The position numbers and the translations under genes were made by a program. A stretch of 64,000 bases of DNA from an uncultured delta proteobacterium. GTDB lineage: Bacteria > Desulfobacterota > Syntrophia > Syntrophales > UBA2185. Below the pieces are notes generated by a model. That model made no database searches. It saw only the letters and a list, made by a program, of their open reading frames with translations, and was not told where the DNA came from. This document shows positions 1 through 64,000 of this stretch, piece by piece. The stretch's first letter is position 1; the number at the start of each line of letters is the position of its first letter. The stretch lies in the NCBI GenBank assembly GCA_963695875.1, contig CAVOID010000011.1, positions 96,001 to 160,000 on the forward strand. Reading direction: 5' to 3'.

Positions 1-2810
1 ATCTTAGCAAAAGAGATATGGAAGTGAGGACGGACCTGAATGAGCTTGAGGCTTCAATCGAAGGGATAAAGGCAGAGGTCCTCGAAAATGAAACGTCCGT
101 TTCAGAATGCCAGGAAAAACTCTATGACATCAGAAACTCGATCAACATCAAGGAACAGGGGATAGAACATCTTAAAGATAAAATAAAAGATATAGCCTCA
201 CAAAAACTGAAAAACCACTCAGAAGTAGAATCACTCCGTTTTAGGCAGGAGAACTTGAGTAAAGAGGCGGAAACCCTAAGCGTATTGGCGGGTAAATCCG
301 GTGAGGAGATTCAAAATGTAAGAAATAGTGTCCTGCAAAACCAGACGGCACTTGAAGAACACAGGGTAATGGCCAAATCCATTCACGTGGAACTTGAGGC
401 AAAGAAGGTAGCGTTTATCGAAATTGTTACGGAAAAGGCGAGGTTAAGAAATACTCTGACCGGTTTCACAAAGGGAATTGATGATATAAGGAAAAGAATA
501 GAGAGGGACATCAGGGAAATAAATGAAAACAAGGAAAGACTTGCTGCTACTCATAAAAATCTCGATCATTTGAGATCAGGGTTAAAAACGGATGAGGAAA
601 CACTCGACCGTCTAGGGGATAAAGGAAATACTGTCTCCGATGAGCTTGAACAAGCGAAATATGATCTGCAGATGATTGACGAAAACATCTCAGAAAAAAA
701 GGAAGCGGCGGGAAGAAAATCGTCGCGGCTTTCGTCCTTGAGAGAGTTACAGGAAAACTATGCCTGGTGCAGTGAAGGTACAAAGTCCATTATGAAAGCA
801 GAGAAGGTCAATAACCTCGAAATACTGCCCCGCGAAACTTTCCTGGGGTTAGTTGCAGATGTTCTCGATGTTCCAAAGGATTACGAAACAGCTGTTGAGG
901 CTGTCCTGGGGGAGAAGCTCCAGTATATAGTGGTTAAAAGTCAGAAAGACGGTGTAAAAGCAATCGACTATCTGAAGAGTTCTTCCTTAGGCAGGGGGAG
1001 CTTTGTCCCCCTTGAAGTCAGAAATCAGGTTCTGGGCTCTGAGGCAGAGCATCTCAAGGGAGCAGTCAGGCTCATTGACATGGTCAATGTTCATCAAGGC
1101 TTCGAAAAAATAGCCGATTATCTGCTGGGGGATGTCTTATTAATACCGAACCTTGTGAGCGGCATTTCCCTCTGGGAGCGAAACGGCTTCAGGGGTACGT
1201 TCGTTACATCGGAAGGAGACGTCATAAATCCACACGGAGTGTTAACAGGTGGAAGCAGAACGAACGGAGAGAAAAGTCTTCTCCGTATTAAGCGGGAGAT
1301 CGCCGAACTGGAAGATGAGGTTAATCAGTTAAATGCATTGCTTGAGGAGGAAGCTGAAAAGAAAAAAGAAGCAGCATCGCTTATACAGCAATGGGAAGAA
1401 GAATTGCTCCAGCTGAGATCGGAAATCCGTGATCTTGAGCTTCGAGTCAACGGCATGCGAAAAGATGTTGAGAGATATGAGTCTGAAATAAAAGGGATTG
1501 AGCAGAGGATAAAAATCATCGATTTCAGTTGTGAGAATCTTCAGTCAGAAGAAGAGAGTACTTTAGAAGAAATCAACAAGATGAAGGAAGCTATCGTCTC
1601 TTCCGAAAGTGAAGAAGAAAAAATCAACCATGCTATATCTTCCCTCCAGGAAAAATGGGATACACTGAGGGTGAAGGTAGAGGAGCAGGAAGAATGTCTT
1701 ACAAGGGAAAAGATTCATCTGGCATCCCTTGAAGAGAAGAGAAATGCCGACCTCAAGGCTATAGATAGATTGGAAGCTGACAGGACAAATACGGTACGTG
1801 AAATCGATGTTAGAATGAAGGATCTAATGCAGAGTGAAAATGAAGTTGAGGATATAACCAATCAAATCTCGGCTGAACAGGACCTCCTTGAACGGCTGTC
1901 CTCGGATCATGAAGATATTGAAGGGATCCTCTCGGAGATGAAGAGATCACAGCAGGAAAGGGAATATTTATTGAGAAACCGGGAGACGGATCTCAGAGAG
2001 GTTAAAAAAGCCCTTGACCAGCTAGTCAAGGAATCCAGTGACCTGGAGATGGAATATCGCGAGTTATCTTTCCAGATGGATAGCTTGAGAAAGGGTATTG
2101 AGGGAAAATACTACATGGATTTGGAGGCATTGGTCCCCGAATTTCAGCGACTCGATGAACCGGACATAAAGGAATTAAGCAGCAAACTCGATAAAAACAG
2201 ACAATTCGTGGAAAATTTCGGTGAAGTAAATCTGTTGGCACTCAGTGAATATGAACAGTTGAAAGAGCGTTTTGATTTTCTTACGGGTCAGGTTTCAGAT
2301 CTTAATGCTTCTATGGATGCACTCCAGAGGACAATAACAAAAATAAATAATGAATCCCGAAAGCGGTTTGCGGAGACCTTTGAGGCGGTCAATAAATGTT
2401 TCAGGGAGGTGTTCACCAGAATATTCCCAGGCGGCAAGGGTGAACTGAGACTGACAGATAGCGAAGACCTGCTGGAAACAGGTGTGGACATCGATATTCT
2501 GATTCCCGGAAAACGTGCGCAGAGTATAAGTCTATTATCCGGTGGTGAAAAGTCCCTCGCTGCCATTGCATTGATTTTTGCTATCCTGTTATATCGACCG
2601 GTGCCCTTCTTAGTCTTAGATGAGGTAGATGCCGCTCTTGACGATGCAAACATATCTCTTTTCAATAACCTTGTTAAAGATATCTCGGCAGATTCTCAGA
2701 TAATCATGGTTACCCACAACAAACGTACCATGGAGGTTGCCGAATATCTGTTTGGCATTACCATGCAAAAACAGGGTATTTCAACCATGGTATCCGTAGC
2801 CCTCAACTAA
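1..2810 (+). CDS. smc: Chromosome segregation protein SMC (5' part outside window)
   Basis: Long coiled coil, hinge region (GLVADVLDVPKDYETAVEAVLG), C-terminal LSGGEK signature and Walker B LDEVDAALD. Confidence 0.97.
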   Translation, partial: LSKRDMEVRTDLNELEASIEGIKAEVLENETSVSECQEKLYDIRNSINIKEQGIEHLKDKIKDIASQKLKNHSEVESLRFRQENLSKEAETLSVLAGKSGEEIQNVRNSVLQNQTALEEHRVMAKSIHVELEAKKVAFIEIVTEKARLRNTLTGFTKGIDDIRKRIERDIREINENKERLAATHKNLDHLRSGLKTDEETLDRLGDKGNTVSDELEQAKYDLQMIDENISEKKEAAGRKSSRLSSLRELQENYAWCSEGTKSIMKAEKVNNLEILPRETFLGLVADVLDVPKDYETAVEAVLGEKLQYIVVKSQKDGVKAIDYLKSSSLGRGSFVPLEVRNQVLGSEAEHLKGAVRLIDMVNVHQGFEKIADYLLGDVLLIPNLVSGISLWERNGFRGTFVTSEGDVINPHGVLTGGSRTNGEKSLLRIKREIAELEDEVNQLNALLEEEAEKKKEAASLIQQWEEELLQLRSEIRDLELRVNGMRKDVERYESEIKGIEQRIKIIDFSCENLQSEEESTLEEINKMKEAIVSSESEEEKINHAISSLQEKWDTLRVKVEEQEECLTREKIHLASLEEKRNADLKAIDRLEADRTNTVREIDVRMKDLMQSENEVEDITNQISAEQDLLERLSSDHEDIEGILSEMKRSQQEREYLLRNRETDLREVKKALDQLVKESSDLEMEYRELSFQMDSLRKGIEGKYYMDLEALVPEFQRLDEPDIKELSSKLDKNRQFVENFGEVNLLALSEYEQLKERFDFLTGQVSDLNASMDALQRTITKINNESRKRFAETFEAVNKCFREVFTRIFPGGKGELRLTDSEDLLETGVDIDILIPGKRAQSISLLSGGEKSLAAIALIFAILLYRPVPFLVLDEVDAALDDANISLFNNLVKDISADSQIIMVTHNKRTMEVAEYLFGITMQKQGISTMVSVALN

Positions 2811-3006
2811 GGAGCCGTGAGCTGCCAATAGAGTTTGTCACTGAATGACAGAACGCTTCTTGTAGTCAATAAATCAGCGATGAAGATTGATGTGCGTATA
2901 GCAAATACTAATGTGCATAGTTGCTAATGGGACTAATTTATTGAATTCTGGATGAAGGTGCAAAGTCTTGACAGTAAATTCTCCGTACATGAAGAGTGTG
3001 CCTATT

Positions 3007-3056
3007 TTCCTGAAGTCAACACCCGCGCTTGTAATTAAAACATTGCAGATTACAGG
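3007..3056 (+). repeat. ~50-bp direct repeat, copy 1 (copy 2 at 5362-5412)
   Basis: ttcctgaagtcaacacccgcgcttgtaattaaaacattgcagattacagg vs ttcctaaaagtcaacacccgcatttctgattaaaacattgctgattacagg, about 44/51 identical. Confidence 0.85.
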
Positions 3057-3268
3057 CTAATCTTCAGCACAAATCAGCGCAAGAGTTTTCGTTAATTGTA
3101 CTATATAGTAAGTAGAGGGAAGTGAAAATTGCTGTCTTGACGCTGGGAGGGCGGCATGGTCGAAGCCAAGAGCGACTTTCTCAGAGCACCCTAGGGTTGA
3201 GATGGCCTTTGTTTTCGAGGAATTAATATGGTAACGGTATTTTTTTTATTTAAGAGAATGCCCTAGAG

Positions 3269-3698
3269 TTATTTAAATTTCTTTATAATTTCTTCTTTAA
3301 TTTTGTTAGGGGGAATATTTTTATCATGTAATCTTTTTGTTAAGAGGGCCTCCTCTTGACATATCATTCACCCCGCCCCATGCTTATCAATAAAACAATC
3401 TAAAAGATTTTCATGACCATAAGCACTCACATTCGCAGAAACAAGGCACCTTTGAGAGAATTTCAGGAATATCCTTTGCTATCTGGTAAGCCTCTTTAGC
3501 CTTTCCTTTAAAAAGGTTGGGATCAAGAGTTTCCGGTAATCCAGTTTTTGGGTTGATTGCCTTTTCTTTCATAATCTTAAAAGCTTCTGGATTTGCTTCC
3601 TGTGCTATGGCTTTAGAACCTTCTGTAGTAATCATCGTTAGGAAAAAGACGAGCAGTAGAAGCATAAAAATTGAATGATGCATTTTATTTTCAACCAT
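3269..3698 (-). CDS. PCYCGC/CYCXC-motif exported protein, predicted selenoprotein (one indel near 3425, in-frame UGA at 3368-3370)
   Basis: Signal peptide, then AYQIAKDIPEILSKVPCFCECE. After a 1-nt shift it continues YGHENLLDCFIDKHGAG-(UGA)-MICQEEALLTKRLHDKNIPPNKIKEEIIKKFK*. The UGA occupies the first Cys of the family HxxxCxxC motif. Confidence 0.8.
3338..3361 (-). promoter_or_regulatory. Bacterial SECIS-like hairpin of the PCYCGC gene
   Basis: TGTCAAGAGG-AGGC-CCTCTTAACA stem-loop; apical loop 16 nt after the UGA. Confidence 0.7.
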
Positions 3699-3842
3699 TA
3701 TTTACACCCTCTTTTCAATTGATCTCAAATCTTTAAATGAACCCCGTACACACTTGTACGTACAAGTCGTAATTCCAATATCGGCAGAATCATAGACCTG
3801 ATCCGACTCTTTATGCTGTGGACATTACGTGGTGCTGTGTTC

Positions 3843-4007
3843 TCAGGCCGGCTTGATCATCTTTTTTACTTTCTGCTCGGTGATGGCCATATTGTGGCTT
3901 TTCTTCGCATGTTGAATGGCTATCGCAACGAGTTCTTTTTCGTCATGGCTCTTCCCGGAGAAGTTGCATGGTGCGGGACACTCTATCTTTTTCATCTGCT
4001 CTGCCAT
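3843..4007 (-). CDS. DUF1059-like small metal-binding protein (54 aa, below the ORF-track cutoff)
   Basis: MAEQMKKIECPAPCNFSGKSHDEKELVAIAIQHAKKSHNMAITEQKVKKMIKPA*; CxxxC plus HxxxxH; RBS GAGGT upstream. Confidence 0.75.
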   Translation of the reverse strand: MAEQMKKIECPAPCNFSGKSHDEKELVAIAIQHAKKSHNMAITEQKVKKMIKPA

Positions 4008-4383
4008 GGTTGTTACCTCAATGATTTAAATTTTTATATTCGTCACCATAAAACCTGTCTTGTAAATAAGCATGTACCTGATTTTCGATGCTCCATTCTC
4101 CTAGTTACTCCGCTGATTGATTAAATCGCCATTTCGGTTTTCCGGCTACCAACCGCCTCTTGAGCGACTTTGATGTTTCATCAAGTCTTCTTCTAGGCAT
4201 ATAATACAGCCTCGATATCTTCCTGTTGTCAGTAAATGTCACTTCAATAAGAATTATCACCCGTTCATCCAGAAATGATCACCTGCGGAAGGGATCAATT
4301 CCTATAACATCCTCAATTACATTATGATAACCACTTTTCAGGTAGTATTGAGCGTGTATTAATCACCCCACATCGCTTCAAGT

Positions 4384-4695
4384 TTATTGGATGATCTTCG
4401 GTTTCCCTTCGATCGGGGAGTCGTGTTTGGCCAGATCCTCTGCAATCTTATCAATACTGGTTTTTGTGTCGTCGAATTTTACCATGACTTCATGAGTGAA
4501 TTGGTTCGCATCATATTGCAGTACCCCTGGGATTTCCTTCAGGGCAATACCTACCCTGCTAGCCGTGTCCGGTCATTCGCATCCTGGGACCACTATCTTG
4601 ACAATTCTTTCAGCAGCAAAAATGGTTTGTGACGCAATGAGCAGTAACACTACACTGAAAATACAGATCATAAGGTAATATTTCTTGTGCTTCAT
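4384..4695 (-). CDS. Exported heavy-metal-associated (HMA/MerP-like) protein, predicted selenoprotein (in-frame UGA at 4573-4575)
   Basis: MKHKKYYLMICIFSVVLLIASQTIFA-AERIVKIVVPGCE-(UGA)-PDTASRVGIALKEIPGV...VMVKFDDTKTSIDKIAEDL...*; 103 codons in one frame, HMA-type pattern, RBS GAGGAG. Confidence 0.8.
4540..4558 (-). promoter_or_regulatory. Bacterial SECIS-like hairpin of the HMA gene
   Basis: CAGGGTA-GGTAT-TGCCCTG; loop 21 nt after the UGA and starting with G. Confidence 0.7.
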
Positions 4696-4760
4696 GCGAA
4701 ATCTCCTCAGTATAAGGGGGTTAGATTATAAAGATGTCTCTCTACATTTACATCTATATT

Positions 4761-5222
4761 TTATTTCTCGAAGAACAATTCGTCCTCAATCTTGATGCAT
4801 CCGATGACACTCTGGGCGGCGGGGCAACGAGTGATATAGTTTGAGAAGCACTCTTTCGCATCGGCCATCTTTTCCTCAGTTACTTTCAGGTGGTATTTAA
4901 CACGGATGGTTGTGATCTTAAGGACTCCATTGACATTCTCGATGTCTCCTTCCACATCGGCCCAGTAAAGAGGTTCCGGGGTGGGAATCTTTTTTCCGGC
5001 CATCACCGTGGCCAGCGTCCCCATCATTCACCCTGCTGTCGCTGCAACAATATGATCAAGTGTTGCCGCATGCTCCTTTTCCGGCTCGACTTTGTAAAAC
5101 TTCATGATCCCACCGTGGACACCATAATAGACCGGTTCCGAAAATCCCTCAATCATCGCTCTCCGGGTCGGTCCTTTTTCCCTGACGATTTTAATTCGTG
5201 ATGTATGAACAACTTCTCCCAT
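4761..5222 (-). CDS. OsmC/Ohr-like protein, predicted selenoprotein (in-frame UGA at 5028-5030)
   Basis: ORFs 5028..5288 and 4761..5027 are in the same frame, separated only by UGA: TLDHIVAATAG-U-MMGTL (OsmC AxxCxxxT motif). The second Cys is in RCPAAQS. Confidence 0.85.
4996..5015 (-). promoter_or_regulatory. Bacterial SECIS-like hairpin of the OsmC gene
   Basis: CTGGCCA-CGGTGA-TGGCCGG; loop 19 nt after the UGA. Confidence 0.65.
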
Positions 5223-5361
5223 ACTAACCCTCCTTGGTCTTTTCCCACATAATAACTTAGCAGAAGGGTATTTACAACAAAATCCCACACAAATATGCCA
5301 TTATCCTGACAGGTCGTCAGATTTATTTGACCAAGACTGTCATTGGGGTGTTGAGACGTGC

Positions 5362-5412
5362 TTCCTAAAAGTCAACACCCGCATTTCTGATTAAAACATT
5401 GCTGATTACAGG
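5362..5412 (+). repeat. ~50-bp direct repeat, copy 2
   Basis: Matches 3007-3056. Confidence 0.85.
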
Positions 5413-5455
5413 AGGTACGGATCATATTGCGGTTTATAGTTGTTCGACAACAAAA

Positions 5456-5482
5456 TTGACTTTTGTAAACTAATCATATAAT
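5456..5482 (+). promoter_or_regulatory. Sigma70-like promoter of the CBS-NhaD operon
   Basis: TTGACT-15 nt-TATAAT (short spacer). Confidence 0.5.
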
Positions 5483-5504
5483 GTAATTGAAAAATTAAAT
5501 ATTG

Positions 5505-5587
5505 ATCTGGGGTTCAGAGACTATTCTCTGGAGGAATACGGTAAGTTGGTCGGGCCGCCACTGTTTAAAACAGTTGGCGGCTTTTTT
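5505..5587 (+). ncRNA. Candidate monovalent-cation riboswitch (DUF1646/Na+-I or nhaA-I/Li+-I-like) with overlapping intrinsic terminator
   Basis: GGGGTT-[hairpin CAGAGA/TCTCTG]-GAGGAATACGGTAAGTTGGTCGGGCCGCCA, then terminator GCCGCCACTGTTT/AAACAGTTGGCGGC-TTTTTT, upstream of a cation/H+ antiporter operon. Confidence 0.65.
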
Positions 5588-5689
5588 ATATTATGCCATT
5601 TTTACCCTCTCACCTTCATTCGTATGCAAGTAGATAAATACAGAAAATATGACTGAACCTAATAACTTATTGCGGGGAGATTATCGTGT

Positions 5690-6163
5690 ATGAAAGCAAA
5701 AGATTTGATGGTACCTGTTTATGATTATCTTAGGCCCGACAACAGTATCAGGGAAGCTGTCAATCTTCTCAGAACCGCTATACGGGGGAAAAATAAGTTT
5801 GGCGTTATGGGCTTATCCGTACTTGACGAAAAGGGGAAGCTTGTGGGGATGCTTTCCATGACGGACATTCTCAAGGCGGTCTACCCTTCCTACATGTCCA
5901 TGATGAATTTAGGTGAATTTACATGGGACGGAATGCTGGAGTCCCTCGCCAGGCAAGCGGGGGAAAGAAAGGTAAAAGACCTCATGACCAGTCCTGTGGT
6001 TACCGTTCACGAGGATGATCCTCTCATGGAGTGCGTGGACCATTTATTGAAAAACAACGTCAGAAGGATGCCTGTTCTGAATAAAGAGGGTAAAGTTGTC
6101 GGGATGATATACTTGAGAGATATATTCTTTGCCGTCACAAAGGCGATGTTAGACGAGAATTAA
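5690..6163 (+). CDS. CBS domain pair protein
   Basis: Two CBS repeats (VLDEKGKLVGMLSMTDIL; MPVLNKEGKVVGMIYLRDI). Confidence 0.9.
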   Translation: MKAKDLMVPVYDYLRPDNSIREAVNLLRTAIRGKNKFGVMGLSVLDEKGKLVGMLSMTDILKAVYPSYMSMMNLGEFTWDGMLESLARQAGERKVKDLMTSPVVTVHEDDPLMECVDHLLKNNVRRMPVLNKEGKVVGMIYLRDIFFAVTKAMLDEN

Positions 6164-6175
6164 CAGAGGTGAAAA

Positions 6176-7546
6176 ATGACGCAGGAAGTCGTCGCTGCTT
6201 CAAATCAGATCGTTATGGGACCGGCGTTCTGGATTGCGACATCAATTTTTATTCTTGCTTACGCCCTGATCGTATTGGAGAAGATCCATAAGACCACCAT
6301 TGCTATCTTCGGGGCGGCCCTGATGATTGTTCTGGGCATTGTAACCCAGGACGATGCATTCCATTCGACCGAACTGGGAGTTGATTGGAACGTGATCTTT
6401 CTCCTCGTAAGCATGATGACCATTATCAATATCATGAAGCCTACCGGTGTGTTTGAGTACATCGCTATCAAGAGCGCCAAGGCGGCAAAGGGGAAACCGT
6501 TTATGATCATGGCGATATTTTCTGTTGTGACGGCTGTTCTCTCGGCTTTTTTGGACAATGTCACGACGGTGCTCCTGATCGCTCCGGTAACGCTTCTCAT
6601 CTGCCAGGCACTTGGAGCTTGATGTCGTCCCATTTCTCATTACGGAGGCCTTGCCTCCAACATCGGCGGGACGGCAACCCTCATCGGCGACCCGCCGAAC
6701 ATCATGATCGCCTCGAAGGCCCAACTGGACTTTATGGCATTCATTTACCATCTGACGCCGGTCATTATCATTACCATGATCATATATATCATTACCCTGA
6801 AGCTGATATTCGGAAAAAGACTGACAGTAAGAGAGGACTTGCGGCAGCGTGTCATGGCCATGGATGAAAACGAAGCGATTAAAGATCCGGTGCTCCTGAA
6901 AAAATCCCTTGTTGTCCTGGCGGTGACGATGACGGGATTTGTCTTCCATGGGATGCTCCATTTGCAGCCTGCAACGATTGCCTTTGTCGGTGCTGGGCTA
7001 CTTCTCCTGGTTTCCGGGATCAAAGAACCTCATCACATACTTGCCGAGGCGGAGTGGGGAACTCTCTTTTTCTTCATAGGGCTGTTCATTATCATCGGAG
7101 GAGTCATCAAGGTCGGCCTCATCAAGTGGCTGTCCATTCAGGTATTGGAGATTACCCAGGGAAACATGTTCGCTACGAGCATGGTCGTCATGTGGTTTTC
7201 CGCATTTGCCTCGGCAATTGTCGATAATATTCCCTATGTGGCTACCATGAACCCGTTGATCATCGATATGGCGAAACAGCTCTGGCCGAATCTTTCCGGC
7301 ACTGAGCTTTTACATCATCCGGATTTAATGCCTGTCTGGTGGTCGTTGGCACTTGGCGCATGTCTGGGCGGAAACGGAACGGCCATTGGAGCCTCCGCCA
7401 ATGTTATTGTCGTCGGCATGGCGGAGAGGATGGGCTATCCCATATCGTTCAAGAAGTTCATGCTCTACGGGATGCCGTTTATGATCCAGACAGTTATTAT
7501 CAGCATGATTTATGTCTGGCTGAGGTATTATGTGTTGAATATTTAA
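6176..7546 (+). CDS. ArsB/NhaD-family (IT superfamily) transporter, split by indels near 6615-6660
   Basis: SAFLDNVTTVLL, NIGGTATLIGDPPNIMI, SAIVDNIPYVATM and ACLGGNGTAIGASANVI motifs. Confidence 0.9.
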
Positions 7547-7628
7547 ATTGGGTCAATATCAAAGATGAGAACATAATTGAAAGTAATATGTAGAAGATAT
7601 GATAAAAGAATAGACGGAGGCTTACGGA

Positions 7629-7811
7629 ATGAAAATTCAAGAGATTCGTGAGATTGCGAGGGCACAGGGTGTTAATGCGCTCATTGGTCGAACCAAGCAG
7701 GATATAATCCGTGATATTCAGATCAGTGAAGGCAATTCACCGTGTTTTCGGACTAAAAATGCATGTGAGAACGATTGTTTGTGGAAAAGGGACTGCATAC
7801 TCAACAAATAA
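7629..7811 (+). CDS. Small SAP/Rho-N-like protein with Cys-rich tail
   Basis: MKIQEIREIAR...KQDIIRDIQISEGNSPCF...CENDCLWKRDC; RBS GGAGG. Confidence 0.75.
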   Translation: MKIQEIREIARAQGVNALIGRTKQDIIRDIQISEGNSPCFRTKNACENDCLWKRDCILNK

Positions 7812-8189
7812 ATTTACGTTTCGCTTTAATTAATCGGCATTCAGAACTATGGATTCTGGAGTGCTATCAGAGACTACAGTTCAAATGGTAATCTTCACTC
7901 CAATTTCAAAAATGAAAGTTACTGCTTTGTAGGTGTAGCAAATGCTATCCTTTTTATCTCGTTCTTCCTGAAGTCTTGTTTTTCTAATTCAGCCAATATA
8001 TTCATTATTTCATATGGTAAACATTATTTATTCCACAATGAAAGATGCCGGTAGGCTAACCGTCATTATGCAGGAGGTACTCACGATTCTAAGATATTTC
8101 GAGGGTTGTAATCATATTATTCCCGATTGTCATATCACGGCGAATGTTTATAAAATATTATGGGTCATATTTTACTGAAAGGAACGTTT

Positions 8190-8708
8190 ATGAAAGCAAC
8201 CTTTAAGTGGCTTGTTCATTTTTTTCTGATATGCAGTCTCCTCTTCATTTATTCTTTTCCGAATGCTGCGAGGGCAGAGCAGATCACTAATGTAGTGGAG
8301 AGCGACCAAGCTGACGATTTTACCCTGCAAGATTTGAATGGGAATGACGTCAGTCTGAGCGATTATAAAGGGAGAACGGTCATTCTATTATTCATGACTA
8401 CATGGATTCGCGACTGCTGGAAGGTGATCCCTCATATGAAGGAAATATATGCTCACTATGATTCAAAAGGTCTGGCTATTTTTAATATTGATATCATGGA
8501 ATCAAGAAAAAAGGTGGCGCACTTTTCAAAAGAATACGACATCCCCTATCCAACTCTTTTGGATGAAGATGGAAAACTCTCTCTCAAATACGGGGTTTAT
8601 AGCGTGCCAGTCGTGGTTCTGATCAACGGTGAAGGCCGGATCATCTGTTGGAATTGTTCGTCGCTAGACAAGCTGCTGGAGAAACAATTCGAAATGAAGC
8701 AGAAGTAA
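8190..8708 (+). CDS. Exported TlpA/AhpC-TSA redoxin with atypical active site (WIRDC)
   Basis: Signal peptide, DFTLQDLNGNDVSLSDYKGRTVILLFMTTWIRDC, YGVYSVP cis-Pro loop. Confidence 0.8.
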   Translation: MKATFKWLVHFFLICSLLFIYSFPNAARAEQITNVVESDQADDFTLQDLNGNDVSLSDYKGRTVILLFMTTWIRDCWKVIPHMKEIYAHYDSKGLAIFNIDIMESRKKVAHFSKEYDIPYPTLLDEDGKLSLKYGVYSVPVVVLINGEGRIICWNCSSLDKLLEKQFEMKQK

Positions 8709-8778
8709 CAGCAAAATATTTTGTCCATACCGAATTTTGCTCTAATCTTGTTCTCACTAATATAAGGAGGGTAAAAAG

Positions 8779-9147
8779 ATGATTAGTATCAAGATGGGGA
8801 AAATGAGCGGTTTGGTTTACATATTGCCGGTCATGTTTATGATCATTCTGCTGACTTCCTGTGCGACAATGGGCAAGGCTTATCATAAATATTTAATGAA
8901 AGGCAGCATCATAGAAACCTCGGACGATGGTGTGTACCTCTGCATTGGTACAAGAGACGGTGCAAAAGTAGGTCAGGAGTTCGATGTCTACAAAATCATC
9001 ACAATCTCACATGCTAGGTCGACGTTCCAAAGAGTACATGCAGGAAAGGTAAAGATCACGGAAATTGTTGATGAGCACTTTGCAAAAGCAAAGGTTATTT
9101 CCGGTAAAGCAGAAAAGAATGACATTGTGGAATTATCCGCACCTTAA
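8779..9147 (+). CDS. Lipoprotein, hypothetical
   Basis: Lipobox LTSC, RBS AAGGAGG. Confidence 0.7.
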   Translation: MISIKMGKMSGLVYILPVMFMIILLTSCATMGKAYHKYLMKGSIIETSDDGVYLCIGTRDGAKVGQEFDVYKIITISHARSTFQRVHAGKVKITEIVDEHFAKAKVISGKAEKNDIVELSAP

Positions 9148-9230
9148 TGTGCGATTCAGATTGTTGGAGAAGATGCAAAACCACGTTTTAGATATCTACT
9201 TTTATCTTTAAAAAGGAAAGGAGGCAAATT

Positions 9231-9806
9231 ATGTACTTGAAAGTAAAGAAAATATTTTTGGGGTCAGTCATACTGCTTTTTGTTCTGTCCGTGGCTGTTG
9301 CTACTGCCCAGCAGAGTGCTCCTGCCATCAGCGGTCAAGATCAACAGTTGGTGAATGAGCTGAAAGGCAAAAATGGAAAACAGGCGATGGAACTGGCTTA
9401 TCAATGGAAGCAGACGAATATCGATGTTGTGAGTTTCGTGACCCCAGATGCAGTCCATTTCAAGTTCAAAGATGGAACGGAGAAAGAAGTACCCCTGCCG
9501 GCGGATCAAATGGTCGTATCCATCGCTCCATACATCAATAAGACTCACCCGTGTTCGACGCACTATATGTCGAAGTGCGACGGAGAACTGAAGAATACAC
9601 CCGTAAAGGTCAAGGCCGTAACCGCCCAAGGCAAGGTACTGATCAACAAGACGATTAAAACACCCTATTACGGTTTTATCGATCTCTGGCTACCAAGAGA
9701 TCAGGAGATCAATCTGTTCGTAAGCGCCATGGGTAAGAAAGCAACGGGAAAAATATATACATATAGAAACAGCAAGACCTGCGATACCACACTGAAGCTC
9801 GAATAA
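9231..9806 (+). CDS. CueP-family periplasmic metal-binding protein
   Basis: Signal peptide; SIAPYINKTHPCSTHYMSKCDGEL, GFIDLWLPRD, terminal TCDTTLKL. Confidence 0.8.
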   Translation: MYLKVKKIFLGSVILLFVLSVAVATAQQSAPAISGQDQQLVNELKGKNGKQAMELAYQWKQTNIDVVSFVTPDAVHFKFKDGTEKEVPLPADQMVVSIAPYINKTHPCSTHYMSKCDGELKNTPVKVKAVTAQGKVLINKTIKTPYYGFIDLWLPRDQEINLFVSAMGKKATGKIYTYRNSKTCDTTLKLE

Positions 9807-10827
9807 TGAGACCCGTTTTTATGAAGTGGCTGGCCGGGAAACGCGAATTGATGTTGAAGATAAAGTCGTTTGTTGGCAGGGAAAAGGAACAAGCGATTAT
9901 ACACTTGAGCAATGCCGTTTCGCGTGCCACACTCGTGATGAGTCGAATAGCCAAAACAATATACGGCAGGCTGAGAAAAATTGTAAAAGACTTGAGCGGC
10001 GTCGTTTCCAGCGGATATCCGTATTACAGGCATTCGCTGCCGGTGCGCATTATGCACTGGAGCAATGTTGTTTTGCTTGCCATACTCCTGATGAGCGGTC
10101 TCAATATTTTCAACGCCCATCCGGCGCTCTACTGGGGCAAGTCAGTCTTACAGCGGCGTTCCCCCCGTATTGGAGTTGCGGGGCAAAGAAGACGATGAAG
10201 GAGAAATCTCCGGCGTCACCCGCATCTTCGGCCACGAATTCGATACAACCGGATTCCTCGGCGCCTCCAGAGACGCGGCGGGAGAATTAACCGAACGTGG
10301 CTTCCCATCCTGGCTTACCATACCCGACTGAGCGATGGCTTGCCATGGCGCGGCGCTGGCACTTTTTTATCGCCTGGCTGCTCGTGGTAAACGGCATCAC
10401 CTTTGTGACCTACTCCATTGTGAGCAGGCATTTGCATCGTGATCTTGTTCCCACGAGGCAGGATTGGCGTTCGATAGGCAGATCGATTATCGATCATCTG
10501 CGCTTTCGACATCCCACAGGCGAGGCGGCCAAGCACTACAACGTACTGCAGAAATGCGCCTATCTGGTGGTGATCTTTTTCCTTCTCCCCCTGATGATCC
10601 TGATGGGACTGGGTATGTCGCCGGCGCTGGACGCATTGTTCCCCGGCTGGGTGGATATCTTTTCCGGCCGACAATCCGTAAGGACGATCCATTTCGTTGT
10701 CGCCTGGGCGCTGGTGCTGTTCGTGATCATTCACGTGTTTATGGTAATCGTCAGCGGCTTCTGGAACAACCTTCGCTCGATGATTACAGGATACTACAGG
10801 ATCGAATCGGAGGCGGATCATGAGTGA
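9806..10827 (+). CDS. Cytochrome b/b6-domain membrane protein (Ni-hydrogenase cyt b type), split by indels
   Basis: RHSLPVRIMHWSN, SGLNIFNAHPALYWG, ARRWHFFIAW, YNVLQK, RTIHF, IHVFMV. Confidence 0.85.
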
Positions 10828-11596
10828 TGACAACAAGCTCACCCGGCGTAGTCTCATGACGCGCCTTCTTGCCGGCGCAAGCGTAGTGGTGCTTAGCGGC
10901 TGCGAAAAACTTTCGGAAACCACCTGGTTTCCCAAGGTGTTGGGTTTAGGCGAAAAGGCTACGTATAAAATTCAAAGGCTGGTCCTGCCGCGCAAAGCGA
11001 TGGCGCAGGAATTCACAGAAACCGACCTGTCACCGCAATTCCGCAGCAACGGGACATCAATGCCGAATAATCCAACATACATGGCGCTGGCAGCCAAAGG
11101 ATTTACGGACTATCGCCTCGAGGTGGGCGGTCTGGTTGAACGGCCCATGACTTTTTCGCTTGCCGACATTCGAAAGTTTCCCAGTCGCACCCAGATAACG
11201 CGCCATGATTGCGTTGAGGGGTGGAGCGCAATAGGCATGTGGAAGGGGGCGCGCCTCAGCGCGCTGCTCGAAGCAGTACATCTGAAGCCCAATGCCCGTT
11301 ATGTCGTTTTCCACTGCGCAGACCCGATGGAAGAAGATGGCAGCTCCCCCTATTACGAGAGCATCGACCTGGAAGACGCTTTTCACCCGCAGACGATACT
11401 CGCTTATGAACTGAACGGCAAACCATTGCCAATCCAGAACGGCGCACCGCTTCGCTTGCGATTGGAGCGGCAGCTTGGCTACAAAATGGCGAAGTATGTC
11501 ATGCGCCTTGAAATCGTCGAAGATTTTTCCGGGATAGCCGGGGGGAAAGGGGGTTACTGGGAAGACCAGGGATACGAGTGGTATGCCGGCATCTAA
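10820..11596 (+). CDS. Molybdopterin-dependent oxidoreductase (sulfite oxidase/MsrP-like), Tat lipoprotein
   Basis: LTRRSLM Tat motif, VLSGC lipobox, TRHDCVEGWS, NGAPLRLRLERQLGYKMAKY, GGYWEDQGYEWYAGI. Confidence 0.9.
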   Translation: MSDDNKLTRRSLMTRLLAGASVVVLSGCEKLSETTWFPKVLGLGEKATYKIQRLVLPRKAMAQEFTETDLSPQFRSNGTSMPNNPTYMALAAKGFTDYRLEVGGLVERPMTFSLADIRKFPSRTQITRHDCVEGWSAIGMWKGARLSALLEAVHLKPNARYVVFHCADPMEEDGSSPYYESIDLEDAFHPQTILAYELNGKPLPIQNGAPLRLRLERQLGYKMAKYVMRLEIVEDFSGIAGGKGGYWEDQGYEWYAGI

Positions 11597-11910
11597 GAAG
11601 TCCTGACAATAACACGGAGGATAGTTTCAAGAGCATCATCAACGGGTCAGGAATAGGGACATCCTTTACATATTTACATTTGCAAAATGGATCATATGAT
11701 TCTTCATGATCTATCTCAATCCCGCGGGTGAATCAAAACCGCGCCAACAATCCACAATGTAGAGCATTTCAATCGATAATCTTCATTATCCACTTCATGG
11801 TGATGTTCACACTTTGTAGGTGCTATACGTAACAAAATGGTGATTGCAACTTAGGTTTATTAGGTTCATCATCTATCTGTATTTCCTATTGAATCACAGG
11901 AAAGGAGATA

Positions 11911-13080
11911 GTGATGGACCAGATGGCCATAGAAAATTGCAGTATCGTTTCAGCGAAAGAATCCCTGCCGGAATTTGGAATCAATGATCGACAGGCAGGG
12001 TTTCTCCCATCCATTATTTTACCCGAGATCTATAGAGGAAAATCAGGGAAGGTAGTTTATCCTGCGTACACGCAGGAGGCAAAAGCTCTTCACTGGGCAT
12101 TGGATCGCCTTGCAGGCTGGGAATTGCCGGGCAAAGAGCATGTTGAGGAATATTTTCGGAGCATGTATCGGCGGAACTTCCGACCGAGGACATACGCCAG
12201 TGCTCTGACTGCTATTTACGACTTCCTCACCGGTGTCAGGGATTCGGGAAAGACCTGTCTGGAAGAGATCACCAAGCGTGACATTGAAGCTTTTATTGAA
12301 CATGAGCAGGATCGCGGTTTGATGCTATCGACGGTGCGGACGAAACTGCACTGCGTCAATGCTTTTTTGGGTTATGCGATTGACGCAGGGGTTGTCAGCG
12401 CTGATGTCCTGGCAAGAAGGATTCGCCTGAAAAAGCCCGAGACATTGCCGCGGGCCATGGATCCGGACGATGTGAAGCAATTACTCTCCGTTATCGATAA
12501 TCCGAGAGACCGGGCCATGATCATGGTTCTTTTACGGACGGGGATGAGAATCGGCGAGCTGCTCAACACCAAGATGCAGGATCTTCACCTCAGGGATCGC
12601 AGGATTGATATTTACGAGGGAGAAAAGAACCGGCTAGGGACGGGTTGTTTATCTCAGTGATGATGCGATGAGTGCTTTGAAGGCATGGCTCAAGATGAGA
12701 GACGCCTCATAAGGAGTTTCTCTTTTACGCCACAGGGCAGGAAAAGCATGTCCTATAGTACGGCCCATCTTATCTTTGAACAGTATCTCACGAAAGCCGG
12801 TCTTACCCATAAGGGGTATTCCCTTCATGCGCTTCGGCATACCTTTGCCAGTGAGCTTCTCAATGCCGGCATGCGGATCGAGTGTCTTCAGCCGTTGATG
12901 GGGCATACCTCTCTGGATGTGACACGGCGCTATGCCCGGCTCACGGACAAGACCAGGGAGGAAGAGTACTTCAGAGCCATGACGATTATAGAAAGGGGGG
13001 AGATTGATGGCCATTACCGATGCGATCATCAGGTACAGGCGTTTCTTGAAGAGAAGGAACGTCTCACCGAATACCGTTAA
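11911..13080 (+). CDS. Tyrosine recombinase A (indel near 12645)
   Basis: TGMRIGEL, GEKNR, HALRHTFA, MGHTSLDVTRRY. Confidence 0.9.
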
Positions 13081-13901
13081 GAACTATTTGAACGGCCTGA
13101 AACATTTTGTTCTCTGGCTTGATGTGCCGATCGAGGAAGCCACATACCGGAAGATTATTGCGTATATGGATTATCTCGCTCGGCAAACGGTTAAAGCCAA
13201 AGACGATCAACTGTTATCTCAACAGCGTATGTCAGTTTTATCACTACCTCTCGGAAGAAGAGGAAGTCCCGATCGTCAACCCGGTGAAGAAGCCGAATAT
13301 CATGAAGCTCCCCAGGGGACTTCCCAAGCATCTGAAAGACGAGCAGATAGAGATCCTCTTCAAGAATCTGAAAGGGCCAAGGGATCGAGCCATGTTCATG
13401 ATTATGCTCCGATGCGGATTACGGGTGGAAGAAGTGGCCCATCTTTCCCTCGGCAACATTGATCTTAAACGCAGAATCCTGCTTATCCAGGACGGCAAGG
13501 GCGCCAAGGATCGGATTGTCTATATCAGCAACGATGCCCTTCCTGCTCTCCTGGAATATCTCAGGGTGAGACCGGCAAATAAAGTAAAAAAGGTCTTTCT
13601 GGTAGAGAAAGGGCCTCTTACCGGACAGCCTATATCCATTCGCGGCATCCAGAAACGGATGGAATATTATGCCCGCAAAACAAACCTGAGAATCTCCTGT
13701 CATCATCTTCGCCATACGATGGCCACACAGATGTTGAATGCCGACACCGATCTCTCTACGATCCAGGATCTCCTGGGGCACAACTCCATCAGAACAACGC
13801 AACGTTACTGCCGGATATCAAACCCGAAAGTACGAAGGGATTACTTCAAAGCCATGGAGGTCATCATGCAACGAACGGCTGGCAACCCAGATAATCCTTG
13901 A
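13007..13901 (+). CDS. Tyrosine recombinase B (indel near 13180)
   Basis: CGLRVEEV, GKGAKDR, HHLRHTMA, LGHNSIRTTQRY. Confidence 0.9.
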
Positions 13902-14231
13902 CGAAAGAACAAAACTATGAAATCTTAAACACAACTTAACACATTAATATCAATAGGAAATACAGATTATGTTACGTATAGGTAGGTGAACTAACAACAA
14001 CCCCCGTTTTACCGCTTCCTTCCTATTATTCACGAATCGCCAACCTAAATGAAGATGGAGGGTTTCAACCCGTAATCGTTCATGTTGTTTAATTAATTAT
14101 TATGATATGAATTATAGAAATCTATACTTTCGGTTCTGTGAGAGCTTGGGGCCTCCCAGAGTATCTAGGCGTCTATCTCGGTTGGCGATCCGTAGCCGCA
14201 CCATATATTAAAAACAATAGCAGTTTAAGTT

Positions 14232-14857
14232 ATGAAGATTTTTAATAAAATATTAAGCTATAAAGATAAATATAATCTTAAGAAAAAATTAGTTGAAATA
14301 GAAAAACAAATAGATCACACCTATAAGCCAGCCAAGGATATTTGTTTGTCAATTGTGCAGGCAGCAGAAAATTGTAAGCTGATTTTAAGAACAGACTTGG
14401 GTTTTGAAGATAAAAAGAAAAAGACCTTGCTGAAATGTTGGTATTTTATGAGTACCTTTATTTTTTCATACATCTAACACTAAGATTAGCATTTGGTAAA
14501 TTTACAGAAACACAAATAAAGAAATTGCGAGAATATATGGGGCCGGTAATTGTTGGCGCCGCAATTGATTCATACACAATGGATTGGCCAAAAGATTTGA
14601 AAGAAGGTGTGAAAAAAGAATTTTATGACAAATTAAACCAGGCTGAGCTTGAATATTCAGAGTGCAAGGTTATATTAGACAGGGATAGACCATTTTCCGA
14701 TAATGCTCTGTTTACTAAATTAGCAAAAAATATAACAGAGCTTACGGGACATAATAATAATCCGTTAAAGATAGTAGAAATAATATTAACATCAATAGAA
14801 GAATATGCGAAAATGGATTTGAATAAGTTAGTAGATGAGGCAGCAAACACATTATAG
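14232..14857 (+). CDS. AT-rich hypothetical protein (two overlapping ORFs, probably one gene with an indel near 14420)
   Basis: ORFs 14232..14477 and 14435..14857; markedly low GC. Confidence 0.55.
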
Positions 14858-14973
14858 CAAGGCAGTCGACCGGGCAGCCTCATAGCCGCCGATGAGTTTA
14901 GTCGTGTATTTCAAGTCGTAATCATCGGTAGAATATCATCACATGAATTAAGGACTTGTAGATACCGTTCTTG

Positions 14974-15943
14974 TCAAGCGAAAATTGGCTTATAATTTGG
15001 ATCATACATTTTCCCGGATTTCAGGACTCCAAAGATAACGTGAACCAGTTTCCGCATAATCGCACAGACAATCACTTTCCCATTTTTGCCTTTATCTTTT
15101 AGGCGGTTATAAAAAGCGATCATAACAGGATTGCATTGAATCGATACCAATGCCGGCATGTACAGGGCTTTCCTGAGCCGTGCATGTCCGATTTTGCATA
15201 ATCTGGGTTTGCCTTTAATAGATGATCCTGAGAGCGTTTCCTTCGGTGCGAGTCCGATGAATGCCACCATTTCACGAACATGGTTGAATTTTTCCAGATC
15301 ATCTAATTCTGCCAGGATGTGAGGAATGGTTACCTTACCAATAGCGGGAATAGAATCCAGCAAATCCTTTTTCCGTTTAAGATTTGGATTTTGTCCTATC
15401 AGATCGGCAATTTGTTTTCTGATTTTTTCAATCTCCTGATCCAAATAAGCGATATGTTCTTTGATCAAAAGAGATGACAGATTCATGTGCCGTGCTGATC
15501 CGATTCTTCTCCTGGCTTCGCATGTCGATCAGGCTATCAACCCGTCTGACCAGAGCTCTCAGGGATCTGATCTCCGGTGAAGGTGGAATCCATGCACCTG
15601 GTTTCATAGCCAGACAGAACCGGGCAATCAAGGCGGCATCAAGCTTATCCGTCTTGGTGCGAATCAGTTCACTCTGAGCAAATCCCTTGATCCGGGCGGG
15701 ATTGACAATGCTGACAATGTGGCCGGCTTCATGAAGATAGATCGCCAGATCCTCTCCATAGTTGCCCGTGGCTTCCAGACAGGCATGGACCTTTTGAATT
15801 CCCTGTTTCTCAAGCCAGAGCCTCAACGTCTCAAAACCTTCTGCCGAATTCTTGCAGGTCTTATGTTTTGTCTTCCCATCTACAAGAAGTGCGGCATCGA
15901 ATTTCTGTTTCGCAATATCTATCCCAAGAACCGATACTGACAT
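14974..15943 (-). CDS. IS110 recombinase/transposase (indel near 15475)
   Basis: GIDIAK, CLEATG, KTDKLDA (DEDD RuvC) and GLAPKETLSGSS (Tnp serine motif). Confidence 0.95.
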
Positions 15944-15990
15944 ATAAATACCCCTCTTAAATAAATATTACCCTTCAGTAAAATAGCTTC

Positions 15991-16165
15991 GTTCGAATCA
16001 ACCTTGCAAGTGCAAACTCATTCCCATCTGAGAAGGTTTATGATACCGTACGAGTTATTGAACAAAGCAGTGGGAAGAGGATCTACTCTACAAACCATGC
16101 TCTCTGGCATCAGGTGAAACACAGATTCACTCCTCCCATTTTACCCCGGCGTCCCAGGGTAGTTT
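15991..16165 (-). ncRNA. IS110 bridge RNA (5' hairpin, target-binding loop, donor-binding loop)
   Basis: Hairpin 16141-16162. LTG GTTTCACCT (16112-16120), RTG TTTGTAG (16088-16094), LDG ACGGTATC (16042-16049) and RDG TGCAAG (16003-16008) match the element's own target and donor. Confidence 0.8.
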
Positions 16166-16363
16166 ATAACATTCATTAATCCATAAGAACACAAGGTGTA
16201 GCCGAGCAGTCATCCGGAACTTAATTCAGCAATATACATCGAGCAAAGTTTTAATCATCGCAGTTTATTCGTTCCAATACTTGAAATTTTATATTAACTC
16301 AGTTAATCAGAATCGTTGTCGCTTTGACAGATGTGTGGAGATGAGGAAGAAAAAAATCCTTGA

Positions 16364-16399
16364 GCTGCATATAATGTAGCCGTCGAAGATTATCATTGA
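16364..16399 (+). pseudogene. C-terminal remnant of a HigB toxin
   Basis: AAYNVAVEDYH* (HigB-type DYH end) directly before higA, preceded by an in-frame stop. Confidence 0.65.
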
Positions 16400-16410
16400 A
16401 AAGGATTATT

Positions 16411-16728
16411 ATGAGAACACGAAAAAGACCGCCATCTCATCCGGGATCGATTCTCAAGCTTCATTACTTGGACCCGTCAGGAATCAGCGTTACAGATCTT
16501 GCGAAGGATCTGAGATTGTCGAGAAAAACAGTATCCAAAATATTGAACGAACGTGGCGCTGTGACAACGGATGTTGCCTTGCGGTTGTCCAGAGCGTTTG
16601 ATACTACTCCTGAATTATGGTTGAACCTTCAGAGAAATTACGATCTCTGGCATACGGCGAATGAAACGACTGATTGGCAGGCAATAAGACCTATACTTGA
16701 AAATTGCACATGTAAGCGCATAAGGTGA
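16411..16728 (+). CDS. higA: HigA-family antitoxin (HTH)
   Basis: PPSHPGSIL...LRLSRAFDTTPELWLNLQRNYDLW. Confidence 0.9.
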   Translation: MRTRKRPPSHPGSILKLHYLDPSGISVTDLAKDLRLSRKTVSKILNERGAVTTDVALRLSRAFDTTPELWLNLQRNYDLWHTANETTDWQAIRPILENCTCKRIR

Positions 16729-16857
16729 GATTTAACCGCCGCGCGACCCATTGAAGCGGAGAGCTAATAAGACTGATTAAAAAGATGTATAAATTTTTTA
16801 CTAAATAGAGATGATCAAGCATATCAACCCGGATTGACAATTACGCCTTATCTCATT

Positions 16858-17551
16858 ATGAAAAAATTACTCTGTTTTGCCCATCGCGGCGCGTCAGGTC
16901 ATGAACCGGAAAATACATTACTTGCAGTAGAAAAAGCCATCGTCCTGGGCGCTGACTGGATCGAAGTGGATGTGTATGCCGTGGAAGGTGAGTTGATCGT
17001 CATCCACGATGAAAGGCTCGAACGCACGACAAACGGCACCGGCTGCGTGATGGATAAGACATTGGCATACCTTCGATCCCTTGATGCGGGCAAAGGCCAG
17101 CGCATTCCCACCCTCCGCGAAGTATTCGATTGTGTTGATCGCAGAGTCGGAATAAATGTTGAGCTGAAAGGCCCTGATACAGCCGGTTTGGCAGTTTCTC
17201 TAATTGATGAGTATGTAAGTCATAAGGGCTGGAATTACGATACAGTTTATTTTATCCTCGTTCAGTCACCGCGAGTTAATAAAGGTTAAGAAACTCGATC
17301 CTTACATAAAGATCGGTATTATTATAGGCGGTCGCCACCGACGATATAAAAAATTGACCCGGCAATTGGCCACCTATTCTGTACACCCCCACATTGATCT
17401 CGTGACTGCAGAATTCATAACAGACGCACATCAGCGTGGTCTCAAAGTGTTTGTCTATACAGTAAATCACCCTGACGATATCGCACGATTGGAAGCAATG
17501 GGAGTTGACGGGATATTCACAGACTTTCCCGAACTTGTCACCAAGAGATGA
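16858..17551 (+). CDS. glpQ: Glycerophosphodiester phosphodiesterase (indels near 17250-17350)
   Basis: AHRGASGHEPENTL, IEVDV, IHDERLERTTNG, VELKG, VYTVN, GVDGIFTDFP. Confidence 0.88.
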
Positions 17552-17574
17552 TATCTCTGCAAAGGATTCGTATT

Positions 17575-17683
17575 GCCATTTCGAGCCCTCGCATTCGCTG
17601 AGGGGAGACTCATCGTATGGATGAATCTTGATAAATATTTCTCCCGGAGTTTACCCTGAGTAAACCGAAGGGTCGATATGACA
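17575..17683. repeat. REP-like palindromic element
   Basis: tgccatttcgag...atttctc...ggtcgatatgaca imperfect inverted ends, between convergent genes. Confidence 0.55.
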
Positions 17684-17799
17684 TGGTGGGTCGAGATTAT
17701 CTTTGGAACAAAAAAAACCGCCGCAGCCATATAACCTCGAAGGAAGAAGAGATTTCTATGACTGCGACGGGGGGGTGTCAAAAAGCGAAGCGGTTACTA

Positions 17800-18606
17800 C
17801 TACTTCTTACCGAACAGCTTCGGCGTATTTATATCAAGCTGGATGGTCCATTTCCATGCACCGTTGAGGTTTGAGTCATTAAACCATACTGGCCCGGTCA
17901 GAAGGGATATGTCTTTGGTGAAATAGTAATAAAGACCAACGCCTCCTCCTCCGATAGCATTATTGCCGGAAGCATAGTCAGCCGCAAGGACAAGCCTGTT
18001 AAACTCATTGCCTTCCTTGTCCTTCACCGACCAAAATCCACGATCGAATGCGACCATAAAGCCAACATTTTGATTATCTCCGGTAAGGCTGTTTTTCAGC
18101 ACTGAACTGTTCCCTATGTATGGTCCTGCGGAAAGCCTGCATCCGATAATGGGTATAGTCTTACCGATCACCCCATACACAATATTCTGGTTGGTGCCAT
18201 TACTTTGGCCTTCATCATTTGCCTTGGTCCCGACATTGAAGATTCCCACTTGTAGAGCTGGCGCACCCTTAAATAGAGCATCTTCCGGAGCACCGATCTT
18301 GGCATTAAAAAACCATGGAAAATCGGAAGGCTGCAAATAGTCTGCCCCTATCTCCATTTGAATTTTTTCAAAGGGAAGCACTCCAATGGTAAGCCCGGCG
18401 TCCGTCGGGAAGGAATGGGGGTTGCTTCCTTCGTCGGTATTTTTGTTAACAGTGAAGTAGTTGTCCACGCCTATATGAAGAACACCGAAAGGCTGGATGT
18501 CCGGGGTCATTGGTGTCCAGAAGGTCGTTGAAGGGGTCGTATGTCCAATACCGGACAACAGAAACAATAATAAAAAACTCATTACCACCATTTTTGCAAA
18601 TTTCAT
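17800..18606 (-). CDS. Exported hypothetical protein, possible outer-membrane beta-barrel
   Basis: Signal peptide; Gly/aromatic-rich alternating strands; C-terminal WTIQLDIN. Confidence 0.7.
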   Translation of the reverse strand: MKFAKMVVMSFLLLFLLSGIGHTTPSTTFWTPMTPDIQPFGVLHIGVDNYFTVNKNTDEGSNPHSFPTDAGLTIGVLPFEKIQMEIGADYLQPSDFPWFFNAKIGAPEDALFKGAPALQVGIFNVGTKANDEGQSNGTNQNIVYGVIGKTIPIIGCRLSAGPYIGNSSVLKNSLTGDNQNVGFMVAFDRGFWSVKDKEGNEFNRLVLAADYASGNNAIGGGGVGLYYYFTKDISLLTGPVWFNDSNLNGAWKWTIQLDINTPKLFGKK

Positions 18607-18990
18607 TATTAGCTCCTTTCTAGATATAAAATATTTCCATCGTAAAACAGTGCCAGATAATTCTCACTTCTAATATGTAGTTAATCAAAAGACATGCCAT
18701 AAAGGATGATCACTGATATTTAAAATAACTATCAGATAATATTATGCTTTTTTCTTTTGTTATATTGGATGAAAAATTAGAATAAAGTACATAAATGTCT
18801 ATTACCACACTGAAGACAACGAAATTGTGTTACATTTGTGTTACACTTATTAAATGATTTATTTTTTTTGCTTGAAAATTAATTCATGAATTCCTATATG
18901 TGATATTCACCTTTCTTCATGTAGGTTCGGCGAGGTATTAAAAATAGTTCAAATAGTTGCAATAAGAAATATTACGCAGAGGAAAGACCT

Positions 18991-19611
18991 ATGGCAAAGC
19001 AAGGCAAGACTGTCCATCTACAAAAAGGAGACGCCCTGTCGGTAACGGATATGCAGAATGATTTTTTGCCGGGAGGGGCTCTTGGCGTTCCTGATGGGGA
19101 CAAGATTATTCCTTATGTGAATCGTGCTGTAGCGTTATTTAAAAAAAACAGCCTCCCGATTTTTTTCACCCGGGACTGGCATCCGCCCGATCATTGCTCC
19201 TTTAAAGACCAGGGAGGGCCATGGCCTCCCCATTGCGTTCAAAATACAGCAGGCGCCGATTTTTCCTCCGAACTGAATATTCCGAAAGGATCCACCATCA
19301 TATCGAAAGGCTCGGAGAAGGATAGTGAGCAATACTCAACATTGGGGGGACGGGATGCAGATGGCAATACGGAGAACGGTCTAATGAAAAAATTAGGGAT
19401 CAGGAGGATATTTATCGCCGGTCTTGCTACCGATTATTGTGTGCTGAATTCCGTAAAGGATGCACTGGCCGAAGGCTACGAAGTTTATGTTCTAACCGAT
19501 GCGGTCCGCGCCGTGGATGTAAACCCGGGTGACGGGGAAAGAGCACTGGAAGAAATGATTCGGGCGGGAGCGAAAACTATAACGTCTGAAGAGCTTCGAG
19601 AAAGAAAATGA
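18991..19611 (+). CDS. pncA: Nicotinamidase/pyrazinamidase
   Basis: DMQNDFLPGGAL, TRDWHP, WPPHCVQ, GLATDYCV. Confidence 0.95.
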   Translation: MAKQGKTVHLQKGDALSVTDMQNDFLPGGALGVPDGDKIIPYVNRAVALFKKNSLPIFFTRDWHPPDHCSFKDQGGPWPPHCVQNTAGADFSSELNIPKGSTIISKGSEKDSEQYSTLGGRDADGNTENGLMKKLGIRRIFIAGLATDYCVLNSVKDALAEGYEVYVLTDAVRAVDVNPGDGERALEEMIRAGAKTITSEELRERK

Positions 19612-20946
19612 ACCTATTAACCAGCCCGCTTTTGACCGATCTTTACCAGTTGACCATGATGCAGGGGTATGTGGACAGGGGTATGCACGAAGAGGCGGTC
19701 TTTGAGTTTTATGTCCGCAGCCTGCCAAAAGCCCGCGGTTTCCTCGTATCGGCCGGTCTTGAAACGCTGCTTACATATCTGGAAGGTTTGCGATTCTCTG
19801 AAGAGGAACTAAAATACATTGCAGGTACGGGCAGGTTTTCGAAAGCCCTCTTGGATTACCTGGCAAAATTCCGCTTCCGCGGTGATGTTTACGCCATGCC
19901 GGAGGGGACGGTCTTTTTTTGAAAATGAACCTGTGGTGCGCGTTGTCGCCTCCATGCCGGAGGCGCAACTCATCGAGACCCGCCTGATTAACATCCTGCA
20001 TTTCGAGATCCTTATTGCAAGCAAAGCGGCCCGTTGCATCTTAGCAGCGGACGACAGGGCCATTCTGGTTGATTTCGGACTGCGACGGGCGCATGGTGCT
20101 GAAGCAGGCCTCCTGGCGGCCCGTGCCTCATACATTGCCGGATTTGCAGGGACGTCAACCGTATTGGCAGAATCCCTCTTTGGGATACCGATATCCGGAA
20201 CGATGGCCCATTCCTATGTTGAGGCTCATGAAAATGAATTGGAGGCGTTTCTAAGTTTCGGCGAGTCAAATCCTAATAATACAACCCTTCTTATTGATAC
20301 GTACGATGTCCACAAAGGTGCAGAAAAAGCAGTTGAGGCGGCAAAAAAACTAAAGGAAAGAGGAATAAATGTTCGCGCTGTGCGCCTCGATAGCGGTGAT
20401 TTGCTTGCCCTGTCAAAGGATGTCCGCCAGATCCTTGACCGCGGTGGTTTGACAGACGTCCGTATCTTCGCCAGCGGCAATCTTGATGAATACCTCATCT
20501 ACGATCTAATGTCCCAGGGAGCGCCGATTAACGGCTTTGGCGTAGGCACGAAGCTCGACACCTCCGAAGACGCGCCATACCTTGAATGTGCCTACAAACT
20601 AATGGAGTATGCGGGCACGCCCAGATTCAAAAAATCACAGGGAAAAGCCACCATCCCGGGACGCAAACAGGTCTTTCGCGAGTTCAAAGATAAAATGATG
20701 ATCAGGGATATTTTGACTACTGAAGGAGATGAGGCAGAGGGTGTCCCTCTTATTGAGAAGGTAATGAGCGGCGGCCGGAGGATATCCTGGCCTAAGGGTT
20801 TAAAAGAGATTGCAATGTATACCCGATCACAATTGAAATCTTTGCCTTCGCATTTCAAGGCCCTGGAAACAAAACCCGCGTATCCCGTTAAAATCTCTCC
20901 CGCGTTATCCAGACTCAAAAAAGAAATCGAGCGGCAGGAACGTTAA
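19608..20946 (+). CDS. pncB: Nicotinate phosphoribosyltransferase (indel in the T-run near 19915)
   Basis: LLTDLYQLTM, DFGLRRAHG, GTMAHS, IDTYD, VRLDSGD. Confidence 0.95.
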
Positions 20947-20964
20947 TAAAATTTCCTTCCCGGT

Positions 20965-22570
20965 CTATTTCTTTAAGTGACGCTGCAATGCCGCGTTAAT
21001 AAATTTACTGAACAGCGGATGGGGGTCAGTCGGCCGTGATTTAAATTCGGGATGAAACTGGCATCCCAGAAACCACGGGTGGTCTTTGATCTCCACAATC
21101 TCAACCAGACGGCCGATCGGGAGATGTTCCTGTAATATGGAGCCCCTTTTCCACAAGGATATCCCTGAATTTGTTGTTTACTTCATAGCGATGTCTGTGT
21201 CTTTCACTGATTTCACTGATACCGTAAGCATCAAAGGCGAATGATTCATTCTCTAAAAGGCAGCTATAGGCCCCCAGTCTCATGGACGCGCCCATTTCCG
21301 TAATACTCCTCTGCTCGGGCAGAAAATCGATCACCGGATACGGTGTCTCCTGGTCAAATTCGGAACTGTTTGCTTTTTCAAGGTTGCACACATGCCGGGC
21401 AAATTCCACAACGGCAAGCTGCATCCCCAGACAAATGCCGAAATACGGGATGCGATGCTCACGGGCATATTGAATAGCGGTAATCATCCCCTCGATGCCC
21501 CTCTCTCCGAATCCGCCGGGTACAAGGATGCCGTCGGCACCGTCCAGATGGTGGTCGAGTCCTTCCTTTTCAATCTTTTCCGAATCGACGAAACGCAGGT
21601 TTACCCGGCAGTTGTTGGCGATGCCCCCATGCACCAAAGCCTCATTCAGGCTCTTGTAGGAATCAGTCAGGTTTACATACTTGCCCACTATGGCGATGCG
21701 CACTTCATTGGTGGGATGCTTAATCTTACTTACCACTTCCTCCCATGCCTCGAAGTGGGGCCGGCCTGTCCATATGTTTAAGAGTTCTACAATCTTTTCA
21801 TCCACTCCCTCTTTATGAAAAACGAGGGGCACTTCGTAGATGCAGCTTACATCCTTTGCCGTAAATACGGCAGCGACTTCTACATTGCAGAAAAGAGCAA
21901 TTTTAGCCTTGATATCTTCCGAGAGAAAATCTTCCGTGCGGCACAACAGGATATCCGGCTGAATACCGATTTCGCGCAGGGCCTTGACACTGTGCTGGGT
22001 CGGTTTTGTTTTAACTTCCCCGGCAGTCTTAATGTAAGGGACCCAAGTCAGGTGGATGAATATGGCGTTTTCCTTTCCTGCTTCATTGCGAAATTGTCTG
22101 ATCGCTTCCAGGAAGGGCAGGCTCTCAATATCCCCGACAGTTCCACCGACTTCAATGATAGCAACATCGAAGCCGCTGGCACAGCTCTTGATAAAATCTT
22201 TGATTTCATCGGTAACATGAGGGATAACCTGCACCGTCTTTCCCAGATAGTCACCCCTCCTTTCTTTTGTAATCACTGAAAAATATACCTGACCTGATGT
22301 TAGGTTGTTGCATTTCCCCATCCGGGTAGAGGTAAACCGTTCATAGTGCCCCAAATCCAGATCTGTTTCCGCACCGTCATCGGTCACAAAGACCTCGCCG
22401 TGCTGAAAGGGGCTTAGTGTTCCCGGATCGACATTAATGTATGGATCCAGCTTTTGATTGGTAACCCTGAGACCCCGGCATTCAAGAAGGGCTGCCATTG
22501 AGGCTGCCGCCAGTCCTTTACCGAGGGAAGAAAGAACACCACCGGTTACAAAAATAAATTTTGTCTTCAT
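20965..22570 (-). CDS. pyrG: CTP synthase (indel near 21110)
   Basis: [41 protein letters not shown]. Confidence 0.97.
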
Positions 22571-22633
22571 TGCTACTCCTTATTGTCCCCCTCTGGAGGG
22601 GGTGCAGGGGGAGGTTCTATACTTTTCCTTACT

Positions 22634-25600
22634 TTACGTACGAGAGTTGCTTCTGCCCTCTTCTACAGATTTTCTTATCTGACCGGCAATTACCTCTGCC
22701 GGTTCACCTAAAAGAACTCCGGTAGAAATGGTTTCCAGATAAAGGTCATCCCATGGGAGATTGTATTCGTTTATGATATTGCGGATGTCGTTATACTGGT
22801 AGCCCAAGACCTCTTTCTTTTCCTTCACAGAAAGTGCATCGTTAAATTCTATATGGATCAGAAGCAGGTTCTGTACGCCTCCCCTGTCTCCAAGAAGGGG
22901 AATAATGATTATGGAAGCGCTGTCAGATTTTCCCCGGCCTACGTAAATATGGCCGGTACTTACAATTGTCCTTTTGGTTCCCATCAAAAAATTCGAGCTT
23001 TCAGCCCTTGATTTCATCTTAAGGGAAATGCCCCCACGTTTCCCGATCTTAATTGTTGAGGTATCCACAGGATTTCCTTCAACGTCCAGGTTATTTATAT
23101 CATAGAGTGTATAACCGCTTATGGTGGCAATGGCCGGTTGAATCCTCGTTATAGTCAATACATTTTTGGTGACAAGGGATTTCATGGAAAATTCCAGTTC
23201 CCGCAAGAGGTTGAAGATAATACCCCGGATAGGCTGATCCTTTCTGCTCGTTCCGACTGTCACTGTTTTGGCCTGATGTCTGATAGCATCAATCGGTCTG
23301 GAAAGTTCATCTATGGAATGGCCGATAGAAATGTCAAGGAGCTCTATCGGAGAGGAAAGGCCCTCTTCTCTCTTGAAATCGCGCCAGTAGTCTTCGAGCG
23401 GCAGCTTCCCGGCGGCATACTTAAGAAGAAGAACTATATCGGATATCGTATTCACACTGGTGAACGAGAAGGCTCCATCACCCCTTTTTTGATTGAACTC
23501 GGTCGAAAAGTCCCTGACTATTCTCCGGTAATTTCTGTCAGCAATTCTTTCGTAAATGGAATAGCTCTTCTTTTCATGCTCCGACATTATCTGATTAAGC
23601 TGGCTTCTGAATTCCCTCAGAAACACGGCATCTTCGTTAATACTGCAGGCAGCATAATAACCCCATAGATGCCCGGCCAGGGTATTGAGGATTACCGGCA
23701 GGGGCATTGGTGCTCTGGGTATCTCAATCACCGCATCGGCAACGCTGTTGAACCGATCATCTCCCTCATCGGCAAAAACGACGACCCCTGCCCTGTGGGC
23801 CTTGAAGATTGCCACATCTTTTACAATGTCACCTGTTACGGTTTCCGGACTACCGGCAGCACAGACTATGATGAGGGGTTCAGCAGACAGGTCAATGTGC
23901 TTCTTGTTTTCTATAAAATCCGATGATATCGTCTTATAACAGAGCTCGCTCAACTTGATCCTGATTTCATCGGCTGCCGCCTTGTTAGGCCCGCTTCCTA
24001 CGACAGCCCAGTACTTCCTCTGCTTTGCCAGCCGCTCGACGGATTGGCTGATCTGCCCTCTTTTCTCAATGACCCTGTTCATCATGTTAGGCGCCTGTTC
24101 CAGGTTGAGAAGTTCATCGGCGATAACATCATCGGAGACATTCTGAAGAAGCTGGGCCAAGCACAATGCCAGGACGTGACCGGCTACGACCTGGGAGTAG
24201 AAAGCCTTGGTTGAAGCCACAGACATCTCAATGTCCCTGCCGTCACTCGTGTAAAAAACACCGTTTGCCTTGCTGGTTATGTCGGACTGCCTCCTGTTGA
24301 CAATGGCGATGACCGTCGCGCCCCTTTCCGCGGCCATTGCTACGGCACGATTGGTGTCCGTCGTTGTACCAGACTGTGTTATGGGGATTACCAGGGTATC
24401 TTTCAGGTCATCCTCCAGAAAAAATCCGCTCAGCTCGGATGCAACTTTGGCTTCAATTATGATGTGCGTTCCTTTAAGATATCTTGTGAGGCCGTCGGTA
24501 ACCGCCTCACCCGCAATAGCAGCGGTGCCGTGACCTATGACGATTATCTTCCTGATGTCACCGTGGGTGAGGGCATGTCTGAATTTTTCCGGTATAATGT
24601 CCTCGCCAAGATTGAATATAACTGAATATCTCCCATTTTCTTTTTTTAAGATTCTGTACTTGCCGCGTAATGTCTTTTTTACTGAAAGTGTCGATTCGGA
24701 GATTTCTTTCAGGAAATAGTGCGGATTCTCACCCCGATCGATATCACGGGTGGTGATTTCCGCTTTCTTTACGGAATCAGCTCCCATACTCAACGCCGAT
24801 CCGTCATAGAAAAGGGCTTTAATCCCCGAAACACCCCCTTGCGAGTCTTGGTCAAGGATGAAGATCTGGCCTGACGTTTCAGGGGCATCAGGCGTGGCTG
24901 GTCTTTTCACCGTCCATTTTAAGAAAAAACGGGGTCCCTTCTACAAGACCGTAGAGTTCTGATGAAAATATATACTGGTCAGGGGCAATGCCTACATAAA
25001 TAGATTGGCCGCTCCCCTTGAGGGCAAGAAATATTTTCCCGGGCTCCGTATTACTGACCATGGCAATGGCATGGGAGCCTTCAAAGTCATTCACGGCCAA
25101 TCTGAACGCCTCCGCCAGATCATGCCCCTCTAACAGATGCTTTTCGATTTGCAGGGGAATGATCTTCGTATCCGTCGTAATATGCGAAGCAATAAGGTCT
25201 CCCCCTTTCTCAAGGTCATTTCGAAGGGATTGATAATTATCGATGTCCCCATTAAGAACAACGCTGATGACCCAGTTTCCCTCGCCGTAAAAGGGGTAGG
25301 GTTTTTTGATTTCGGGCCACGTCGCGCCCTGAGGGGCGATATTTCTGCCAAGGGTAAAATTATTGACCGGATGGCAGTTATCGTCAGTAATGGAACCTAC
25401 CGATGCCCATCTTGTATGGGATATGAATGTCTCAAAATCCGTCTTCTTGTCCGGCAAATTCGTAGAATATACGATCCTGGGATATAAATTTCCTCAGGTC
25501 CCGGACATTTTGACCCAGTTCACCGATGATGGAAGATGTCTTATATACAAAAGACAGAGCAGTTCCTTTGCCCTGCGAATTGTTCGATAGTCGGGTTTCA

Positions 25601-26433
25601 GAGGAAATACAGATAGAACCGTTCTGCAAATCACAGGCCTTGATTCTCTTTGAAAAATCTTCGTACAGGCCTTTCTCTTTGAGTACCTTCAAAATCTCCT
25701 CAAGGGCAGCGCCGTTACGGAATGTTAAATGATATCTGGATGCCGGCTGAATCCCGTCCCCTGACCTCCAGCCTGTCGATACAATTCAGGAGAAAATTGA
25801 TCTTCTTATATTTCTTAAATAGCTCCGGGGATATTTCATCGACTCCACCTGCACCCGTCAACCTTACAATTCTGCCGACATTATCGAGAATGTCTTTTTC
25901 AAGACCCCATATAATATCCTTCATCAGGATATGCCTGCTGTTTATCGTTTCCATGTCGCCTGTTGAAAAGTTGCCGGCGTTTTCTTCAAGGCACTTTTCC
26001 TCTTCACCAAAAAATGCCTTCATTTCTTCAGCAAAGTCTGAAAGTTGCAGGGTCTTGTGGGGATTGAAAAAAATGTCCTGGAAGACAATATCTGTCTTTA
26101 ACTTAAGAATTGCTTCTTCCATCTCCACCAAATACTCATCACCGCCCAGACTCTGAGCCGGTGTGATGGCGCCGGAAAGCAGCGCCTTCATTCCATTGTT
26201 CCTGATTTCCCTGAAGAGCCGGATAAGCTTTTCAATAAGATCACGCCCCTCATTCTTTTCACTCCCCTTTATGGTCAGGATACCGGCAAACCCGCAGCAA
26301 ACTGACATCAGGAATCAAGGGGAAGAAAACAATCGAGTACGGTGACGCTTTATGTACATCGATCCCAATATATATCTTCCATTTCTTTAAATAACTAATT
26401 GGTCTTAAGTACCATCTGTTTAAACATACTCAT
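22634..26433 (-). CDS. Very long glutamine amidotransferase class-II + SIS (GlmS-like) protein, split by several indels; start approximate
   Basis: CCGFAGIL, DRLEVRGRDSAG, SHTRWASVG, NGDIDN, TDTKI, ITQSGTTTDT, VASTKAF. Confidence 0.8.
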
Positions 26434-26460
26434 ATACGGTTTATAGTTCCTTTCAATTCC

Positions 26461-27729
26461 TTATGCCGCCGTTATCTGAAAGATGGCATATGGTCTAATG
26501 CTGCATTGGTGACATGATCCACAATATTTTGCAGCCAGGCCGTCCCCAGGACTGATGCATCTTTGTCCAAGGCCCTGTATGACTTTTATGTAATCGTTAT
26601 TATCCTTGATTCTGTCATGAATTATCCTGACAAATTCATCCCGGTTTTTCAGATCAACGGTCTTTTCCATGCCTTCGGTAAAAGTTGCCTCAAGCTTTGG
26701 CCAATTTTCTCTGAATTCCTTCTTTTGCCTGAAAAGACTTTCCTTTCCTTCTTTCCTCAAAACATTAACACCCAGTTCAATGGACATTTCCATTTTTTCA
26801 GAGAGGATTTTGAATCTTTTCAATCTCTCCTCAATGGCAATTTCCAGCTTATCCATTGCCCCGGCATACAGTTCGGAACCCATATCCTGGATCTGGAAAA
26901 ATGCTCGTCGGACATGGAAGTACCACTGTCTGAGGGCTAAGAGGTTGGCAAGGTAGCAGATGTTGTTATAGACCCGGTGCTTAATGTTTCCGTAAGAGCC
27001 TGCATGAAAGAAGTTTTCACTCGCGGTAGCTTCTTTTTCGGCAACAAGCCTCCCCATTTCAGTACAGTCCCTCCGGCAAACTGTTCCCGCAGCAATGACG
27101 GTACCATAGCCGATTCTGACAGGGCCAACCATGCCTCCCTGACCTCCCAGAAAAATAGGCGGTTGGTTAAGCATGACTCCTCTGGGGACATCGCCGATAA
27201 GAGAAGGTGTGGCTTTATCCTGATGCGGTGTATAATTGAAATGTATATATGAACTGCCCACTTCGCTGTGATTTTTCCGGCTTGTTCCGCCTGCCATTAA
27301 ACAGTCACAAAAGTTAATGAGGCTGCCGAGCGTCACAAATGGGAAAAGGATGGTTTGCTTTAGTCCGACTGTATGATTTGCATTCGCCTCTTCTTCTAAT
27401 ATGCATCCTTCCCTGACCTGCGCACCACTTGCCACATTCGCCTTTTCAAGAAAGACCGATGATTTGAAAAATCCCCCTTTCAGTTCCACATGTGGTCCAA
27501 TCTGGCAATCAACGATGGTGGCCGGCGCTTCATATCCCAGGTTTGTCCCCTGAGAAATCAAGGTTTTTGCCCCATAAATCCTGGTTCCGGGATAAAGTTT
27601 TACACCGGCACTGGAAATTCTGTCGAGGTTTATTTCATCTCCGATGTCTATAGAAAAAGGGTTGGGAATATTGACCCCCTTTTCCATCAGTTCAAGCACT
27701 TTATCTGACAAATTATTTCTTGTTTTCAC
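26461..27729 (-). CDS. GlmU-like left-handed beta-helix protein lacking the N-terminal nucleotidyltransferase domain
   Basis: Hexapeptide repeats; LMEKGVNIPNP start resembles the GlmU linker; SLINFCD and HFNY motifs. Confidence 0.7.
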   Translation of the reverse strand: MKTRNNLSDKVLELMEKGVNIPNPFSIDIGDEINLDRISSAGVKLYPGTRIYGAKTLISQGTNLGYEAPATIVDCQIGPHVELKGGFFKSSVFLEKANVASGAQVREGCILEEEANANHTVGLKQTILFPFVTLGSLINFCDCLMAGGTSRKNHSEVGSSYIHFNYTPHQDKATPSLIGDVPRGVMLNQPPIFLGGQGGMVGPVRIGYGTVIAAGTVCRRDCTEMGRLVAEKEATASENFFHAGSYGNIKHRVYNNICYLANLLALRQWYFHVRRAFFQIQDMGSELYAGAMDKLEIAIEERLKRFKILSEKMEMSIELGVNVLRKEGKESLFRQKKEFRENWPKLEATFTEGMEKTVDLKNRDEFVRIIHDRIKDNNDYIKVIQGLGQRCISPGDGLAAKYCGSCHQCSIRPYAIFQITAA

Positions 27730-28027
27730 ATTTGATGCCGAGTTTGGCCATTTTTTTCTGGAATGTATTTCTGTTGATTCCGAGGTAATTGGCTGCTGAA
27801 CTTTTCACATTACCGTTACGTTCGAGGGCAATCCGGAAAAGACTCCTTTCAAACATGGCTAATACGTCTTCGTATAATCTGCTTTTTCTTTTTTTTCCAT
27901 CACCGGCCGAACAGAGGAGCGTAGCAATGTCTCTGAGCCTCTTTTCTATAGTCTCTTCAACAATGGAAGACGGCTTTGCCTGAATTCGTTCATCCACAAC
28001 TATAGATTCTTGTTTTTTGCGTTTCAT
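27713..28027 (-). CDS. Fis-family HTH protein
   Basis: ALERNGNVKSSAANYLGINRNTFQKKM. Confidence 0.85.
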   Translation of the reverse strand: MKRKKQESIVVDERIQAKPSSIVEETIEKRLRDIATLLCSAGDGKKRKSRLYEDVLAMFERSLFRIALERNGNVKSSAANYLGINRNTFQKKMAKLGIKCENKK

Positions 28028-28070
28028 AATAGCCGGGAACCCTTTCTTGATGCTTTATTGTGAAGAGTGC

Positions 28071-28589
28071 TTAAGAGGAAAACAATTTAATAGCTATAAT
28101 TCCTGCGAGGACTAATGCTGTAAACCATGTCATGACGATATCTGATATATTTTTTACAGGATGTTCAATCTGTTTCCTGACTTCTTCTTCCACTTTTTCC
28201 TTGTCCATGTGGTCGGCAACATCCCGGACCAGAGTGGAGAATTTTTCATATGCATTAGAAATGATATAGAATCCCTTTACTGTAGTCAACAGGAGATATA
28301 CTCTTTTTCGGAGGATCAAAGCGCCGACATGTGTGATATCTTCCCAGCGGAGTTCCTTATTTCGCAGGAATTTCCTGATCATAATGCCCTGATCTCCCGT
28401 TAGCACCTTCCGGGACAGGGATTCAAAAAAAACACAAAGAACAGGTATAAAAATGACGGAGAGCGCGATCTTTTCTAAATTAGAACTTCTCAGGTAGAAA
28501 GAAAGTAGAAGAAGAAAAAAAAGAAGAATAAAATCAATAGAAAAAGAAAATAAAAACGATCTTCTAATCTTATAAATGTTTTGATACAT
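28071..28589 (-). CDS. Membrane protein with bacterial PH-like domain
   Basis: Two N-terminal TM helices, GIMIRKFLRNKELRWEDI, C-terminal TM helix. Confidence 0.7.
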   Translation of the reverse strand: MYQNIYKIRRSFLFSFSIDFILLFFLLLLSFYLRSSNLEKIALSVIFIPVLCVFFESLSRKVLTGDQGIMIRKFLRNKELRWEDITHVGALILRKRVYLLLTTVKGFYIISNAYEKFSTLVRDVADHMDKEKVEEEVRKQIEHPVKNISDIVMTWFTALVLAGIIAIKLFSS

Positions 28590-28634
28590 GTTATGCTTTA
28601 AAGGCAGTGTAATACTAACCTGCCAGCCTCTCAT

Positions 28635-29114
28635 TCATACATCTCTGACAAAGGAACCGCTTTTACCGCCATGCTTTGAGATTAATTTGATGTCGGTAAG
28701 TACGATTTTTTTATCTGCAGATTTACACATATCGTAAATTGTCAGGGCTGCCACACTGACAGCCGTCATAGCCTCCATCTCCACGCCAGTTCTGCCCACA
28801 TTTTTCACTCTTGCTTCAATGGTAATTTCACCCAGATCTGCATTACTTGTAAAGGCGATGTCAACACCGGTCAGTTCTAAAGGATGGCACATAGGAATCA
28901 TTTCGCTTGTCTTCTTGGCTGCCATGATTCCTGCAATCTTTGCGACACCGAAAACATCACCCTTGGGTATTTCTCCCTTCTCGATGAGAGACAATGTATC
29001 CCGGCTCATCAGAACCTTCCCCTGTGCAACCGCTTCCCTTGAGGATGCCTTCTTTGCCGTCACATCAACCATCCTGGCCTTGCCCTTTTCATCAATGTGG
29101 GAAAATTTGGTCAT
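28635..29114 (-). CDS. moaC: Cyclic pyranopterin monophosphate synthase MoaC
   Basis: ARMVDV, IPMCHP, TGVEMEAM, YDMCK, GGKSG. Confidence 0.97.
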   Translation of the reverse strand: MTKFSHIDEKGKARMVDVTAKKASSREAVAQGKVLMSRDTLSLIEKGEIPKGDVFGVAKIAGIMAAKKTSEMIPMCHPLELTGVDIAFTSNADLGEITIEARVKNVGRTGVEMEAMTAVSVAALTIYDMCKSADKKIVLTDIKLISKHGGKSGSFVRDV

Positions 29115-29284
29115 GCGTACTCCTGAACCAGGTCGTGAGAAATTATGCCGAAATTAGCATAGCCCCTTTCCTTAAGTCAAGAACGTTAAACAAAACTTTT
29201 AGGAAAGAAATTCCTTGCTATAAGAAGACTTATTTTATAGTATTTTCGCCCACTCACAGAAAATATCCTTTTCCATTACTTTAA

Positions 29285-29463
29285 CAGGTTGTTGAAAAAC
29301 ACCTGTTTAAAAGCTGTTCAAAAATGCTTAGATGTAAGGCGCGCGGAAAACCGAATCACGAGGCGTATATAGATAGAAATACGGTGAGTGATAAGGTTTT
29401 GTGGCGCAACGCAGCAGACGCCGTCCCCGCAAAGGCGGGGATCAGCGTTTTTCAACAGCTGCT
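29285..29463. mobile_element. MITE with CAGG(C/T)TGTTGAAAAA-type ends and a nested REP hairpin
   Basis: caggttgttgaaaaac ... gtttttcaacagctg; homologous in reverse orientation to 47548-47692. Confidence 0.7.
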
Positions 29464-29486
29464 AAGAAAGTTTTCAGGAGCACTGT

Positions 29487-31016
29487 TTGATTGTAAAGAC
29501 AATAAGCAGCACTGTGATCGGCATAGATTCGTATCCAGTTGATGTGGAAGTGGATATCTCACCGGGCCTTCCTCAATTTTCTATAGTAGGACTCCCTGAT
29601 ACCGCAGTCAAGGAAAGTAAAGACAGGATCAAGGCTGCGATAAAAAATTCCGGCTACAGATTCCCCAGGAACCACGTTACCGTAAATCTGGCGCCTGCCG
29701 ACATTAAAAAAGAAGGTACCGGCTTTGATCTTCCCATTGCGGTAAGTATTTTGACAGGAGAAGCCTGTATTGAGGCAGAAGACCTTCTTGATTACACATT
29801 CATCGGAGAATTGTCTTTGGATGGAAGCGTCAAGGGAGTTGATGGTGTCCTTTCAGCCGCCCTTCTGGCAAACGAAATGGGGAGAAAAGGTATCATTATG
29901 GCAAGAGAAAATGCCGCTGAAGCGGCCATGGTGGAGTTTATCAGTGTCATACCTGTCGATACCCTTTCCGATGTAGTCGAATTTCTTAATGGCAGGAAGG
30001 CGATAGAGCCGTTAACGCTTGATGTAGCTGACATATTCGACAAATGTCTAAAATATCCTTTTGACTTCAGCGAAATTCGAGGACAGGAACATGCAAAAAG
30101 AGCCTTAGAAGTTGCCGCAGCCGGAGGCCATAATATTATCATGATCGGTCCTCCGGGTTCGGGGAAGACAATGCTTGCCCAGCGACTCTCGACTATACTT
30201 CCCGAAATGACTTTCACCGAAGCAATAGATGTTACGAAGATATTTTCCGTGGCCGGGCTGTTCAATAAAAGGGGCACCATTCTAGGGACAAGGCCGTTTC
30301 GGTCTCCTCACCATACGATTTCAGATGCCGGGCTTGTGGGAGGAGGTCACACCCCCAGACCGGGGGAAATCAGCCTTGCTCATCATGGGGTGTTGTTCCT
30401 CGATGAACTGCCGGAATTCAAGAGAAATGCCCTCGAGGCATTAAGACAACCTCTGGAGGATGGACATGTAACAATCACGAGGTCTTCCGTAACAGCCACT
30501 TATCCGTCAAGATTTATGCTCGTGGCGGCAATGAACCCCTGTCCATGCGGCTATTACAGCGACCAGACAAGGGTATGTCGATGTACACCGCAACAGATCC
30601 GACAGTACCAGGCAAGGATATCGGGGCCTCTTTTAGATCGAATAGATATTCACATCGAGGTCCCCTCTGTCAGGTATAAAGATCTCACGGGAAAGTCTTC
30701 CGGTGAATCCTCCGGTGCTATCAAGGAAAGAATAGAACGGGCAAGATTTATACAAAAAAAGAGGCTTGAGGGCCAGGACACGCAATTCAATGCCCGGATG
30801 TCCGACAAGCTGATTAAAGTGTTTTGTGACATCGATGAGGATTCTCAGAAGCTTATTGAGATGGCCATAGAAAAACTTGGGCTCTCAGCCCGGGCCTATA
30901 CCAAGATATTAAAAGTGGCCAGAACCATTGCTGATCTCGAAGAGGAAGATAAAATACTATCCAGCCATGTGGCCGAAGCCATTCAGTATAGAAACCTTGA
31001 TAGAAAGATGATTTGA
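29487..31016 (+). CDS. comM: ComM/YifB Mg-chelatase-like AAA+ helicase
   Basis: [59 protein letters not shown]. Confidence 0.95.
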   Translation: MIVKTISSTVIGIDSYPVDVEVDISPGLPQFSIVGLPDTAVKESKDRIKAAIKNSGYRFPRNHVTVNLAPADIKKEGTGFDLPIAVSILTGEACIEAEDLLDYTFIGELSLDGSVKGVDGVLSAALLANEMGRKGIIMARENAAEAAMVEFISVIPVDTLSDVVEFLNGRKAIEPLTLDVADIFDKCLKYPFDFSEIRGQEHAKRALEVAAAGGHNIIMIGPPGSGKTMLAQRLSTILPEMTFTEAIDVTKIFSVAGLFNKRGTILGTRPFRSPHHTISDAGLVGGGHTPRPGEISLAHHGVLFLDELPEFKRNALEALRQPLEDGHVTITRSSVTATYPSRFMLVAAMNPCPCGYYSDQTRVCRCTPQQIRQYQARISGPLLDRIDIHIEVPSVRYKDLTGKSSGESSGAIKERIERARFIQKKRLEGQDTQFNARMSDKLIKVFCDIDEDSQKLIEMAIEKLGLSARAYTKILKVARTIADLEEEDKILSSHVAEAIQYRNLDRKMI

Positions 31017-31060
31017 TATAAAAGAGGTGCGTCATATCATGATTGCAAATTCGATAATCT
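30904..31060 (+). repeat. comM 3'-end repeat, copy 1 (the end of the intact gene plus 44 bp downstream)
   Basis: 157 bp; 153/157 identical to 36642-36798. Confidence 0.95.
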
Positions 31061-31743
31061 AATTAAAACTAAACAGTTTTAAAGAAATAATTCTCTGATA
31101 CTATGACAAACATAGCATGACGTGTTCGGCATAGACAAAGCCGGGGGATTTTGAGTTTTATCCGATCCAAAATTCATGATAAATAGGAATAGCTTTCCCT
31201 ATTTATCAGTCTTTAATTTCAATGAAAGGATGACGCCTCTGCCGCTGAAGTCCCCGTATAGCGGCGTGAAATCTATATCATGGGTATCTTCACCAATTCG
31301 GTAATCTTTAACATATTGAGCCTCTTTATTTTCATACTTTCGTCAACAATTTTTGTTAAGCTGCCCTTGAAATAGTCAGAAAATTCATAGCCGATGGTAA
31401 TATTCTTGCTTCTGAGCCATTGTTTTCGCTAATTCTGCCATGGTTTCACTCTCCATTATCGTATCCTTAAATGTCTTCAAGTTTGTCTGTGAATTTTATT
31501 TTCAACCAGATCTTCAGAATATCCCGATTGTCGTTTTATCCTCGGACTTCTTAGAGGAGGAAAAGCATATTTATCAGTTCACCATGAAAAATGTGGTCTC
31601 TAAGCCGCGTAAATACTGATAAGTGCTCTTTGAAAAGTTCTATTTGTCGGGAGGAATAACTAAATCAAAAGTTGACTTCTATATATGGAACATATAAGAA
31701 AATACCAATTGTATCTTCCATCCCCTGAACAGGAGGTCGCCCT

Positions 31744-33741
31744 ATGGGAAAGAACCTTAAGAGACTAAATCCGGGTGCGGAGACAAAGCCGACACATGCC
31801 CTTGAGGAGAAATTTCGTTTTCTGGCGGCAATTGTCCAGTCATCTGAAGACGCCGTCATCGGCAAAGATCTCAAAGGCACCATCACAAGCTGGAACCCGG
31901 CTGCGGAAAGAATGTTCGGGTACAGCGAGAGGGAAGCGCTCGGCAGACCCATCTCTATCCTCGGACCACCAGACCGCGTCGACGAGTTCAAAGAGATTAT
32001 CGAAAAAGTTAAACAAGGGATAAAGGTAGAACGATACGACACTTTGCGGAGAAGGAAAGACGGGACACTGATTGATGTTGCAGTTACTGTGTCTCCGGTA
32101 ATGAGTGAAGAAGGAAAGTTGATAGGCCTTTCGGTAATCGACCGTGACATCACATTGCAGAAGAAAGCCGACCGATATGCCCGCAGCCTGGCAGCCATCG
32201 TCCAGTCGTCTGAAGACGCCGTCATCAGCGAAGCTCTCGACGGGACCATCACAAGCTGGAACCCGGCTGCGAAAAAAATGTTCGGGTACAGTGAGAAGGA
32301 AGCGCTGGGCAAACCCATGTCCATTATCGGTACGCCGGACCGTATCGATGAGTTCAAAGAGATTATCGAAAGGGTCAAGCGGGGGGTAACAGTCGAACGC
32401 TATGAAACCGAGCGTAAACGGAAAGACGGCTCGCTGGTTGATGTTTCGGTCACTGTGTCTCCGGTGAGAGATGAGGAAGGAAAGCTGATAGGGCTTTCGG
32501 CAATCGACAGGGATATCACCGCCCAGAAACAAGCCTCCCAGTACGCCCGCAGCCTCATTGAGGCTTCTCTTGACCCGCTGGTAACCATCAGCCCGGACGG
32601 CAAGGTCACAGACGTTAACGAAGCCACCGTCAAAGTAACCGGCGTCCCGCGGGAGAAACTCATCGGGACCGACTTCTCCAGTTATTTCACAGAGCCTGAC
32701 AAAGCAGCCGACGGCTATCAACTGGTTTTTTCCGAAGGAACGGTTACGGACTATCCTCTTACCATCCGTCACTATGATGGAAAGCTCACAGACGTTTTGT
32801 ACAACGCATCCGTGTACAAAGACGTAGCAGGCAACGTCCTCGGCGTTTTCGCCGCCGCCCGTGATGTGACGGCGCAAAAGCAGGCCTCTCAGTATGCCCG
32901 CAGTCTGATTGAAGCTTCTCTCGACCCCCTGGTCACCATCAGCCCCGACGGCAAGATTACCGACGTCAATGAAGCCACCATCAAAGTCACCGGCATCTCC
33001 CGTGAGAGACTCATCGGCACCGACTTCGCCGACTATTTTACCGAACCCGAGAAGGCGCGGGAAGGCTACAAACAGGTGCTGGCCAAAGGGTACGTCACGG
33101 ACTACCCACTGACCATCCGTCATAATGATGGAAAGCTCACAGACGTTTTGTACAATGCCTCCGTGTACAAAGACGTAACCGGCAACGTCCTCGGCGTTTT
33201 TGCCGCCGCTCGTGATGTGACGGCACAGAAGCAAGCCTCCCAGTACGCACGCAGCCTCATCGAAGCGTCTCTCGACCCTCTGGTTACCATCAGCGCCGAC
33301 GGTAAGATTACCGACGTCAACGAAGCCACCATCAAAGTCACCGGCATCTCCCGAGAGAAGCTCATCGGCACCGACTTCGCCAATTACTTTACCGAACCCG
33401 AGAAGGCACGGGAAGGCTACAAACAGGTCCTGGCCAAGAGCTATGTCACGGACTATCCCCTGACCATCCGCCACAGGGATGGACATCTTACGGAGGTTCT
33501 GTATAACGCTTCCGTGTATAAAGACGTAGCCGGCGACGTCCTCGGTGTTTTCGCCGCCGCCCGCGATATCACCGGCCAGAGAAAGGCTGAAGCGCAGGTG
33601 GCTGAGCAAAGAACGAAGGAGCTGGAAAGACTGGCGGAACTGGAAAGATTCCAGAAATTGACAGTCGGACGGGAGCTGAAGATGATAGAGCTTAAAAAGG
33701 AAATCGAGGAATTAAAAAGAAGGCTCGGTGAAGCCTCATGA
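31744..33741 (+). CDS. Multi-PAS sensor protein (5 PAS/PAC domains) without an output domain
   Basis: Two 122-aa repeats (SSEDAVI) and three 117-aa repeats (YARSLIEASLDPLVTIS); C-terminal coil VGRELKMIELKKEI. Confidence 0.9.
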   Translation: MGKNLKRLNPGAETKPTHALEEKFRFLAAIVQSSEDAVIGKDLKGTITSWNPAAERMFGYSEREALGRPISILGPPDRVDEFKEIIEKVKQGIKVERYDTLRRRKDGTLIDVAVTVSPVMSEEGKLIGLSVIDRDITLQKKADRYARSLAAIVQSSEDAVISEALDGTITSWNPAAKKMFGYSEKEALGKPMSIIGTPDRIDEFKEIIERVKRGVTVERYETERKRKDGSLVDVSVTVSPVRDEEGKLIGLSAIDRDITAQKQASQYARSLIEASLDPLVTISPDGKVTDVNEATVKVTGVPREKLIGTDFSSYFTEPDKAADGYQLVFSEGTVTDYPLTIRHYDGKLTDVLYNASVYKDVAGNVLGVFAAARDVTAQKQASQYARSLIEASLDPLVTISPDGKITDVNEATIKVTGISRERLIGTDFADYFTEPEKAREGYKQVLAKGYVTDYPLTIRHNDGKLTDVLYNASVYKDVTGNVLGVFAAARDVTAQKQASQYARSLIEASLDPLVTISADGKITDVNEATIKVTGISREKLIGTDFANYFTEPEKAREGYKQVLAKSYVTDYPLTIRHRDGHLTEVLYNASVYKDVAGDVLGVFAAARDITGQRKAEAQVAEQRTKELERLAELERFQKLTVGRELKMIELKKEIEELKRRLGEAS

Positions 33742-33758
33742 CTTGGAAGTAGAAGAAG

Positions 33759-34735
33759 ATGGAAAAGATATCAGATGAAAAGATCGAATCCTTGAGAGAA
33801 TTCCGGTTAGCCACCCTCAATATCCTGGAAGATTTCAACACGGAGAAAAGTCATTTTGAAATGACACAGAAAGCCACCTTCAATATCCTCGAGGACTTCA
33901 ACGCAGACAGGCTCCGAATGAATGATACCCAGCGGGCCGTTCTTAATATCCTGGAGGATTTGAACGAGTCCAACGAAGAGCTGAAAAAGGCGCACGATGT
34001 CCTTGAAGAACGCGTCAGGGAACGGACCGCCGAGCTGGCACGGTCCAATGCCGAGCTGGAACAATTCGCCTACATAGCCTCTCACGACCTCCAGGAGCCT
34101 CTGCGAATGATCTCAAGCTACGTCCAGCTCCTGGCAAAGAGGTATAAGGGGAAGCTGGAACAGGATGCCGATGACTTTATCGGATATGCTACAGATGGGG
34201 CTCTGAGAATGCAGAGACTGATTAATGATTTGCTTGCCTATTCACGTGTCGGCACCCGCGGGAAGAGCTTTGGAGAAGTGAATCTCGATACGGTCTTAGC
34301 TCAGGCCTTGGAGAATCTGCAACTGGTTATCAAAGAAAAGCACGCCGTCATAACCCACGCCCCCTTGCCAATGGCATATGGAGACAGTGGTCAGCTGACA
34401 CAGGTTTTCCAGAACCTGATTGATAACGCCATCAAATTCCGTAGTGATGAAGCCGCCCAGGAGTCCACGTTTCAGCCAGAATTGAGGGAGGTGAATGTAT
34501 TTGTTCAGTACAGGATAATGGCATAGGCATTGCCCCGGAATATGTCAACAGGCTTTTCCTGTTGTTCCAGAGGCTGCATACCAGTAAGGAGTATCCGGGT
34601 ACAGGTCTAGGTTTGGCAATCTGCAAAAGAATCATGGAGCGGCACGGAGGCAAGATATGGGTTGAATCAAGACCGGGCAAAGGCTCAACCTTTTATTTCA
34701 GAATACCTACTACAGCAAAGGAGTTATTACCATGG
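33759..34735 (+). CDS. Histidine kinase with N-terminal LNILED repeats (indel near 34455; 3' end approximate)
   Basis: [15 protein letters not shown]-box, [28 protein letters not shown]. Confidence 0.88.
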
Positions 34736-35176
34736 ATGAATACCCGGGTAAGAGTAATCGACATCTTACTTGTTGAGGATAATCCGGGCGATGTACGTCT
34801 GGCGCAGGAGGCCCTTAAAGAAAGCAAGGTAAGGAACCGGTTGTTTGTTGTTGCAGATGGAGTTGAAGCTATGGCGTTCCTCCGGCAACAGGGCATATAT
34901 GCCGATAAGCCCCGCCCTGATTTAATCCTGCTTGACCTTAATTTGCCGCGTAAAAGCGGACGCGAGGTACTCGCGGAAATCAAGAATGATGAAAACCTGA
35001 AGCGAATCCCGGTGGTGATACTGACCGTCTCAAAGGCTGAAGAGGATATTGTGAAGTGCTATAACTATCACGCCAACTGCTATATAACTAAACCTCTGGA
35101 TTTCAATCAGTTCATGGAAGTGACAAAGGCAATCGAGGAATTCTGGCTGACCATTGTCAAACTCCCACCAGGATAG
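34736..35176 (+). CDS. Single-domain response regulator (Rcp1/CheY-like)
   Basis: [37 protein letters not shown]. Confidence 0.9.
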
Positions 35177-35183
35177 GCACGTA

Positions 35184-36638
35184 ATGAGAATCCTGCTGAT
35201 TGAAGATAATCCTGGTGACATCCGGCTTGTTCAGGAAATATTGAAAGAAGCCCCGGGCGATTTCACTCTTAATGTTGCAGAAAGGCTCGGCAAAGGCTTA
35301 GAGTTTTTGCTGTCTAACAATATAGATGTGGTATTGCTGGACATGAACTTGCCTGACAGCCGCGGATTGGAAACACTTACCAAAATGCGGACCAGGTTCC
35401 AGCATCTGCCGGTTGTGATAATGACATCCATTGTTGATGAGTCACTCGCTGTTAAAGCGGTACATCTCGGGGCTCAGGACTACCTGGTAAAGGGAGAGAC
35501 AGATGTCAGGTTATTGTGGCGAAGTCTTGTGTATGCCGTTGAGCGCAAGCTGGTCGAAAAGGCGATGTTACGCGCAAAGCAGGAATGGGAGCGGACCTTT
35601 GATGCCGTGCCGGATCTCGTTGCCATCCTGGACGACCAGTACCGTATCCTGCGTGTTAACAGGGCTATGGCCGAGCGTCTGGGACTGCACCCGGATGAGT
35701 GCATCGGAAAGATCTGCTATACCCAGGTGCATGGACTGGACTGCCCGCCGTCTTTTTGCCCACACGCCCTCGCCCTGGCCGACGGCCGGGAACATCTTGT
35801 CGAAGTGTACGAAGAAGGCCTGGGCGGTCATTTCCTGGTCAGCGCCACGCCTCTTACAGACGAGCAGGGACGGCTGATCGGTTCCGTTCACATTGCCCGC
35901 GACATCACCGAACGCAAAAAAGCCGAAGACGCCCTGAAGGAGCATACTGCCGCGCTGGAGGTTGCCAATAAGGATTTGGAGAGCTTCAGCTATTCCGTTT
36001 CCCATGACCTACGCGCACCCCTTCGCGCCATTGACGGGTACGCACGCATGATTCTCAAAAAGCAGGGCGATAAATTTGATGAAGATACAACACGTAAATT
36101 TAATGACATAAGGTTTAACATACAGATGATGGGTCGGCTCATCGATGATCTCCTTGCTTTCTCTCGACTGGGCCGAAAGCAAATAGCCATGTCACGAGTG
36201 GACATGGAGGAACTCATCAGGGATGTATGGAAGGAACAGAGGAGCATCAACCCTGACAGGAATATGCTGCTTACAGTCAACGGCATGCCTTTCGGTTATG
36301 GAGACAAGCCGCTCATCAAACAAGTGTATTACAATCTTCTGGCAAATTCGGCCAAATTCAGTAAATTTCGGGATCCCGCCCATATTGAAGCTGGCGGTTA
36401 TACCGACGCAAATGAGGATGTGTATTATGTAAAAGACAACGGTGTCGGTTTCGATATGGCATACTATGATAAACTGTTTGGCGTTTTTCAGCGTCTTCAT
36501 AACCCCGATGAGTTCGAGGGAACCGGCGTCGGCTTGGCAACTGTCCAGCGCATCATACACAGGCATGGCGGGCGGGTGTGGGCGGAAGGAAAAGTAAATG
36601 AGGGAGCCACATTCTATTTCACGCTACCACATAGCTGA
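35184..36638 (+). CDS. Hybrid receiver-PAS-histidine kinase
   Basis: ILLIEDNPGD receiver, EWERTFDAVPD PAS, SYSVSHDLRAPLR H-box, GTGVGLA. Confidence 0.92.
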   Translation: MRILLIEDNPGDIRLVQEILKEAPGDFTLNVAERLGKGLEFLLSNNIDVVLLDMNLPDSRGLETLTKMRTRFQHLPVVIMTSIVDESLAVKAVHLGAQDYLVKGETDVRLLWRSLVYAVERKLVEKAMLRAKQEWERTFDAVPDLVAILDDQYRILRVNRAMAERLGLHPDECIGKICYTQVHGLDCPPSFCPHALALADGREHLVEVYEEGLGGHFLVSATPLTDEQGRLIGSVHIARDITERKKAEDALKEHTAALEVANKDLESFSYSVSHDLRAPLRAIDGYARMILKKQGDKFDEDTTRKFNDIRFNIQMMGRLIDDLLAFSRLGRKQIAMSRVDMEELIRDVWKEQRSINPDRNMLLTVNGMPFGYGDKPLIKQVYYNLLANSAKFSKFRDPAHIEAGGYTDANEDVYYVKDNGVGFDMAYYDKLFGVFQRLHNPDEFEGTGVGLATVQRIIHRHGGRVWAEGKVNEGATFYFTLPHS

Positions 36639-36641
36639 GAT

Positions 36642-36798
36642 AGATATTAAAAGTGGCCAGAACCATTGCAGATCTCGAAGAGGAAGATAAGATACTATCC
36701 AGCCATGTGGCCGAAGCCATTCAGTACAGAAACCTTGATAGAAAGATGATTTGATATAAAAGAGGTGCGCCATATCATGATTGCAAATTCGATAATCT
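36642..36798 (+). repeat. comM 3'-end repeat, copy 2
   Basis: Starts 3 bp after the kinase stop codon; coding differences from copy 1 are synonymous (GCT/GCA, AAA/AAG, TAT/TAC). Confidence 0.95.
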
Positions 36799-36897
36799 CC
36801 TTATTTATGAACCGCAGCACTTAGTCATTGCTTTCTGAATGGTTCGCATCTGCTATTTAACGTTTTATTTCGTCATCTGTTTATCCAGTTGATACAA

Positions 36898-37884
36898 CTA
36901 TTTTACTGCAGCGCGGTTGCATGCTCTACAGGATGGCCTACCTTTAGACGGTAGGTCATGTCTATTAATAATAGGGATGGGGGTTTCTTTTTTGCACAAG
37001 ATATATAGCTCGTCATCTGTAACTTTTGCAATGTAATGGGTGTGCCCGAACATCTGATAAATATATCTATAAGGTTCTGATAAATCAATTATATGAAACA
37101 TAGCTTTGGCAACTATACCTAAAATAATGGTCTGCTGTAATTTAAGAGATTTTTCAATCTTTTCGAGACGGTTATATAACGTATTTTCCAATGATCTTGC
37201 TCTATGTCGTTTTTTCCCTGATTTATTCATTTCTAAATCTAATCTTCTTTTGCGCAGTTCATATTTCTTCTGAAACATCTCATATTTCTTATTCGACTGC
37301 TCCTTGCGTAGCTCCTGCCATTTGCGGGAAATTTCCAGCCTTTTATTAATCACCTCTTTACGAAACTCCCACCTCTTTTTTTTCTCCACAAACATCTCAT
37401 ATTTTTTATTCAGCTGATCTTGGCGTAGCTCTCGCCATTTATGAGAATTTTCAAGCTTTTTGTCACCTAATTCTTTACGAAGTTCCCCATTCTTTTGCTT
37501 TTCCAAGAGAAATTCTTTTAAAAAATAAATCGCAATTTGTTTATAAAAATCCCTCGCCACAGTTGTGTCTGATTCATTGTTATGCTCGAATTCTATCGGG
37601 ACTTTATACCTGTCTAATAGATTTTCACCATGTTCGTCAAATTGGCTGATTTCCTTCTTCTTATGGAAGTATTCTGTTATTTTTTTATTCTTGGCCTTTC
37701 TTATAGATTGATGTAACTGATGCATGTCGTCTGGATCAGTTTCAAGGAGATGAAGCCATACATCTTGAAAAGCATCACTATTTACAGGACAATGCTCACT
37801 TATTATTCTTGATATCTCTTCTACCTTCATAGTTCCTCCATCATCAGCCATATGATCCGGATAGGCAGATTTTGTTTTGATCAC
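36898..37884 (-). CDS. Lys/Glu-rich hypothetical protein with an internal repeat
   Basis: 328-aa ORF; ENSHKWRELRQDQLNKKYEMF / EISRKWQELRKEQSNKKYEMF. Confidence 0.65.
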   Translation of the reverse strand: MIKTKSAYPDHMADDGGTMKVEEISRIISEHCPVNSDAFQDVWLHLLETDPDDMHQLHQSIRKAKNKKITEYFHKKKEISQFDEHGENLLDRYKVPIEFEHNNESDTTVARDFYKQIAIYFLKEFLLEKQKNGELRKELGDKKLENSHKWRELRQDQLNKKYEMFVEKKKRWEFRKEVINKRLEISRKWQELRKEQSNKKYEMFQKKYELRKRRLDLEMNKSGKKRHRARSLENTLYNRLEKIEKSLKLQQTIILGIVAKAMFHIIDLSEPYRYIYQMFGHTHYIAKVTDDELYILCKKETPIPIINRHDLPSKGRPSCRACNRAAVK

Positions 37885-38069
37885 ATAGATTGAACTATAA
37901 GATGGTATCTCGAAAAAGATAAATCAAAATTTTATATCAAAAGCCATGACAAGATTGCCATGCTAGCTGATAATATGAACCCAGTATGTCGAATAATTGT
38001 CGACATACTATGCTGAATTATGCTATAATAGTTCAAACAAGATGATCGAAAAAGTCAAAGGCGGCGGAA

Positions 38070-38723
38070 ATGTTTGAAGAACTACGGAACAAGATAACAA
38101 GTGAAGAGTTTGACTATCAAGCCCTTCTGAACTGCCTTCGGGAATATGACCGACCACGTGATAAGATCACGGATTTGCTGAAGCAGGGTGCCATTATACG
38201 TATAAAGAAGGGTATCTATGTTTTTGGAGAGAGATATAGACGACGACCCTTTTCCAGAGAGGTTTTGGCAAACATGATCTACGGACCTTCTTACATATCC
38301 CTCGATTATGCCTTGCATTACTATGGCATGATTCCGGAACGCGTTGAGGCTGTAACATCGGTCACCTGTAGCCGGGGCAGGCGCTTTTCCACCCCCGTCG
38401 GTCTTTTCATGTACCGTGGTATTTCCATGAATGCCTATCAGATCGGCATTGATCAAGTGGTACTCGATAGGGGGCGCACTTTCTTAATTGCAGTCCCGGA
38501 AAAGGCTCTGTCCGACAAGATCCATGATGACCGGGGAACGAGTGTTCGAACCCAGACGGACATGAGGGCATATCTGCTGGACAACTTGCGGATTGATCCT
38601 GAAAGGCTGGAAAAGCTAAACACCGACATGCTCTCTCTGATCGCCGACCGTTACCGGTCCCGGAAGATACGGCTGCTAAGCGATTTGCTTCGTAAGCTGG
38701 GTGGGAGGAAGAACAATGAATGA
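38070..38723 (+). CDS. AbiEi-like type IV antitoxin
   Basis: IIRIKKGIYV, ANMIYGPSYISLDYALHYYGMIPE, AVPEKALSD. Confidence 0.88.
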   Translation: MFEELRNKITSEEFDYQALLNCLREYDRPRDKITDLLKQGAIIRIKKGIYVFGERYRRRPFSREVLANMIYGPSYISLDYALHYYGMIPERVEAVTSVTCSRGRRFSTPVGLFMYRGISMNAYQIGIDQVVLDRGRTFLIAVPEKALSDKIHDDRGTSVRTQTDMRAYLLDNLRIDPERLEKLNTDMLSLIADRYRSRKIRLLSDLLRKLGGRKNNE

Positions 38724-39582
38724 AGTAATTGCCCGCATGCTCGACCGGTACGAGAGTAGAAGTGTGGAGGACTATGTGAGAGCCCTTCGGGAGATACTGC
38801 AGGAGATTGCACTGCTCGGCCTCTGGCGGAGCAAATTTTTTGAGAAGGCTGCCTTTTACGGGGGCACAGCTCTCAGGATTCTTTACGGGATTGACCGTTA
38901 TTCGGAAGACCTCGATTTCTCGCTGCTCAAGCCAATGCCTGATTTCGATATTTCGCGATATATCAGTGCCCTGGAGCGTGAGGTCCGGTCGTTTGGGTTC
39001 GAGGTGAGTGTGACGGTAAGAGAGAAGAATGCAGAAAGTCCAGTACAGTCGGCTTTTCTGAAAGCTGACACCCTGAAGCACCTGTTAGTCATAGAAACAG
39101 CAGAAGACATTGCCAGGCAGATCCCCCGCGGACAGGTCATGAAAATTAGAATCGAGGTCGATACTGACCCGCCAATGGGGTTTGACACTGAAAACAAGTT
39201 TCTCCTTCAGCCGATCCCCTTCTCGGTCAGAACATTTGTCCTTTCTGACCTATTCGCCGGCAAAATGCACGCCGTTCTGTGCAGGCAATGGAAGAGTCGG
39301 GTTAAGGGCCGTGATTGGTACGACCTCGTCTGGTATGCCTCGCACCATCCGCAACTACATCTCGACCACCTCGAACAGAGGATGATCCAGAGTAGACACG
39401 CGAAGGAAGGGGACCGCCTGACCAAGGAGAAATTCTTCTTACTGACATCAAACGCAATTGATAAACTGGATATAAATCAGGTCAAGAAGGAAGTGGAACC
39501 TTTCGTGAAGAACCCTGATGCTCTGCAAGTTTGGTCGAAGGAGTTCTTCAGGGATGTTGTCAAAAGGATTGTGCTGGTCTGA
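38716..39582 (+). CDS. AbiEii/AbiGii nucleotidyltransferase toxin
   Basis: AFYGGTALRILYGIDRYSEDLDF, GKMHAVL, KGRDWYD; overlaps the antitoxin stop. Confidence 0.92.
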   Translation: MNEVIARMLDRYESRSVEDYVRALREILQEIALLGLWRSKFFEKAAFYGGTALRILYGIDRYSEDLDFSLLKPMPDFDISRYISALEREVRSFGFEVSVTVREKNAESPVQSAFLKADTLKHLLVIETAEDIARQIPRGQVMKIRIEVDTDPPMGFDTENKFLLQPIPFSVRTFVLSDLFAGKMHAVLCRQWKSRVKGRDWYDLVWYASHHPQLHLDHLEQRMIQSRHAKEGDRLTKEKFFLLTSNAIDKLDINQVKKEVEPFVKNPDALQVWSKEFFRDVVKRIVLV

Positions 39583-40085
39583 AGGATGTTCTGATCGACA
39601 TTTGTTCCGAACATGCGAATATTTCCTGAACGAAACAAAAACAGCAAAGATAAGATAACCAATTTATCAAATACGAAGGGTAATGTCCGACCATCTGACC
39701 AGATCATTTATTACAGGTTCAAACATGCAAGGCTGAACTGTTTATTTTTCCGTTCAAGAAAAAAGTGCATGTCTTCCTGTTATCAATGACCCAATGGATT
39801 TCTCAATCATACAACACTTCAAGCGGTAATCTGTTGTTGATGTTCCATCGACACACGAGACCGTTCTTCATATACTCTTGCCGCAAGAAGTAATATCTTA
39901 AGGCTGAATATCATCCCTTGTTATCAGTTCTTACCTACCATTCCCCTACTTAACAATCCCTATTCTTTTACATCATCAAATGAGGTAGTGGGATTAGAAA
40001 ATAGTCAAGGAGGACTTTAATTACCCGAGTTCTTCAAGGCGTAGGGATAAACTATGAACACTTCATTCAGAGAAAGGAGATCATC

Positions 40086-40787
40086 ATGGCTGAAATACCA
40101 GGTTTGAAAGTAACGAACGTCGTTCTCGTACACGGTGGCTTCGTGGACGGCTCTGGTTGGGAAAGCGTCTATAAGATCCTGACGAAGGGCGGCTACTCGG
40201 TCAGCGTCGTTCAGAATCCGACGATATCTCTGGCCGGCGATGTCGCTGCAACCAAGCGTATTATTGCCGCGCAGAATGGCCCAGTGGTTCTCGTCGGCCA
40301 CTCCTATGGCGGAGTAGTGATCACGGAAGCCGGCAACGATCCAAAGGTGGCGGCGCTCGTCTATATCACCGCCTTTGCCCCCGACAGGGGCGAGTCGGTG
40401 TCCACTCTTATCAAGAATCCACCGCCAGGCGCGCCTGTGCCTCCGATACTGCCGCCGCAGGACGGATATCTATTACTCGACAAAGCGAAGTTCCCCGCCT
40501 CATTCGCGGGTGACGTGGACAATGAAAGGGCCGCGTTCATGGCAGACTCCCAAGTCCCATGGGGCGTGGACGCACTCAGCGGCACGATCAGCGAGCCGGC
40601 TTGGAAGACCAAGCCGAGCTGGTACCTGGTTGCCACAGACGATAAGATGATCCCACCGGCGGCTCAGCGCTTTATGTCCAAGCGCGCTGGTTCAACTGTT
40701 GTCGAGGTCGCGGGCAGTCACGCGATCTACGTGTCGCAGCCGAATGCCGTGGCCGCGCTCATCGAAAAGGCCGCTATAGGGAAGTGA
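40086..40787 (+). CDS. Alpha/beta hydrolase
   Basis: VLVHGGFVDGSGW, GHSYGG nucleophile, DKMIP, GSHA. Confidence 0.92.
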   Translation: MAEIPGLKVTNVVLVHGGFVDGSGWESVYKILTKGGYSVSVVQNPTISLAGDVAATKRIIAAQNGPVVLVGHSYGGVVITEAGNDPKVAALVYITAFAPDRGESVSTLIKNPPPGAPVPPILPPQDGYLLLDKAKFPASFAGDVDNERAAFMADSQVPWGVDALSGTISEPAWKTKPSWYLVATDDKMIPPAAQRFMSKRAGSTVVEVAGSHAIYVSQPNAVAALIEKAAIGK

Positions 40788-40998
40788 AAGCTGTGGCGAA
40801 CTGAGCCTGATGAACACGCATATAAGCCGTCTGCAAAGAGGACCGGCAAAATACGTTGAGGAATCAGGAAGAGGATGTGTCAGTAAAAAAGATTCCCAAC
40901 CAAATCAAAAGGCAGGGTCAGAATGGCACTGCCTTTCTTATTGAGCATTTCAAATCGTAATCGTCGGTATAATCTCATCACACAAATTATTGATAAGT

Positions 40999-41091
40999 AG
41001 ATACTGTCCAGCCATGTGGCCGAAGCCATTCAGTACAGGAACCTTGATAGAAAGATGATTTGATGAAAAAGAAGTATGTCATTTCATGATT
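40999..41091 (+). repeat. comM 3'-end repeat, copy 3 (shorter)
   Basis: Encodes [20 protein letters not shown] with synonymous changes, plus a related downstream flank. Confidence 0.92.
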
Positions 41092-41293
41092 ATTCTATCT
41101 ATTCTGATGAGATTACCGCGCACCCGCTGATTCCCCACGCTCCGCTCGGGACTTCGGCTCACCGCGATGGCGGATGATTTTCAGCTACTCTTTCCTTATC
41201 GCTGGATTTAGGTAATATATTAATCGATAATTGTCGGCTTTAGCAGCTGAAAAGGACTGCTAACTCGTTCAAAATACCCTTCCTGATTAATCC

Positions 41294-41322
41294 TTGACAT
41301 CAGCTCCAGAGAAGTTTATATT
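41294..41322 (+). promoter_or_regulatory. Sigma70 promoter of the DEAD-box helicase gene
   Basis: TTGACA-17 nt-TATATT. Confidence 0.7.
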
Positions 41323-41504
41323 ACGTTAACTGGTTTTGGTTCATATGTCCTCAGAGCCTGTTAAAGGCTGCTGGGGATTTTTTTGATGAAAAAAAGATTT
41401 ACTTAAAGTGTATGGCCGATTCCTGTCGGAGACAGGAGGAATCAGAAATTAAATATCCGCCCCAAAGTTGTACTGGGGCGAATACATAGGAAAAAGGAAT
41501 AACA

Positions 41505-42851
41505 ATGAATTTTAAGTCGTTTAATCTACACCCCAACATCGAATCAGGCATCAGGGACCTCGGTTATACAGCGCCCACGCCGATTCAAATACAAGCTATA
41601 CCACCCATTCTTCAGAACCGGGATGTCATGGGACAGGCACAGACCGGAACGGGAAAAACCGCTGCCTTCGTTCTTCCCATCCTGCAACGCCTGATGGACG
41701 GGCCGCGGAAGCGTGTCCGGGCGCTAATCATGGCGCCGACGAGAGAACTGGTGGAGCAGACGCATGAAGCCATCGGTCAACTGGGCCGCTATACGAAACT
41801 GAAGAGCGTCACAATCTATGGAGGCGTGAACCAGAATCCGCAGATCAGCAAGATCCGCAGTGGAGCGGAGATTGTTGTGGCCTGCCCCGGACGTCTGATC
41901 GATCTTATGGATAAGGGCGTGATCGATTTAAGGCGCATTGAAGTCCTTGTCCTGGACGAAGCAGACCGCATGTTCGACATGGGCTTTCTGCCGGATATCC
42001 GGAATATCCTGAAGCGCCTGCCCGTTCAGCGGCAGACGCTCCTTTTTTCGGCCACTATGCCCGATGATGTCCGAGACCTGGCAGAGAGCACCCTGCGCAA
42101 TCCCGTCATCGTACAGGTCGGTGATGCGGTCCCGGTATCCACGGTCTCCCATGCCATCTATCCGGTTGATCCGCACCTCAAGACATCTCTTTTGATGAAG
42201 ATTCTGGAATGCACGGACATGGCGTCGGTGCTCGTCTTTACGCGCACCAAGGACCGCGCGACCCGCCTGGCGAAGCAGATGAAAAGATCCGGGTTTCTTG
42301 TGACCTCGCTGCAGGGCGATCTGCCCCAGAATAAACGACAGGAGGCGCTGGACGGTTTTCGCAGCGGCAAATACCAGGTCCTCGTGGCCACCGACATTGC
42401 CGCCCGCGGCATCGATGTTTCCAAAATATCACACGTGATCAATTATGACATGCCCGACACGGTCGATGCCTACACGCACCGCATCGGACGCACTGGCAGG
42501 GCCGCCAGAACCGGGGATGCGTTCACCTTTGTGACGCGCCCGGACAGGGCTTTTGTGTGGAGCATCGAAAATGTTCTTGGTGAAAAGCTGGAAAGGCGGA
42601 TATTGGATAATTTCAATTACGCGATACCAGCGCCGGAAGCCGGTAAGGGATCCGACCGCTCACAGCACTCCAGGAAGCGGTCGAGCTTGACGAAAGTCCC
42701 GGCAAATTCTCCGGCACGACATGCCCGTTCTTCTTCGCCGGTTTCGCGGCCGGCTTCAGGCGCGGCGAGAGGACGGAAGGATCTTTCTCAGTTCCCGTTT
42801 CTCGTTGGTTCACCCCAATTGAAATCGCGCCGATCCCACAGCATACGTTGA
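41505..42851 (+). CDS. DEAD-box RNA helicase (RhlE-like)
   Basis: AQTGTGKT, PTRELV, LDEADRM, SAT, ARGID, HRIGRTGR. Confidence 0.96.
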   Translation: MNFKSFNLHPNIESGIRDLGYTAPTPIQIQAIPPILQNRDVMGQAQTGTGKTAAFVLPILQRLMDGPRKRVRALIMAPTRELVEQTHEAIGQLGRYTKLKSVTIYGGVNQNPQISKIRSGAEIVVACPGRLIDLMDKGVIDLRRIEVLVLDEADRMFDMGFLPDIRNILKRLPVQRQTLLFSATMPDDVRDLAESTLRNPVIVQVGDAVPVSTVSHAIYPVDPHLKTSLLMKILECTDMASVLVFTRTKDRATRLAKQMKRSGFLVTSLQGDLPQNKRQEALDGFRSGKYQVLVATDIAARGIDVSKISHVINYDMPDTVDAYTHRIGRTGRAARTGDAFTFVTRPDRAFVWSIENVLGEKLERRILDNFNYAIPAPEAGKGSDRSQHSRKRSSLTKVPANSPARHARSSSPVSRPASGAARGRKDLSQFPFLVGSPQLKSRRSHSIR

Positions 42852-42937
42852 TCGTACTCGCTTTTCAGCGGACTCCCAACGGTCGATCGTCATTGGGTTG
42901 ATCGCTTTCATGAAATATGGTGAGGCAGATACATCAT

Positions 42938-44021
42938 CTAAACACGGGAATAGGTAACGCTGTCTTTTTCAAACTCTTCGATGATTTCGTCAGTCAGGGA
43001 CGGACGGATTTTTGGCATGATCTCAAAAATAGTTTCCGTAGACACCCAATAATCCCGCTTAGTGGCAAGTTCCTGTTCAAAGGCCAACTGCGCGACCTGT
43101 TGGAAGAGATATTCCATATCGGCCGGAGTAAATCGGGACGTCATCTTTATAATACGGTCAAGATCGATCTCGCCTGTATGAAGCTTGGATAGGTAGTGTC
43201 TCAGTATCGTTTTTCTCTCATCCTCATTCAAACCGCCCACCGGAATGATGCAATCAAATCTTCCCGGGCGAAGCAGCGCGGTATCCAGTTGCCTGATGTA
43301 ATTAGTAGCGCAAATAAGGAGTATGTTGTTACCCTGATTTTTAAGAAGCGGGACCTGCTTGAGAAATTCATTTGTAATAGACTTGTCAATGCGGCTCGCC
43401 TCGTCCCGACTGCCCGCGATCTCTTCAAACTCATCGATAAAGATGACGGCTTCCTCCAGATTTCGTGCCTTTTCCATTATCATGCGCAGATTAGCCCCCA
43501 CCCTTTCGGTTCCGTCAACCATCAGCATGCTCGGAGCAATTTCAATGAACCACCAGGAAAGGACTCCTGCTATTGCTCTGGCAAAATGAGTTTTACCTGT
43601 ACCGGGAGGTCCAAAGAAAATGATGGTCTTGGGAGGAACAACACCATGCTTTTTCGAAAGATCCCGCTCTGTCAGGGGAAGTATTATTTTCCTTTGAACT
43701 AACTGCTTTGGAGGCTGAGAATCGGAGATGGTATCCCATATTTCTTTTCTGCTGGTCTGAGCCCCCATCTCATTCAGGATGTCCCTCCGTTTATAGGCCA
43801 GGTATTCCTCATTGGCTTGCTCTATATTTTCGAGGAAATCGATGCATGCGACCCGCAAGACCTACATCCCGACCCAGTTTTTCAGACATGAGCCATTTAT
43901 GCTGCAAAATTCTCGGCCATAGGTCAGCGGCAGCATCAGGATCAAATTTTGTGCCGCTTATCTCAAATATTTTACTCGCGCACGACTCGGGTGACAGTTT
44001 CTCTGTTAAGTCTTCGTTCAT
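42938..44021 (-). CDS. AAA+ ATPase with a DUF4032-like N-terminus (indel near 43855)
   Basis: ILQHKWLMSEKLGRDVG; GPPGTGKT, IFIDEFE, LDTALLRPGRFD. Confidence 0.85.
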
Positions 44022-44231
44022 GATTCGCCTTCCCTCAAGGACCTGATATCTTTGCCGGATTAATATTGTGAATTTTCCAACTTTTTCCAGTCACTTGTTT
44101 TTTTGATGGTGCAAGTATAGGGCAAAATGATCCTGTGTCAAGGAGAAGGTACCACAAAAGTTCTGCTTCCTCGATGGACTCTACTCTTTCAAGTGTAGAA
44201 AATAATTATTGAAATAATTAAAGAATAATCC

Positions 44232-44260
44232 TTGACTTCCGGTAAAGGGCATCATATATT
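44232..44260 (+). promoter_or_regulatory. Sigma70 promoter of the cold-shock gene (long 5' UTR)
   Basis: TTGACT-17 nt-TATATT. Confidence 0.7.
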
Positions 44261-44399
44261 AGCAACAAGATATAAGTTTGGATATAACATTTTGAAGTGC
44301 AAAGATGGCCACCAAGCTTTTCAAGTCTCGGTGGCCTTTTTCTTTCTGTCATAGTGGCAATCCGACTTAAGAAAATTTTGAGAAAGGAGGATGAAAGCG

Positions 44400-44600
44400 A
44401 TGTCAGAAGGTAAAGTAAAATGGTTTAATGAACGTAAAGGCTTCGGATTCATTGAAAAGGATGACGGTGGTGATGTATTTGTTCATCACAGTGCCATTCA
44501 GGCTGAAGGTTTTAAGACGTTAAATGAAGGCCAGCGTGTCAGTTTTGATGTTACGCAGGGTGCAAAAGGCCCGGCAGCGGAAAACGTGAAACCCTTATAA
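44400..44600 (+). CDS. Cold-shock protein (Csp family)
   Basis: [35 protein letters not shown]. Confidence 0.97.
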
Positions 44601-44620
44601 GTTCATGATCGGAAAGGAAG

Positions 44621-44664
44621 AGGCGCTCCTCGTATGGTTTACCATGTGTGGGAGCGCCTTTTTT
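44621..44664 (+). terminator. Intrinsic terminator after csp
   Basis: aggcgctcc...ggagcgcct followed by a T-run. Confidence 0.8.
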
Positions 44665-44709
44665 GTATAAAACTTTAGATGCTAATTTAATTAAGAGGCC
44701 TTGAAAATA

Positions 44710-45075
44710 ATGAATGCACGCTGGGTGCTTGATACTCTCTGGCCGGAACTCCCGCAAGTTGATTGTACAATCGTAGCACGGTGGTGGCCCTGGGACTATT
44801 ACTGTGTATCGACAATACGGGTATGGCAAGATAAGTTAGATCCGATATACAAAAGTATAAAAATAAATTCTCTCCACCCGCAGCAATATGTAACACATAT
44901 CTATAAGTGTGATAAAAACGGCAGGAGCGATGTGAACCATTTTTATTATATGAAAGAATATCCTGACTCAAAACTGGCAAGAAGAGGCCACAAAGAAGTG
45001 GTAGATCTACTGGAAAAAGGCATGCTTAAGTTAATAAATCGAGTTCGGCCAGGCAATAAACAGTTAACCAGCTAA
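44710..45075 (+). CDS. Hypothetical protein
   Basis: ~120-aa ORF with no recognisable motif. Confidence 0.5.
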   Translation: MNARWVLDTLWPELPQVDCTIVARWWPWDYYCVSTIRVWQDKLDPIYKSIKINSLHPQQYVTHIYKCDKNGRSDVNHFYYMKEYPDSKLARRGHKEVVDLLEKGMLKLINRVRPGNKQLTS

Positions 45076-45082
45076 TTCTCGC

Positions 45083-45300
45083 TTACAACTCTCCATAATT
45101 CTTGTGTCGATCCCTCCCCATCAATTCTCCCAACGCATGAAAGCTCAATCCCTTCATCCTCTTAAAACAGGAAACAGCTAAATCCCTTTTTCGAAGTTTG
45201 GGATCCATTCTCCGTTTACGGATCTGCTCGCCAATATTTTGGAGATTCGGAATATCCATTTTGTTGATCATACACACGAGGTACGGTAAGGCTTAGGAAA
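45083..45300 (-). pseudogene. Internally deleted XRE-type HTH gene remnant
   Basis: NIGEQIRKRRMD.KL...RDLA joined to KRMKGLSFHALGELMGRD; adjacent to comM copy 4. Confidence 0.5.
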
Positions 45301-45309
45301 AATTGGGAA

Positions 45310-45422
45310 AAGGTACTTAAAGTCGCCAGAACCATCGCGGATATCGAAGAAGAAGATAAATGCTCTCCAACCATGTGGCCGAGGCCATTCAGTACAGAAA
45401 TCTTGATAGAAAAATGATTTAG
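45310..45422 (+). repeat. comM 3'-end repeat, copy 4 (most diverged; probably the displaced native end)
   Basis: [36 protein letters not shown]; different downstream flank leading to ilvE. Confidence 0.9.
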
Positions 45423-45475
45423 TGATAAGGAACCGGTACCAATTGGATGTTTAATGCATAAAGGGAGATAAGCGT

Positions 45476-46555
45476 ATGGAAATCAGAATTGTTAAAGCTG
45501 AACCGACAAAAATGAAGCCAAAACCTGCCGATGAGTCAAAACTTGGATTCGGGAAAATATTCACTGACCATTTCTTTACCATGAAGTACCATGCGGATCG
45601 CGGCTGGTATGATGCCATGATAGAACCATACCGGCTTATATCGCTGGAACCCACCGCCATGTGTCTTCATTACGGACAGGAAATATTTGAAGGGCTGAAG
45701 GCGTACAGGGGGAAAGATGATCAAATCTACCTCTTCAGGCCTTATGAAAATATTAATCGTATGAACGCCTCGGCGGAAAGGCTTTGTATGCCCAAAGTCG
45801 ATCCGGAATTATTTATGGACGCCCTTGAAGAAACTCGTCCTTATTGAGAAGGATTGGATTCCCCGAACCCGAGGGGCATCTCTCTATATCAGGCCGACGA
45901 TGATTGCTACGGAAGCGGCCCTGGGTGTGCATGACTGCCAATGAATACCTTTTTTTCATTGTCGTGGGCCCAGTGGGTGTTTACTATCCCCAGGGCTTCA
46001 GCCCAACCAGTATGTATGTGACTGATGACTATGTCCGGGCTGTGCGCGGAGGTATAGGATACTGTAAAGCTGCCGGCAATTATGCGGCCAGTCTCCGGGC
46101 GAGCAAGCTGGCCATGGAAAAGGGATTTACACAGGTGCTTTGGTTGGATGCAGATCGAGAGAAAGTATATCGAAGAAGTGGGGACAAGCAATGTCTTTTT
46201 CCTCATCGGGGAAGAGCTGATTACACCGCCCCTCGGGGGAAGCATCCTCCCCGGGGTACCCGAGAATTCCGTAATTCAGATGGCCAGAAGCTGGAACATT
46301 CGCGTTTCGGAGAGACCCATATCTATCGACGAGATTATGGATTCATCTGCCAATGGGAGCCTGAAGGAGGCATTTGCCTCCGGAACGGCGGCAATCGTTT
46401 CCCCCATCGGACAGATTTCTTACAAGGGAAAGGCAATTATCATTAATAAGGAAGAAACAGGTACTCTTACAGAAAAATTATACAATGAAATACTGCAGAT
46501 ACAATACGGCGAAAAGGATGATCCGTTTGGCTGGAGAATGCCGGTATCGGACTAA
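45476..46555 (+). CDS. ilvE: Branched-chain amino acid aminotransferase (several indels)
   Basis: [51 protein letters not shown]. Confidence 0.93.
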
Positions 46556-46866
46556 GAAACTCTCAAGTTTGATGATATGCCTCTTGAAACATGTACTTGG
46601 AATTAAATCCACAGGCATGTGGAAAAGGCTGTTGATGAACATGTTGATAACAATCGTAAGTCTGTCAATTGCGACAATTTTATACCTAATTGCATATGAT
46701 TTAGGCAGCAAATAATATGAATAATTACAGTATGTTACGTAAGCATTCCTTTGATTTCTGCTACTTATTGAGTTCTCTTTAGGAAGATATAAACTTCTGG
46801 AAAAAAATGTGCCATTTTTTCACTTTTTTTACATTAAAAAATATTAAAATAGAGTATCGCGCAGCA

Positions 46867-47539
46867 ATGCGGTTATTTAATCACAATGGCGGGCATTATA
46901 ATCTGCCTGCTCTTTATTTCCGTTACGCAGACCCCTGCGGAACTTATGCCTCTCGAAGAGTTAATTGCAAAGGCACAGGAAAGATATGAAAAATCAGAAG
47001 ACCTTAAGGCACGTTTCATCCAGGAAGTCGACGATCAAGGCGATGAATAAAACGGATCGTGAAGAAGGGATTCTCTATGTGAAAAATCCCAAGAGAATGT
47101 TGTGGAACTATTCGAAGCCAAAAGCAAAAAAATTAATTATCAATCCTAAAAGGGCCTGGTTATATATTCCGGACGATCGTGTGGTCTACATTCAGGAAGC
47201 GGAAAATATCTATAAATCGAAACTTGGCCGTGAAGTTTCTCTCCGGTATAGGCAAGCTGGGTGAGGATTTCCATATAGGCTATGCCAGGCCCGAGCCGGT
47301 GGATGGGAAAGGAAATTATCTTCTTACCCTTGTTCCCAAAGTATCCGATATGGGAATTGATACATTACATCTGACCATAGACAGGGATAATTTCCAGGTT
47401 ATCCAGTGCAGTTTTATGGACTTGTATGGTAATATTACCCGTATACGGCTCATGGATATAAAAATCAACAACAACCTCTGCCGATAAGCTGTTTCACTTC
47501 AAGCCTCCGGCCGGGGTGGAAGTGTTCAATATGCCATGA
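46867..47539 (+). CDS. lolA: Outer-membrane lipoprotein carrier LolA (indels)
   Basis: Signal peptide, DLKARFIQE, GILYVKNPKRMLWNYSKP, DLYGNITRI, FHFKPPAGVEV. Confidence 0.8.
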
Positions 47540-47547
47540 GACCTTTA

Positions 47548-47692
47548 CAGGCTGTTGAAAACCGCCCATCTGCGGCGTTGCGCTGCGCCCTTAGCCATTC
47601 GACGTACGTCTATGTACGCCTCACGACTCAGGTCTTGCACGCCTTGCATCTGGACATTTTGACGCTGATGACAGTGTTTTTTTCAACGGCAC
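47548..47692. mobile_element. MITE, same family as 29285-29463
   Basis: caggctgttgaaaa ... ttttttcaacggc; internal tctgc.gcgttgcgc and tacgcctc shared with the other copy. Confidence 0.65.
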
Positions 47693-47810
47693 CAAACAAG
47701 GCCTCTCTCCGGAAACTTCTCAAAGTCTTTTATGCGAATTTGCTTAATTTGCGATAAGTAATCCAGTATGTTTCTCATGGATTATGATGCTCTGTTGTGG
47801 AGGGTAGCAA

Positions 47811-49822
47811 ATGATACGATATCACATTCGATGAAACGACATGCCTGGATATTGGAGAAGGCATTGAGCTTAGAGTGGCTGGAAACCAATGGATTCGGGG
47901 GTTATGCATCCAGTACGATACTGAGCTGCAATACAAGGAAGTACCACGGCCTCTTGGTAGCGAATCTCAAAATACCTCAGGGCAGGCACGTCCTTCTTTC
48001 GTGGCTTGAGGACTCCATTTCTCTGAAGGGAAAGAGTTCTTCCTGTCATGCTGTCAATATCCGGGCGTCTTTCACCCTCGGGAGAAACATTTTCTCAAGG
48101 AATTTCGTCTGGCTTATTCTCCCCAGTTTACCTATGAAGCAGATGGGTTTCGCCTTCATAAGGCAATTATGATGGTGCATGGCGAGGATCGCGTCCTGAT
48201 CAGGTACGATGTTGAGCATTGTCCGGTTTCCCGGCATCTTCCGCGTTAAACCATTTCTCGCATATCGGGGATTTCATGCACTGACAACACAAAATATGTA
48301 TCTCCATACAGAGACATGCGCGATAGAGAACGGATTCAAGATGACGCCGTATGATGGCATGCCGCATATTTTTATGCACACAAATGTGAAAGTCGCGAAT
48401 TCCATCCTTCTCCTGTCTGGCATAATAATTTTGAATATCGGGTGGAAAAAGAAAGGGGATTTGATTGGCATGAGGATCTCTTTCGTCCCGGCATTTTTGA
48501 GATTCCTGTAAAAAAGGGAAGCACCGTCATCGTTTCCGCATCGCTGGATTTTGCGAGGAAGGACTAGAGGAGATATGGACAGACGAAATGAGAAGGCGGG
48601 TCGATGAGGCATCAAGAGATGAAAAGATCGCAGAAAATTTTGAAAATGAAGAGGATAGAATTCATGTCCGGAATCTGATTGCAGTCGGGTCAGCAGTTCC
48701 TGATCAAAACACCGTCGGGCCGACCGTCAATTATCGCGGGATATCACTGGTTCGGTGACTGGGGACGGGATACACTCATTTCCCTGCCGGGTCTGACATT
48801 CTGCAGTCGGCCGTATCCCGGAGGGGATTGCCATCCTCGCTTCACTCGGTGCGCATGAAAAAAATGGTCATCCTGCCTAATTATTTCTCCGACGATGAGA
48901 CGGAAAATGCCTACAATACAGTGGATACCTCGCTCTGGTATTTCTGGGCCGTTCAGCAGATGCTGAAATACACGGGCGATATCGGAGATCATCGAAAGCC
49001 GGATATGGCCGGTCATGAAGAAGATTCTGCAAGGGATATATGGACGGAACCGCATTCAATATCCATATGAGCGAAAAACGGTTTACTTCACGCAGGCGAT
49101 AAAGATACGCAACTGACATGGATGGATGCCACCGTTGAAGGCAAACCTGTCACCCCGAGATGGGGATATGCCGTGGAGATCAATGCCCTCTGGTACAATG
49201 CCATCTGTTTTGCCCATGAACTTGCGCAGCGTTTTGATGACCATGAATCTTTTTTCCATGATCCTGATTCCCGAGGATAAAAAGTCCTTTGTTGAATACC
49301 TTCTGGATCGAAGAGCGAGGCGTATCTCGGCGATGTTTTTCGCGATGACTATCTGGATCGTACCGTAAGGCCGAATCAGATTCTGGCCGTCTCGCTTCCC
49401 CATTCACCGTTGGAATCTCGCTCAACGGTCCGGAGTAGTTGAGAAAGTCAGGCAGCACCTGCTTACCTCTGTGGGATTAAGAACCCTCTCGCCGGAAGAC
49501 AAAAACTATAGGGGAAGGTACGAAGGCGATGGACCTGCAAGAGACGCGGCTTACCATCAAGGTACCGTATGGCCATGGTTAATAGCGCATTTTGGTGAGG
49601 CATACATCAGGGTTGCTAAAGACAAGACCGCAGCGAAGATGTTTCTCTTCGACTATGTTCGATCATTTGTCCGTCAGCATATGCCGGAGGCCGGTGTAGG
49701 CTGCATATCTGAAATATTTGATGGTGATCCTCCGCATCGCCCTAATGGCTGCATTTCTCAAGCCTGGAGCGTAGCCGGATTGATCAGACTTGTACACATT
49801 GCTCAATGAGAATGCAGATTAA
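47811..49822 (+). CDS. Glycogen debranching enzyme (amylo-alpha-1,6-glucosidase), many indels
   Basis: [58 protein letters not shown]. Confidence 0.9.
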
Positions 49823-50127
49823 ATAGAAAACCCTCATGGTCTGTAGGGCGCTTGGCATGTATGAAACTTGTTCCCACCCCTGATAAAAGCATTCGAGGGC
49901 AGGCTCCGGCGGTGAACCAGGATGAATACCTGATATGTCCCCCTTTGCAAAAGGGGGAATATATGGAATCTATTTTCGTAATAACGGATAAGTCAAAAGG
50001 GCATTATGTAAGAGATTTTTCTCGTTTACTTTATCCGTTCGTTATGTCATTATCCTGAAAGTTTATTTTAGTGATTTCGTATTACAAGAGTCACCTCTGT
50101 AATAATATTCCAATACAGATTTTTGAA

Positions 50128-50236
50128 TGTGAAGCTCCCCGCCCGCAGGACGGGGCTTCCCGGAAAGGAAGCTATGCTCACATTGCACCCCTTATCCCCG
50201 CCTACAAGGAGGGGCTTGCGGGATGTGCTCCCGGTC
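50128..50236. repeat. REP/MITE-like double-hairpin element
   Basis: gaagctccccgcc...ggggcttc and ccccgcctacaaggagggg hairpins, intergenic. Confidence 0.55.
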
Positions 50237-50253
50237 GAGGAGGCCATTAGCTC

Positions 50254-51557
50254 GTGAGAATTCTCATGTTTGGATGGGAATTTCCGCCCCATGTCAGCGG
50301 CGGCCTCGGGACTGCCTGTTTCGGTATCACAAAGGCGCTGGCCGGCCTCGGTCACAAGATTATTTTCGTAATTCCGAAAGTGTTGGGTGAGGTCGGACAA
50401 TCACACGTGGAATTTATTTCAGCATCGGAAGTTCCCGTCAAAAAGAAGCATCGTAAAGCGATTCAAAGTCTTCAAGGGCCTTGATATCAGGTTAATAGAT
50501 TCATACCTGAAACCATATCTGAGTGAACGTCAGTATGAGGATTTACTGCGGGGACATGTTGTGAAGCTGCCCGCACACGAAAAGAGGCCGGAGCGAATCG
50601 TGGGAGTCCCTGGTCCTGGAAATCTCTCGAGCACTATGGTCCAAATCTGATTGCCGAAGTTGTAAGATATGCGAAGGTAGCCGGCGCCATCGCTAAAAGT
50701 CAGTCATTCGATGTAATCCACGCCCATGACTGGATGACGGTCCTCGCCGGTCTTTATGCCAAGGAAGTCAGCAAGAAGCCCCTTAATTCTTCATATTCAT
50801 TCCCTTGAATTTGATCGAAGCGGGGAACATATCAATCGGGATATTTTTTATATCGAGCGGTACGGCATGGTTTCGGCAGATCATATTATTGCTGTCAGCC
50901 ATTATACAAAAAATTTGATTGTCAGCCGATATGGTATCGATCCCGATAAAATATCTGTTGTTCATAATGCCGTTTCCCGCACGGAGGCTCCAAACATTTA
51001 CCATGTCGAGAAGAAGTCCCGATAAAAAGATTGTTCTTTTTCTCGGCAGAATTACCTTCCAGAAGGGCCCTGACTACTTCGTCGAAGCAGCGGCAAAAGT
51101 CCTGGAGAAACTTCCGGAAGTGACGTTTGTTATGGCGGGTGCAGGAGACATGATGCCCCGCATGATAGAACGGGTCGCCGAACTGGGCATAGGGAAAAAT
51201 TTTCACTTCACCGGATTTCTGCAGGGAGACCGAAGTCGAACAGATATTTACGATGAGCGACCTTTATGTCATGCCCAGTGTATCTGAACCTTTCGGTATT
51301 TCGCCTCTTGAGGCAATGATATATGATATACCGGTCATTATTTCCAGGCAGTCCGGGGTATCGGAAATACTTCATCACGCGTTGACAGGTGGATTTCTGG
51401 GACGTGGATGAGATTGCTAATAAGATCATAGCAATTTTAAGGTACCCGAGCCTGGTTGCGGAGATTGTCGAGAAGTCACGCGATGAACTGCGCAAGGTCC
51501 GTTGGGAATACGCCGCGAGAAAAGATCGTCGACGTCTACCGGCACGTATTGAAGTGA
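50254..51557 (+). CDS. GT4-family glycosyltransferase (glycogen cluster), indels
   Basis: MRILMFGWEFPPHVSGGLG, HAHDWMT, LGRITFQKGPDYF, EPFGISPLEA. Confidence 0.9.
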
Positions 51558-51569
51558 AAGGGTGGAAAA

Positions 51570-52769
51570 ATGCCAAGTGTATGTCTTGCACTTTCATGTC
51601 CATCAGCCACGCTGGTTGAGGCATTATACCTTTTTCGATATTAATCATGACCATGTTTACGAGGATACGGAAAGAAATCTTCAGCCCTGAACAAAGCATT
51701 GTCCGAAAAATGTTATATTCCGGCCAATGATATAATGTTAAACTTAATAAAAAAGTATAAGGGAGATTTCCGGATTGCCTTTTCGATCACGGGCATTCTC
51801 CTTGATCAACTTGAAAAACACCGCGTTGATGTTCTTGACGGTTTTAAAAGGATTGCTGATACGGGATGCGTGGAGTTCAGTGAATGAGACATACCACCAT
51901 TCACTTGCTTTTCTGTTTTCCACTCCGGGAATTTAAAGAGCAGGTCATGCTGCATAAAAAGAAGATAAAGACCCTGTTCGGTCAAACACCCAAGACGTTT
52001 CGTCATACCGAACTGATCTATAACAGCGATCTCGCAAGGATCATAGAGAAAATGGGATACAATGTCCTTCTGGCCAAGGGTGCGGATAAAGTCTTAGGGT
52101 GGCGGTCTCCCGACTATGTCTATCAGCCGGCAGGGTGTAAGAAACTGAAACTGCTCTTTAGAAATCACCGTCTGTCTGATGATATCGCCGTTCGTTTTTC
52201 GGACTCAAAGTGGTCTGAATATCCCCTCACAGCCGATAAATATGCCCACTGGGTCCACCGCGTTAATGATGCCGGAGATGTTGTTAACCTTTTCATGGAT
52301 TATGAGACATTTGGCGAACATCAAAGTGAGAAAACGGGGATTTTTAAATTTATCCAACAGCTTCCCCGTGAAATCCTGAAACATCCCGATTTCAGGTTTC
52401 AGACCCCTTCGGAGATTGCCGCAGACTATGATCCTGTTGCTCAACTTGATTTAACGAATCTTATCTCACGGGCAGATGTTGAAAGGGATTTAAGCACCTG
52501 GTTGGGAAATACGTTGCAGAAAGATGCCACTAATACACTGTACGGCATGGAATCGAAAGTTAGAAGCCGGAAGAACGGCATGTTTCTAAATGCATGGCGC
52601 ATGCTTCAGGCATCTGACCATTTCTATTACATGCATACCGGAATGGCCCGCCGATGGAGATGTACATAAAGATTCCAATCCCTATGGGTCACCCTATGAT
52701 GCGTATATCAACTATATGAATATTATCGATGATTTTTCCGGTTTCTTAGGTAAGAAAAAAGGAGCGTAA
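51570..52769 (+). CDS. GH57 alpha-amylase-like glycoside hydrolase, indels
   Basis: FHVHQP, FSITG, FRHTELIYN, LFMDYETFGEHQ, QASDHFYYM. Confidence 0.88.
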
Positions 52770-52772
52770 TTA

Positions 52773-55700
52773 ATGAAAAAACAAAGCAAAGGCTATCTTT
52801 TTGAGGTCAGCTGGGAGGTCTGCAATAAGGTCGGAGGCATATATACCGTTGTTACCAGCAAAATGAGGGAAGCCATTAATAATTATGGCGAACGTTATTT
52901 CCTCCTGGGACCTGATCTCAAAACCAATCCTGATTTTGAAGAAACTGATGAAGACTGCTGGGTAAGGATCAGGGAAAGTACGGCCATCAAAGAAATCCCA
53001 TGCCGTTTCGGCAGGTGGAAAATCCCCGGTGAACCAAAGGTTATCCTCGTCAATTTCGGAAAGAAATATGACAAGGAGCAGCTGCTCTACAGGCTCTGGG
53101 AGGATTATGGCGTCGATTCGATAGCCGGTGGATGGGACTATGTGGAACCGGTAATGTTCAGTTATGCCTGCGGTGAGGTCATCGAAACAATCTACAATTT
53201 GATGGTCAGACCTCATGGTATGCAGGCCGTTGCCCAGTTTCATGAATGGATGTGCGGCGCGGGACTCCTGTTTTTGAAAAAAAAGGTCCCGGAAATGGGC
53301 ACTGTCTTCACCACCCATGCCACGATTTTAGGGAGAACCCTTGCCGGTTCAGGTGTGGATATCTATACAGCGATGGATCATCTCTCACCGCAAATAGAGG
53401 CGGGCGCCCATAACATTAAGGCGAAATATTCCATGGAGGTGACATCGGCCAGGGAAGCAGATTGCTTTACGACAGTCAGCGAAATAACAGCTACTGAAGC
53501 GAAAAATTTTCTCGGCAGATATCCTGATGTTATAACACCCAACGGGCTTGACATGGACCATATTCCTGATCTCGCAGCGGATAGAGCACCTGCATTAAAG
53601 TGCGAGGGAAAAACTTCTTAGTGCTGCTTCACGGTTTCTGAGAAAGGATTTTCCCTGCAAATACAAAGATTGTGGTCATATCGGGCGTTACGAATTCCAT
53701 AATAAGGGTATCGATATTTCCCTGAATGCCTTCAGCCGGCTCGATAAAGATATGACAAAAGATGAAGTGGTCCTCGCTTTATCTTTTCGTCCTGCGCGGC
53801 CATACGGATTTGATTCCTGCCCTTCAGAGCGATCATACAAAACCGGAACCGGGCAATCCTCCCATTGCGACCCACAGACTCCATAATGAGGCGTCCTGAC
53901 CCCATTCTGCAGACATGCAACAGATTGGGACTAATGAACACACCACAAAACAGGGTTTACGTCATCTTTGATCCGGCATACCTGAACGGCCATGACGGTC
54001 TGATCAACATGACCTATTACGAAGCCCTTTCGGGATGTGATCTGGGGGTTTTCCCGTCGTACTATGAACCCTGGGGATATACACCCCTGGAAAGTGTCGC
54101 CCACGCCGTACCGACGATAACGACTGATCAGGCCGGTTTCGGAACACTGGGTTCAGTTAATGGCGCTGGAGAATGGCGGGGTTATCCTCTTAAATCGTAA
54201 AGGACAGAAAATCGATTTAATTGAAGAAAATTTATATAATATCTTCAAAAATTTTCTATCCTGGAGTGATGAGGAAATTGAAGCGAGGCGTAAGAGTGCC
54301 CGGGACGTCGCACTTCAGGCCAACTGGAAAGATTTCTTCAAGTTATACCTAAGGGCCTATGATCAAGCTGTCGCTGCTGCCCATGAGCGTGCCGAAAAGC
54401 TCATCTCCATAGACTACAGGATGGAAAAGAAATATGTGTTTGCCGGCACTGTATCTACTCAGCCCCATTTTCGGGCGTTTACAGCCGTTGTAAATCTTCC
54501 CCTCAAAATTGAGCGGCTAAGAGAACTTGCCTATAATCTATGGTGGACATGGCACCCCAAGGCCCGCAGTCTGTATATTTCCCTCGATCCAAAAGTGTGG
54601 CCGGAGATGCACAATAACCCTGTAAAAATGTTGGAGACGATATCGCCGGAAAAACTCTTGGAGGCATCGGAAAACCCGAGCTACATGTCAATGTACACAC
54701 AGATCGTCCAGCAGTTCGATGAATATATTAACGATAGAGCCCCCCATGAAATGGTTAAGGTCTCTCCGGCAATCAAATGGTCATCTCCGATTGCCTATTT
54801 CTCGGCAGAATATGGCCTTCATGAAAGCATTCCCATTTATTCAGGCGGCTTGGGTACACTCTCCGGCGATCACTTAAAAACTTCCAGCGACCTCAATATA
54901 CCGCTCATTGGTATTGGTCTTCTCTATAAGAACGGTTATTTTAAACAGGTTATTGATAAAAATGGTATCCAGATAGAGGAATATCCTGAGAACGACTTCT
55001 CTGTCCTGCCCATTCAGAATGTCCGGGACGAAACTGGAAATGAAGTTCAGATATCCCTTGAGCTGCCCGGTAGGACACTTTATGCAAATATCTGGGAAGT
55101 AAAAGTGGGGCGTGTTTCATTGTATCTGTTAAATGCTGATGTTCCGGGAAATACCATTCAGGATCGAAAAATAACGGAGCGACTGTATCACGCGGATCAG
55201 AGGATAAGGATTGAACAGGAAATCCTTTTAGGCATGGGCGGTGTGAGGCTGATCAAAAAGCTGGGCATCAGGCCGCGCGTCTACCACATCAATGAAGGAC
55301 ATTCTGCATTTCTGATCTTTGAACGTATCGCCGATCTTATGACGGAGGAAGGACTTTCCCTCGATGAAGCTACGGAGATCGTTCGCGGCAGTACTGTTTT
55401 CACAACGCATACTCCCGTTGAAGCAGGCATTGAAAGGTTCCCCAGGGATTTGATGGAACATTACTTCTCCAGCTTTATTAAAAGAACGGGCATGCCCTGG
55501 TCACAATTCTGGGAAGTGGGGCGAAAAGAGGGCAGCGAAGAAAAGACATTTTATATGGCGATTTTTGCCTTAAGAATGGCGCATATGAGTAATGCCGTAA
55601 GTCATGTCCATGAAGAGGTGTCGAAACGCATGTGGCGTGATGTATGGAAGGGTTATAACATCTCGGATATCCCGATCGGTCATATCACGAACGGCGCCCA

Positions 55701-57030
55701 TACCAAGTCCTACATTTCACCGAGAATGCAGGCACTCTTTGATACATATCTTGGAGACTGGGAGAATAACATAACGTCCCCTGAAACATGGGAAAAGATT
55801 CGAGACATCCCCGATTCATTGCTGTGGGATACCAGATACGAACTAAAGCAAAGACTTATTAACTTCTTAAGGGAATATCTCTCCAAACACTGGGTGAAGT
55901 ATGGTTATACAAAGACATGGCGGGAAGAATTCTTCTCAAAAATCAATCCCGCAGCCCTGATGATCGGGTTCGCAAGAAGGTTTGCACCTTACAAACGCGC
56001 CGATATGCTCATGTCTGACCTGGACCGCCTGGACAGAATTTTAAACCATCCGACACGCCCAGTTCACATTATCATTGCAGGAAAAGCTCATCCGAACGAC
56101 GGGATGGGAAAAAGTATAATAAAGAAAGTCATAGACATCTGTCGGGATGAAAGATTCAGAGGCAAGATCTTTTTTATCGAGGACTATGACATCAATATTG
56201 CCCGGCGTCTTTTTCAGGGTGTCGACGTATGGTTGAACACGCCTCGAAGACCTTATGAAGCAAGCGGTACAAGCGGTGAAAAGGTTGTCGCAAACGGGGT
56301 CCTAAATCTCAGTGTAGCCGATGGGTGGTGGTGTGAAGGATACGACGGAACCAACGGCTGGACCATAGGACCTCCTTGCAAAGGATATAATCCGGAAAGG
56401 CCGAATGCTGACGAAGAAGACAGCCAGTCGCTGTATACATTACTCGAGAATTCAGTGATACCGACATTCTACAGCAGAGAGATATCGGGACTGCCGGAAA
56501 AATGGATCAGCATGATCAAAAGATCTCTGCAAACCCTTATGCCCAGATTCAACACAAACAGAATGCTTCTTGAATACTACCATAATATGTATCTGCCCAC
56601 GGCCAACCGGGAGCATGAACTTTACATGTATGCACATAAACTGGCTCAAGAGCTTGCCGACTGGAAACGTAAAATTCCCATGCGCTTTTCCTCACTCCGA
56701 CTGTTGGATGCCAGCATTGAGGGAATTCATGGGGATACCGTTTTCGTTGATCAACCGTTGATTGTAAGCGCGAGAATCGATCCGGGGAAGGTGGAGCCTG
56801 AAGAAATTTTGGTTGAACTGATCATCGGGAAAAAAGATGGGTACGAATTTACAGATTCTCCGGATTGTGTGCCTTTAAAGATAGCCGGCAAGACATCGGA
56901 TGGAATTCTCACGTATACCGCGGAATACATTGTCAAGCATAACGGCCCCCATTCTTATGGTATCCGGGTACTGCCGTACCATAAGAATCTTGCAGCCAAG
57001 CAGGAAACCGGCCTTGTCCTCTGGGCATGA
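52773..57030 (+). CDS. glgP: Fused GT3-like glycogen synthase + alpha-glucan phosphorylase (indels in the N-terminal part)
   Basis: FEVSWEVCNKVGGIYTV and FPSYYEPWGYTPLE; then AYFSAEYG, YSGGLG, NEGHS, FARRFAPYKR, EASGTSG. Confidence 0.9.
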
Positions 57031-57062
57031 TTTCCGGAAGCGGTATCAATAAATCGGAGGGA

Positions 57063-57287
57063 TTATTTGCGGCCGACAAAGATCAGGATGATCGTGAGGA
57101 TAATGCTGATGATGATACTTGTGGCCAGGGGAAAATAGAAGGTAAAGTTCTTGCCTTTGTAATAGAAGTCACCGGGAAGCCGCCCGATCCATGGTATCTT
57201 TCCTCCCAGCAGTATAAGGCCGCCTATGCCTGCGATTACCAGGCCGATAATGATAAGAATCTTGCCGATGCCGGAAAAGTCGGCCAT
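57063..57287 (-). CDS. DUF2905 membrane protein
   Basis: WIGRLPGDF, FYFPLATSIIISI. Confidence 0.9.
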   Translation of the reverse strand: MADFSGIGKILIIIGLVIAGIGGLILLGGKIPWIGRLPGDFYYKGKNFTFYFPLATSIIISIILTIILIFVGRK

Positions 57288-57326
57288 ACAATGCCCCCAT
57301 GCTTTCAGTCGTCCCTTTATTTTAAG

Positions 57327-57639
57327 TTAAAGATTTAACGCAAAACCTATCGCGTCACGAATCTCACTAAGCTTATCTCTGGATAAAGTAGTAATCAATG
57401 ATCCGATTCTTGATTTTGAAACCGTCTGTATGTGGTCACAGTTAACTGCACACCTGTTACGCATACCATCTTTTTGGGACAAAAGCACTTCGCTCGGTAT
57501 GTCTCTAATTGTTGAAGTCACTGGCGCGACTGTAACCTTCACCGAGATATTCCAGGGTAGAATTTCTTGTTAATATAACCACAGGACGTTTTTTATCAGG
57601 GCTTTTGAACTTGTACCATCTGACCTCACCCCGTTTCAC
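57327..57639 (-). CDS. PemK/MazF-family toxin (indel near 57540)
   Basis: VKRGEVRWYKFKSPDKKRPVVILTR...VTVAPVTSTIRDIPSEV...VNCDHIQTVSK. Confidence 0.85.
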
Positions 57640-57868
57640 CAATCACCCCATTCCTGTTCTCGTTCCCAAATGCTAAATTCTGTTTTACCGGTAGAATAAC
57701 GCTCGTAGCCCTTTTTATGCTTTTTTTCAAGCATGCTGATATGTACCTGCCAATAGCTCCTTCAACGCTTTCGGGAAATGCAGAGCGTGTTGTCTTGAGT
57801 TTTTTGACAACCTATCAACTGCTTCCACCAGGTCATCATCTAAAGTCATCTGAATCGTTCTGGTAATA
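57636..57868 (-). CDS. Ribbon-helix-helix antitoxin (indels, start codon unclear)
   Basis: RTIQMTLDDDLVEAVD...LEKKHKKGY...EFSIWEREQEWGDW*; stop overlaps the toxin start. Confidence 0.7.
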
Positions 57869-57975
57869 CCTCTCAGAACTGTTGGTATTTATAGCTATAG
57901 TAATCCACATTGCTGCAGAAGCCAAAATAATTATCACCTACTAACCACCAATCGGGGCCGAACCAAGTTAAGTAT

Positions 57976-58014
57976 CTATGCCTGCGATTACCAGATAAGA
58001 ATCTTGCCGATGCC
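57976..58014 (-). repeat. Duplicated 5' fragment of the DUF2905 gene
   Basis: Identical to 57224-57272 apart from a 10-bp deletion. Confidence 0.85.
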
Positions 58015-58109
58015 CAAGAAATCAAACGGACACTTTATCTCTTAAGAAAGTTTTTATTAGTCGATTCAACGCTGATCGGCAACACCGCAAAATCATGATT
58101 CTGTCAAAA

Positions 58110-58199
58110 GCATAACGCGGCGAATTACAGTTTGAAAGATTGTAGCGCGTAGCAATCGATCACAATGTCAGCGTAGTGATGTTGCAGTCCGAATTATGC
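58110..58199 (-). other. attC-like imperfect palindrome
   Basis: Minus strand GCATAAT...GTTATGC, 90 bp, with internal ctacgct/ctacgcgct. Confidence 0.4.
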
Positions 58200-59109
58200 C
58201 GATTTTTAAATATCTGTATCTAACCATGCTAACGACCTTTCAGTGTTTCACCGCGAAATTAAGCGGTTTTAACACCATCAAGATTGAATTGAGGAGTCAT
58301 CCGTCGAGAAATTCGGTGGAAAAATGAGTGTCAGTTGTTTATTTCTTACGAACAGCAATGCGGTTGAACGATTGATGTCCTGACTAAAAGCCGAAATAAG
58401 GAATCTAGCTATGCTATTAAACAATGTGTTTCAGATTTGGACACTGTCACGCTCAAATTCTACATTGGTTTTTTAAAAATTCAATGAGATGTCAATATTG
58501 GTATTAGTCTTAGTCTGGCCTACGTCATAACCTTGCGTGTATTGTTCACATTTGATACCGATACGACGGTGAGGCCTTACAAATTGCATCATTATTTCCT
58601 CAACGCTTCACGGGGTTACCTTGCGTGAAAGTATCGACTGGAATTTCGAACATTTGCCAAAATCTTTTTGGAAAATCAGATATCCGAAAAGCACGCAGGC
58701 CCCCAACTGACGGTGATAGTGGGGCTGAGGTAAGCAGCGTTCCGTGGTCTGGAGGGCGAATTTCAACAATCGCAACGCATTCCTCTAGCAAACCTGATAG
58801 CCTTGACATCTATTTGATCGAACTGGCCCCTTGCTACAGCATTATCAAATCGACTGGAATAGCATGATTCTTTCCAGGCGAGAACGAACGGTTGACTATC
58901 ATGCATTTGAAAGAATCTCGCATCTCCGCGGATATAATGTGTTTGTAAGGTGCACCGATGTGGCTTTGGTTGGAACTACATCAGGGTTTATCTCCAGTTC
59001 AATTCCGGACTAATTCCAGATGGTTTACAAATAGAGTGCGGTTGCATCAGCAGACTGGAAAGCGACGGCAACACGCGAACGATTATCTAGCTTGAACCAT
59101 GAGCTAAGG

Positions 59110-59996
59110 CTTCACTTTTCTTATCATTGCAGTTGCTCAAAATGTGAATCTGGGACGGAGTCCGCTTATAAGTCAATAATTCACGTTCGTCATAAGCAAA
59201 ACCGACAGACTCTTGGAATAGCACGTTCAATCGAGTAATTCTTTTGACTAAATAAATGCTCAAGAGATTGTTCGGCTACATGCCGATCAACTCCAACCCT
59301 CTCTGCTCTGGCAATTTTTGCAACTTGTCTGAAATCGACTCGATTTGAAATTATTCCATCTTTGTATTTTGAGATGAGAATTTCCCTCATACTCTCTTTG
59401 CCCAATTTCTTGACTATGTTCGGCATGCTTCGCTCAACTGTCTTAAGGGCACGCTCCATCTCTATAAAGAAATCTTCGGTAAGTTTTTGCTGAGGTTTGG
59501 GCTTCTGTAACTCGTTAAGAATTACTTGTTTGTATTTATCCGGTAACGCCATGAGAAGTTTGCAACGTCTCAGAAGACCAAGAACCAAACCTGTCTCCAT
59601 AGACAGTTCTTTTTCTGTTGGTTCTCTTTGGAAATTTCTTTCCAGTAACTCGATAACACGCGGAAGTTTGACGGCAATGGTCAACAAATCCCATTGTTCA
59701 CGTAAAGCGTGAATATTGAACATTAAGAGAAGGTTGGTTAGCTGATCTGGTTTATCCTGGATTAGTGCAGGGATAGTCTTACGATTCAGTTTGATCGAGC
59801 AACGCCAGCGCCTTTCTCCATCAATCAGTACGAACCGTTTCCCATCGCGAAAAACAGAAATTGGAACTTGAACGCCATGGCGTCTAATCGATTCCATTAA
59901 CTGAGACATTTCAGCTGGTCGGAAGATAATTCGCGGATTCTCTCGGTTCCGATCAATTGCGTCAACATTGCTTTCTCGAAAGTTTCCTTCACTCAT
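59110..59996 (-). CDS. ParB/Srx N-terminal domain protein (3' end frameshifted, approximate)
   Basis: ENPRIIF, LMESIRRHGVQVPI, LIDGERRWR. Confidence 0.8.
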
Positions 59997-60005
59997 GTTT
60001 ATTTC

Positions 60006-60784
60006 CTAGCAGTTTGTTACGATAATTTCATTGACTTTCCGACGCGCGCCATAAAGCCAGCAATATTTCTTCTTGCCTGGACTGCACAGTTTGTCCAATG
60101 TATTGAGTCATGTATCTCTGGAACGTCTGCTAAGTTAGAACAAATCGTACTCCGCGATTAGCAGCTCGATCTAAAGCAGCGGTTAATCGTATGAGATCCT
60201 TTGTGGTGAACAGATCTTTTCCATATTCATTGAAGATTCTCATTGAAGCCGTGGCATAAGGAGGATCAAGGTAGATGAAATCTCCTAAGATAGTGCGATC
60301 TACCGATTGGAACTCTACAGTTTCAAGTATTGCGTTATTTTGGATACGACTTGCTTCCCTTAACTCTAGGGGGTGAAGCAATTTCCATTTGTGCTTGCTG
60401 CAATAAGGTACATTGAATCGGCCTTCCCGGTTTGTTCGGTAAAGGCCATCAAAAAAACAGTATTGCGTAAATGAATTGTGCTGCTCTCTCATTTGGAGAT
60501 AACTGTGCGGGATCTTGAGCTCGTACCTGTAAAAGCTTCGTTCATAACTATTTGCATACGAGAGAGAACCTAAAATATTATTTCAGGTGCAGTTTGAATT
60601 TGTGCCAATTTGCAGATTAACTCATATTAAGATAGAGAGCACAGCCCACTGGGGTTGAATAGAAAAAAAAAGGGCTGCTGAACCCAAATGGGTCAATATA
60701 TGTTTTGAAGTGAGGCTGCCAAAAGTTCTTGATGGTCGCAATTAGCTGATCTTTGCTACCCGCCCAACGCAGAAATGGCTTCAC
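60006..60784 (-). CDS. Dam-family DNA adenine methyltransferase (heavily frameshifted; possible pseudogene)
   Basis: VKPFLRWAGSK, PFG..SAL, FDGLYRTNREGRFNVPY, DFIYLDPPY, EIIVTN. Confidence 0.75.
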
Positions 60785-61212
60785 GTATTGCCCCGAAATT
60801 ATGTGATAGAAATTCCTTTTGCAATCAACTCTATATATGGGAGTGGTGATTACATGTCAAGAAAAATGACCATAGCTTAGGTAGGTATGATAGGCGTTCC
60901 GGTGGCAAGGAATGCAAAAGGTCGGATGGTCGCTTAGAGTACCCTGATATTGTGCTCCGGGGTAGTACAGTCAGAAGGTATTTTGGAGAGTCATTCGGGC
61001 AGATTTGCCTATATGCATCTTCATTGATATTGGTCTTTACGAATCTTTGCAGCTGATGTAAGGCTCCCAAAGGTAGTCGGATTCTAGATATCGATGATTT
61101 TTGTTCAAAATCTTGAATGTCTTTATAAAATAGATTTAACGAGTACAGGAAGGAAGCGTTATGGTGCAATTTCGATGCGGTCTTAATGCAATCATTTGAA
61201 ATTATATAGCAG

Positions 61213-62196
61213 TCAACGGGATGCCCAGTTGAACGGCGTTTTTTGCGCAAAGTCCGGAGCCAGCGCGCGGTCGTCGACATTCTGGGTATAGATGGTTTCA
61301 AAGCCCATGTCGAGGGCGTGATTGACGACGAGTTCATATTCGTTGCGAGTGATTCTTCTTCCCAGTCGGGGATGATCTTTAACGGAAGGCATGGGCGTAT
61401 ACTGGGACATGATGCTGAGCGGCACGGAAACTGATATATGCTCTTTGATCAGTCTGAATACTTCGAGGCTGTTCTTTATATGCCCCGGCAGAACTAAATG
61501 TCGGATGAGCAAACCCCTCTTTGCTATGCGTTCCTCCATTTCAAGAGTATCGCCAACCTGCCGCGCCATTTCGCGGATAGATTCGAGGACATATTGAGGA
61601 TAATCTTTTGCCCCGGAGAGAACAAGGGCGTCATCTTCAATGCCATACTTGAAGTCGGGCAGATAGATATCCACCATTCCTTCCACTAGTTTTAACACTT
61701 CCGGATTTTCGTAACCGCCGCAATTGTAAACAAGGGGCAGATGCAAACCTCTCCGGCGGGCTATCATTAGCGCCTCCATAATCTGAGGCAGCTGGGGAGT
61801 GGGCGTAACGGGCTCGATGTTGTGACAGCCCTTTTCCTGGAGCGTCATCATGATGCCGGCAAGTCCTTCGCTGTCGAGCCGTTCGCCTGATGTCTGATGG
61901 CTTATTTGGTAATTCTGGCAGTAGATGCACTTCAGGTTGCACGATGAGAGGAATATTGTTCCCGCGCCCTGTGTGCCGGAGATGGGGGGCTCCTCGCCAT
62001 AATGGGTAAGGGCCCGGCTTAACGTGATGCCATCCGAAAGGCCGCAGAATCCTGCTTCTCCAGTGGTCCTGTCGACCCTGCATTTTCTGGGGCAGAGTGT
62101 GCACTTTTTAAGGATTCGTTTTAATTGTTCTATCTTTTGGCTTAGTACAGAAACAGATTTTATCTCTTGCTCACCCCTTTGAAAAATCCCCCTCAA
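61213..62196 (-). CDS. Radical SAM protein (PflX-like); true start probably near 62150
   Basis: CTLCPRKC, HYGEEPPISG, CNLKCIYCQN, DIYLPDFKYG, RHLVLPG, MSQYTP. Confidence 0.9.
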   Translation of the reverse strand: MRGIFQRGEQEIKSVSVLSQKIEQLKRILKKCTLCPRKCRVDRTTGEAGFCGLSDGITLSRALTHYGEEPPISGTQGAGTIFLSSCNLKCIYCQNYQISHQTSGERLDSEGLAGIMMTLQEKGCHNIEPVTPTPQLPQIMEALMIARRRGLHLPLVYNCGGYENPEVLKLVEGMVDIYLPDFKYGIEDDALVLSGAKDYPQYVLESIREMARQVGDTLEMEERIAKRGLLIRHLVLPGHIKNSLEVFRLIKEHISVSVPLSIMSQYTPMPSVKDHPRLGRRITRNEYELVVNHALDMGFETIYTQNVDDRALAPDFAQKTPFNWASR

Positions 62197-63350
62197 TCCC
62201 CCTTTACAAAAGGGGGCGTTCGGAAGTGGGAAATAACATTCTTATAGTATTTTTTAAAGAGTGGGATTTTTTTTGGTGTCGTTTCCATCTTTTCCACAAC
62301 ATCCTTGATTCTTTTGCTTTCCACCAGCTCCAGAAATTCCTCTCCCAGGGGCTGCGCCTGTTCAACCGCCTGCCGCCAGTTCTTGATGCGCGCAGCCGGG
62401 TCGTCGATGAAAGTCCCAAAGTCGCTCCTCTCAGGCACCTTCCCTCCCGGAAGTCGAGCAATAAAGGCTTCCGATGGATAAATCATCAAAACATTATCCA
62501 GAATATCCTCCTGCGGCCGGCGGTAGGAAAGCCGTTTATCCAGCCATCCTGGTACGATCCTTTCCTGATGATTGAAGAACAGCACGATGTCTTCCATTGT
62601 CTGTGCATAGTTATGGGTCAGATGATAATCGATCAGACCGCCATCGCGATATACGCCCTTAGGCGCCCCATAGATATCTCTGACACCGGAAACAACCAGC
62701 GGTATCGCTCCGGAGGCCGCGACGGCATACTTAAAATTGATCTCATTCAGGGGGATATAGCGCCCCCGGAAGCCCGGCTTGAAACAGAACGGCGGCGGCT
62801 TGGGCCCGTTGTAGAACACAACCCGCTCGGCGAAATTATGAATGTATGAACGTTTAACGGCATTAAAGGCGAAGCAAATCCCCAGTCCCATCTTCAGCAA
62901 CCACGGCACTTCGGAAGCCACGACGTTTCTTGAACGGGCTGTAATGATGGCAAGACGGTAATTTTTATTGGCAAGCGCGAAAGGCAGCGCATCGTTTTCA
63001 ATATAGGCATTTACAGTATCCATCAAGGAATCCAGAACTGTGGCGGGGGTATCGGTTCTTTTGTAGATAATGCCGATGTAGGATTCCATGAGAGTGCGGT
63101 AACTCTTTTCCGGCTCAGGCTGCAGCCAGGCGGCAAAGCGGAATGCCCCCGCCGAAGAGCCGACAAGGTGTACCGCCCTGGAACGCCCCAGGAGGCCATT
63201 CTTTAACAGGGTTAGATCGAAACCGCTGGTGACCAGCCATCTGGGTCCTGTGGCCGGGCCAAAATATGTTGATACGCGATCGAAGTGGAAACCTCCATCC
63301 CGGATTATTTCATACGCACGCTTGCCCGCTTTGATACAGATATTGTTCAT
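62193..63350 (-). CDS. Patatin-like phospholipase family protein
   Basis: PATGPRW, GSSAG, YRDGGLIDYH. Confidence 0.75.
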   Translation of the reverse strand: MNNICIKAGKRAYEIIRDGGFHFDRVSTYFGPATGPRWLVTSGFDLTLLKNGLLGRSRAVHLVGSSAGAFRFAAWLQPEPEKSYRTLMESYIGIIYKRTDTPATVLDSLMDTVNAYIENDALPFALANKNYRLAIITARSRNVVASEVPWLLKMGLGICFAFNAVKRSYIHNFAERVVFYNGPKPPPFCFKPGFRGRYIPLNEINFKYAVAASGAIPLVVSGVRDIYGAPKGVYRDGGLIDYHLTHNYAQTMEDIVLFFNHQERIVPGWLDKRLSYRRPQEDILDNVLMIYPSEAFIARLPGGKVPERSDFGTFIDDPAARIKNWRQAVEQAQPLGEEFLELVESKRIKDVVEKMETTPKKIPLFKKYYKNVISHFRTPPFVKGD

Positions 63351-63579
63351 TTTTATCAACCGTTGCGTTTTAAACCCCTGCAACTTCTGGTGAAATTTTC
63401 CCAGATAGACGGAAACTTACCGGGAATCACCACAAATGACCTTGACACTGTCCCGGACGTTCGGTAAAGTATCTCACTTAAAAAGGAATTCCCCGATACT
63501 TTTCAGATTGCGGTTAATACATAATCATGACAAGTTTTGTCAATGTCTATTGTTGAAATTTATCTAAAAAAGGCCGTAT

Positions 63580-64000
63580 ATGGACATCAAGGCTCAGATA
63601 GTTGAAATAGCGAAAAAAGCAAGATATGCCTCCACCGCGCTTGCCCGCATATCTTCAGAGGCTAAAAACAGGGCCCTCCTCGATATGGCGGAGGTACTCA
63701 TCAGGCAAGCAGGCCCGCTGATAAAGGAAAATGCAAAGGATATCAAGAAGGCAAGGCAGATGGGTCTCTCAGAAGCCATGATGGACAGGCTTATGTTGAA
63801 GAAAAGCACGATTGAGGGCATAGCCGAAGGCTTGAAAGAAGTTGCCGCCCTTCCGGACCCGGTCGGAAAAGTGACATCCATGTGGCGAAGGCCAAACGGG
63901 CTTCTCGTCGGGCGAATGAGGATCCCTCTGGGGGTTATCGGCATCATCTATGAATCCCGTCCCAACGTAACCGTAGACGCCGCAGCCCTCTGTCTGAAAT
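63580..64000 (+). CDS. proA: Gamma-glutamyl phosphate reductase (runs off the window)
   Basis: MDIKAQIVEIAKKARYAS...LPDPVG...RPNGL...IPLGVIGIIYESRPNVTVDAAALCLK; absent from the ORF track because it has no stop codon. Confidence 0.95.
   Translation, partial: MDIKAQIVEIAKKARYASTALARISSEAKNRALLDMAEVLIRQAGPLIKENAKDIKKARQMGLSEAMMDRLMLKKSTIEGIAEGLKEVAALPDPVGKVTSMWRRPNGLLVGRMRIPLGVIGIIYESRPNVTVDAAALCLK

Follow-up and report, generated by a model that had tools for sequence, protein, structure and literature searches.

An IS110-group insertion sequence from an uncultured member of the Syntrophales whose predicted bridge RNA fits the landing sites of the element and its relatives

Can the guides of a bridge RNA be read directly from genomic DNA, and do they fit the sites at which the element has inserted? 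The question arises from a locus in assembly GCA_963695875.1, a MAG of an uncultured member of the Syntrophales, where a stretch of 64,000 nucleotides (the window) contains what the initial annotation took to be an IS110 element with guides matching its own target and donor. The obvious comparison is IS621 of Escherichia coli, which is described as a bridge recombinase of the IS110 group whose bridge RNA measures 177 nt (Durrant et al. 2024, PMC11208160; Hiraizumi et al. 2024, PMC11208158); the Syntrophales element, by contrast, is known from sequence alone. Our analysis reveals an ordinary member of the IS110 family, whose guide RNA is legible from the DNA and fits the landing sites of the element and its relatives. 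With a probability of roughly 0.9, the locus is an IS110-group copy consisting of a DEDD/serine recombinase gene and a left-end bridge RNA gene, located in a dispersed intergenic repeat and using an IS621-like bridge mechanism. This reading draws on the anatomy of the element, its homology to IS621 in both protein and donor loop, a conserved and compensated fold, and covariation between guides and flanks.

The element is a 1,236-bp IS110-group insertion sequence, both flanking CT cores counted, which runs from 16195 to 14960 on the minus strand of the window. The target (GCTACAC-CT-ACAAG) and circle-junction donor (ACGGTAT-CT-TGTGT) that had been reconstructed from its ends and flanks were recovered base for base on that strand:

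16196..16202, minus strand: left target (LT) GCTACAC, the left half of the intergenic repeat that the element interrupts
16194..16195, minus strand: left CT core, where homology among the three own-genome copies begins
16187..16193, minus strand: right donor (RD) TGTGTTC, the first bases of the element, invariant in 40/40 aligned left ends except for one G-to-A
14962..14968, minus strand: left donor (LD) ACGGTAT, the last bases of the element, as read in the sequence
14960..14961, minus strand: right CT core, placed from the own-genome copies; the adjoining flank is ACAAG (14959-14955)

Long terminal inverted repeats are absent, and instead of a target duplication the element has a 2-nt core, CT, on both sides. 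The distance from stop codon to right end is 16 nt, as opposed to ~107 nt in the IS621 copy that we used for comparison (L098). The boundaries are supported by the single CT in unoccupied repeats. They are also supported by contigs from four public runs, in which likeness to the window ends at 14958 and 16198/16199; none of the public runs contained more than 0.40 of the sampled words. Contigs from an RNA library span the element, which is coverage and does not equal transcription, and a circle junction, visible as a joint that goes back, was not listed among the public-run contigs compared.

Element sequence occurs at only three places in the host genome, which is 82.6% complete: the window copy, an intact second copy (copy 2, contig C6) with identical donor guides and ends, and a fragment on contig C7. 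Recombination at an internal CT was ruled out as the origin of the fragment, since its junction retains a GT that such an event would remove. Across 40 relatives, only a higA-like gene and, at the start of the right flank, the 52-63 nt of target repeat gave matches to the flanks of the window copy; the adjoining 166 nt of left flank had no match, and the orthologous empty site was not found in this set.

The IS110 identity proposed for the locus was borne out by its protein, even though the gene is split in the window copy by one extra base:

15428..15943, minus strand: N-terminal part of the transposase, a DEDD/RuvC-like domain (PF01548, E = 2e-27); the frame stops early
14974..15486, minus strand: C-terminal part of the transposase, a Tnp domain with the serine motif (PF02371, E = 2.4e-24)
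15467..15476, minus strand: frameshift, one extra base by alignment with copy 2 and with relatives' contigs; contigs of 4/4 runs omit one base at 15472-15475

The recombinase therefore has both domains that define the IS110 group, DEDD RuvC-like and catalytic-serine Tnp. Copy 2 encodes an intact protein of 322 aa, which scores 243.2 bits against NF033542, "IS110 family RNA-guided transposase" (cut-off 140). The recombinase matches the IS621 transposase over its full length (8wt6_A, E = 1.4e-84), and the positions aligned with the catalytic Asp/Glu/Asp/Asp and Ser of IS621, whose roles are given in PMC11208158, are conserved. Identity to an annotated IS621 protein (H28, verified as IS621 with 732.6 bits over 1-326) was 46.1% over 98% of the length. 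The recombinase also matches the solved structure of ISCro4 at full length (9t56_A, E = 5.7e-84); the names ISCro4 and IS622 come from the PDB title and the search listing. At the DNA level, E. coli genomes searched with the transposase gene gave no match, and the IS621 copy L098 was found instead via a protein search of plasmids. Breaks at homopolymers are found in other genes of the window as well, so the frameshift could be an assembly error. As assembled, however, the window recombinase is frameshifted, so that movement would be possible only with the intact copy-2 protein.

Upstream of this gene, the ~215-nt left end is predicted to fold like the bridge RNA of IS621, giving a 5' hairpin, a loop that binds the target, and a loop that binds the donor:

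16143..16160, minus strand: predicted 5' hairpin of the bridge RNA; its sequence varies in relatives, and the hairpin is retained in both own-genome copies
16072..16137, minus strand: target-binding loop module, stems 16137-16122 with 16085-16072; helix 1 has 14 pairs, 5 of them double-changed, with 98.5% of cells paired
15986..16068, minus strand: donor-binding loop module, stem 16068-16060 with 15994-15986; helix 3 has 9 pairs, 99.7% paired; aligns with the IS621 donor loop
15980..15983, minus strand: T-run past the closing stem of the donor loop, conserved in 40/40 aligned left ends; the 3' end of the RNA may lie here

The hairpin and two large internal loops described in the initial annotation agree with the predicted fold, in which the loops are closed by stems. 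Its figure of ~175 nt for the non-coding left end fits the structured part (~175-195 nt) but not the non-coding sequence as a whole, which runs to the ATG at 15943 and measures 250 nt. A stretch of 185 nt folds with a predicted energy of -58.4 kcal/mol (z = -2.48; 3/200 shuffles fold equally well), and the 250-nt left end has z = -1.73. A covariation check, which had been suggested along with the folding, gave a consensus fold of 40 left ends that has 41 pairs, with 99.0% of 1599 cells paired and compensatory changes on both sides of 8 pairs. None of 500 shuffles attained these values, and slid controls were paired at 39.5-52.3%. A point against the model is that RNAalifold places part of the donor guides in internal pairs (helices 4 and 6). 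The IS621 left end is predicted into the same three-module layout. A search of Rfam gave no match to the left end within 14000-17200 up to E = 1, the sole match in the window being to an unrelated riboswitch; this blank probably reflects a library without a matching family rather than the absence of an RNA.

The second loop carries guides for the joined ends of the element:

16041..16049, minus strand: left donor guide (LDG) ACGGTATCA, of which ACGGTATC (16049-16042) matches the right-end LD at 8/8
16003..16008, minus strand: right donor guide (RDG) TGCAAG, complementary to CTTGTG with two wobbles; IS621 has TTGCAAG at the aligned place
16001..16002, minus strand: handshake guide of the donor loop, GT, pairing with LT positions 6-7 (AC)

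Both donor guides are as had been claimed, with ACGGTATC matching the left donor at 8/8 and TGCAAG pairing at 6/6 with two wobbles. Guides and ends of the donor hardly vary, which leaves no room for a covariation test of this loop. Its sequence, however, can be aligned base for base with the donor loop of IS621, where ACAGTATCA stands opposite the left donor guide. The CT core and donor quoted for IS621 (ACAGTAT-CT-TG) are indeed present on copy L098. There, the donor and its two guides, the right one with its handshake bases, read ACAGTAT-CT-TGTAT, ACAGTATCA, and TTTGCAAG-GT, nearly equal to ACGGTAT-CT-TGTGT, ACGGTATCA, and CTTGCAAG-GT in our element. In addition, the two systems are alike in having a two-domain recombinase, a CT core, and a long left end with a hairpin and two loops.

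Joining the ends would also bring together the two halves of a putative promoter:

14972..14977, minus strand: TTGACA, candidate -35 box, overlapping the TGA stop codon
16183..16188, minus strand: candidate -10 box TCTTAT, with TGT before it, 17 nt from the right-end TTGACA in the computed junction

The reported overlap of TTGACA (14977-14972) with the transposase stop codon (TGA, 14976-14974) was confirmed, and in 51 of 57 right ends this motif, a perfect -35, is conserved at a distance of 10 nt from the core. The -10 candidate is weak, being TG-extended and without A at its second position. The candidate boxes are laid out as in IS621, with the -35 in the right end and the -10 in the left end, 17 nt apart; L098 reads TTGCAG-17-TATTAT. 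Scanned for promoters and terminators, the integrated element gave 0 sites, which is expected of a junction promoter, yet provides no positive evidence for one.

The guides of the first loop bear on where the element inserts:

16112..16120, minus strand: left target guide (LTG) plus core, GTTTCACCT, matching left target plus core at 7/9; common to both own-genome copies
16088..16096, minus strand: right target guide (RTG) GGTTTGTAG, the AG of which pairs with the core; copy 2 has GATAAGTAG and adjoins ACTTACC
16086..16087, minus strand: handshake guide of the target loop, AG in the window copy and AT in copy 2; position according to PMC11208158

As had been claimed for this loop, GTTTCACCT matches at 7/9, and TTTGTAG (16094-16088) is complementary to CTACAAG with one U opposite G. 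The guide positions coincide with those reported as validated for IS621 (PMC11208160, PMC11208158). The left target guide itself differs, being GTTTCAC in the element and ATCGGGC in L098.

From these guides, a specificity of about GTTTCAC-CT-ACAA had been predicted, along with the suggestion that the flanks of other copies be tabulated. Three lines agree with this prediction: copy 2, relatives in the Syntrophales, and an unoccupied repeat variant described below. Copy 2 lies in GTTTCAC-CT-ACTTACC, where LT matches at 7/7 (8 nt plus CT uninterrupted) and RT at 6/7, and its right target guide is altered to fit, differing from that of the window copy exactly where the flanks differ. Among relatives (80 kept of 338 found), the covariation set comprised 49 from Syntrophales genomes, with LT scored at 47 loci and RT at 43. 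LT agreed with LTG at 243/329 positions versus 218.5 +/- 4.3 when permuted, and RT positions 1-5 with their guide at 173/215 versus 156.5 +/- 3.4; neither value was reached in 20,000 permutations, although the relatives are kin and such tests inflate their independence. Individual loci illustrate the same pattern. For example, both sides of the core changed along with the flank at one locus (L017), and another (L031) has a 7/7 match on a variant guide. RT positions 3-4 covary with the guide, and pairing therefore seems longer than the 4-base RTG given for IS621 (PMC11208160).

For the handshake guides, the partner is the non-cognate DNA, at its positions 6-7. In the donor loop, GT faces AC in 40 loci, and AT faces AT in 3/3 loci whose LT ends in AT; at those three loci, where LT ends in T, the left target guide has T and the handshake has A. 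Pairing with LT positions 6-7 amounted to 88/92 versus 82.6 +/- 1.0, a value reached in 21 of 20,000 permutations. At the target loop, 25 of the 49 relatives have AT as their handshake, 23 have AG, and 1 has AA; AT pairs through both bases and AG, as in the window copy, through one.

The first-loop guides thus covary with the insertion site, yet the match at any single locus is mostly imperfect. LT was perfect in only 5/47 loci, matched at 5/7 in 21/47, as in the window copy, and at 5/7 or worse in 31/47, and the guide disagreed with RT position 3 in 14/43. The initial annotation had concluded that the element tolerated two mismatches at its site. Part of this stands: a relative (L094) has an unoccupied repeat of the variant GCTACAC-CT-ACAAGTCC, so that the two mismatches sat in the target and did not arise by later change of the flank. 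That the window element's own RNA tolerated them is plausible, given that 21/47 relatives also match at 5/7. In IS621, screens are reported to have favored perfect matches (PMC11208160).

An argument can be made that the element and mechanism are the same but that the window copy was placed in trans by a sister bridge RNA, or that its guide drifted after insertion, in which case the two mismatches would be uninformative on tolerance. We regard this as possible, though as the less probable account. One relative (L011) has a left target guide, GCTACACCT, that would fit the window site at 7/7, the 49 loci include 20 different LTG variants, and IS621 bridge RNAs are reported to act in trans (PMC11208160). 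Furthermore, one MAG holds five copies (L022, L023, L030, L042, L044) with one target loop and five flanks, matching at 4 to 7 of 7. Nevertheless, both own-genome copies have GTTTCACCT, and no GCTACAC guide occurs among the three places with element sequence in the 82.6%-complete genome. In addition, 5/7 is the commonest value among relatives (21/47), such that mismatched insertion seems to be the rule and not a special case.

The target itself belongs to a dispersed intergenic repeat, ~70 nt long, whose distal block is conserved; IS621, too, has a target with CT-AC inside a dispersed intergenic repeat:

14909..14959, minus strand: right half of the target repeat, with ACAAGTC, GATTAC at +37..+42 (14923-14918), and TTGAAA at +46..+51 (14914-14909)

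This repeat raises the question of whether the RNA sets target choice only in part. The bridge RNA could read a short, mismatch-tolerant core (~T.CAC-CT-AC), with the remainder of the specificity coming from the GATTAC-nnn-TTGAAA block at +37..+51, or from its shape, as an RNA-independent determinant. Both distal motifs are present at 23/31 occupied sites, and at least one at 29/31, versus both at 3/24 TTCACCTAC sites, 13/184 CACCTAC sites, and 205/200,000 random positions in the own genome; this background comes from one genome, and 30 of the 31 occupied sites are from others. The block is conserved, and its spacing is 36 nt in all three own-genome copies. There is also a precedent in ISPpu10 of Pseudomonas putida, described as an IS110 element found at one conserved intergenic sequence with an extra structural determinant, a target stem-loop (10.64898/2026.03.19.712850). 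For both elements, copies of a single dispersed intergenic sequence take up all or most of the insertions. The ISPpu10 stem-loop, however, is GC-rich and on the 5' side, whereas our block sits on the 3' side, at 37-51 nt, and no shared hairpin was predicted in 20 unoccupied repeats. Moreover, survivorship would be alike in outcome if insertions in neutral intergenic repeats last and others are lost, and guide pairing past the 9-11 nt counted would give the same picture. We consider a second determinant unlikely. An integron attC site and a sigma-54 promoter were dropped as identities for the repeat when consensus motifs, compared by eye, did not fit. The own genome has one Y1 transposase gene of the REP-associated type, for which no link to the target repeat was established.

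Least probable by far is that the loop and flank matches are coincidental and the left end merely a 5' untranslated or promoter region: the window copy alone, with its short matches (7/9; 7/7 with a wobble) and modest fold scores (z = -1.73 at 250 nt, -2.48 at 185 nt), might invite this view, but it is contradicted by a donor loop homologous in sequence to the experimentally validated IS621 bridge RNA and by a copy-2 right target guide that changed in step with its flank, and at the level of the family, chance matching is insufficient to account for guide-flank covariation together with a conserved fold with compensatory stem changes.

Under the preferred reading, that of a bridge-RNA-guided IS110 element, transcription, RNA ends, binding, and catalysis would follow the pattern of IS621. 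By this analogy, the element would excise as a circle, and its joined ends would create a promoter (TTGACA, 17 nt, TG-extended TCTTAT) driving a bridge RNA of ~175-195 nt. The donor loop (ACGGTATCA and TGCAAG) would hold the joined ends ACGGTAT-CT-TGTGTTC, and a site of the type GTTTCAC-CT-ACAA would be held by the target loop (GTTTCACCT and GGTTTGTAG). Once the first strands have been exchanged, the two bases past each right-hand guide would pair with the other DNA, and recombination at the CT core would insert the element, leaving CT on either side.

The initial interpretation was right, yet it is unsurprising after Durrant et al. 2024. The recombinase adds one more orthologue to the thousands catalogued and so brings little practical gain, except if the distal block turns out to determine specificity; in that case it would be a second determinant 3' of the target, unlike the ISPpu10 stem-loop in place and kind. 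Our findings demonstrate that bridge-RNA guides can be read by eye from raw sequence, and that copies in the same genome and in relatives then allow them to be verified. They also provide a natural example of two copies in one genome whose right target guides differ in step with their flanks. More generally, the loose natural matching of guide and target in this lineage, where 5/7 is typical, bears on the off-target behavior of bridge recombinases.

The element in the window belongs to a well-described kind, the IS110-group elements that carry a bridge RNA. The initial annotation had read its guides from the sequence and matched them to target and donor; that observation was correct, and its interpretation is supported by independent copies of the element along with covariation. 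According to Durrant et al., 85.7% of IS110-group elements have a predicted bridge RNA, and that study applied the same guide-to-flank covariation approach (PMC11208160). In full-text literature on IS110 with Smithella or Syntrophus, we found no description of this element. The parts of the element are as follows.

16195-14960, minus strand: IS110 element, CT to CT, 1,236 bp
Upstream of the transposase frames, minus strand: non-coding left end, 250 nt
15943-15428 and 15486-14974, minus strand: overlapping reading frames of the transposase
16120-16112, minus strand: left target guide GTTTCACCT, 7/9 to GCTACAC-CT
16096-16088, minus strand: right target guide GGTTTGTAG, complement of CT-ACAA, then U opposite G

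The two frames carry the IS110-family transposase domains PF01548 (E = 2e-27) and PF02371 (E = 2.4e-24), and only 16 nt separate the stop codon from the right-hand CT. Compared with another copy in this genome (copy 2), the transposase gene carries a single additional base somewhere in 15467-15476, which splits it. This frameshift may be an assembly error, because further genes of the window are split or truncated (19608-20943, 11911-13077, and 16834-17286), one of them, for nicotinate phosphoribosyltransferase, at a seven-T run (19914-19920); no public run contained enough of the stretch for a check of the extra base. The set, which also includes a tyrosine recombinase gene broken in two and a GDPD domain of half length, could reflect either pseudogenes or homopolymer errors of assembly. 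The intact protein of copy 2 passes the NCBIfam model NF033542, "IS110 family RNA-guided transposase" (243.2 bits, cut-off 140), and matches the solved IS621 transposase 8wt6_A over its full length (E = 1.4e-84) as well as ISCro4 9t56_A (E = 5.7e-84). At the alignment positions of the IS621 catalytic residues (Asp, Glu, Asp, Asp, and Ser; roles described in PMC11208158), it keeps the same amino acids. A protein search of plasmid records returned copies annotated as IS621 that are 46.1% identical, and the identity of one of these copies, L098, was confirmed by a score of 732.6 bits to 8wt6_A over 1-326.

The window's genome (16 contigs, 82.6% complete) carries the element at three places. Copy 2, on contig C6, is 91% identical to the window copy and has an intact gene of 322 aa. 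The third place, on contig C7, is a 78-nt match (C7:38244-38323; about 1503-1580 of locus L003), in which the left end, cut down to its first 75 bases, is fused straight onto the right half of a target repeat as its right flank; the deletion begins with the initial base of the left target guide and ends at the right-hand CT. The CT cores mark the exact limits of homology among the copies. Four public runs yielded contigs that span 29 of the 30 bins of the stretch and, being 85-99% alike, come from relatives rather than from this strain; they diverge at 14958 and 16198/16199, positions that correspond to the element ends together with the target's conserved AC and CAC.

Several neighboring features were recorded. 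A higA-like HTH antitoxin gene (16396-16725, plus strand) shares 78-95% identity with its counterparts from several genera of the family. In 8/9 relatives' loci the next gene is higB-like; the window gene has no such partner, and unrelated sequence runs to the insertion sequence. Elsewhere are an AbiEi/AbiEii toxin-antitoxin pair (38070-39579, plus strand; PF13338 weak, PF08843 E = 4.9e-31) and an nhaA-I riboswitch, RF03057 (5510-5562, plus strand; 42.9 bits, gathering score 37).

Previous work has described left guides as having the same sense as the left half-site and core, right guides as the complement of the core and right half-site, and the two bases 3' of each right guide as pairing, once strands have been exchanged, with positions 6-7 of the other DNA (PMC11208160, PMC11208158). 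When rechecked on the sequence, the left, right, and donor guides first assigned to the window copy were all as written. Its donor guides match its own ends at 8/8 and at 6/6 including two wobbles, and the donor-loop handshake GT complements the AC at the end of the left target. The predicted target, about GTTTCAC-CT-ACAA, finds its counterpart in copy 2, which sits in GTTTCAC-CT-ACTTACC with its right guide changed to suit. There the left guide, also GTTTCACCT, matches the left target at 7/7, extending to 8 nt plus CT, and the right guide, GATAAGTAG, is the complement of CT-ACTTATC (6/7 to the flank). Thus, the right guides of the two copies differ exactly where their right flanks differ (AA versus TT at +3 and +4).

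The left end is also conserved in structure. The predicted fold of 185 nt (16162 to 15978) consists of a 5' hairpin followed by two internal loops, each closed by a stem (-58.4 kcal/mol, z = -2.48), an identical three-module layout to that predicted for the left end of IS621. An RNAalifold consensus of 40 left ends (38 from relatives, besides those of the window copy and copy 2) has 41 pairs, with 99.0% of 1599 cells paired and both-side, compensating changes in 8 pairs; none of 500 shuffled alignments matched these values, and sliding the partners by 1-3 columns lowered pairing to 39.5-52.3%. The donor loops of the two elements align at the sequence level, with guides ACAGTATCA and TTTGCAAG, then GT, in IS621 and ACGGTATCA and CTTGCAAG, then GT, here. 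The IS621 donor quoted in the initial annotation is borne out by the ends of L098 (right ACAGTAT-CT, left CT-TGTAT).

The ends also contain a candidate junction promoter. TTGACA overlaps the transposase stop codon in the window copy, and 51 of 57 right ends have it at a distance of 10 nt from the core. Once the ends are joined, it stands 17 nt 5' of TCTTAT, with TG and one further base immediately before that hexamer; the arrangement in L098 is equivalent (TTGCAG, 17 nt, TATTAT). As a candidate -10, TCTTAT is weak. A scan that needs both hexamers found no promoter in the integrated element, where a conserved TGTTATAAA (16171-16163) could act as a -35-independent promoter.

Guides and flanks covary among relatives. 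With one genome scanned per species, 338 stretches encoded relatives, the best 80 of which gave 76 loci, mostly Syntrophales, Syntrophaceae, and Smithella MAGs. Left ends were usable in 53 loci and right ends in 57; guides were readable in 50 of the 53 left ends (L004, L006, and L040 have unrelated sequence 5' of the gene), and removal of a duplicate insertion (L032, identical to L031) left 49 loci. Left targets agreed with left guides at 243/329 positions in 47 loci (permuted 218.5 ± 4.3; reached in 0/20,000). For the right guide in 43 loci, agreement was 173/215 at positions 1-5 (156.5 ± 3.4; 0/20,000) and 211/301 at all seven (196.2 ± 4.1; 12/20,000), and the donor-loop handshake agreed with left-target positions 6-7 at 88/92 in 46 loci (82.6 ± 1.0; 21/20,000). 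These tests overstate independence because the relatives are kin. Nevertheless, most of the informative cases are separate insertions with different flanks. In L018, L028, and L029, the left guide ends in T, as does each of three different flanks, and the handshake is AT in place of GT in 3/3. In L017, guides are altered on both sides of the core and the site correspondingly, and elements with the copy-2-type right guide adjoin ACTTA in 3/3.

All three own-genome copies and most relatives sit in one dispersed intergenic repeat. It comprises a weakly conserved left block ending T.CAC, the CT core, AC.A.TC, and a second conserved block with GATTAC at +37..+42 and TTGAAA at +46..+51. Searched with a profile of the reconstructed sites, the window's genome gave 23 places at E < 0.01, 3 of them occupied by the element or its fragment and at least 20 unoccupied. 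Relatives have the repeat at up to 7 places in a genome. The left target is perfect at one of the unoccupied sites, C11:261440. Unoccupied copies of about 70 nt matched by the profile in the window are as follows.

About 7867-7945, minus strand: unoccupied repeat copy
About 11755-11833, minus strand: unoccupied repeat copy
About 40935-41002, minus strand: unoccupied repeat copy

No hairpin common to 20 unoccupied repeats and no Rfam family for the repeat was found. At about 41010-40998 (minus strand), the seven bases before CT in a repeat copy resemble an IS110 right end of an IS621-type variant with no element alongside, which may be a scar or chance. On the reverse strand just past the target repeat, L002 (about 2790-2960) and L003 (about 1640-1760) hold degenerate frames of ~40 aa with stops, presumably resembling the C-terminal motif of rolling-circle (IS91-type) transposases.

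Both distal motifs are present at 23 of 31 occupied sites and at least one at 29, compared with both at 3 of 24 TTCACCTAC sites and 13 of 184 CACCTAC sites in the window's genome. The distal block could be a second targeting determinant, like that reported for ISPpu10 (preprint 10.64898/2026.03.19.712850). Equally, the enrichment could come from the survival of harmless insertions or from longer pairing.

Judged from comparable sites, the window copy's two mismatches lay in the target itself rather than arising by later decay of the flank, since an unoccupied GCTACAC-CT-ACAAGTCC is present in a relative (L094) and GCTACAC-CT-ACAAAGC in the window's own genome. It is possible that the copy's own RNA tolerated them. 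Alternatively, a sister RNA acting in trans may have placed the copy, and a relative, L011, does carry the guide GCTACACCT; it is also possible that the guide drifted after insertion.

Matching in the lineage is loose in general. Among 47 loci, left targets matched at 7/7 in 5, 6/7 in 11, 5/7 in 21, 4/7 in 8, and lower in 2. Mismatches cluster at left positions 1-4, whereas left 5-7 and right 1-2 nearly always agree; right position 3 is at odds with the guide in 14/43. In one MAG, five copies with a single common target loop have five different flanks. While screens of IS621 favored perfect matches (PMC11208160), natural matching here is looser, and a report of recombination on substrates matched to only half of the bridge RNA (preprint 10.64898/2026.08.31.748434) may be relevant. 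Because few left targets are perfect, mismatches fall at left 1-4, and one loop serves five flanks, this lineage in nature seems to require T.CAC-CT-AC, with partial matches beyond it.

Follow-up and report, generated by a model that had tools for sequence, protein, structure and literature searches.

The window analyzed here, a 64,000-nt stretch from the MAG of an uncultured member of the Syntrophaceae, order Syntrophales (GCA_963695875.1), harbors an intact comM gene on the forward strand (29487..31016). Its 509-aa product contains the ChlI, Mg_chelatase, and Mg_chelatase_C domains in a single protein (E-values of 7.6e-47, 1.3e-98, and 1.2e-31, respectively), in agreement with the composition and the size of about 500 aa that define ComM (YifB, a Mg-chelatase-like AAA+ protein), and the proposal of the initial annotation that ComM was kept intact is thereby borne out. 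ComM is a helicase that drives recombination in transformation. ComEC was found in the same MAG, which is 82.6% complete, and no match to DprA above its cut-off was obtained there. The neighbors of comM, encoding MoaC, a membrane protein, and a Fis-type HTH protein, are syntenic in relatives and include no recombinase; upstream of the gene, the nearest relative is G001 (87.3%).

Repeated Copies of the comM 3' End

Repeat search and alignment revealed four copies of the comM 3' end in the same orientation, starting at 30904, 36641, 40998, and 45310, which delimit three cargo blocks. This architecture had been recognized in the initial annotation, where the third copy was placed one base later, at 40999. 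When copy 1 with its flank was compared by BLAST with the whole 2.86-Mb MAG, no matches beyond the four copies were obtained, so that the comM-end sequence is not a dispersed repeat. Copy 1 (30904-31016, +) constitutes the last 113 nt of intact comM and is followed by a conserved non-coding flank (31017..31075, +). Copy 2 and its conserved flank occupy 36641..36809 (+), the comM part (36641-36754) beginning at codon 472, just 3 nt past the stop codon of the last kinase gene of block 1, with about 97% identity to copy 1 across 157 nt. Copy 3 (40998..41130, +) comprises the final 21 codons and the stop, starting at codon 488 (comM part 40998-41063; 90% identity, 91 nt), together with a degenerate flank carrying insertions, and is the one-time comM end of the block-3 island.

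Copies 1-3 yield identical peptides when translated in frame, their nucleotide differences thus being synonymous, and all three end with TGA and then enter the common flank, which can be followed clearly over about 45-55 nt behind the first two copies. Copy 4 (45310..45422, +), in contrast, terminates with TAG and leads through an unlike flank into ilvE, as had also been described before. It shares 86% identity with copy 1 over 112 nt and has one base fewer in an A-run, which places it out of frame; as single-base indels are frequent in the assembly, a sequencing error could account for this gap. Copies 2 and 4 both begin at codon K472, to within 1-2 nt. The earlier observation of a common starting codon therefore holds to this precision, whereas the boundary of copy 4 turned out to be of a different origin, as described below.

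Cargo of the Three Blocks

Block 1 (31076..36640, +) is dedicated to PAS and histidine-kinase signalling and consists of a PAS-repeat sensor gene (31744-33741), a frameshift-split hybrid histidine kinase gene (33759-34526 and 34562-35176), and a gene for a response-regulator/PAS/histidine kinase (35154-36638). Among 339 genomes of the order, the nearest DNA was at most 77% identical, the matches being paralogues.

Block 2 (36810..40997, with no strand assigned to the block as a whole) encodes a hypothetical protein of 328 aa with an internal 117-nt tandem repeat (36898-37884, -), AbiEi (38070-38723; PADLOC 1.7e-69), AbiEii (38701-39582; PADLOC 1.2e-109), and an alpha/beta hydrolase (40086-40787). 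The adjacent, overlapping AbiEi and AbiEii genes constitute a predicted AbiE type IV toxin-antitoxin pair. The core of this block (37099-39772) displays 95.9% nucleotide identity to DNA lying directly behind comM in G052, a genome of another family, the comM of which is itself only about 70% identical.

Block 3 (41131..45082, likewise with no overall strand) carries genes for a DEAD-box RNA helicase (41505-42851), an AAA ATPase (42938-43858, -), and a cold-shock protein (Csp; 44391-44600), and an ORF of 124 aa (44701-45075). A homologous island adjoins comM in G012 and G009, which belong to another genus (90% and 95% amino acid identity for the helicase and the ATPase), and peat metagenome contigs (Logan) were found in which the comM flank is joined straight to block 3; these arrangements accord with the earlier suggestion of successive addition beside comM. 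The gene names first given to the cargo, including the HTH remnant discussed below, were upheld throughout, as was the lack of a recombinase in the array: recombinase and transposase Pfam domains, PF00589, PF00239, and PF07508 included, were absent from the ORFs of at least 70 aa between 31017 and 45310.

Occupancy of the comM-ilvE Interval in Relatives

The comparison of this interval in related genomes, which had been proposed as a check, disclosed nine empty sites, where comM runs into ilvE, among the relatives whose comM 3' end was examined, and five sites that are filled like that of the window, the cargo differing from one to the next. The comM-ilvE interval is thus a variable island hot spot in several Syntrophales families. 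Arrays with multiple copies lie on single contigs in G052 (four copies) and G050, and a junction of this type, in which a remnant is followed by the island flank, also occurs inside L047, an independent metagenome contig. Pfam searches for integrases, resolvases, and recombinases gave 0 of 14 islands or blocks in ten Syntrophales genomes, with the reservation that ORF calling was crude (minimum of 60-100 aa) and that one of the searches used E <=1e-8, so that short recombinase fragments could have escaped detection.

The conserved flank was present at the comM ends of the filled sites (G002, G012, G009, G006, G052, and the metagenome contigs L047 and L048) and missing at the empty ones; its conservation extends over five genomes of three genera, G052 of another family, and two metagenome contigs. 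In 22 genomes of the family the motif was confined to comM ends, and the search that had been suggested for an autonomous integrase-bearing element via this flank thus came to nothing there. Scans of public genomes and metagenomes with the comM-end motif likewise yielded nothing new, and neither the flank nor the comM-end motif matched any viral contigs. The remnants left behind by the islands measure about 29, 54, 55, 66, 94, 113, and 456 nt, and cargo stop codons directly adjoin them; the short remnants of G052 and G050 start at codon 488, as does copy 3. No right-end motif common to the islands was detected, and their right ends are unrelated.

The Downstream Scar and the Probably Imported Core DNA

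Between block 3 and copy 4 lies a remnant associated with an XRE-family HTH gene (45083..45316, -), which corresponds to the right end of serine-recombinase elements inserted at about codon 352 of comM. In G035 and G018, such elements reside at this codon, their left junction carrying the gene for the large serine recombinase and their right junction the HTH gene, while scars composed of the HTH gene and comM codons 352-509 persist behind intact comM in G002, G052, and G050. The remnant shows 88-90% nucleotide identity to the matching junction in G052, G050, and L047, the HTH part itself having been deleted. At the left edge of copy 4, 376 nt have been deleted at a microhomology of 7-8 nt. Copy 4 and the HTH remnant together represent the oldest scar of the locus, namely the right junction of a serine-recombinase element that later suffered a microhomology deletion, and in the window this HTH-side scar alone remains, with no large serine recombinase at a split-comM junction. 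The codon-472 boundary of copy 4 is accordingly a deletion scar and not a common attachment point, and copy 4 itself is the displaced native comM end, which supports the original view that this end was pushed downstream.

The region behind the array (45423..49225, +) comprises the native spacer, a frameshift-split ilvE, lolA, and the start of a glycogen-debranching gene. Its ilvE-lolA portion (45423-47537) is 90.6% identical to G005, from another genus, versus 79-83% to the same-genus genomes G001, G002, and G004, and the same-genus G001 and G002 are nearest again (87%) from 50238 onward, the switch being located near 49-50 kb. We read the segment 45423..49225, about 3.8 kb, as an imported recombinant tract. 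At the other end, the final 66 nt of comM belong to the island type (98.5% identity to G012). Taken together, the similarity of the ilvE-lolA tract to the genus that also has block 3 directly behind comM and that of the comM end to G012 imply that block 3 came with flanking core DNA, and this co-transfer of core genes points to homologous recombination. The comM 3' breakpoints differ among genomes, being situated at codon 352 in G002, at about 390-405 in G012 and G009, and at about 488-491 in the window; G009 possesses a foreign comM segment from about codon 390, yet its remnant measures just 29 nt.

Origin of the Array

Ordinary recombination, together with the decay of an old mobile element, appears to account for most of the array. 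The explanation that we tentatively prefer, at a confidence slightly short of an even chance, is that three islands lacking a recombinase were genuinely layered one upon another in the comM-ilvE hot spot by recombination-driven stacking. Each layer would have been inserted beside comM, supplying a fresh comM end and shifting the earlier end with its flank downstream as a dead remnant. The engine would most likely be host homologous recombination of imported DNA, with no island-borne or integron-like integrase, in which the comM body may have served as the left arm and the ilvE side, or an older comM end plus flank, as the right arm. New remnants would arise from occasional illegitimate joins, and selection for intact comM and ilvE would allow joints to survive only within the spare comM end. 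In favor of such stacking we count the variable occupancy, the integrase-free islands, the uneven remnant lengths without a common right-end motif, the core DNA that accompanied block 3, the mosaic breakpoints, the serine-recombinase scars from which copy 4 derives, and the presence of ComEC. Against it stands the near-identity of the block-2 core in G052 despite the diverged comM of that genome, as homologous recombination works poorly on comM arms so diverged; the left flank has been conserved between genera and also in another family, as would be an attP arm, the recurrent starts at codons 472 and 488 hint at site specificity, DprA was below its cut-off, and transformation in these organisms is putative. 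Recombination of this kind is proposed for the stacking of the layers and not for the origin of the first duplication.

The block-2 core, the conserved left flank, and the recurrent starts would favor site-specific integrative elements that have lost their integrase, comparable to CIME, SCC, or the Dehalococcoides ssrA islands, or else satellites mobilized in trans, each integrating into the terminal ~66-113 nt of comM and bringing a replacement end and a P' arm, to which the conserved flank would correspond. The direct repeats of the target-gene end bound every block and comM is intact, as this model expects, and precedents have been described, namely tandem arrays at the Dehalococcoides ssrA gene, in which some islands have no integration module (PMC3146451), and the accretion model for CIME (PMC5704250). 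A cognate recombinase, however, was not found in any of the 14 islands, no match to the large serine recombinase domain (PF07508) was found in the MAG, and the flank motif did not lead beyond comM ends in the 22 family genomes. Furthermore, the uneven repeats share no right-arm motif, the long foreign comM segment of G009 contrasts with its short remnant, and block 3 traveled with core DNA. Mobilization in trans is therefore considered rather doubtful, and recombination-driven stacking is favored over it. The initial proposal of three related units with a common arm integrated at one site is likewise not sustained in view of the boundaries of 29 to 456 nt without a right-end motif, the deletion scar at copy 4, and the co-transferred core genes. 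An assembly artefact stringing together three single-island strains via their common comM end is very improbable. A graph assembler could be misled by the common core of at least 60 nt, peat metagenomes harbor coexisting variants in which block 3 directly follows comM, and, among the 32 listed of about 1290 contig pieces, none bridged a block end, the repeat, and the start of the next block; nevertheless, the single-base indels of the window, not found in short-read contigs of other runs, suggest a long-read assembly, by which the 160-nt repeats would be spanned, and the single-contig arrays of G052 and G050 and the junction in L047 also oppose this explanation.

Least probable of all, to the point of being hardly tenable, is an integron-like or Xer/dif platform, in which cassettes would be captured either by a neighboring integrase acting on attC-like hairpins or through XerCD and a dif-like site. 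The array is unidirectional, its cargo includes toxin-antitoxin genes, and two Xer/integron-like tyrosine recombinase genes, one of them broken, are located 17 kb upstream (11911-13901), but the genes adjoining comM are syntenic and not recombinases. The five repeat stretches fold no better than shuffled sequences (z -0.61 to +1.04) and no integrase stands beside comM, so the integron-like platform proposed originally was abandoned. In five closed genomes, comM and dnaA are separated by 8-31% of the chromosome, so that comM is not at the terminus, where a dif site would be expected, which likewise led to the rejection of an IMEX/Xer-dif origin.

The role of the duplicated comM end and its flank may be envisaged in two ways, both speculative and offered with low confidence. 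It could be a portable homology arm, by means of which DNA of the order comM end, flank, cargo, and comM-end remnant would be added, rather than swapped, by host recombination; alternatively, the flank could be the landing pad of a recombinase of a new sort, working in trans and never encoded on the islands themselves.

Comparison with Known Systems

Staphylococcal SCC form cassette stacks at the 3' end of rlmH (orfX), including ccr-less pseudo-SCC units, and depend on the CcrAB or CcrC serine recombinases and on short, fixed integration-site repeats. The comM islands similarly stack at the 3' end of a housekeeping gene, but neither Ccr nor short fixed repeats were found. SCC composite islands are also mentioned in PMC3146451, which describes the Dehalococcoides ssrA islands with their 20 bp repeats and DsiB, a CcrB-like serine recombinase; tandem accretion is represented by ICESt1 and CIME of Streptococcus (PMC5704250). 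Both systems resemble the comM site in having tandem islands behind a single-copy gene, direct repeats of its 3' end, an intact target, and some islands without an integration module. Their repeats are of one fixed length and many of their islands encode a cognate serine or tyrosine integrase, in contrast to the variable repeats, missing common right arm, integrase-free islands, and co-transferred core DNA at comM. The three blocks are bounded by direct repeats and contain no integration or transfer genes, as CIME do, whereas neither a related autonomous element with a cognate integrase nor uniform att repeats with arms on both sides were found.

PMC3787668, with reference to Saunders and Snyder 2002, defines the minimal mobile elements of Neisseria as recombinase-less variable blocks between conserved genes that are exchanged by homologous recombination in the flanks. 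At the comM site, too, close relatives differ in the genes carried between one conserved pair of neighbors, and these flanks show signs of homologous recombination, in line with the mosaic comM and with the ilvE-lolA tract that was transferred along with block 3. Minimal mobile elements, in that description, swap, whereas the comM blocks accumulate and leave gene-end remnants with a conserved flank. A further parallel, at the level of the gene, is Wolbachia prophage WO of type sr1WO, whose large serine recombinase mediates integration into the Mg-chelatase/comM gene (PMC9203015): in both cases a gene of the ComM family is split by a serine-recombinase element that has an XRE-type HTH gene as its hallmark, while the window, unlike sr1WO, retains a decayed right junction only.

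Implications

The island hot spot is common to several families of the Syntrophales, syntrophic anaerobes of peat and sediments, in which signalling, toxin-antitoxin, and RNA-helicase/cold-shock genes and whole metabolic gene sets are stacked without an island-borne recombinase. In this order comM is targeted twice, serine-recombinase elements entering at about codon 352 and islands at the 3' end, and the scars of the former can mimic the attachment repeats of the latter. If stacking indeed proceeds by homologous recombination via a reusable gene-end arm, it would provide a simple, additive route of gene gain that is missed by island-finding tools keyed to integrases, and, should the homology-arm reading be true, it would amount to integrase-free cassette stacking at the gene of a transformation helicase.

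Structure of the comM Locus

The window belongs to contig C11 of a 2.86-Mb metagenome-assembled genome (MAG) of 16 contigs with 82.6% completeness. Its comM gene, located at 29487-31016, encodes a protein of 509 aa, in which all three ComM/YifB family domains were recognized by a domain search. A repeat search combined with alignment placed direct-order recurrences of the comM 3' end at 36641, 40998, and 45310, termed copies 2-4 after the end of comM itself (copy 1, 30904), and a search of the whole MAG gave no further copy elsewhere. Copies 1-3 have the same translation over their overlap and share a TGA stop followed by a common non-coding flank (31017-31075 behind copy 1); copy 4 terminates with TAG, has one base missing, and continues into the spacer and ilvE. 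These copies bound block 1 (31076-36640, PAS/kinase genes), block 2 (36810-40997, AbiE and hydrolase), and block 3 (41131-45082, helicase and ATPase), and no recombinase or transposase domain was detected in the ORFs of at least 70 aa of the three blocks. Thus, repeat, alignment, and domain searches established that the direct copies bounding recombinase-free blocks, as described in the initial annotation, are real, and the cargo names proposed there were borne out by domain and defence-system searches. The PAS sensor of block 1 harbors long in-frame tandem repeats at 31822-33513 (two units of 366 nt followed by three of 351 nt, with 77-80% similarity), and in block 2 the gene for the 328-aa hypothetical protein has a 117-nt tandem repeat at 37264-37497.

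The comM-ilvE Site in Relatives

The DNA 3' of comM was compared in 12 family genomes together with G005 (from another genus) and G010. The site is empty, with ilvE about 50-90 nt after comM, in nine relatives (G001, G003, G004, G005, G008, G010, G011, G016, and G017). Among the filled sites, G002, of the same genus, carries an 8.1 kb insert (AbiE, RtcB, Hsp20, Usp, Ser/Thr kinase, and HTH) with a comM repeat of 456 nt, G006 a 10.5 kb insert (sigma-54 activator, acyl-CoA dehydrogenase, ETF, MFS, HpaB, and CoA-transferase) with a repeat of 54 nt, G007 a 1.2 kb insert (patatin fragment) with a repeat of 55 nt, and G009 a DEAD helicase and DUF374 with a repeat of 29 nt, while the insert of G012 (DEAD, DUF374, AAA, Csp, and orf124) lies on a contig that stops short of the right boundary. 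On the comM side, all filled sites present TGA (TAA in G007) and then the conserved flank, which is a partial match in G007; on the ilvE side, the native-type end and spacer occur in every filled site whose right end is present (the G012 contig stopping short of it). The empty and variable sites anticipated by the initial annotation were therefore found, as nine empty sites plus filled sites with differing cargo.

Because comM is largely deleted in G013, G014, and G020 (loci L061-L063), where end fragments remain between moaC and ilvE, ComM is dispensable in some family members. The comM gene of G019 (L056/L057) is broken near codon 222 by some 20 kb of DNA, which contains four consecutive IS110-family transposase genes and encodes a 1226-aa PAS hybrid kinase.

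With the last 89 ComM residues as query, matches were obtained in 320 of the 339 genomes of the order, and at least two matches in 19 genomes including that of the window, a number which is a lower bound in that the query missed the short remnants present in G007 and G009, and which includes some second matches that are frameshifts or weak. G052, from another family, possesses four comM-end copies on a single contig, with a HEPN/MNT cassette inserted between a codon-352 comM fragment and a 66-nt remnant adjoining ilvE. In G050, a codon-350 fragment is followed by 3.7 kb, a remnant, and ilvE. In G292, a 19.4-kb island for sugar metabolism is accompanied by a 94-nt repeat, and G310 has a 26-kb fatty-acid/CoA island and, on a separate contig, a 1.2-kb AbiEii cassette.

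Search for a Recombinase

Domain searches of 14 islands or blocks from 10 genomes, based on crude ORF calls (minimum 60-100 aa) and E-value limits of 1e-3 to 1e-8, detected no integrase, resolvase, or large serine recombinase. The MAG itself holds PF00589 in six places, two of which are inside the window at 11.9-13.9 kb (one broken), and one small resolvase, and a profile search for PF07508 found none in the MAG; these genes were considered as candidate recombinases, and none could be linked to the comM site. A second mobile-looking patch at 11911-16728, situated between molybdopterin oxidoreductase and truncated GDPD genes, has a pair of Xer/integron-like tyrosine recombinase genes in tandem, of which the first is broken and reads as pieces of 249 and 131 aa; an XRE HTH gene and an IS110 transposase gene, itself split, lie in the patch as well. 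No link between this patch and the comM array was found.

An autonomous integrase-bearing element sharing the flank, which the initial annotation had suggested seeking, did not emerge. The flank motif turned up in 4 of 22 family genomes, always at comM ends, the comM-end motif recovered three metagenome contigs (one G002-like) and, among genome contigs, only four already-known relatives, and neither motif matched viral contigs. The integron-like platform that had also been envisaged was not supported, since repeat folding failed and no integrase was found at the site: single-stranded DNA folds of the repeats were no better than those of shuffles. An Xer/dif site was rejected with comM lying away from the terminus in 5 closed genomes. 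As for a known RNA in the flank, an Rfam gathering scan of the window returned only the nhaA-I riboswitch (RF03057, 5510-5562, + strand, 42.9 bits, exceeding the gathering score), which is upstream of CBS-domain and split citrate-transporter-family genes. One sigma-70-like match (10/12 positions) covers the stop and flank; an outward promoter was dismissed, such sites being no commoner than in shuffles and block 2 opening with a gene in the opposite orientation.

The Codon-352 Target and the Origin of Copy 4

The comM genes of G035 and G018 are both split at codon ~352, within an N-P / C-P-C-G stretch, where a large serine recombinase gene (~500-aa product) adjoins the 5' part and an XRE-type HTH gene adjoins the 3' part. 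Besides these, the element of G035 carries an ArdC-like gene and one for a type IV coupling protein. The junction of the HTH gene with comM(352-509) recurs 3' of an intact comM in G002, precedes ilvE in G050, whose intact comM is on a separate contig, and is present twice in G052, as inverted copies that about 28 kb of a single contig separates (L064, about 16.0-16.9 kb; L065, about 10.5-11.5 kb). The inverted pair could reflect a large inversion, or serine-recombinase scars could bound a segment able to invert. A resemblance exists with Wolbachia phage WO, for which serine-recombinase prophages integrated in a Mg-chelatase gene and a characteristic XRE HTH gene are described (PMC9203015); both systems combine a serine recombinase in the Mg-chelatase/comM gene with an XRE HTH gene.

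The window segment 45111-45316 exhibits 88-91% identity to the HTH end of this junction. In alignment with the G052 HTH protein, the ORF at 45083-45277 (- strand) has a 46-residue gap and the HTH itself is gone, and 376 nt present in G052, beginning just past the end of the element and running to codon ~472 of comM, are absent in the window, with 7-8-nt microhomology at both edges. Because of this HTH remnant and microhomology deletion, copy 4 is identified as the native comM end, which a serine-recombinase element left behind and a later deletion shortened; its native markers are common with the empty-site relatives, G005 above all.

Order and Sources of the Layers

Block 3, with its left flank and helicase promoter region, is homologous to the island directly 3' of comM in G012 and G009, and contigs of the peat metagenome X3, which may derive from G012- or G009-like organisms, join 31049 or 31074 to 41259, namely, the comM flank directly to block 3. 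This arrangement in G012, G009, and X3 indicates that blocks 1 and 2 were added later, on the comM side, and that copy 3 once formed the comM end next to the block-3 island. Among the assembled metagenome contig matches listed, none bridged the array of the window itself or gave evidence of excision from it.

The block-2 core (37099-39772) displays 95.9% identity to the DNA directly behind comM in G052, and junction-specific bases after the flank are common to both, despite about 70% DNA identity between the two comM genes, which points to a recent between-family transfer. In X3 and a second peat run, X4, the alpha/beta hydrolase region at 39818-41019 reached a contig depth 10-100x that of its neighbours (likeness >=90%). 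This depth implies that much more abundant organisms carry the hydrolase gene or one closely related to it, and that block 2 is itself composite. No close relative of block 1 was found in the 339 genomes, the best being paralogue-level matches of 77% or less.

Recombination versus Site-Specific Integration

Many genes of the window are split, including ilvE, lolA, the debranching enzyme, glycogen synthase, a citrate-type transporter, one kinase, an integrase, and an IS110 transposase, with frameshift-split core genes at 45476-46555, 46965-47487, 47768-49809, 52773-54200, and others. Because short-read contigs of other samples differ by single-base indels at the split sites (e.g. 45827, 45935, and 46603), the assembly has indel errors, as long-read assemblies do, and the apparent pseudogenes should not be taken at face value. 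Toward the right end, a MazF/PemK-like toxin fragment (57327-57542, - strand) and a ParB-N-domain protein adjoining a D12 adenine methyltransferase fragment (59190-60492, - strand) may constitute another mobile or defence remnant. That the array is a chimera of three single-island strains is very improbable: the assembly appears to be long-read, G052 and G050 have multi-copy arrays on single contigs, and the independent metagenome contig L047, with 92% identity to the window comM end, reveals an internal junction of the same kind in the order HTH gene, comM(352-509), TGA, and island flank.

To the right of the array, the core DNA at 45423-47537 has 90.6% identity to G005 and 79-83% to same-genus genomes, and the closest-relative preference returns to the same genus by 50.2 kb (50238 onward). 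The same-genus G001 is nearest 5' of comM, and the final 66 nt of comM have 98.5% identity to G012. The ilvE-lolA tract (45423-49225) is accordingly read as a recombinant import of core DNA, and block 3 entered on a tract with at least 3.8 kb of core genes, because its right side is G005-like, its comM end G012-like, and the DNA beyond same-genus. Site-specific integration of the CIME/SCC type with a recombinase acting in trans (CIME model, PMC5704250) is kept as a less probable reading, in favor of which speak the conserved left flank, the boundaries that recur at codon-472 and codon-488, and the near identity of block 2 across families. Against such a dedicated system at the present junctions stand the recombinase-free islands and blocks of all 10 genomes searched, the variable remnant lengths, and the right ends, where cargo stop codons lie 3-9 nt from the remnants, too close for a shared right arm to fit between them, and no common motif was seen among those compared. 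Moreover, the codon at which the comM 3' end turns foreign differs among genomes (352, about 390-405, or about 488-491), and in G009 the foreign comM start disagrees with the remnant boundary.

The reading favored here, tentatively and at somewhat under even chances, is a recombination-built, recombinase-free stack over a decayed serine-recombinase element. If such an element split the comM of a recipient, homology with an incoming intact comM would stop exactly at codon 352, and repair from the intact-comM DNA would be expected to restore comM, drop the recombinase side, and keep the HTH side. A donor arranged as comM, flank, cargo, remnant, and flank would be homologous at both ends to any recipient comM end, with the result that cargo would be added and not swapped. 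Recombination-exchanged blocks between conserved genes are described as minimal mobile elements (PMC3787668). The closest described parallel to the comM stack is provided by the Dehalococcoides ssrA islands, which form tandem arrays with 20-bp gene-end repeats and a CcrB-like integrase, some islands without an integration module being read as cis-mobilizable (PMC3146451).

Implications

The integron-like reading is unsupported; the comM stack is understood as a variant of known island accretion, and the comM-ilvE hot spot is general in Syntrophales.
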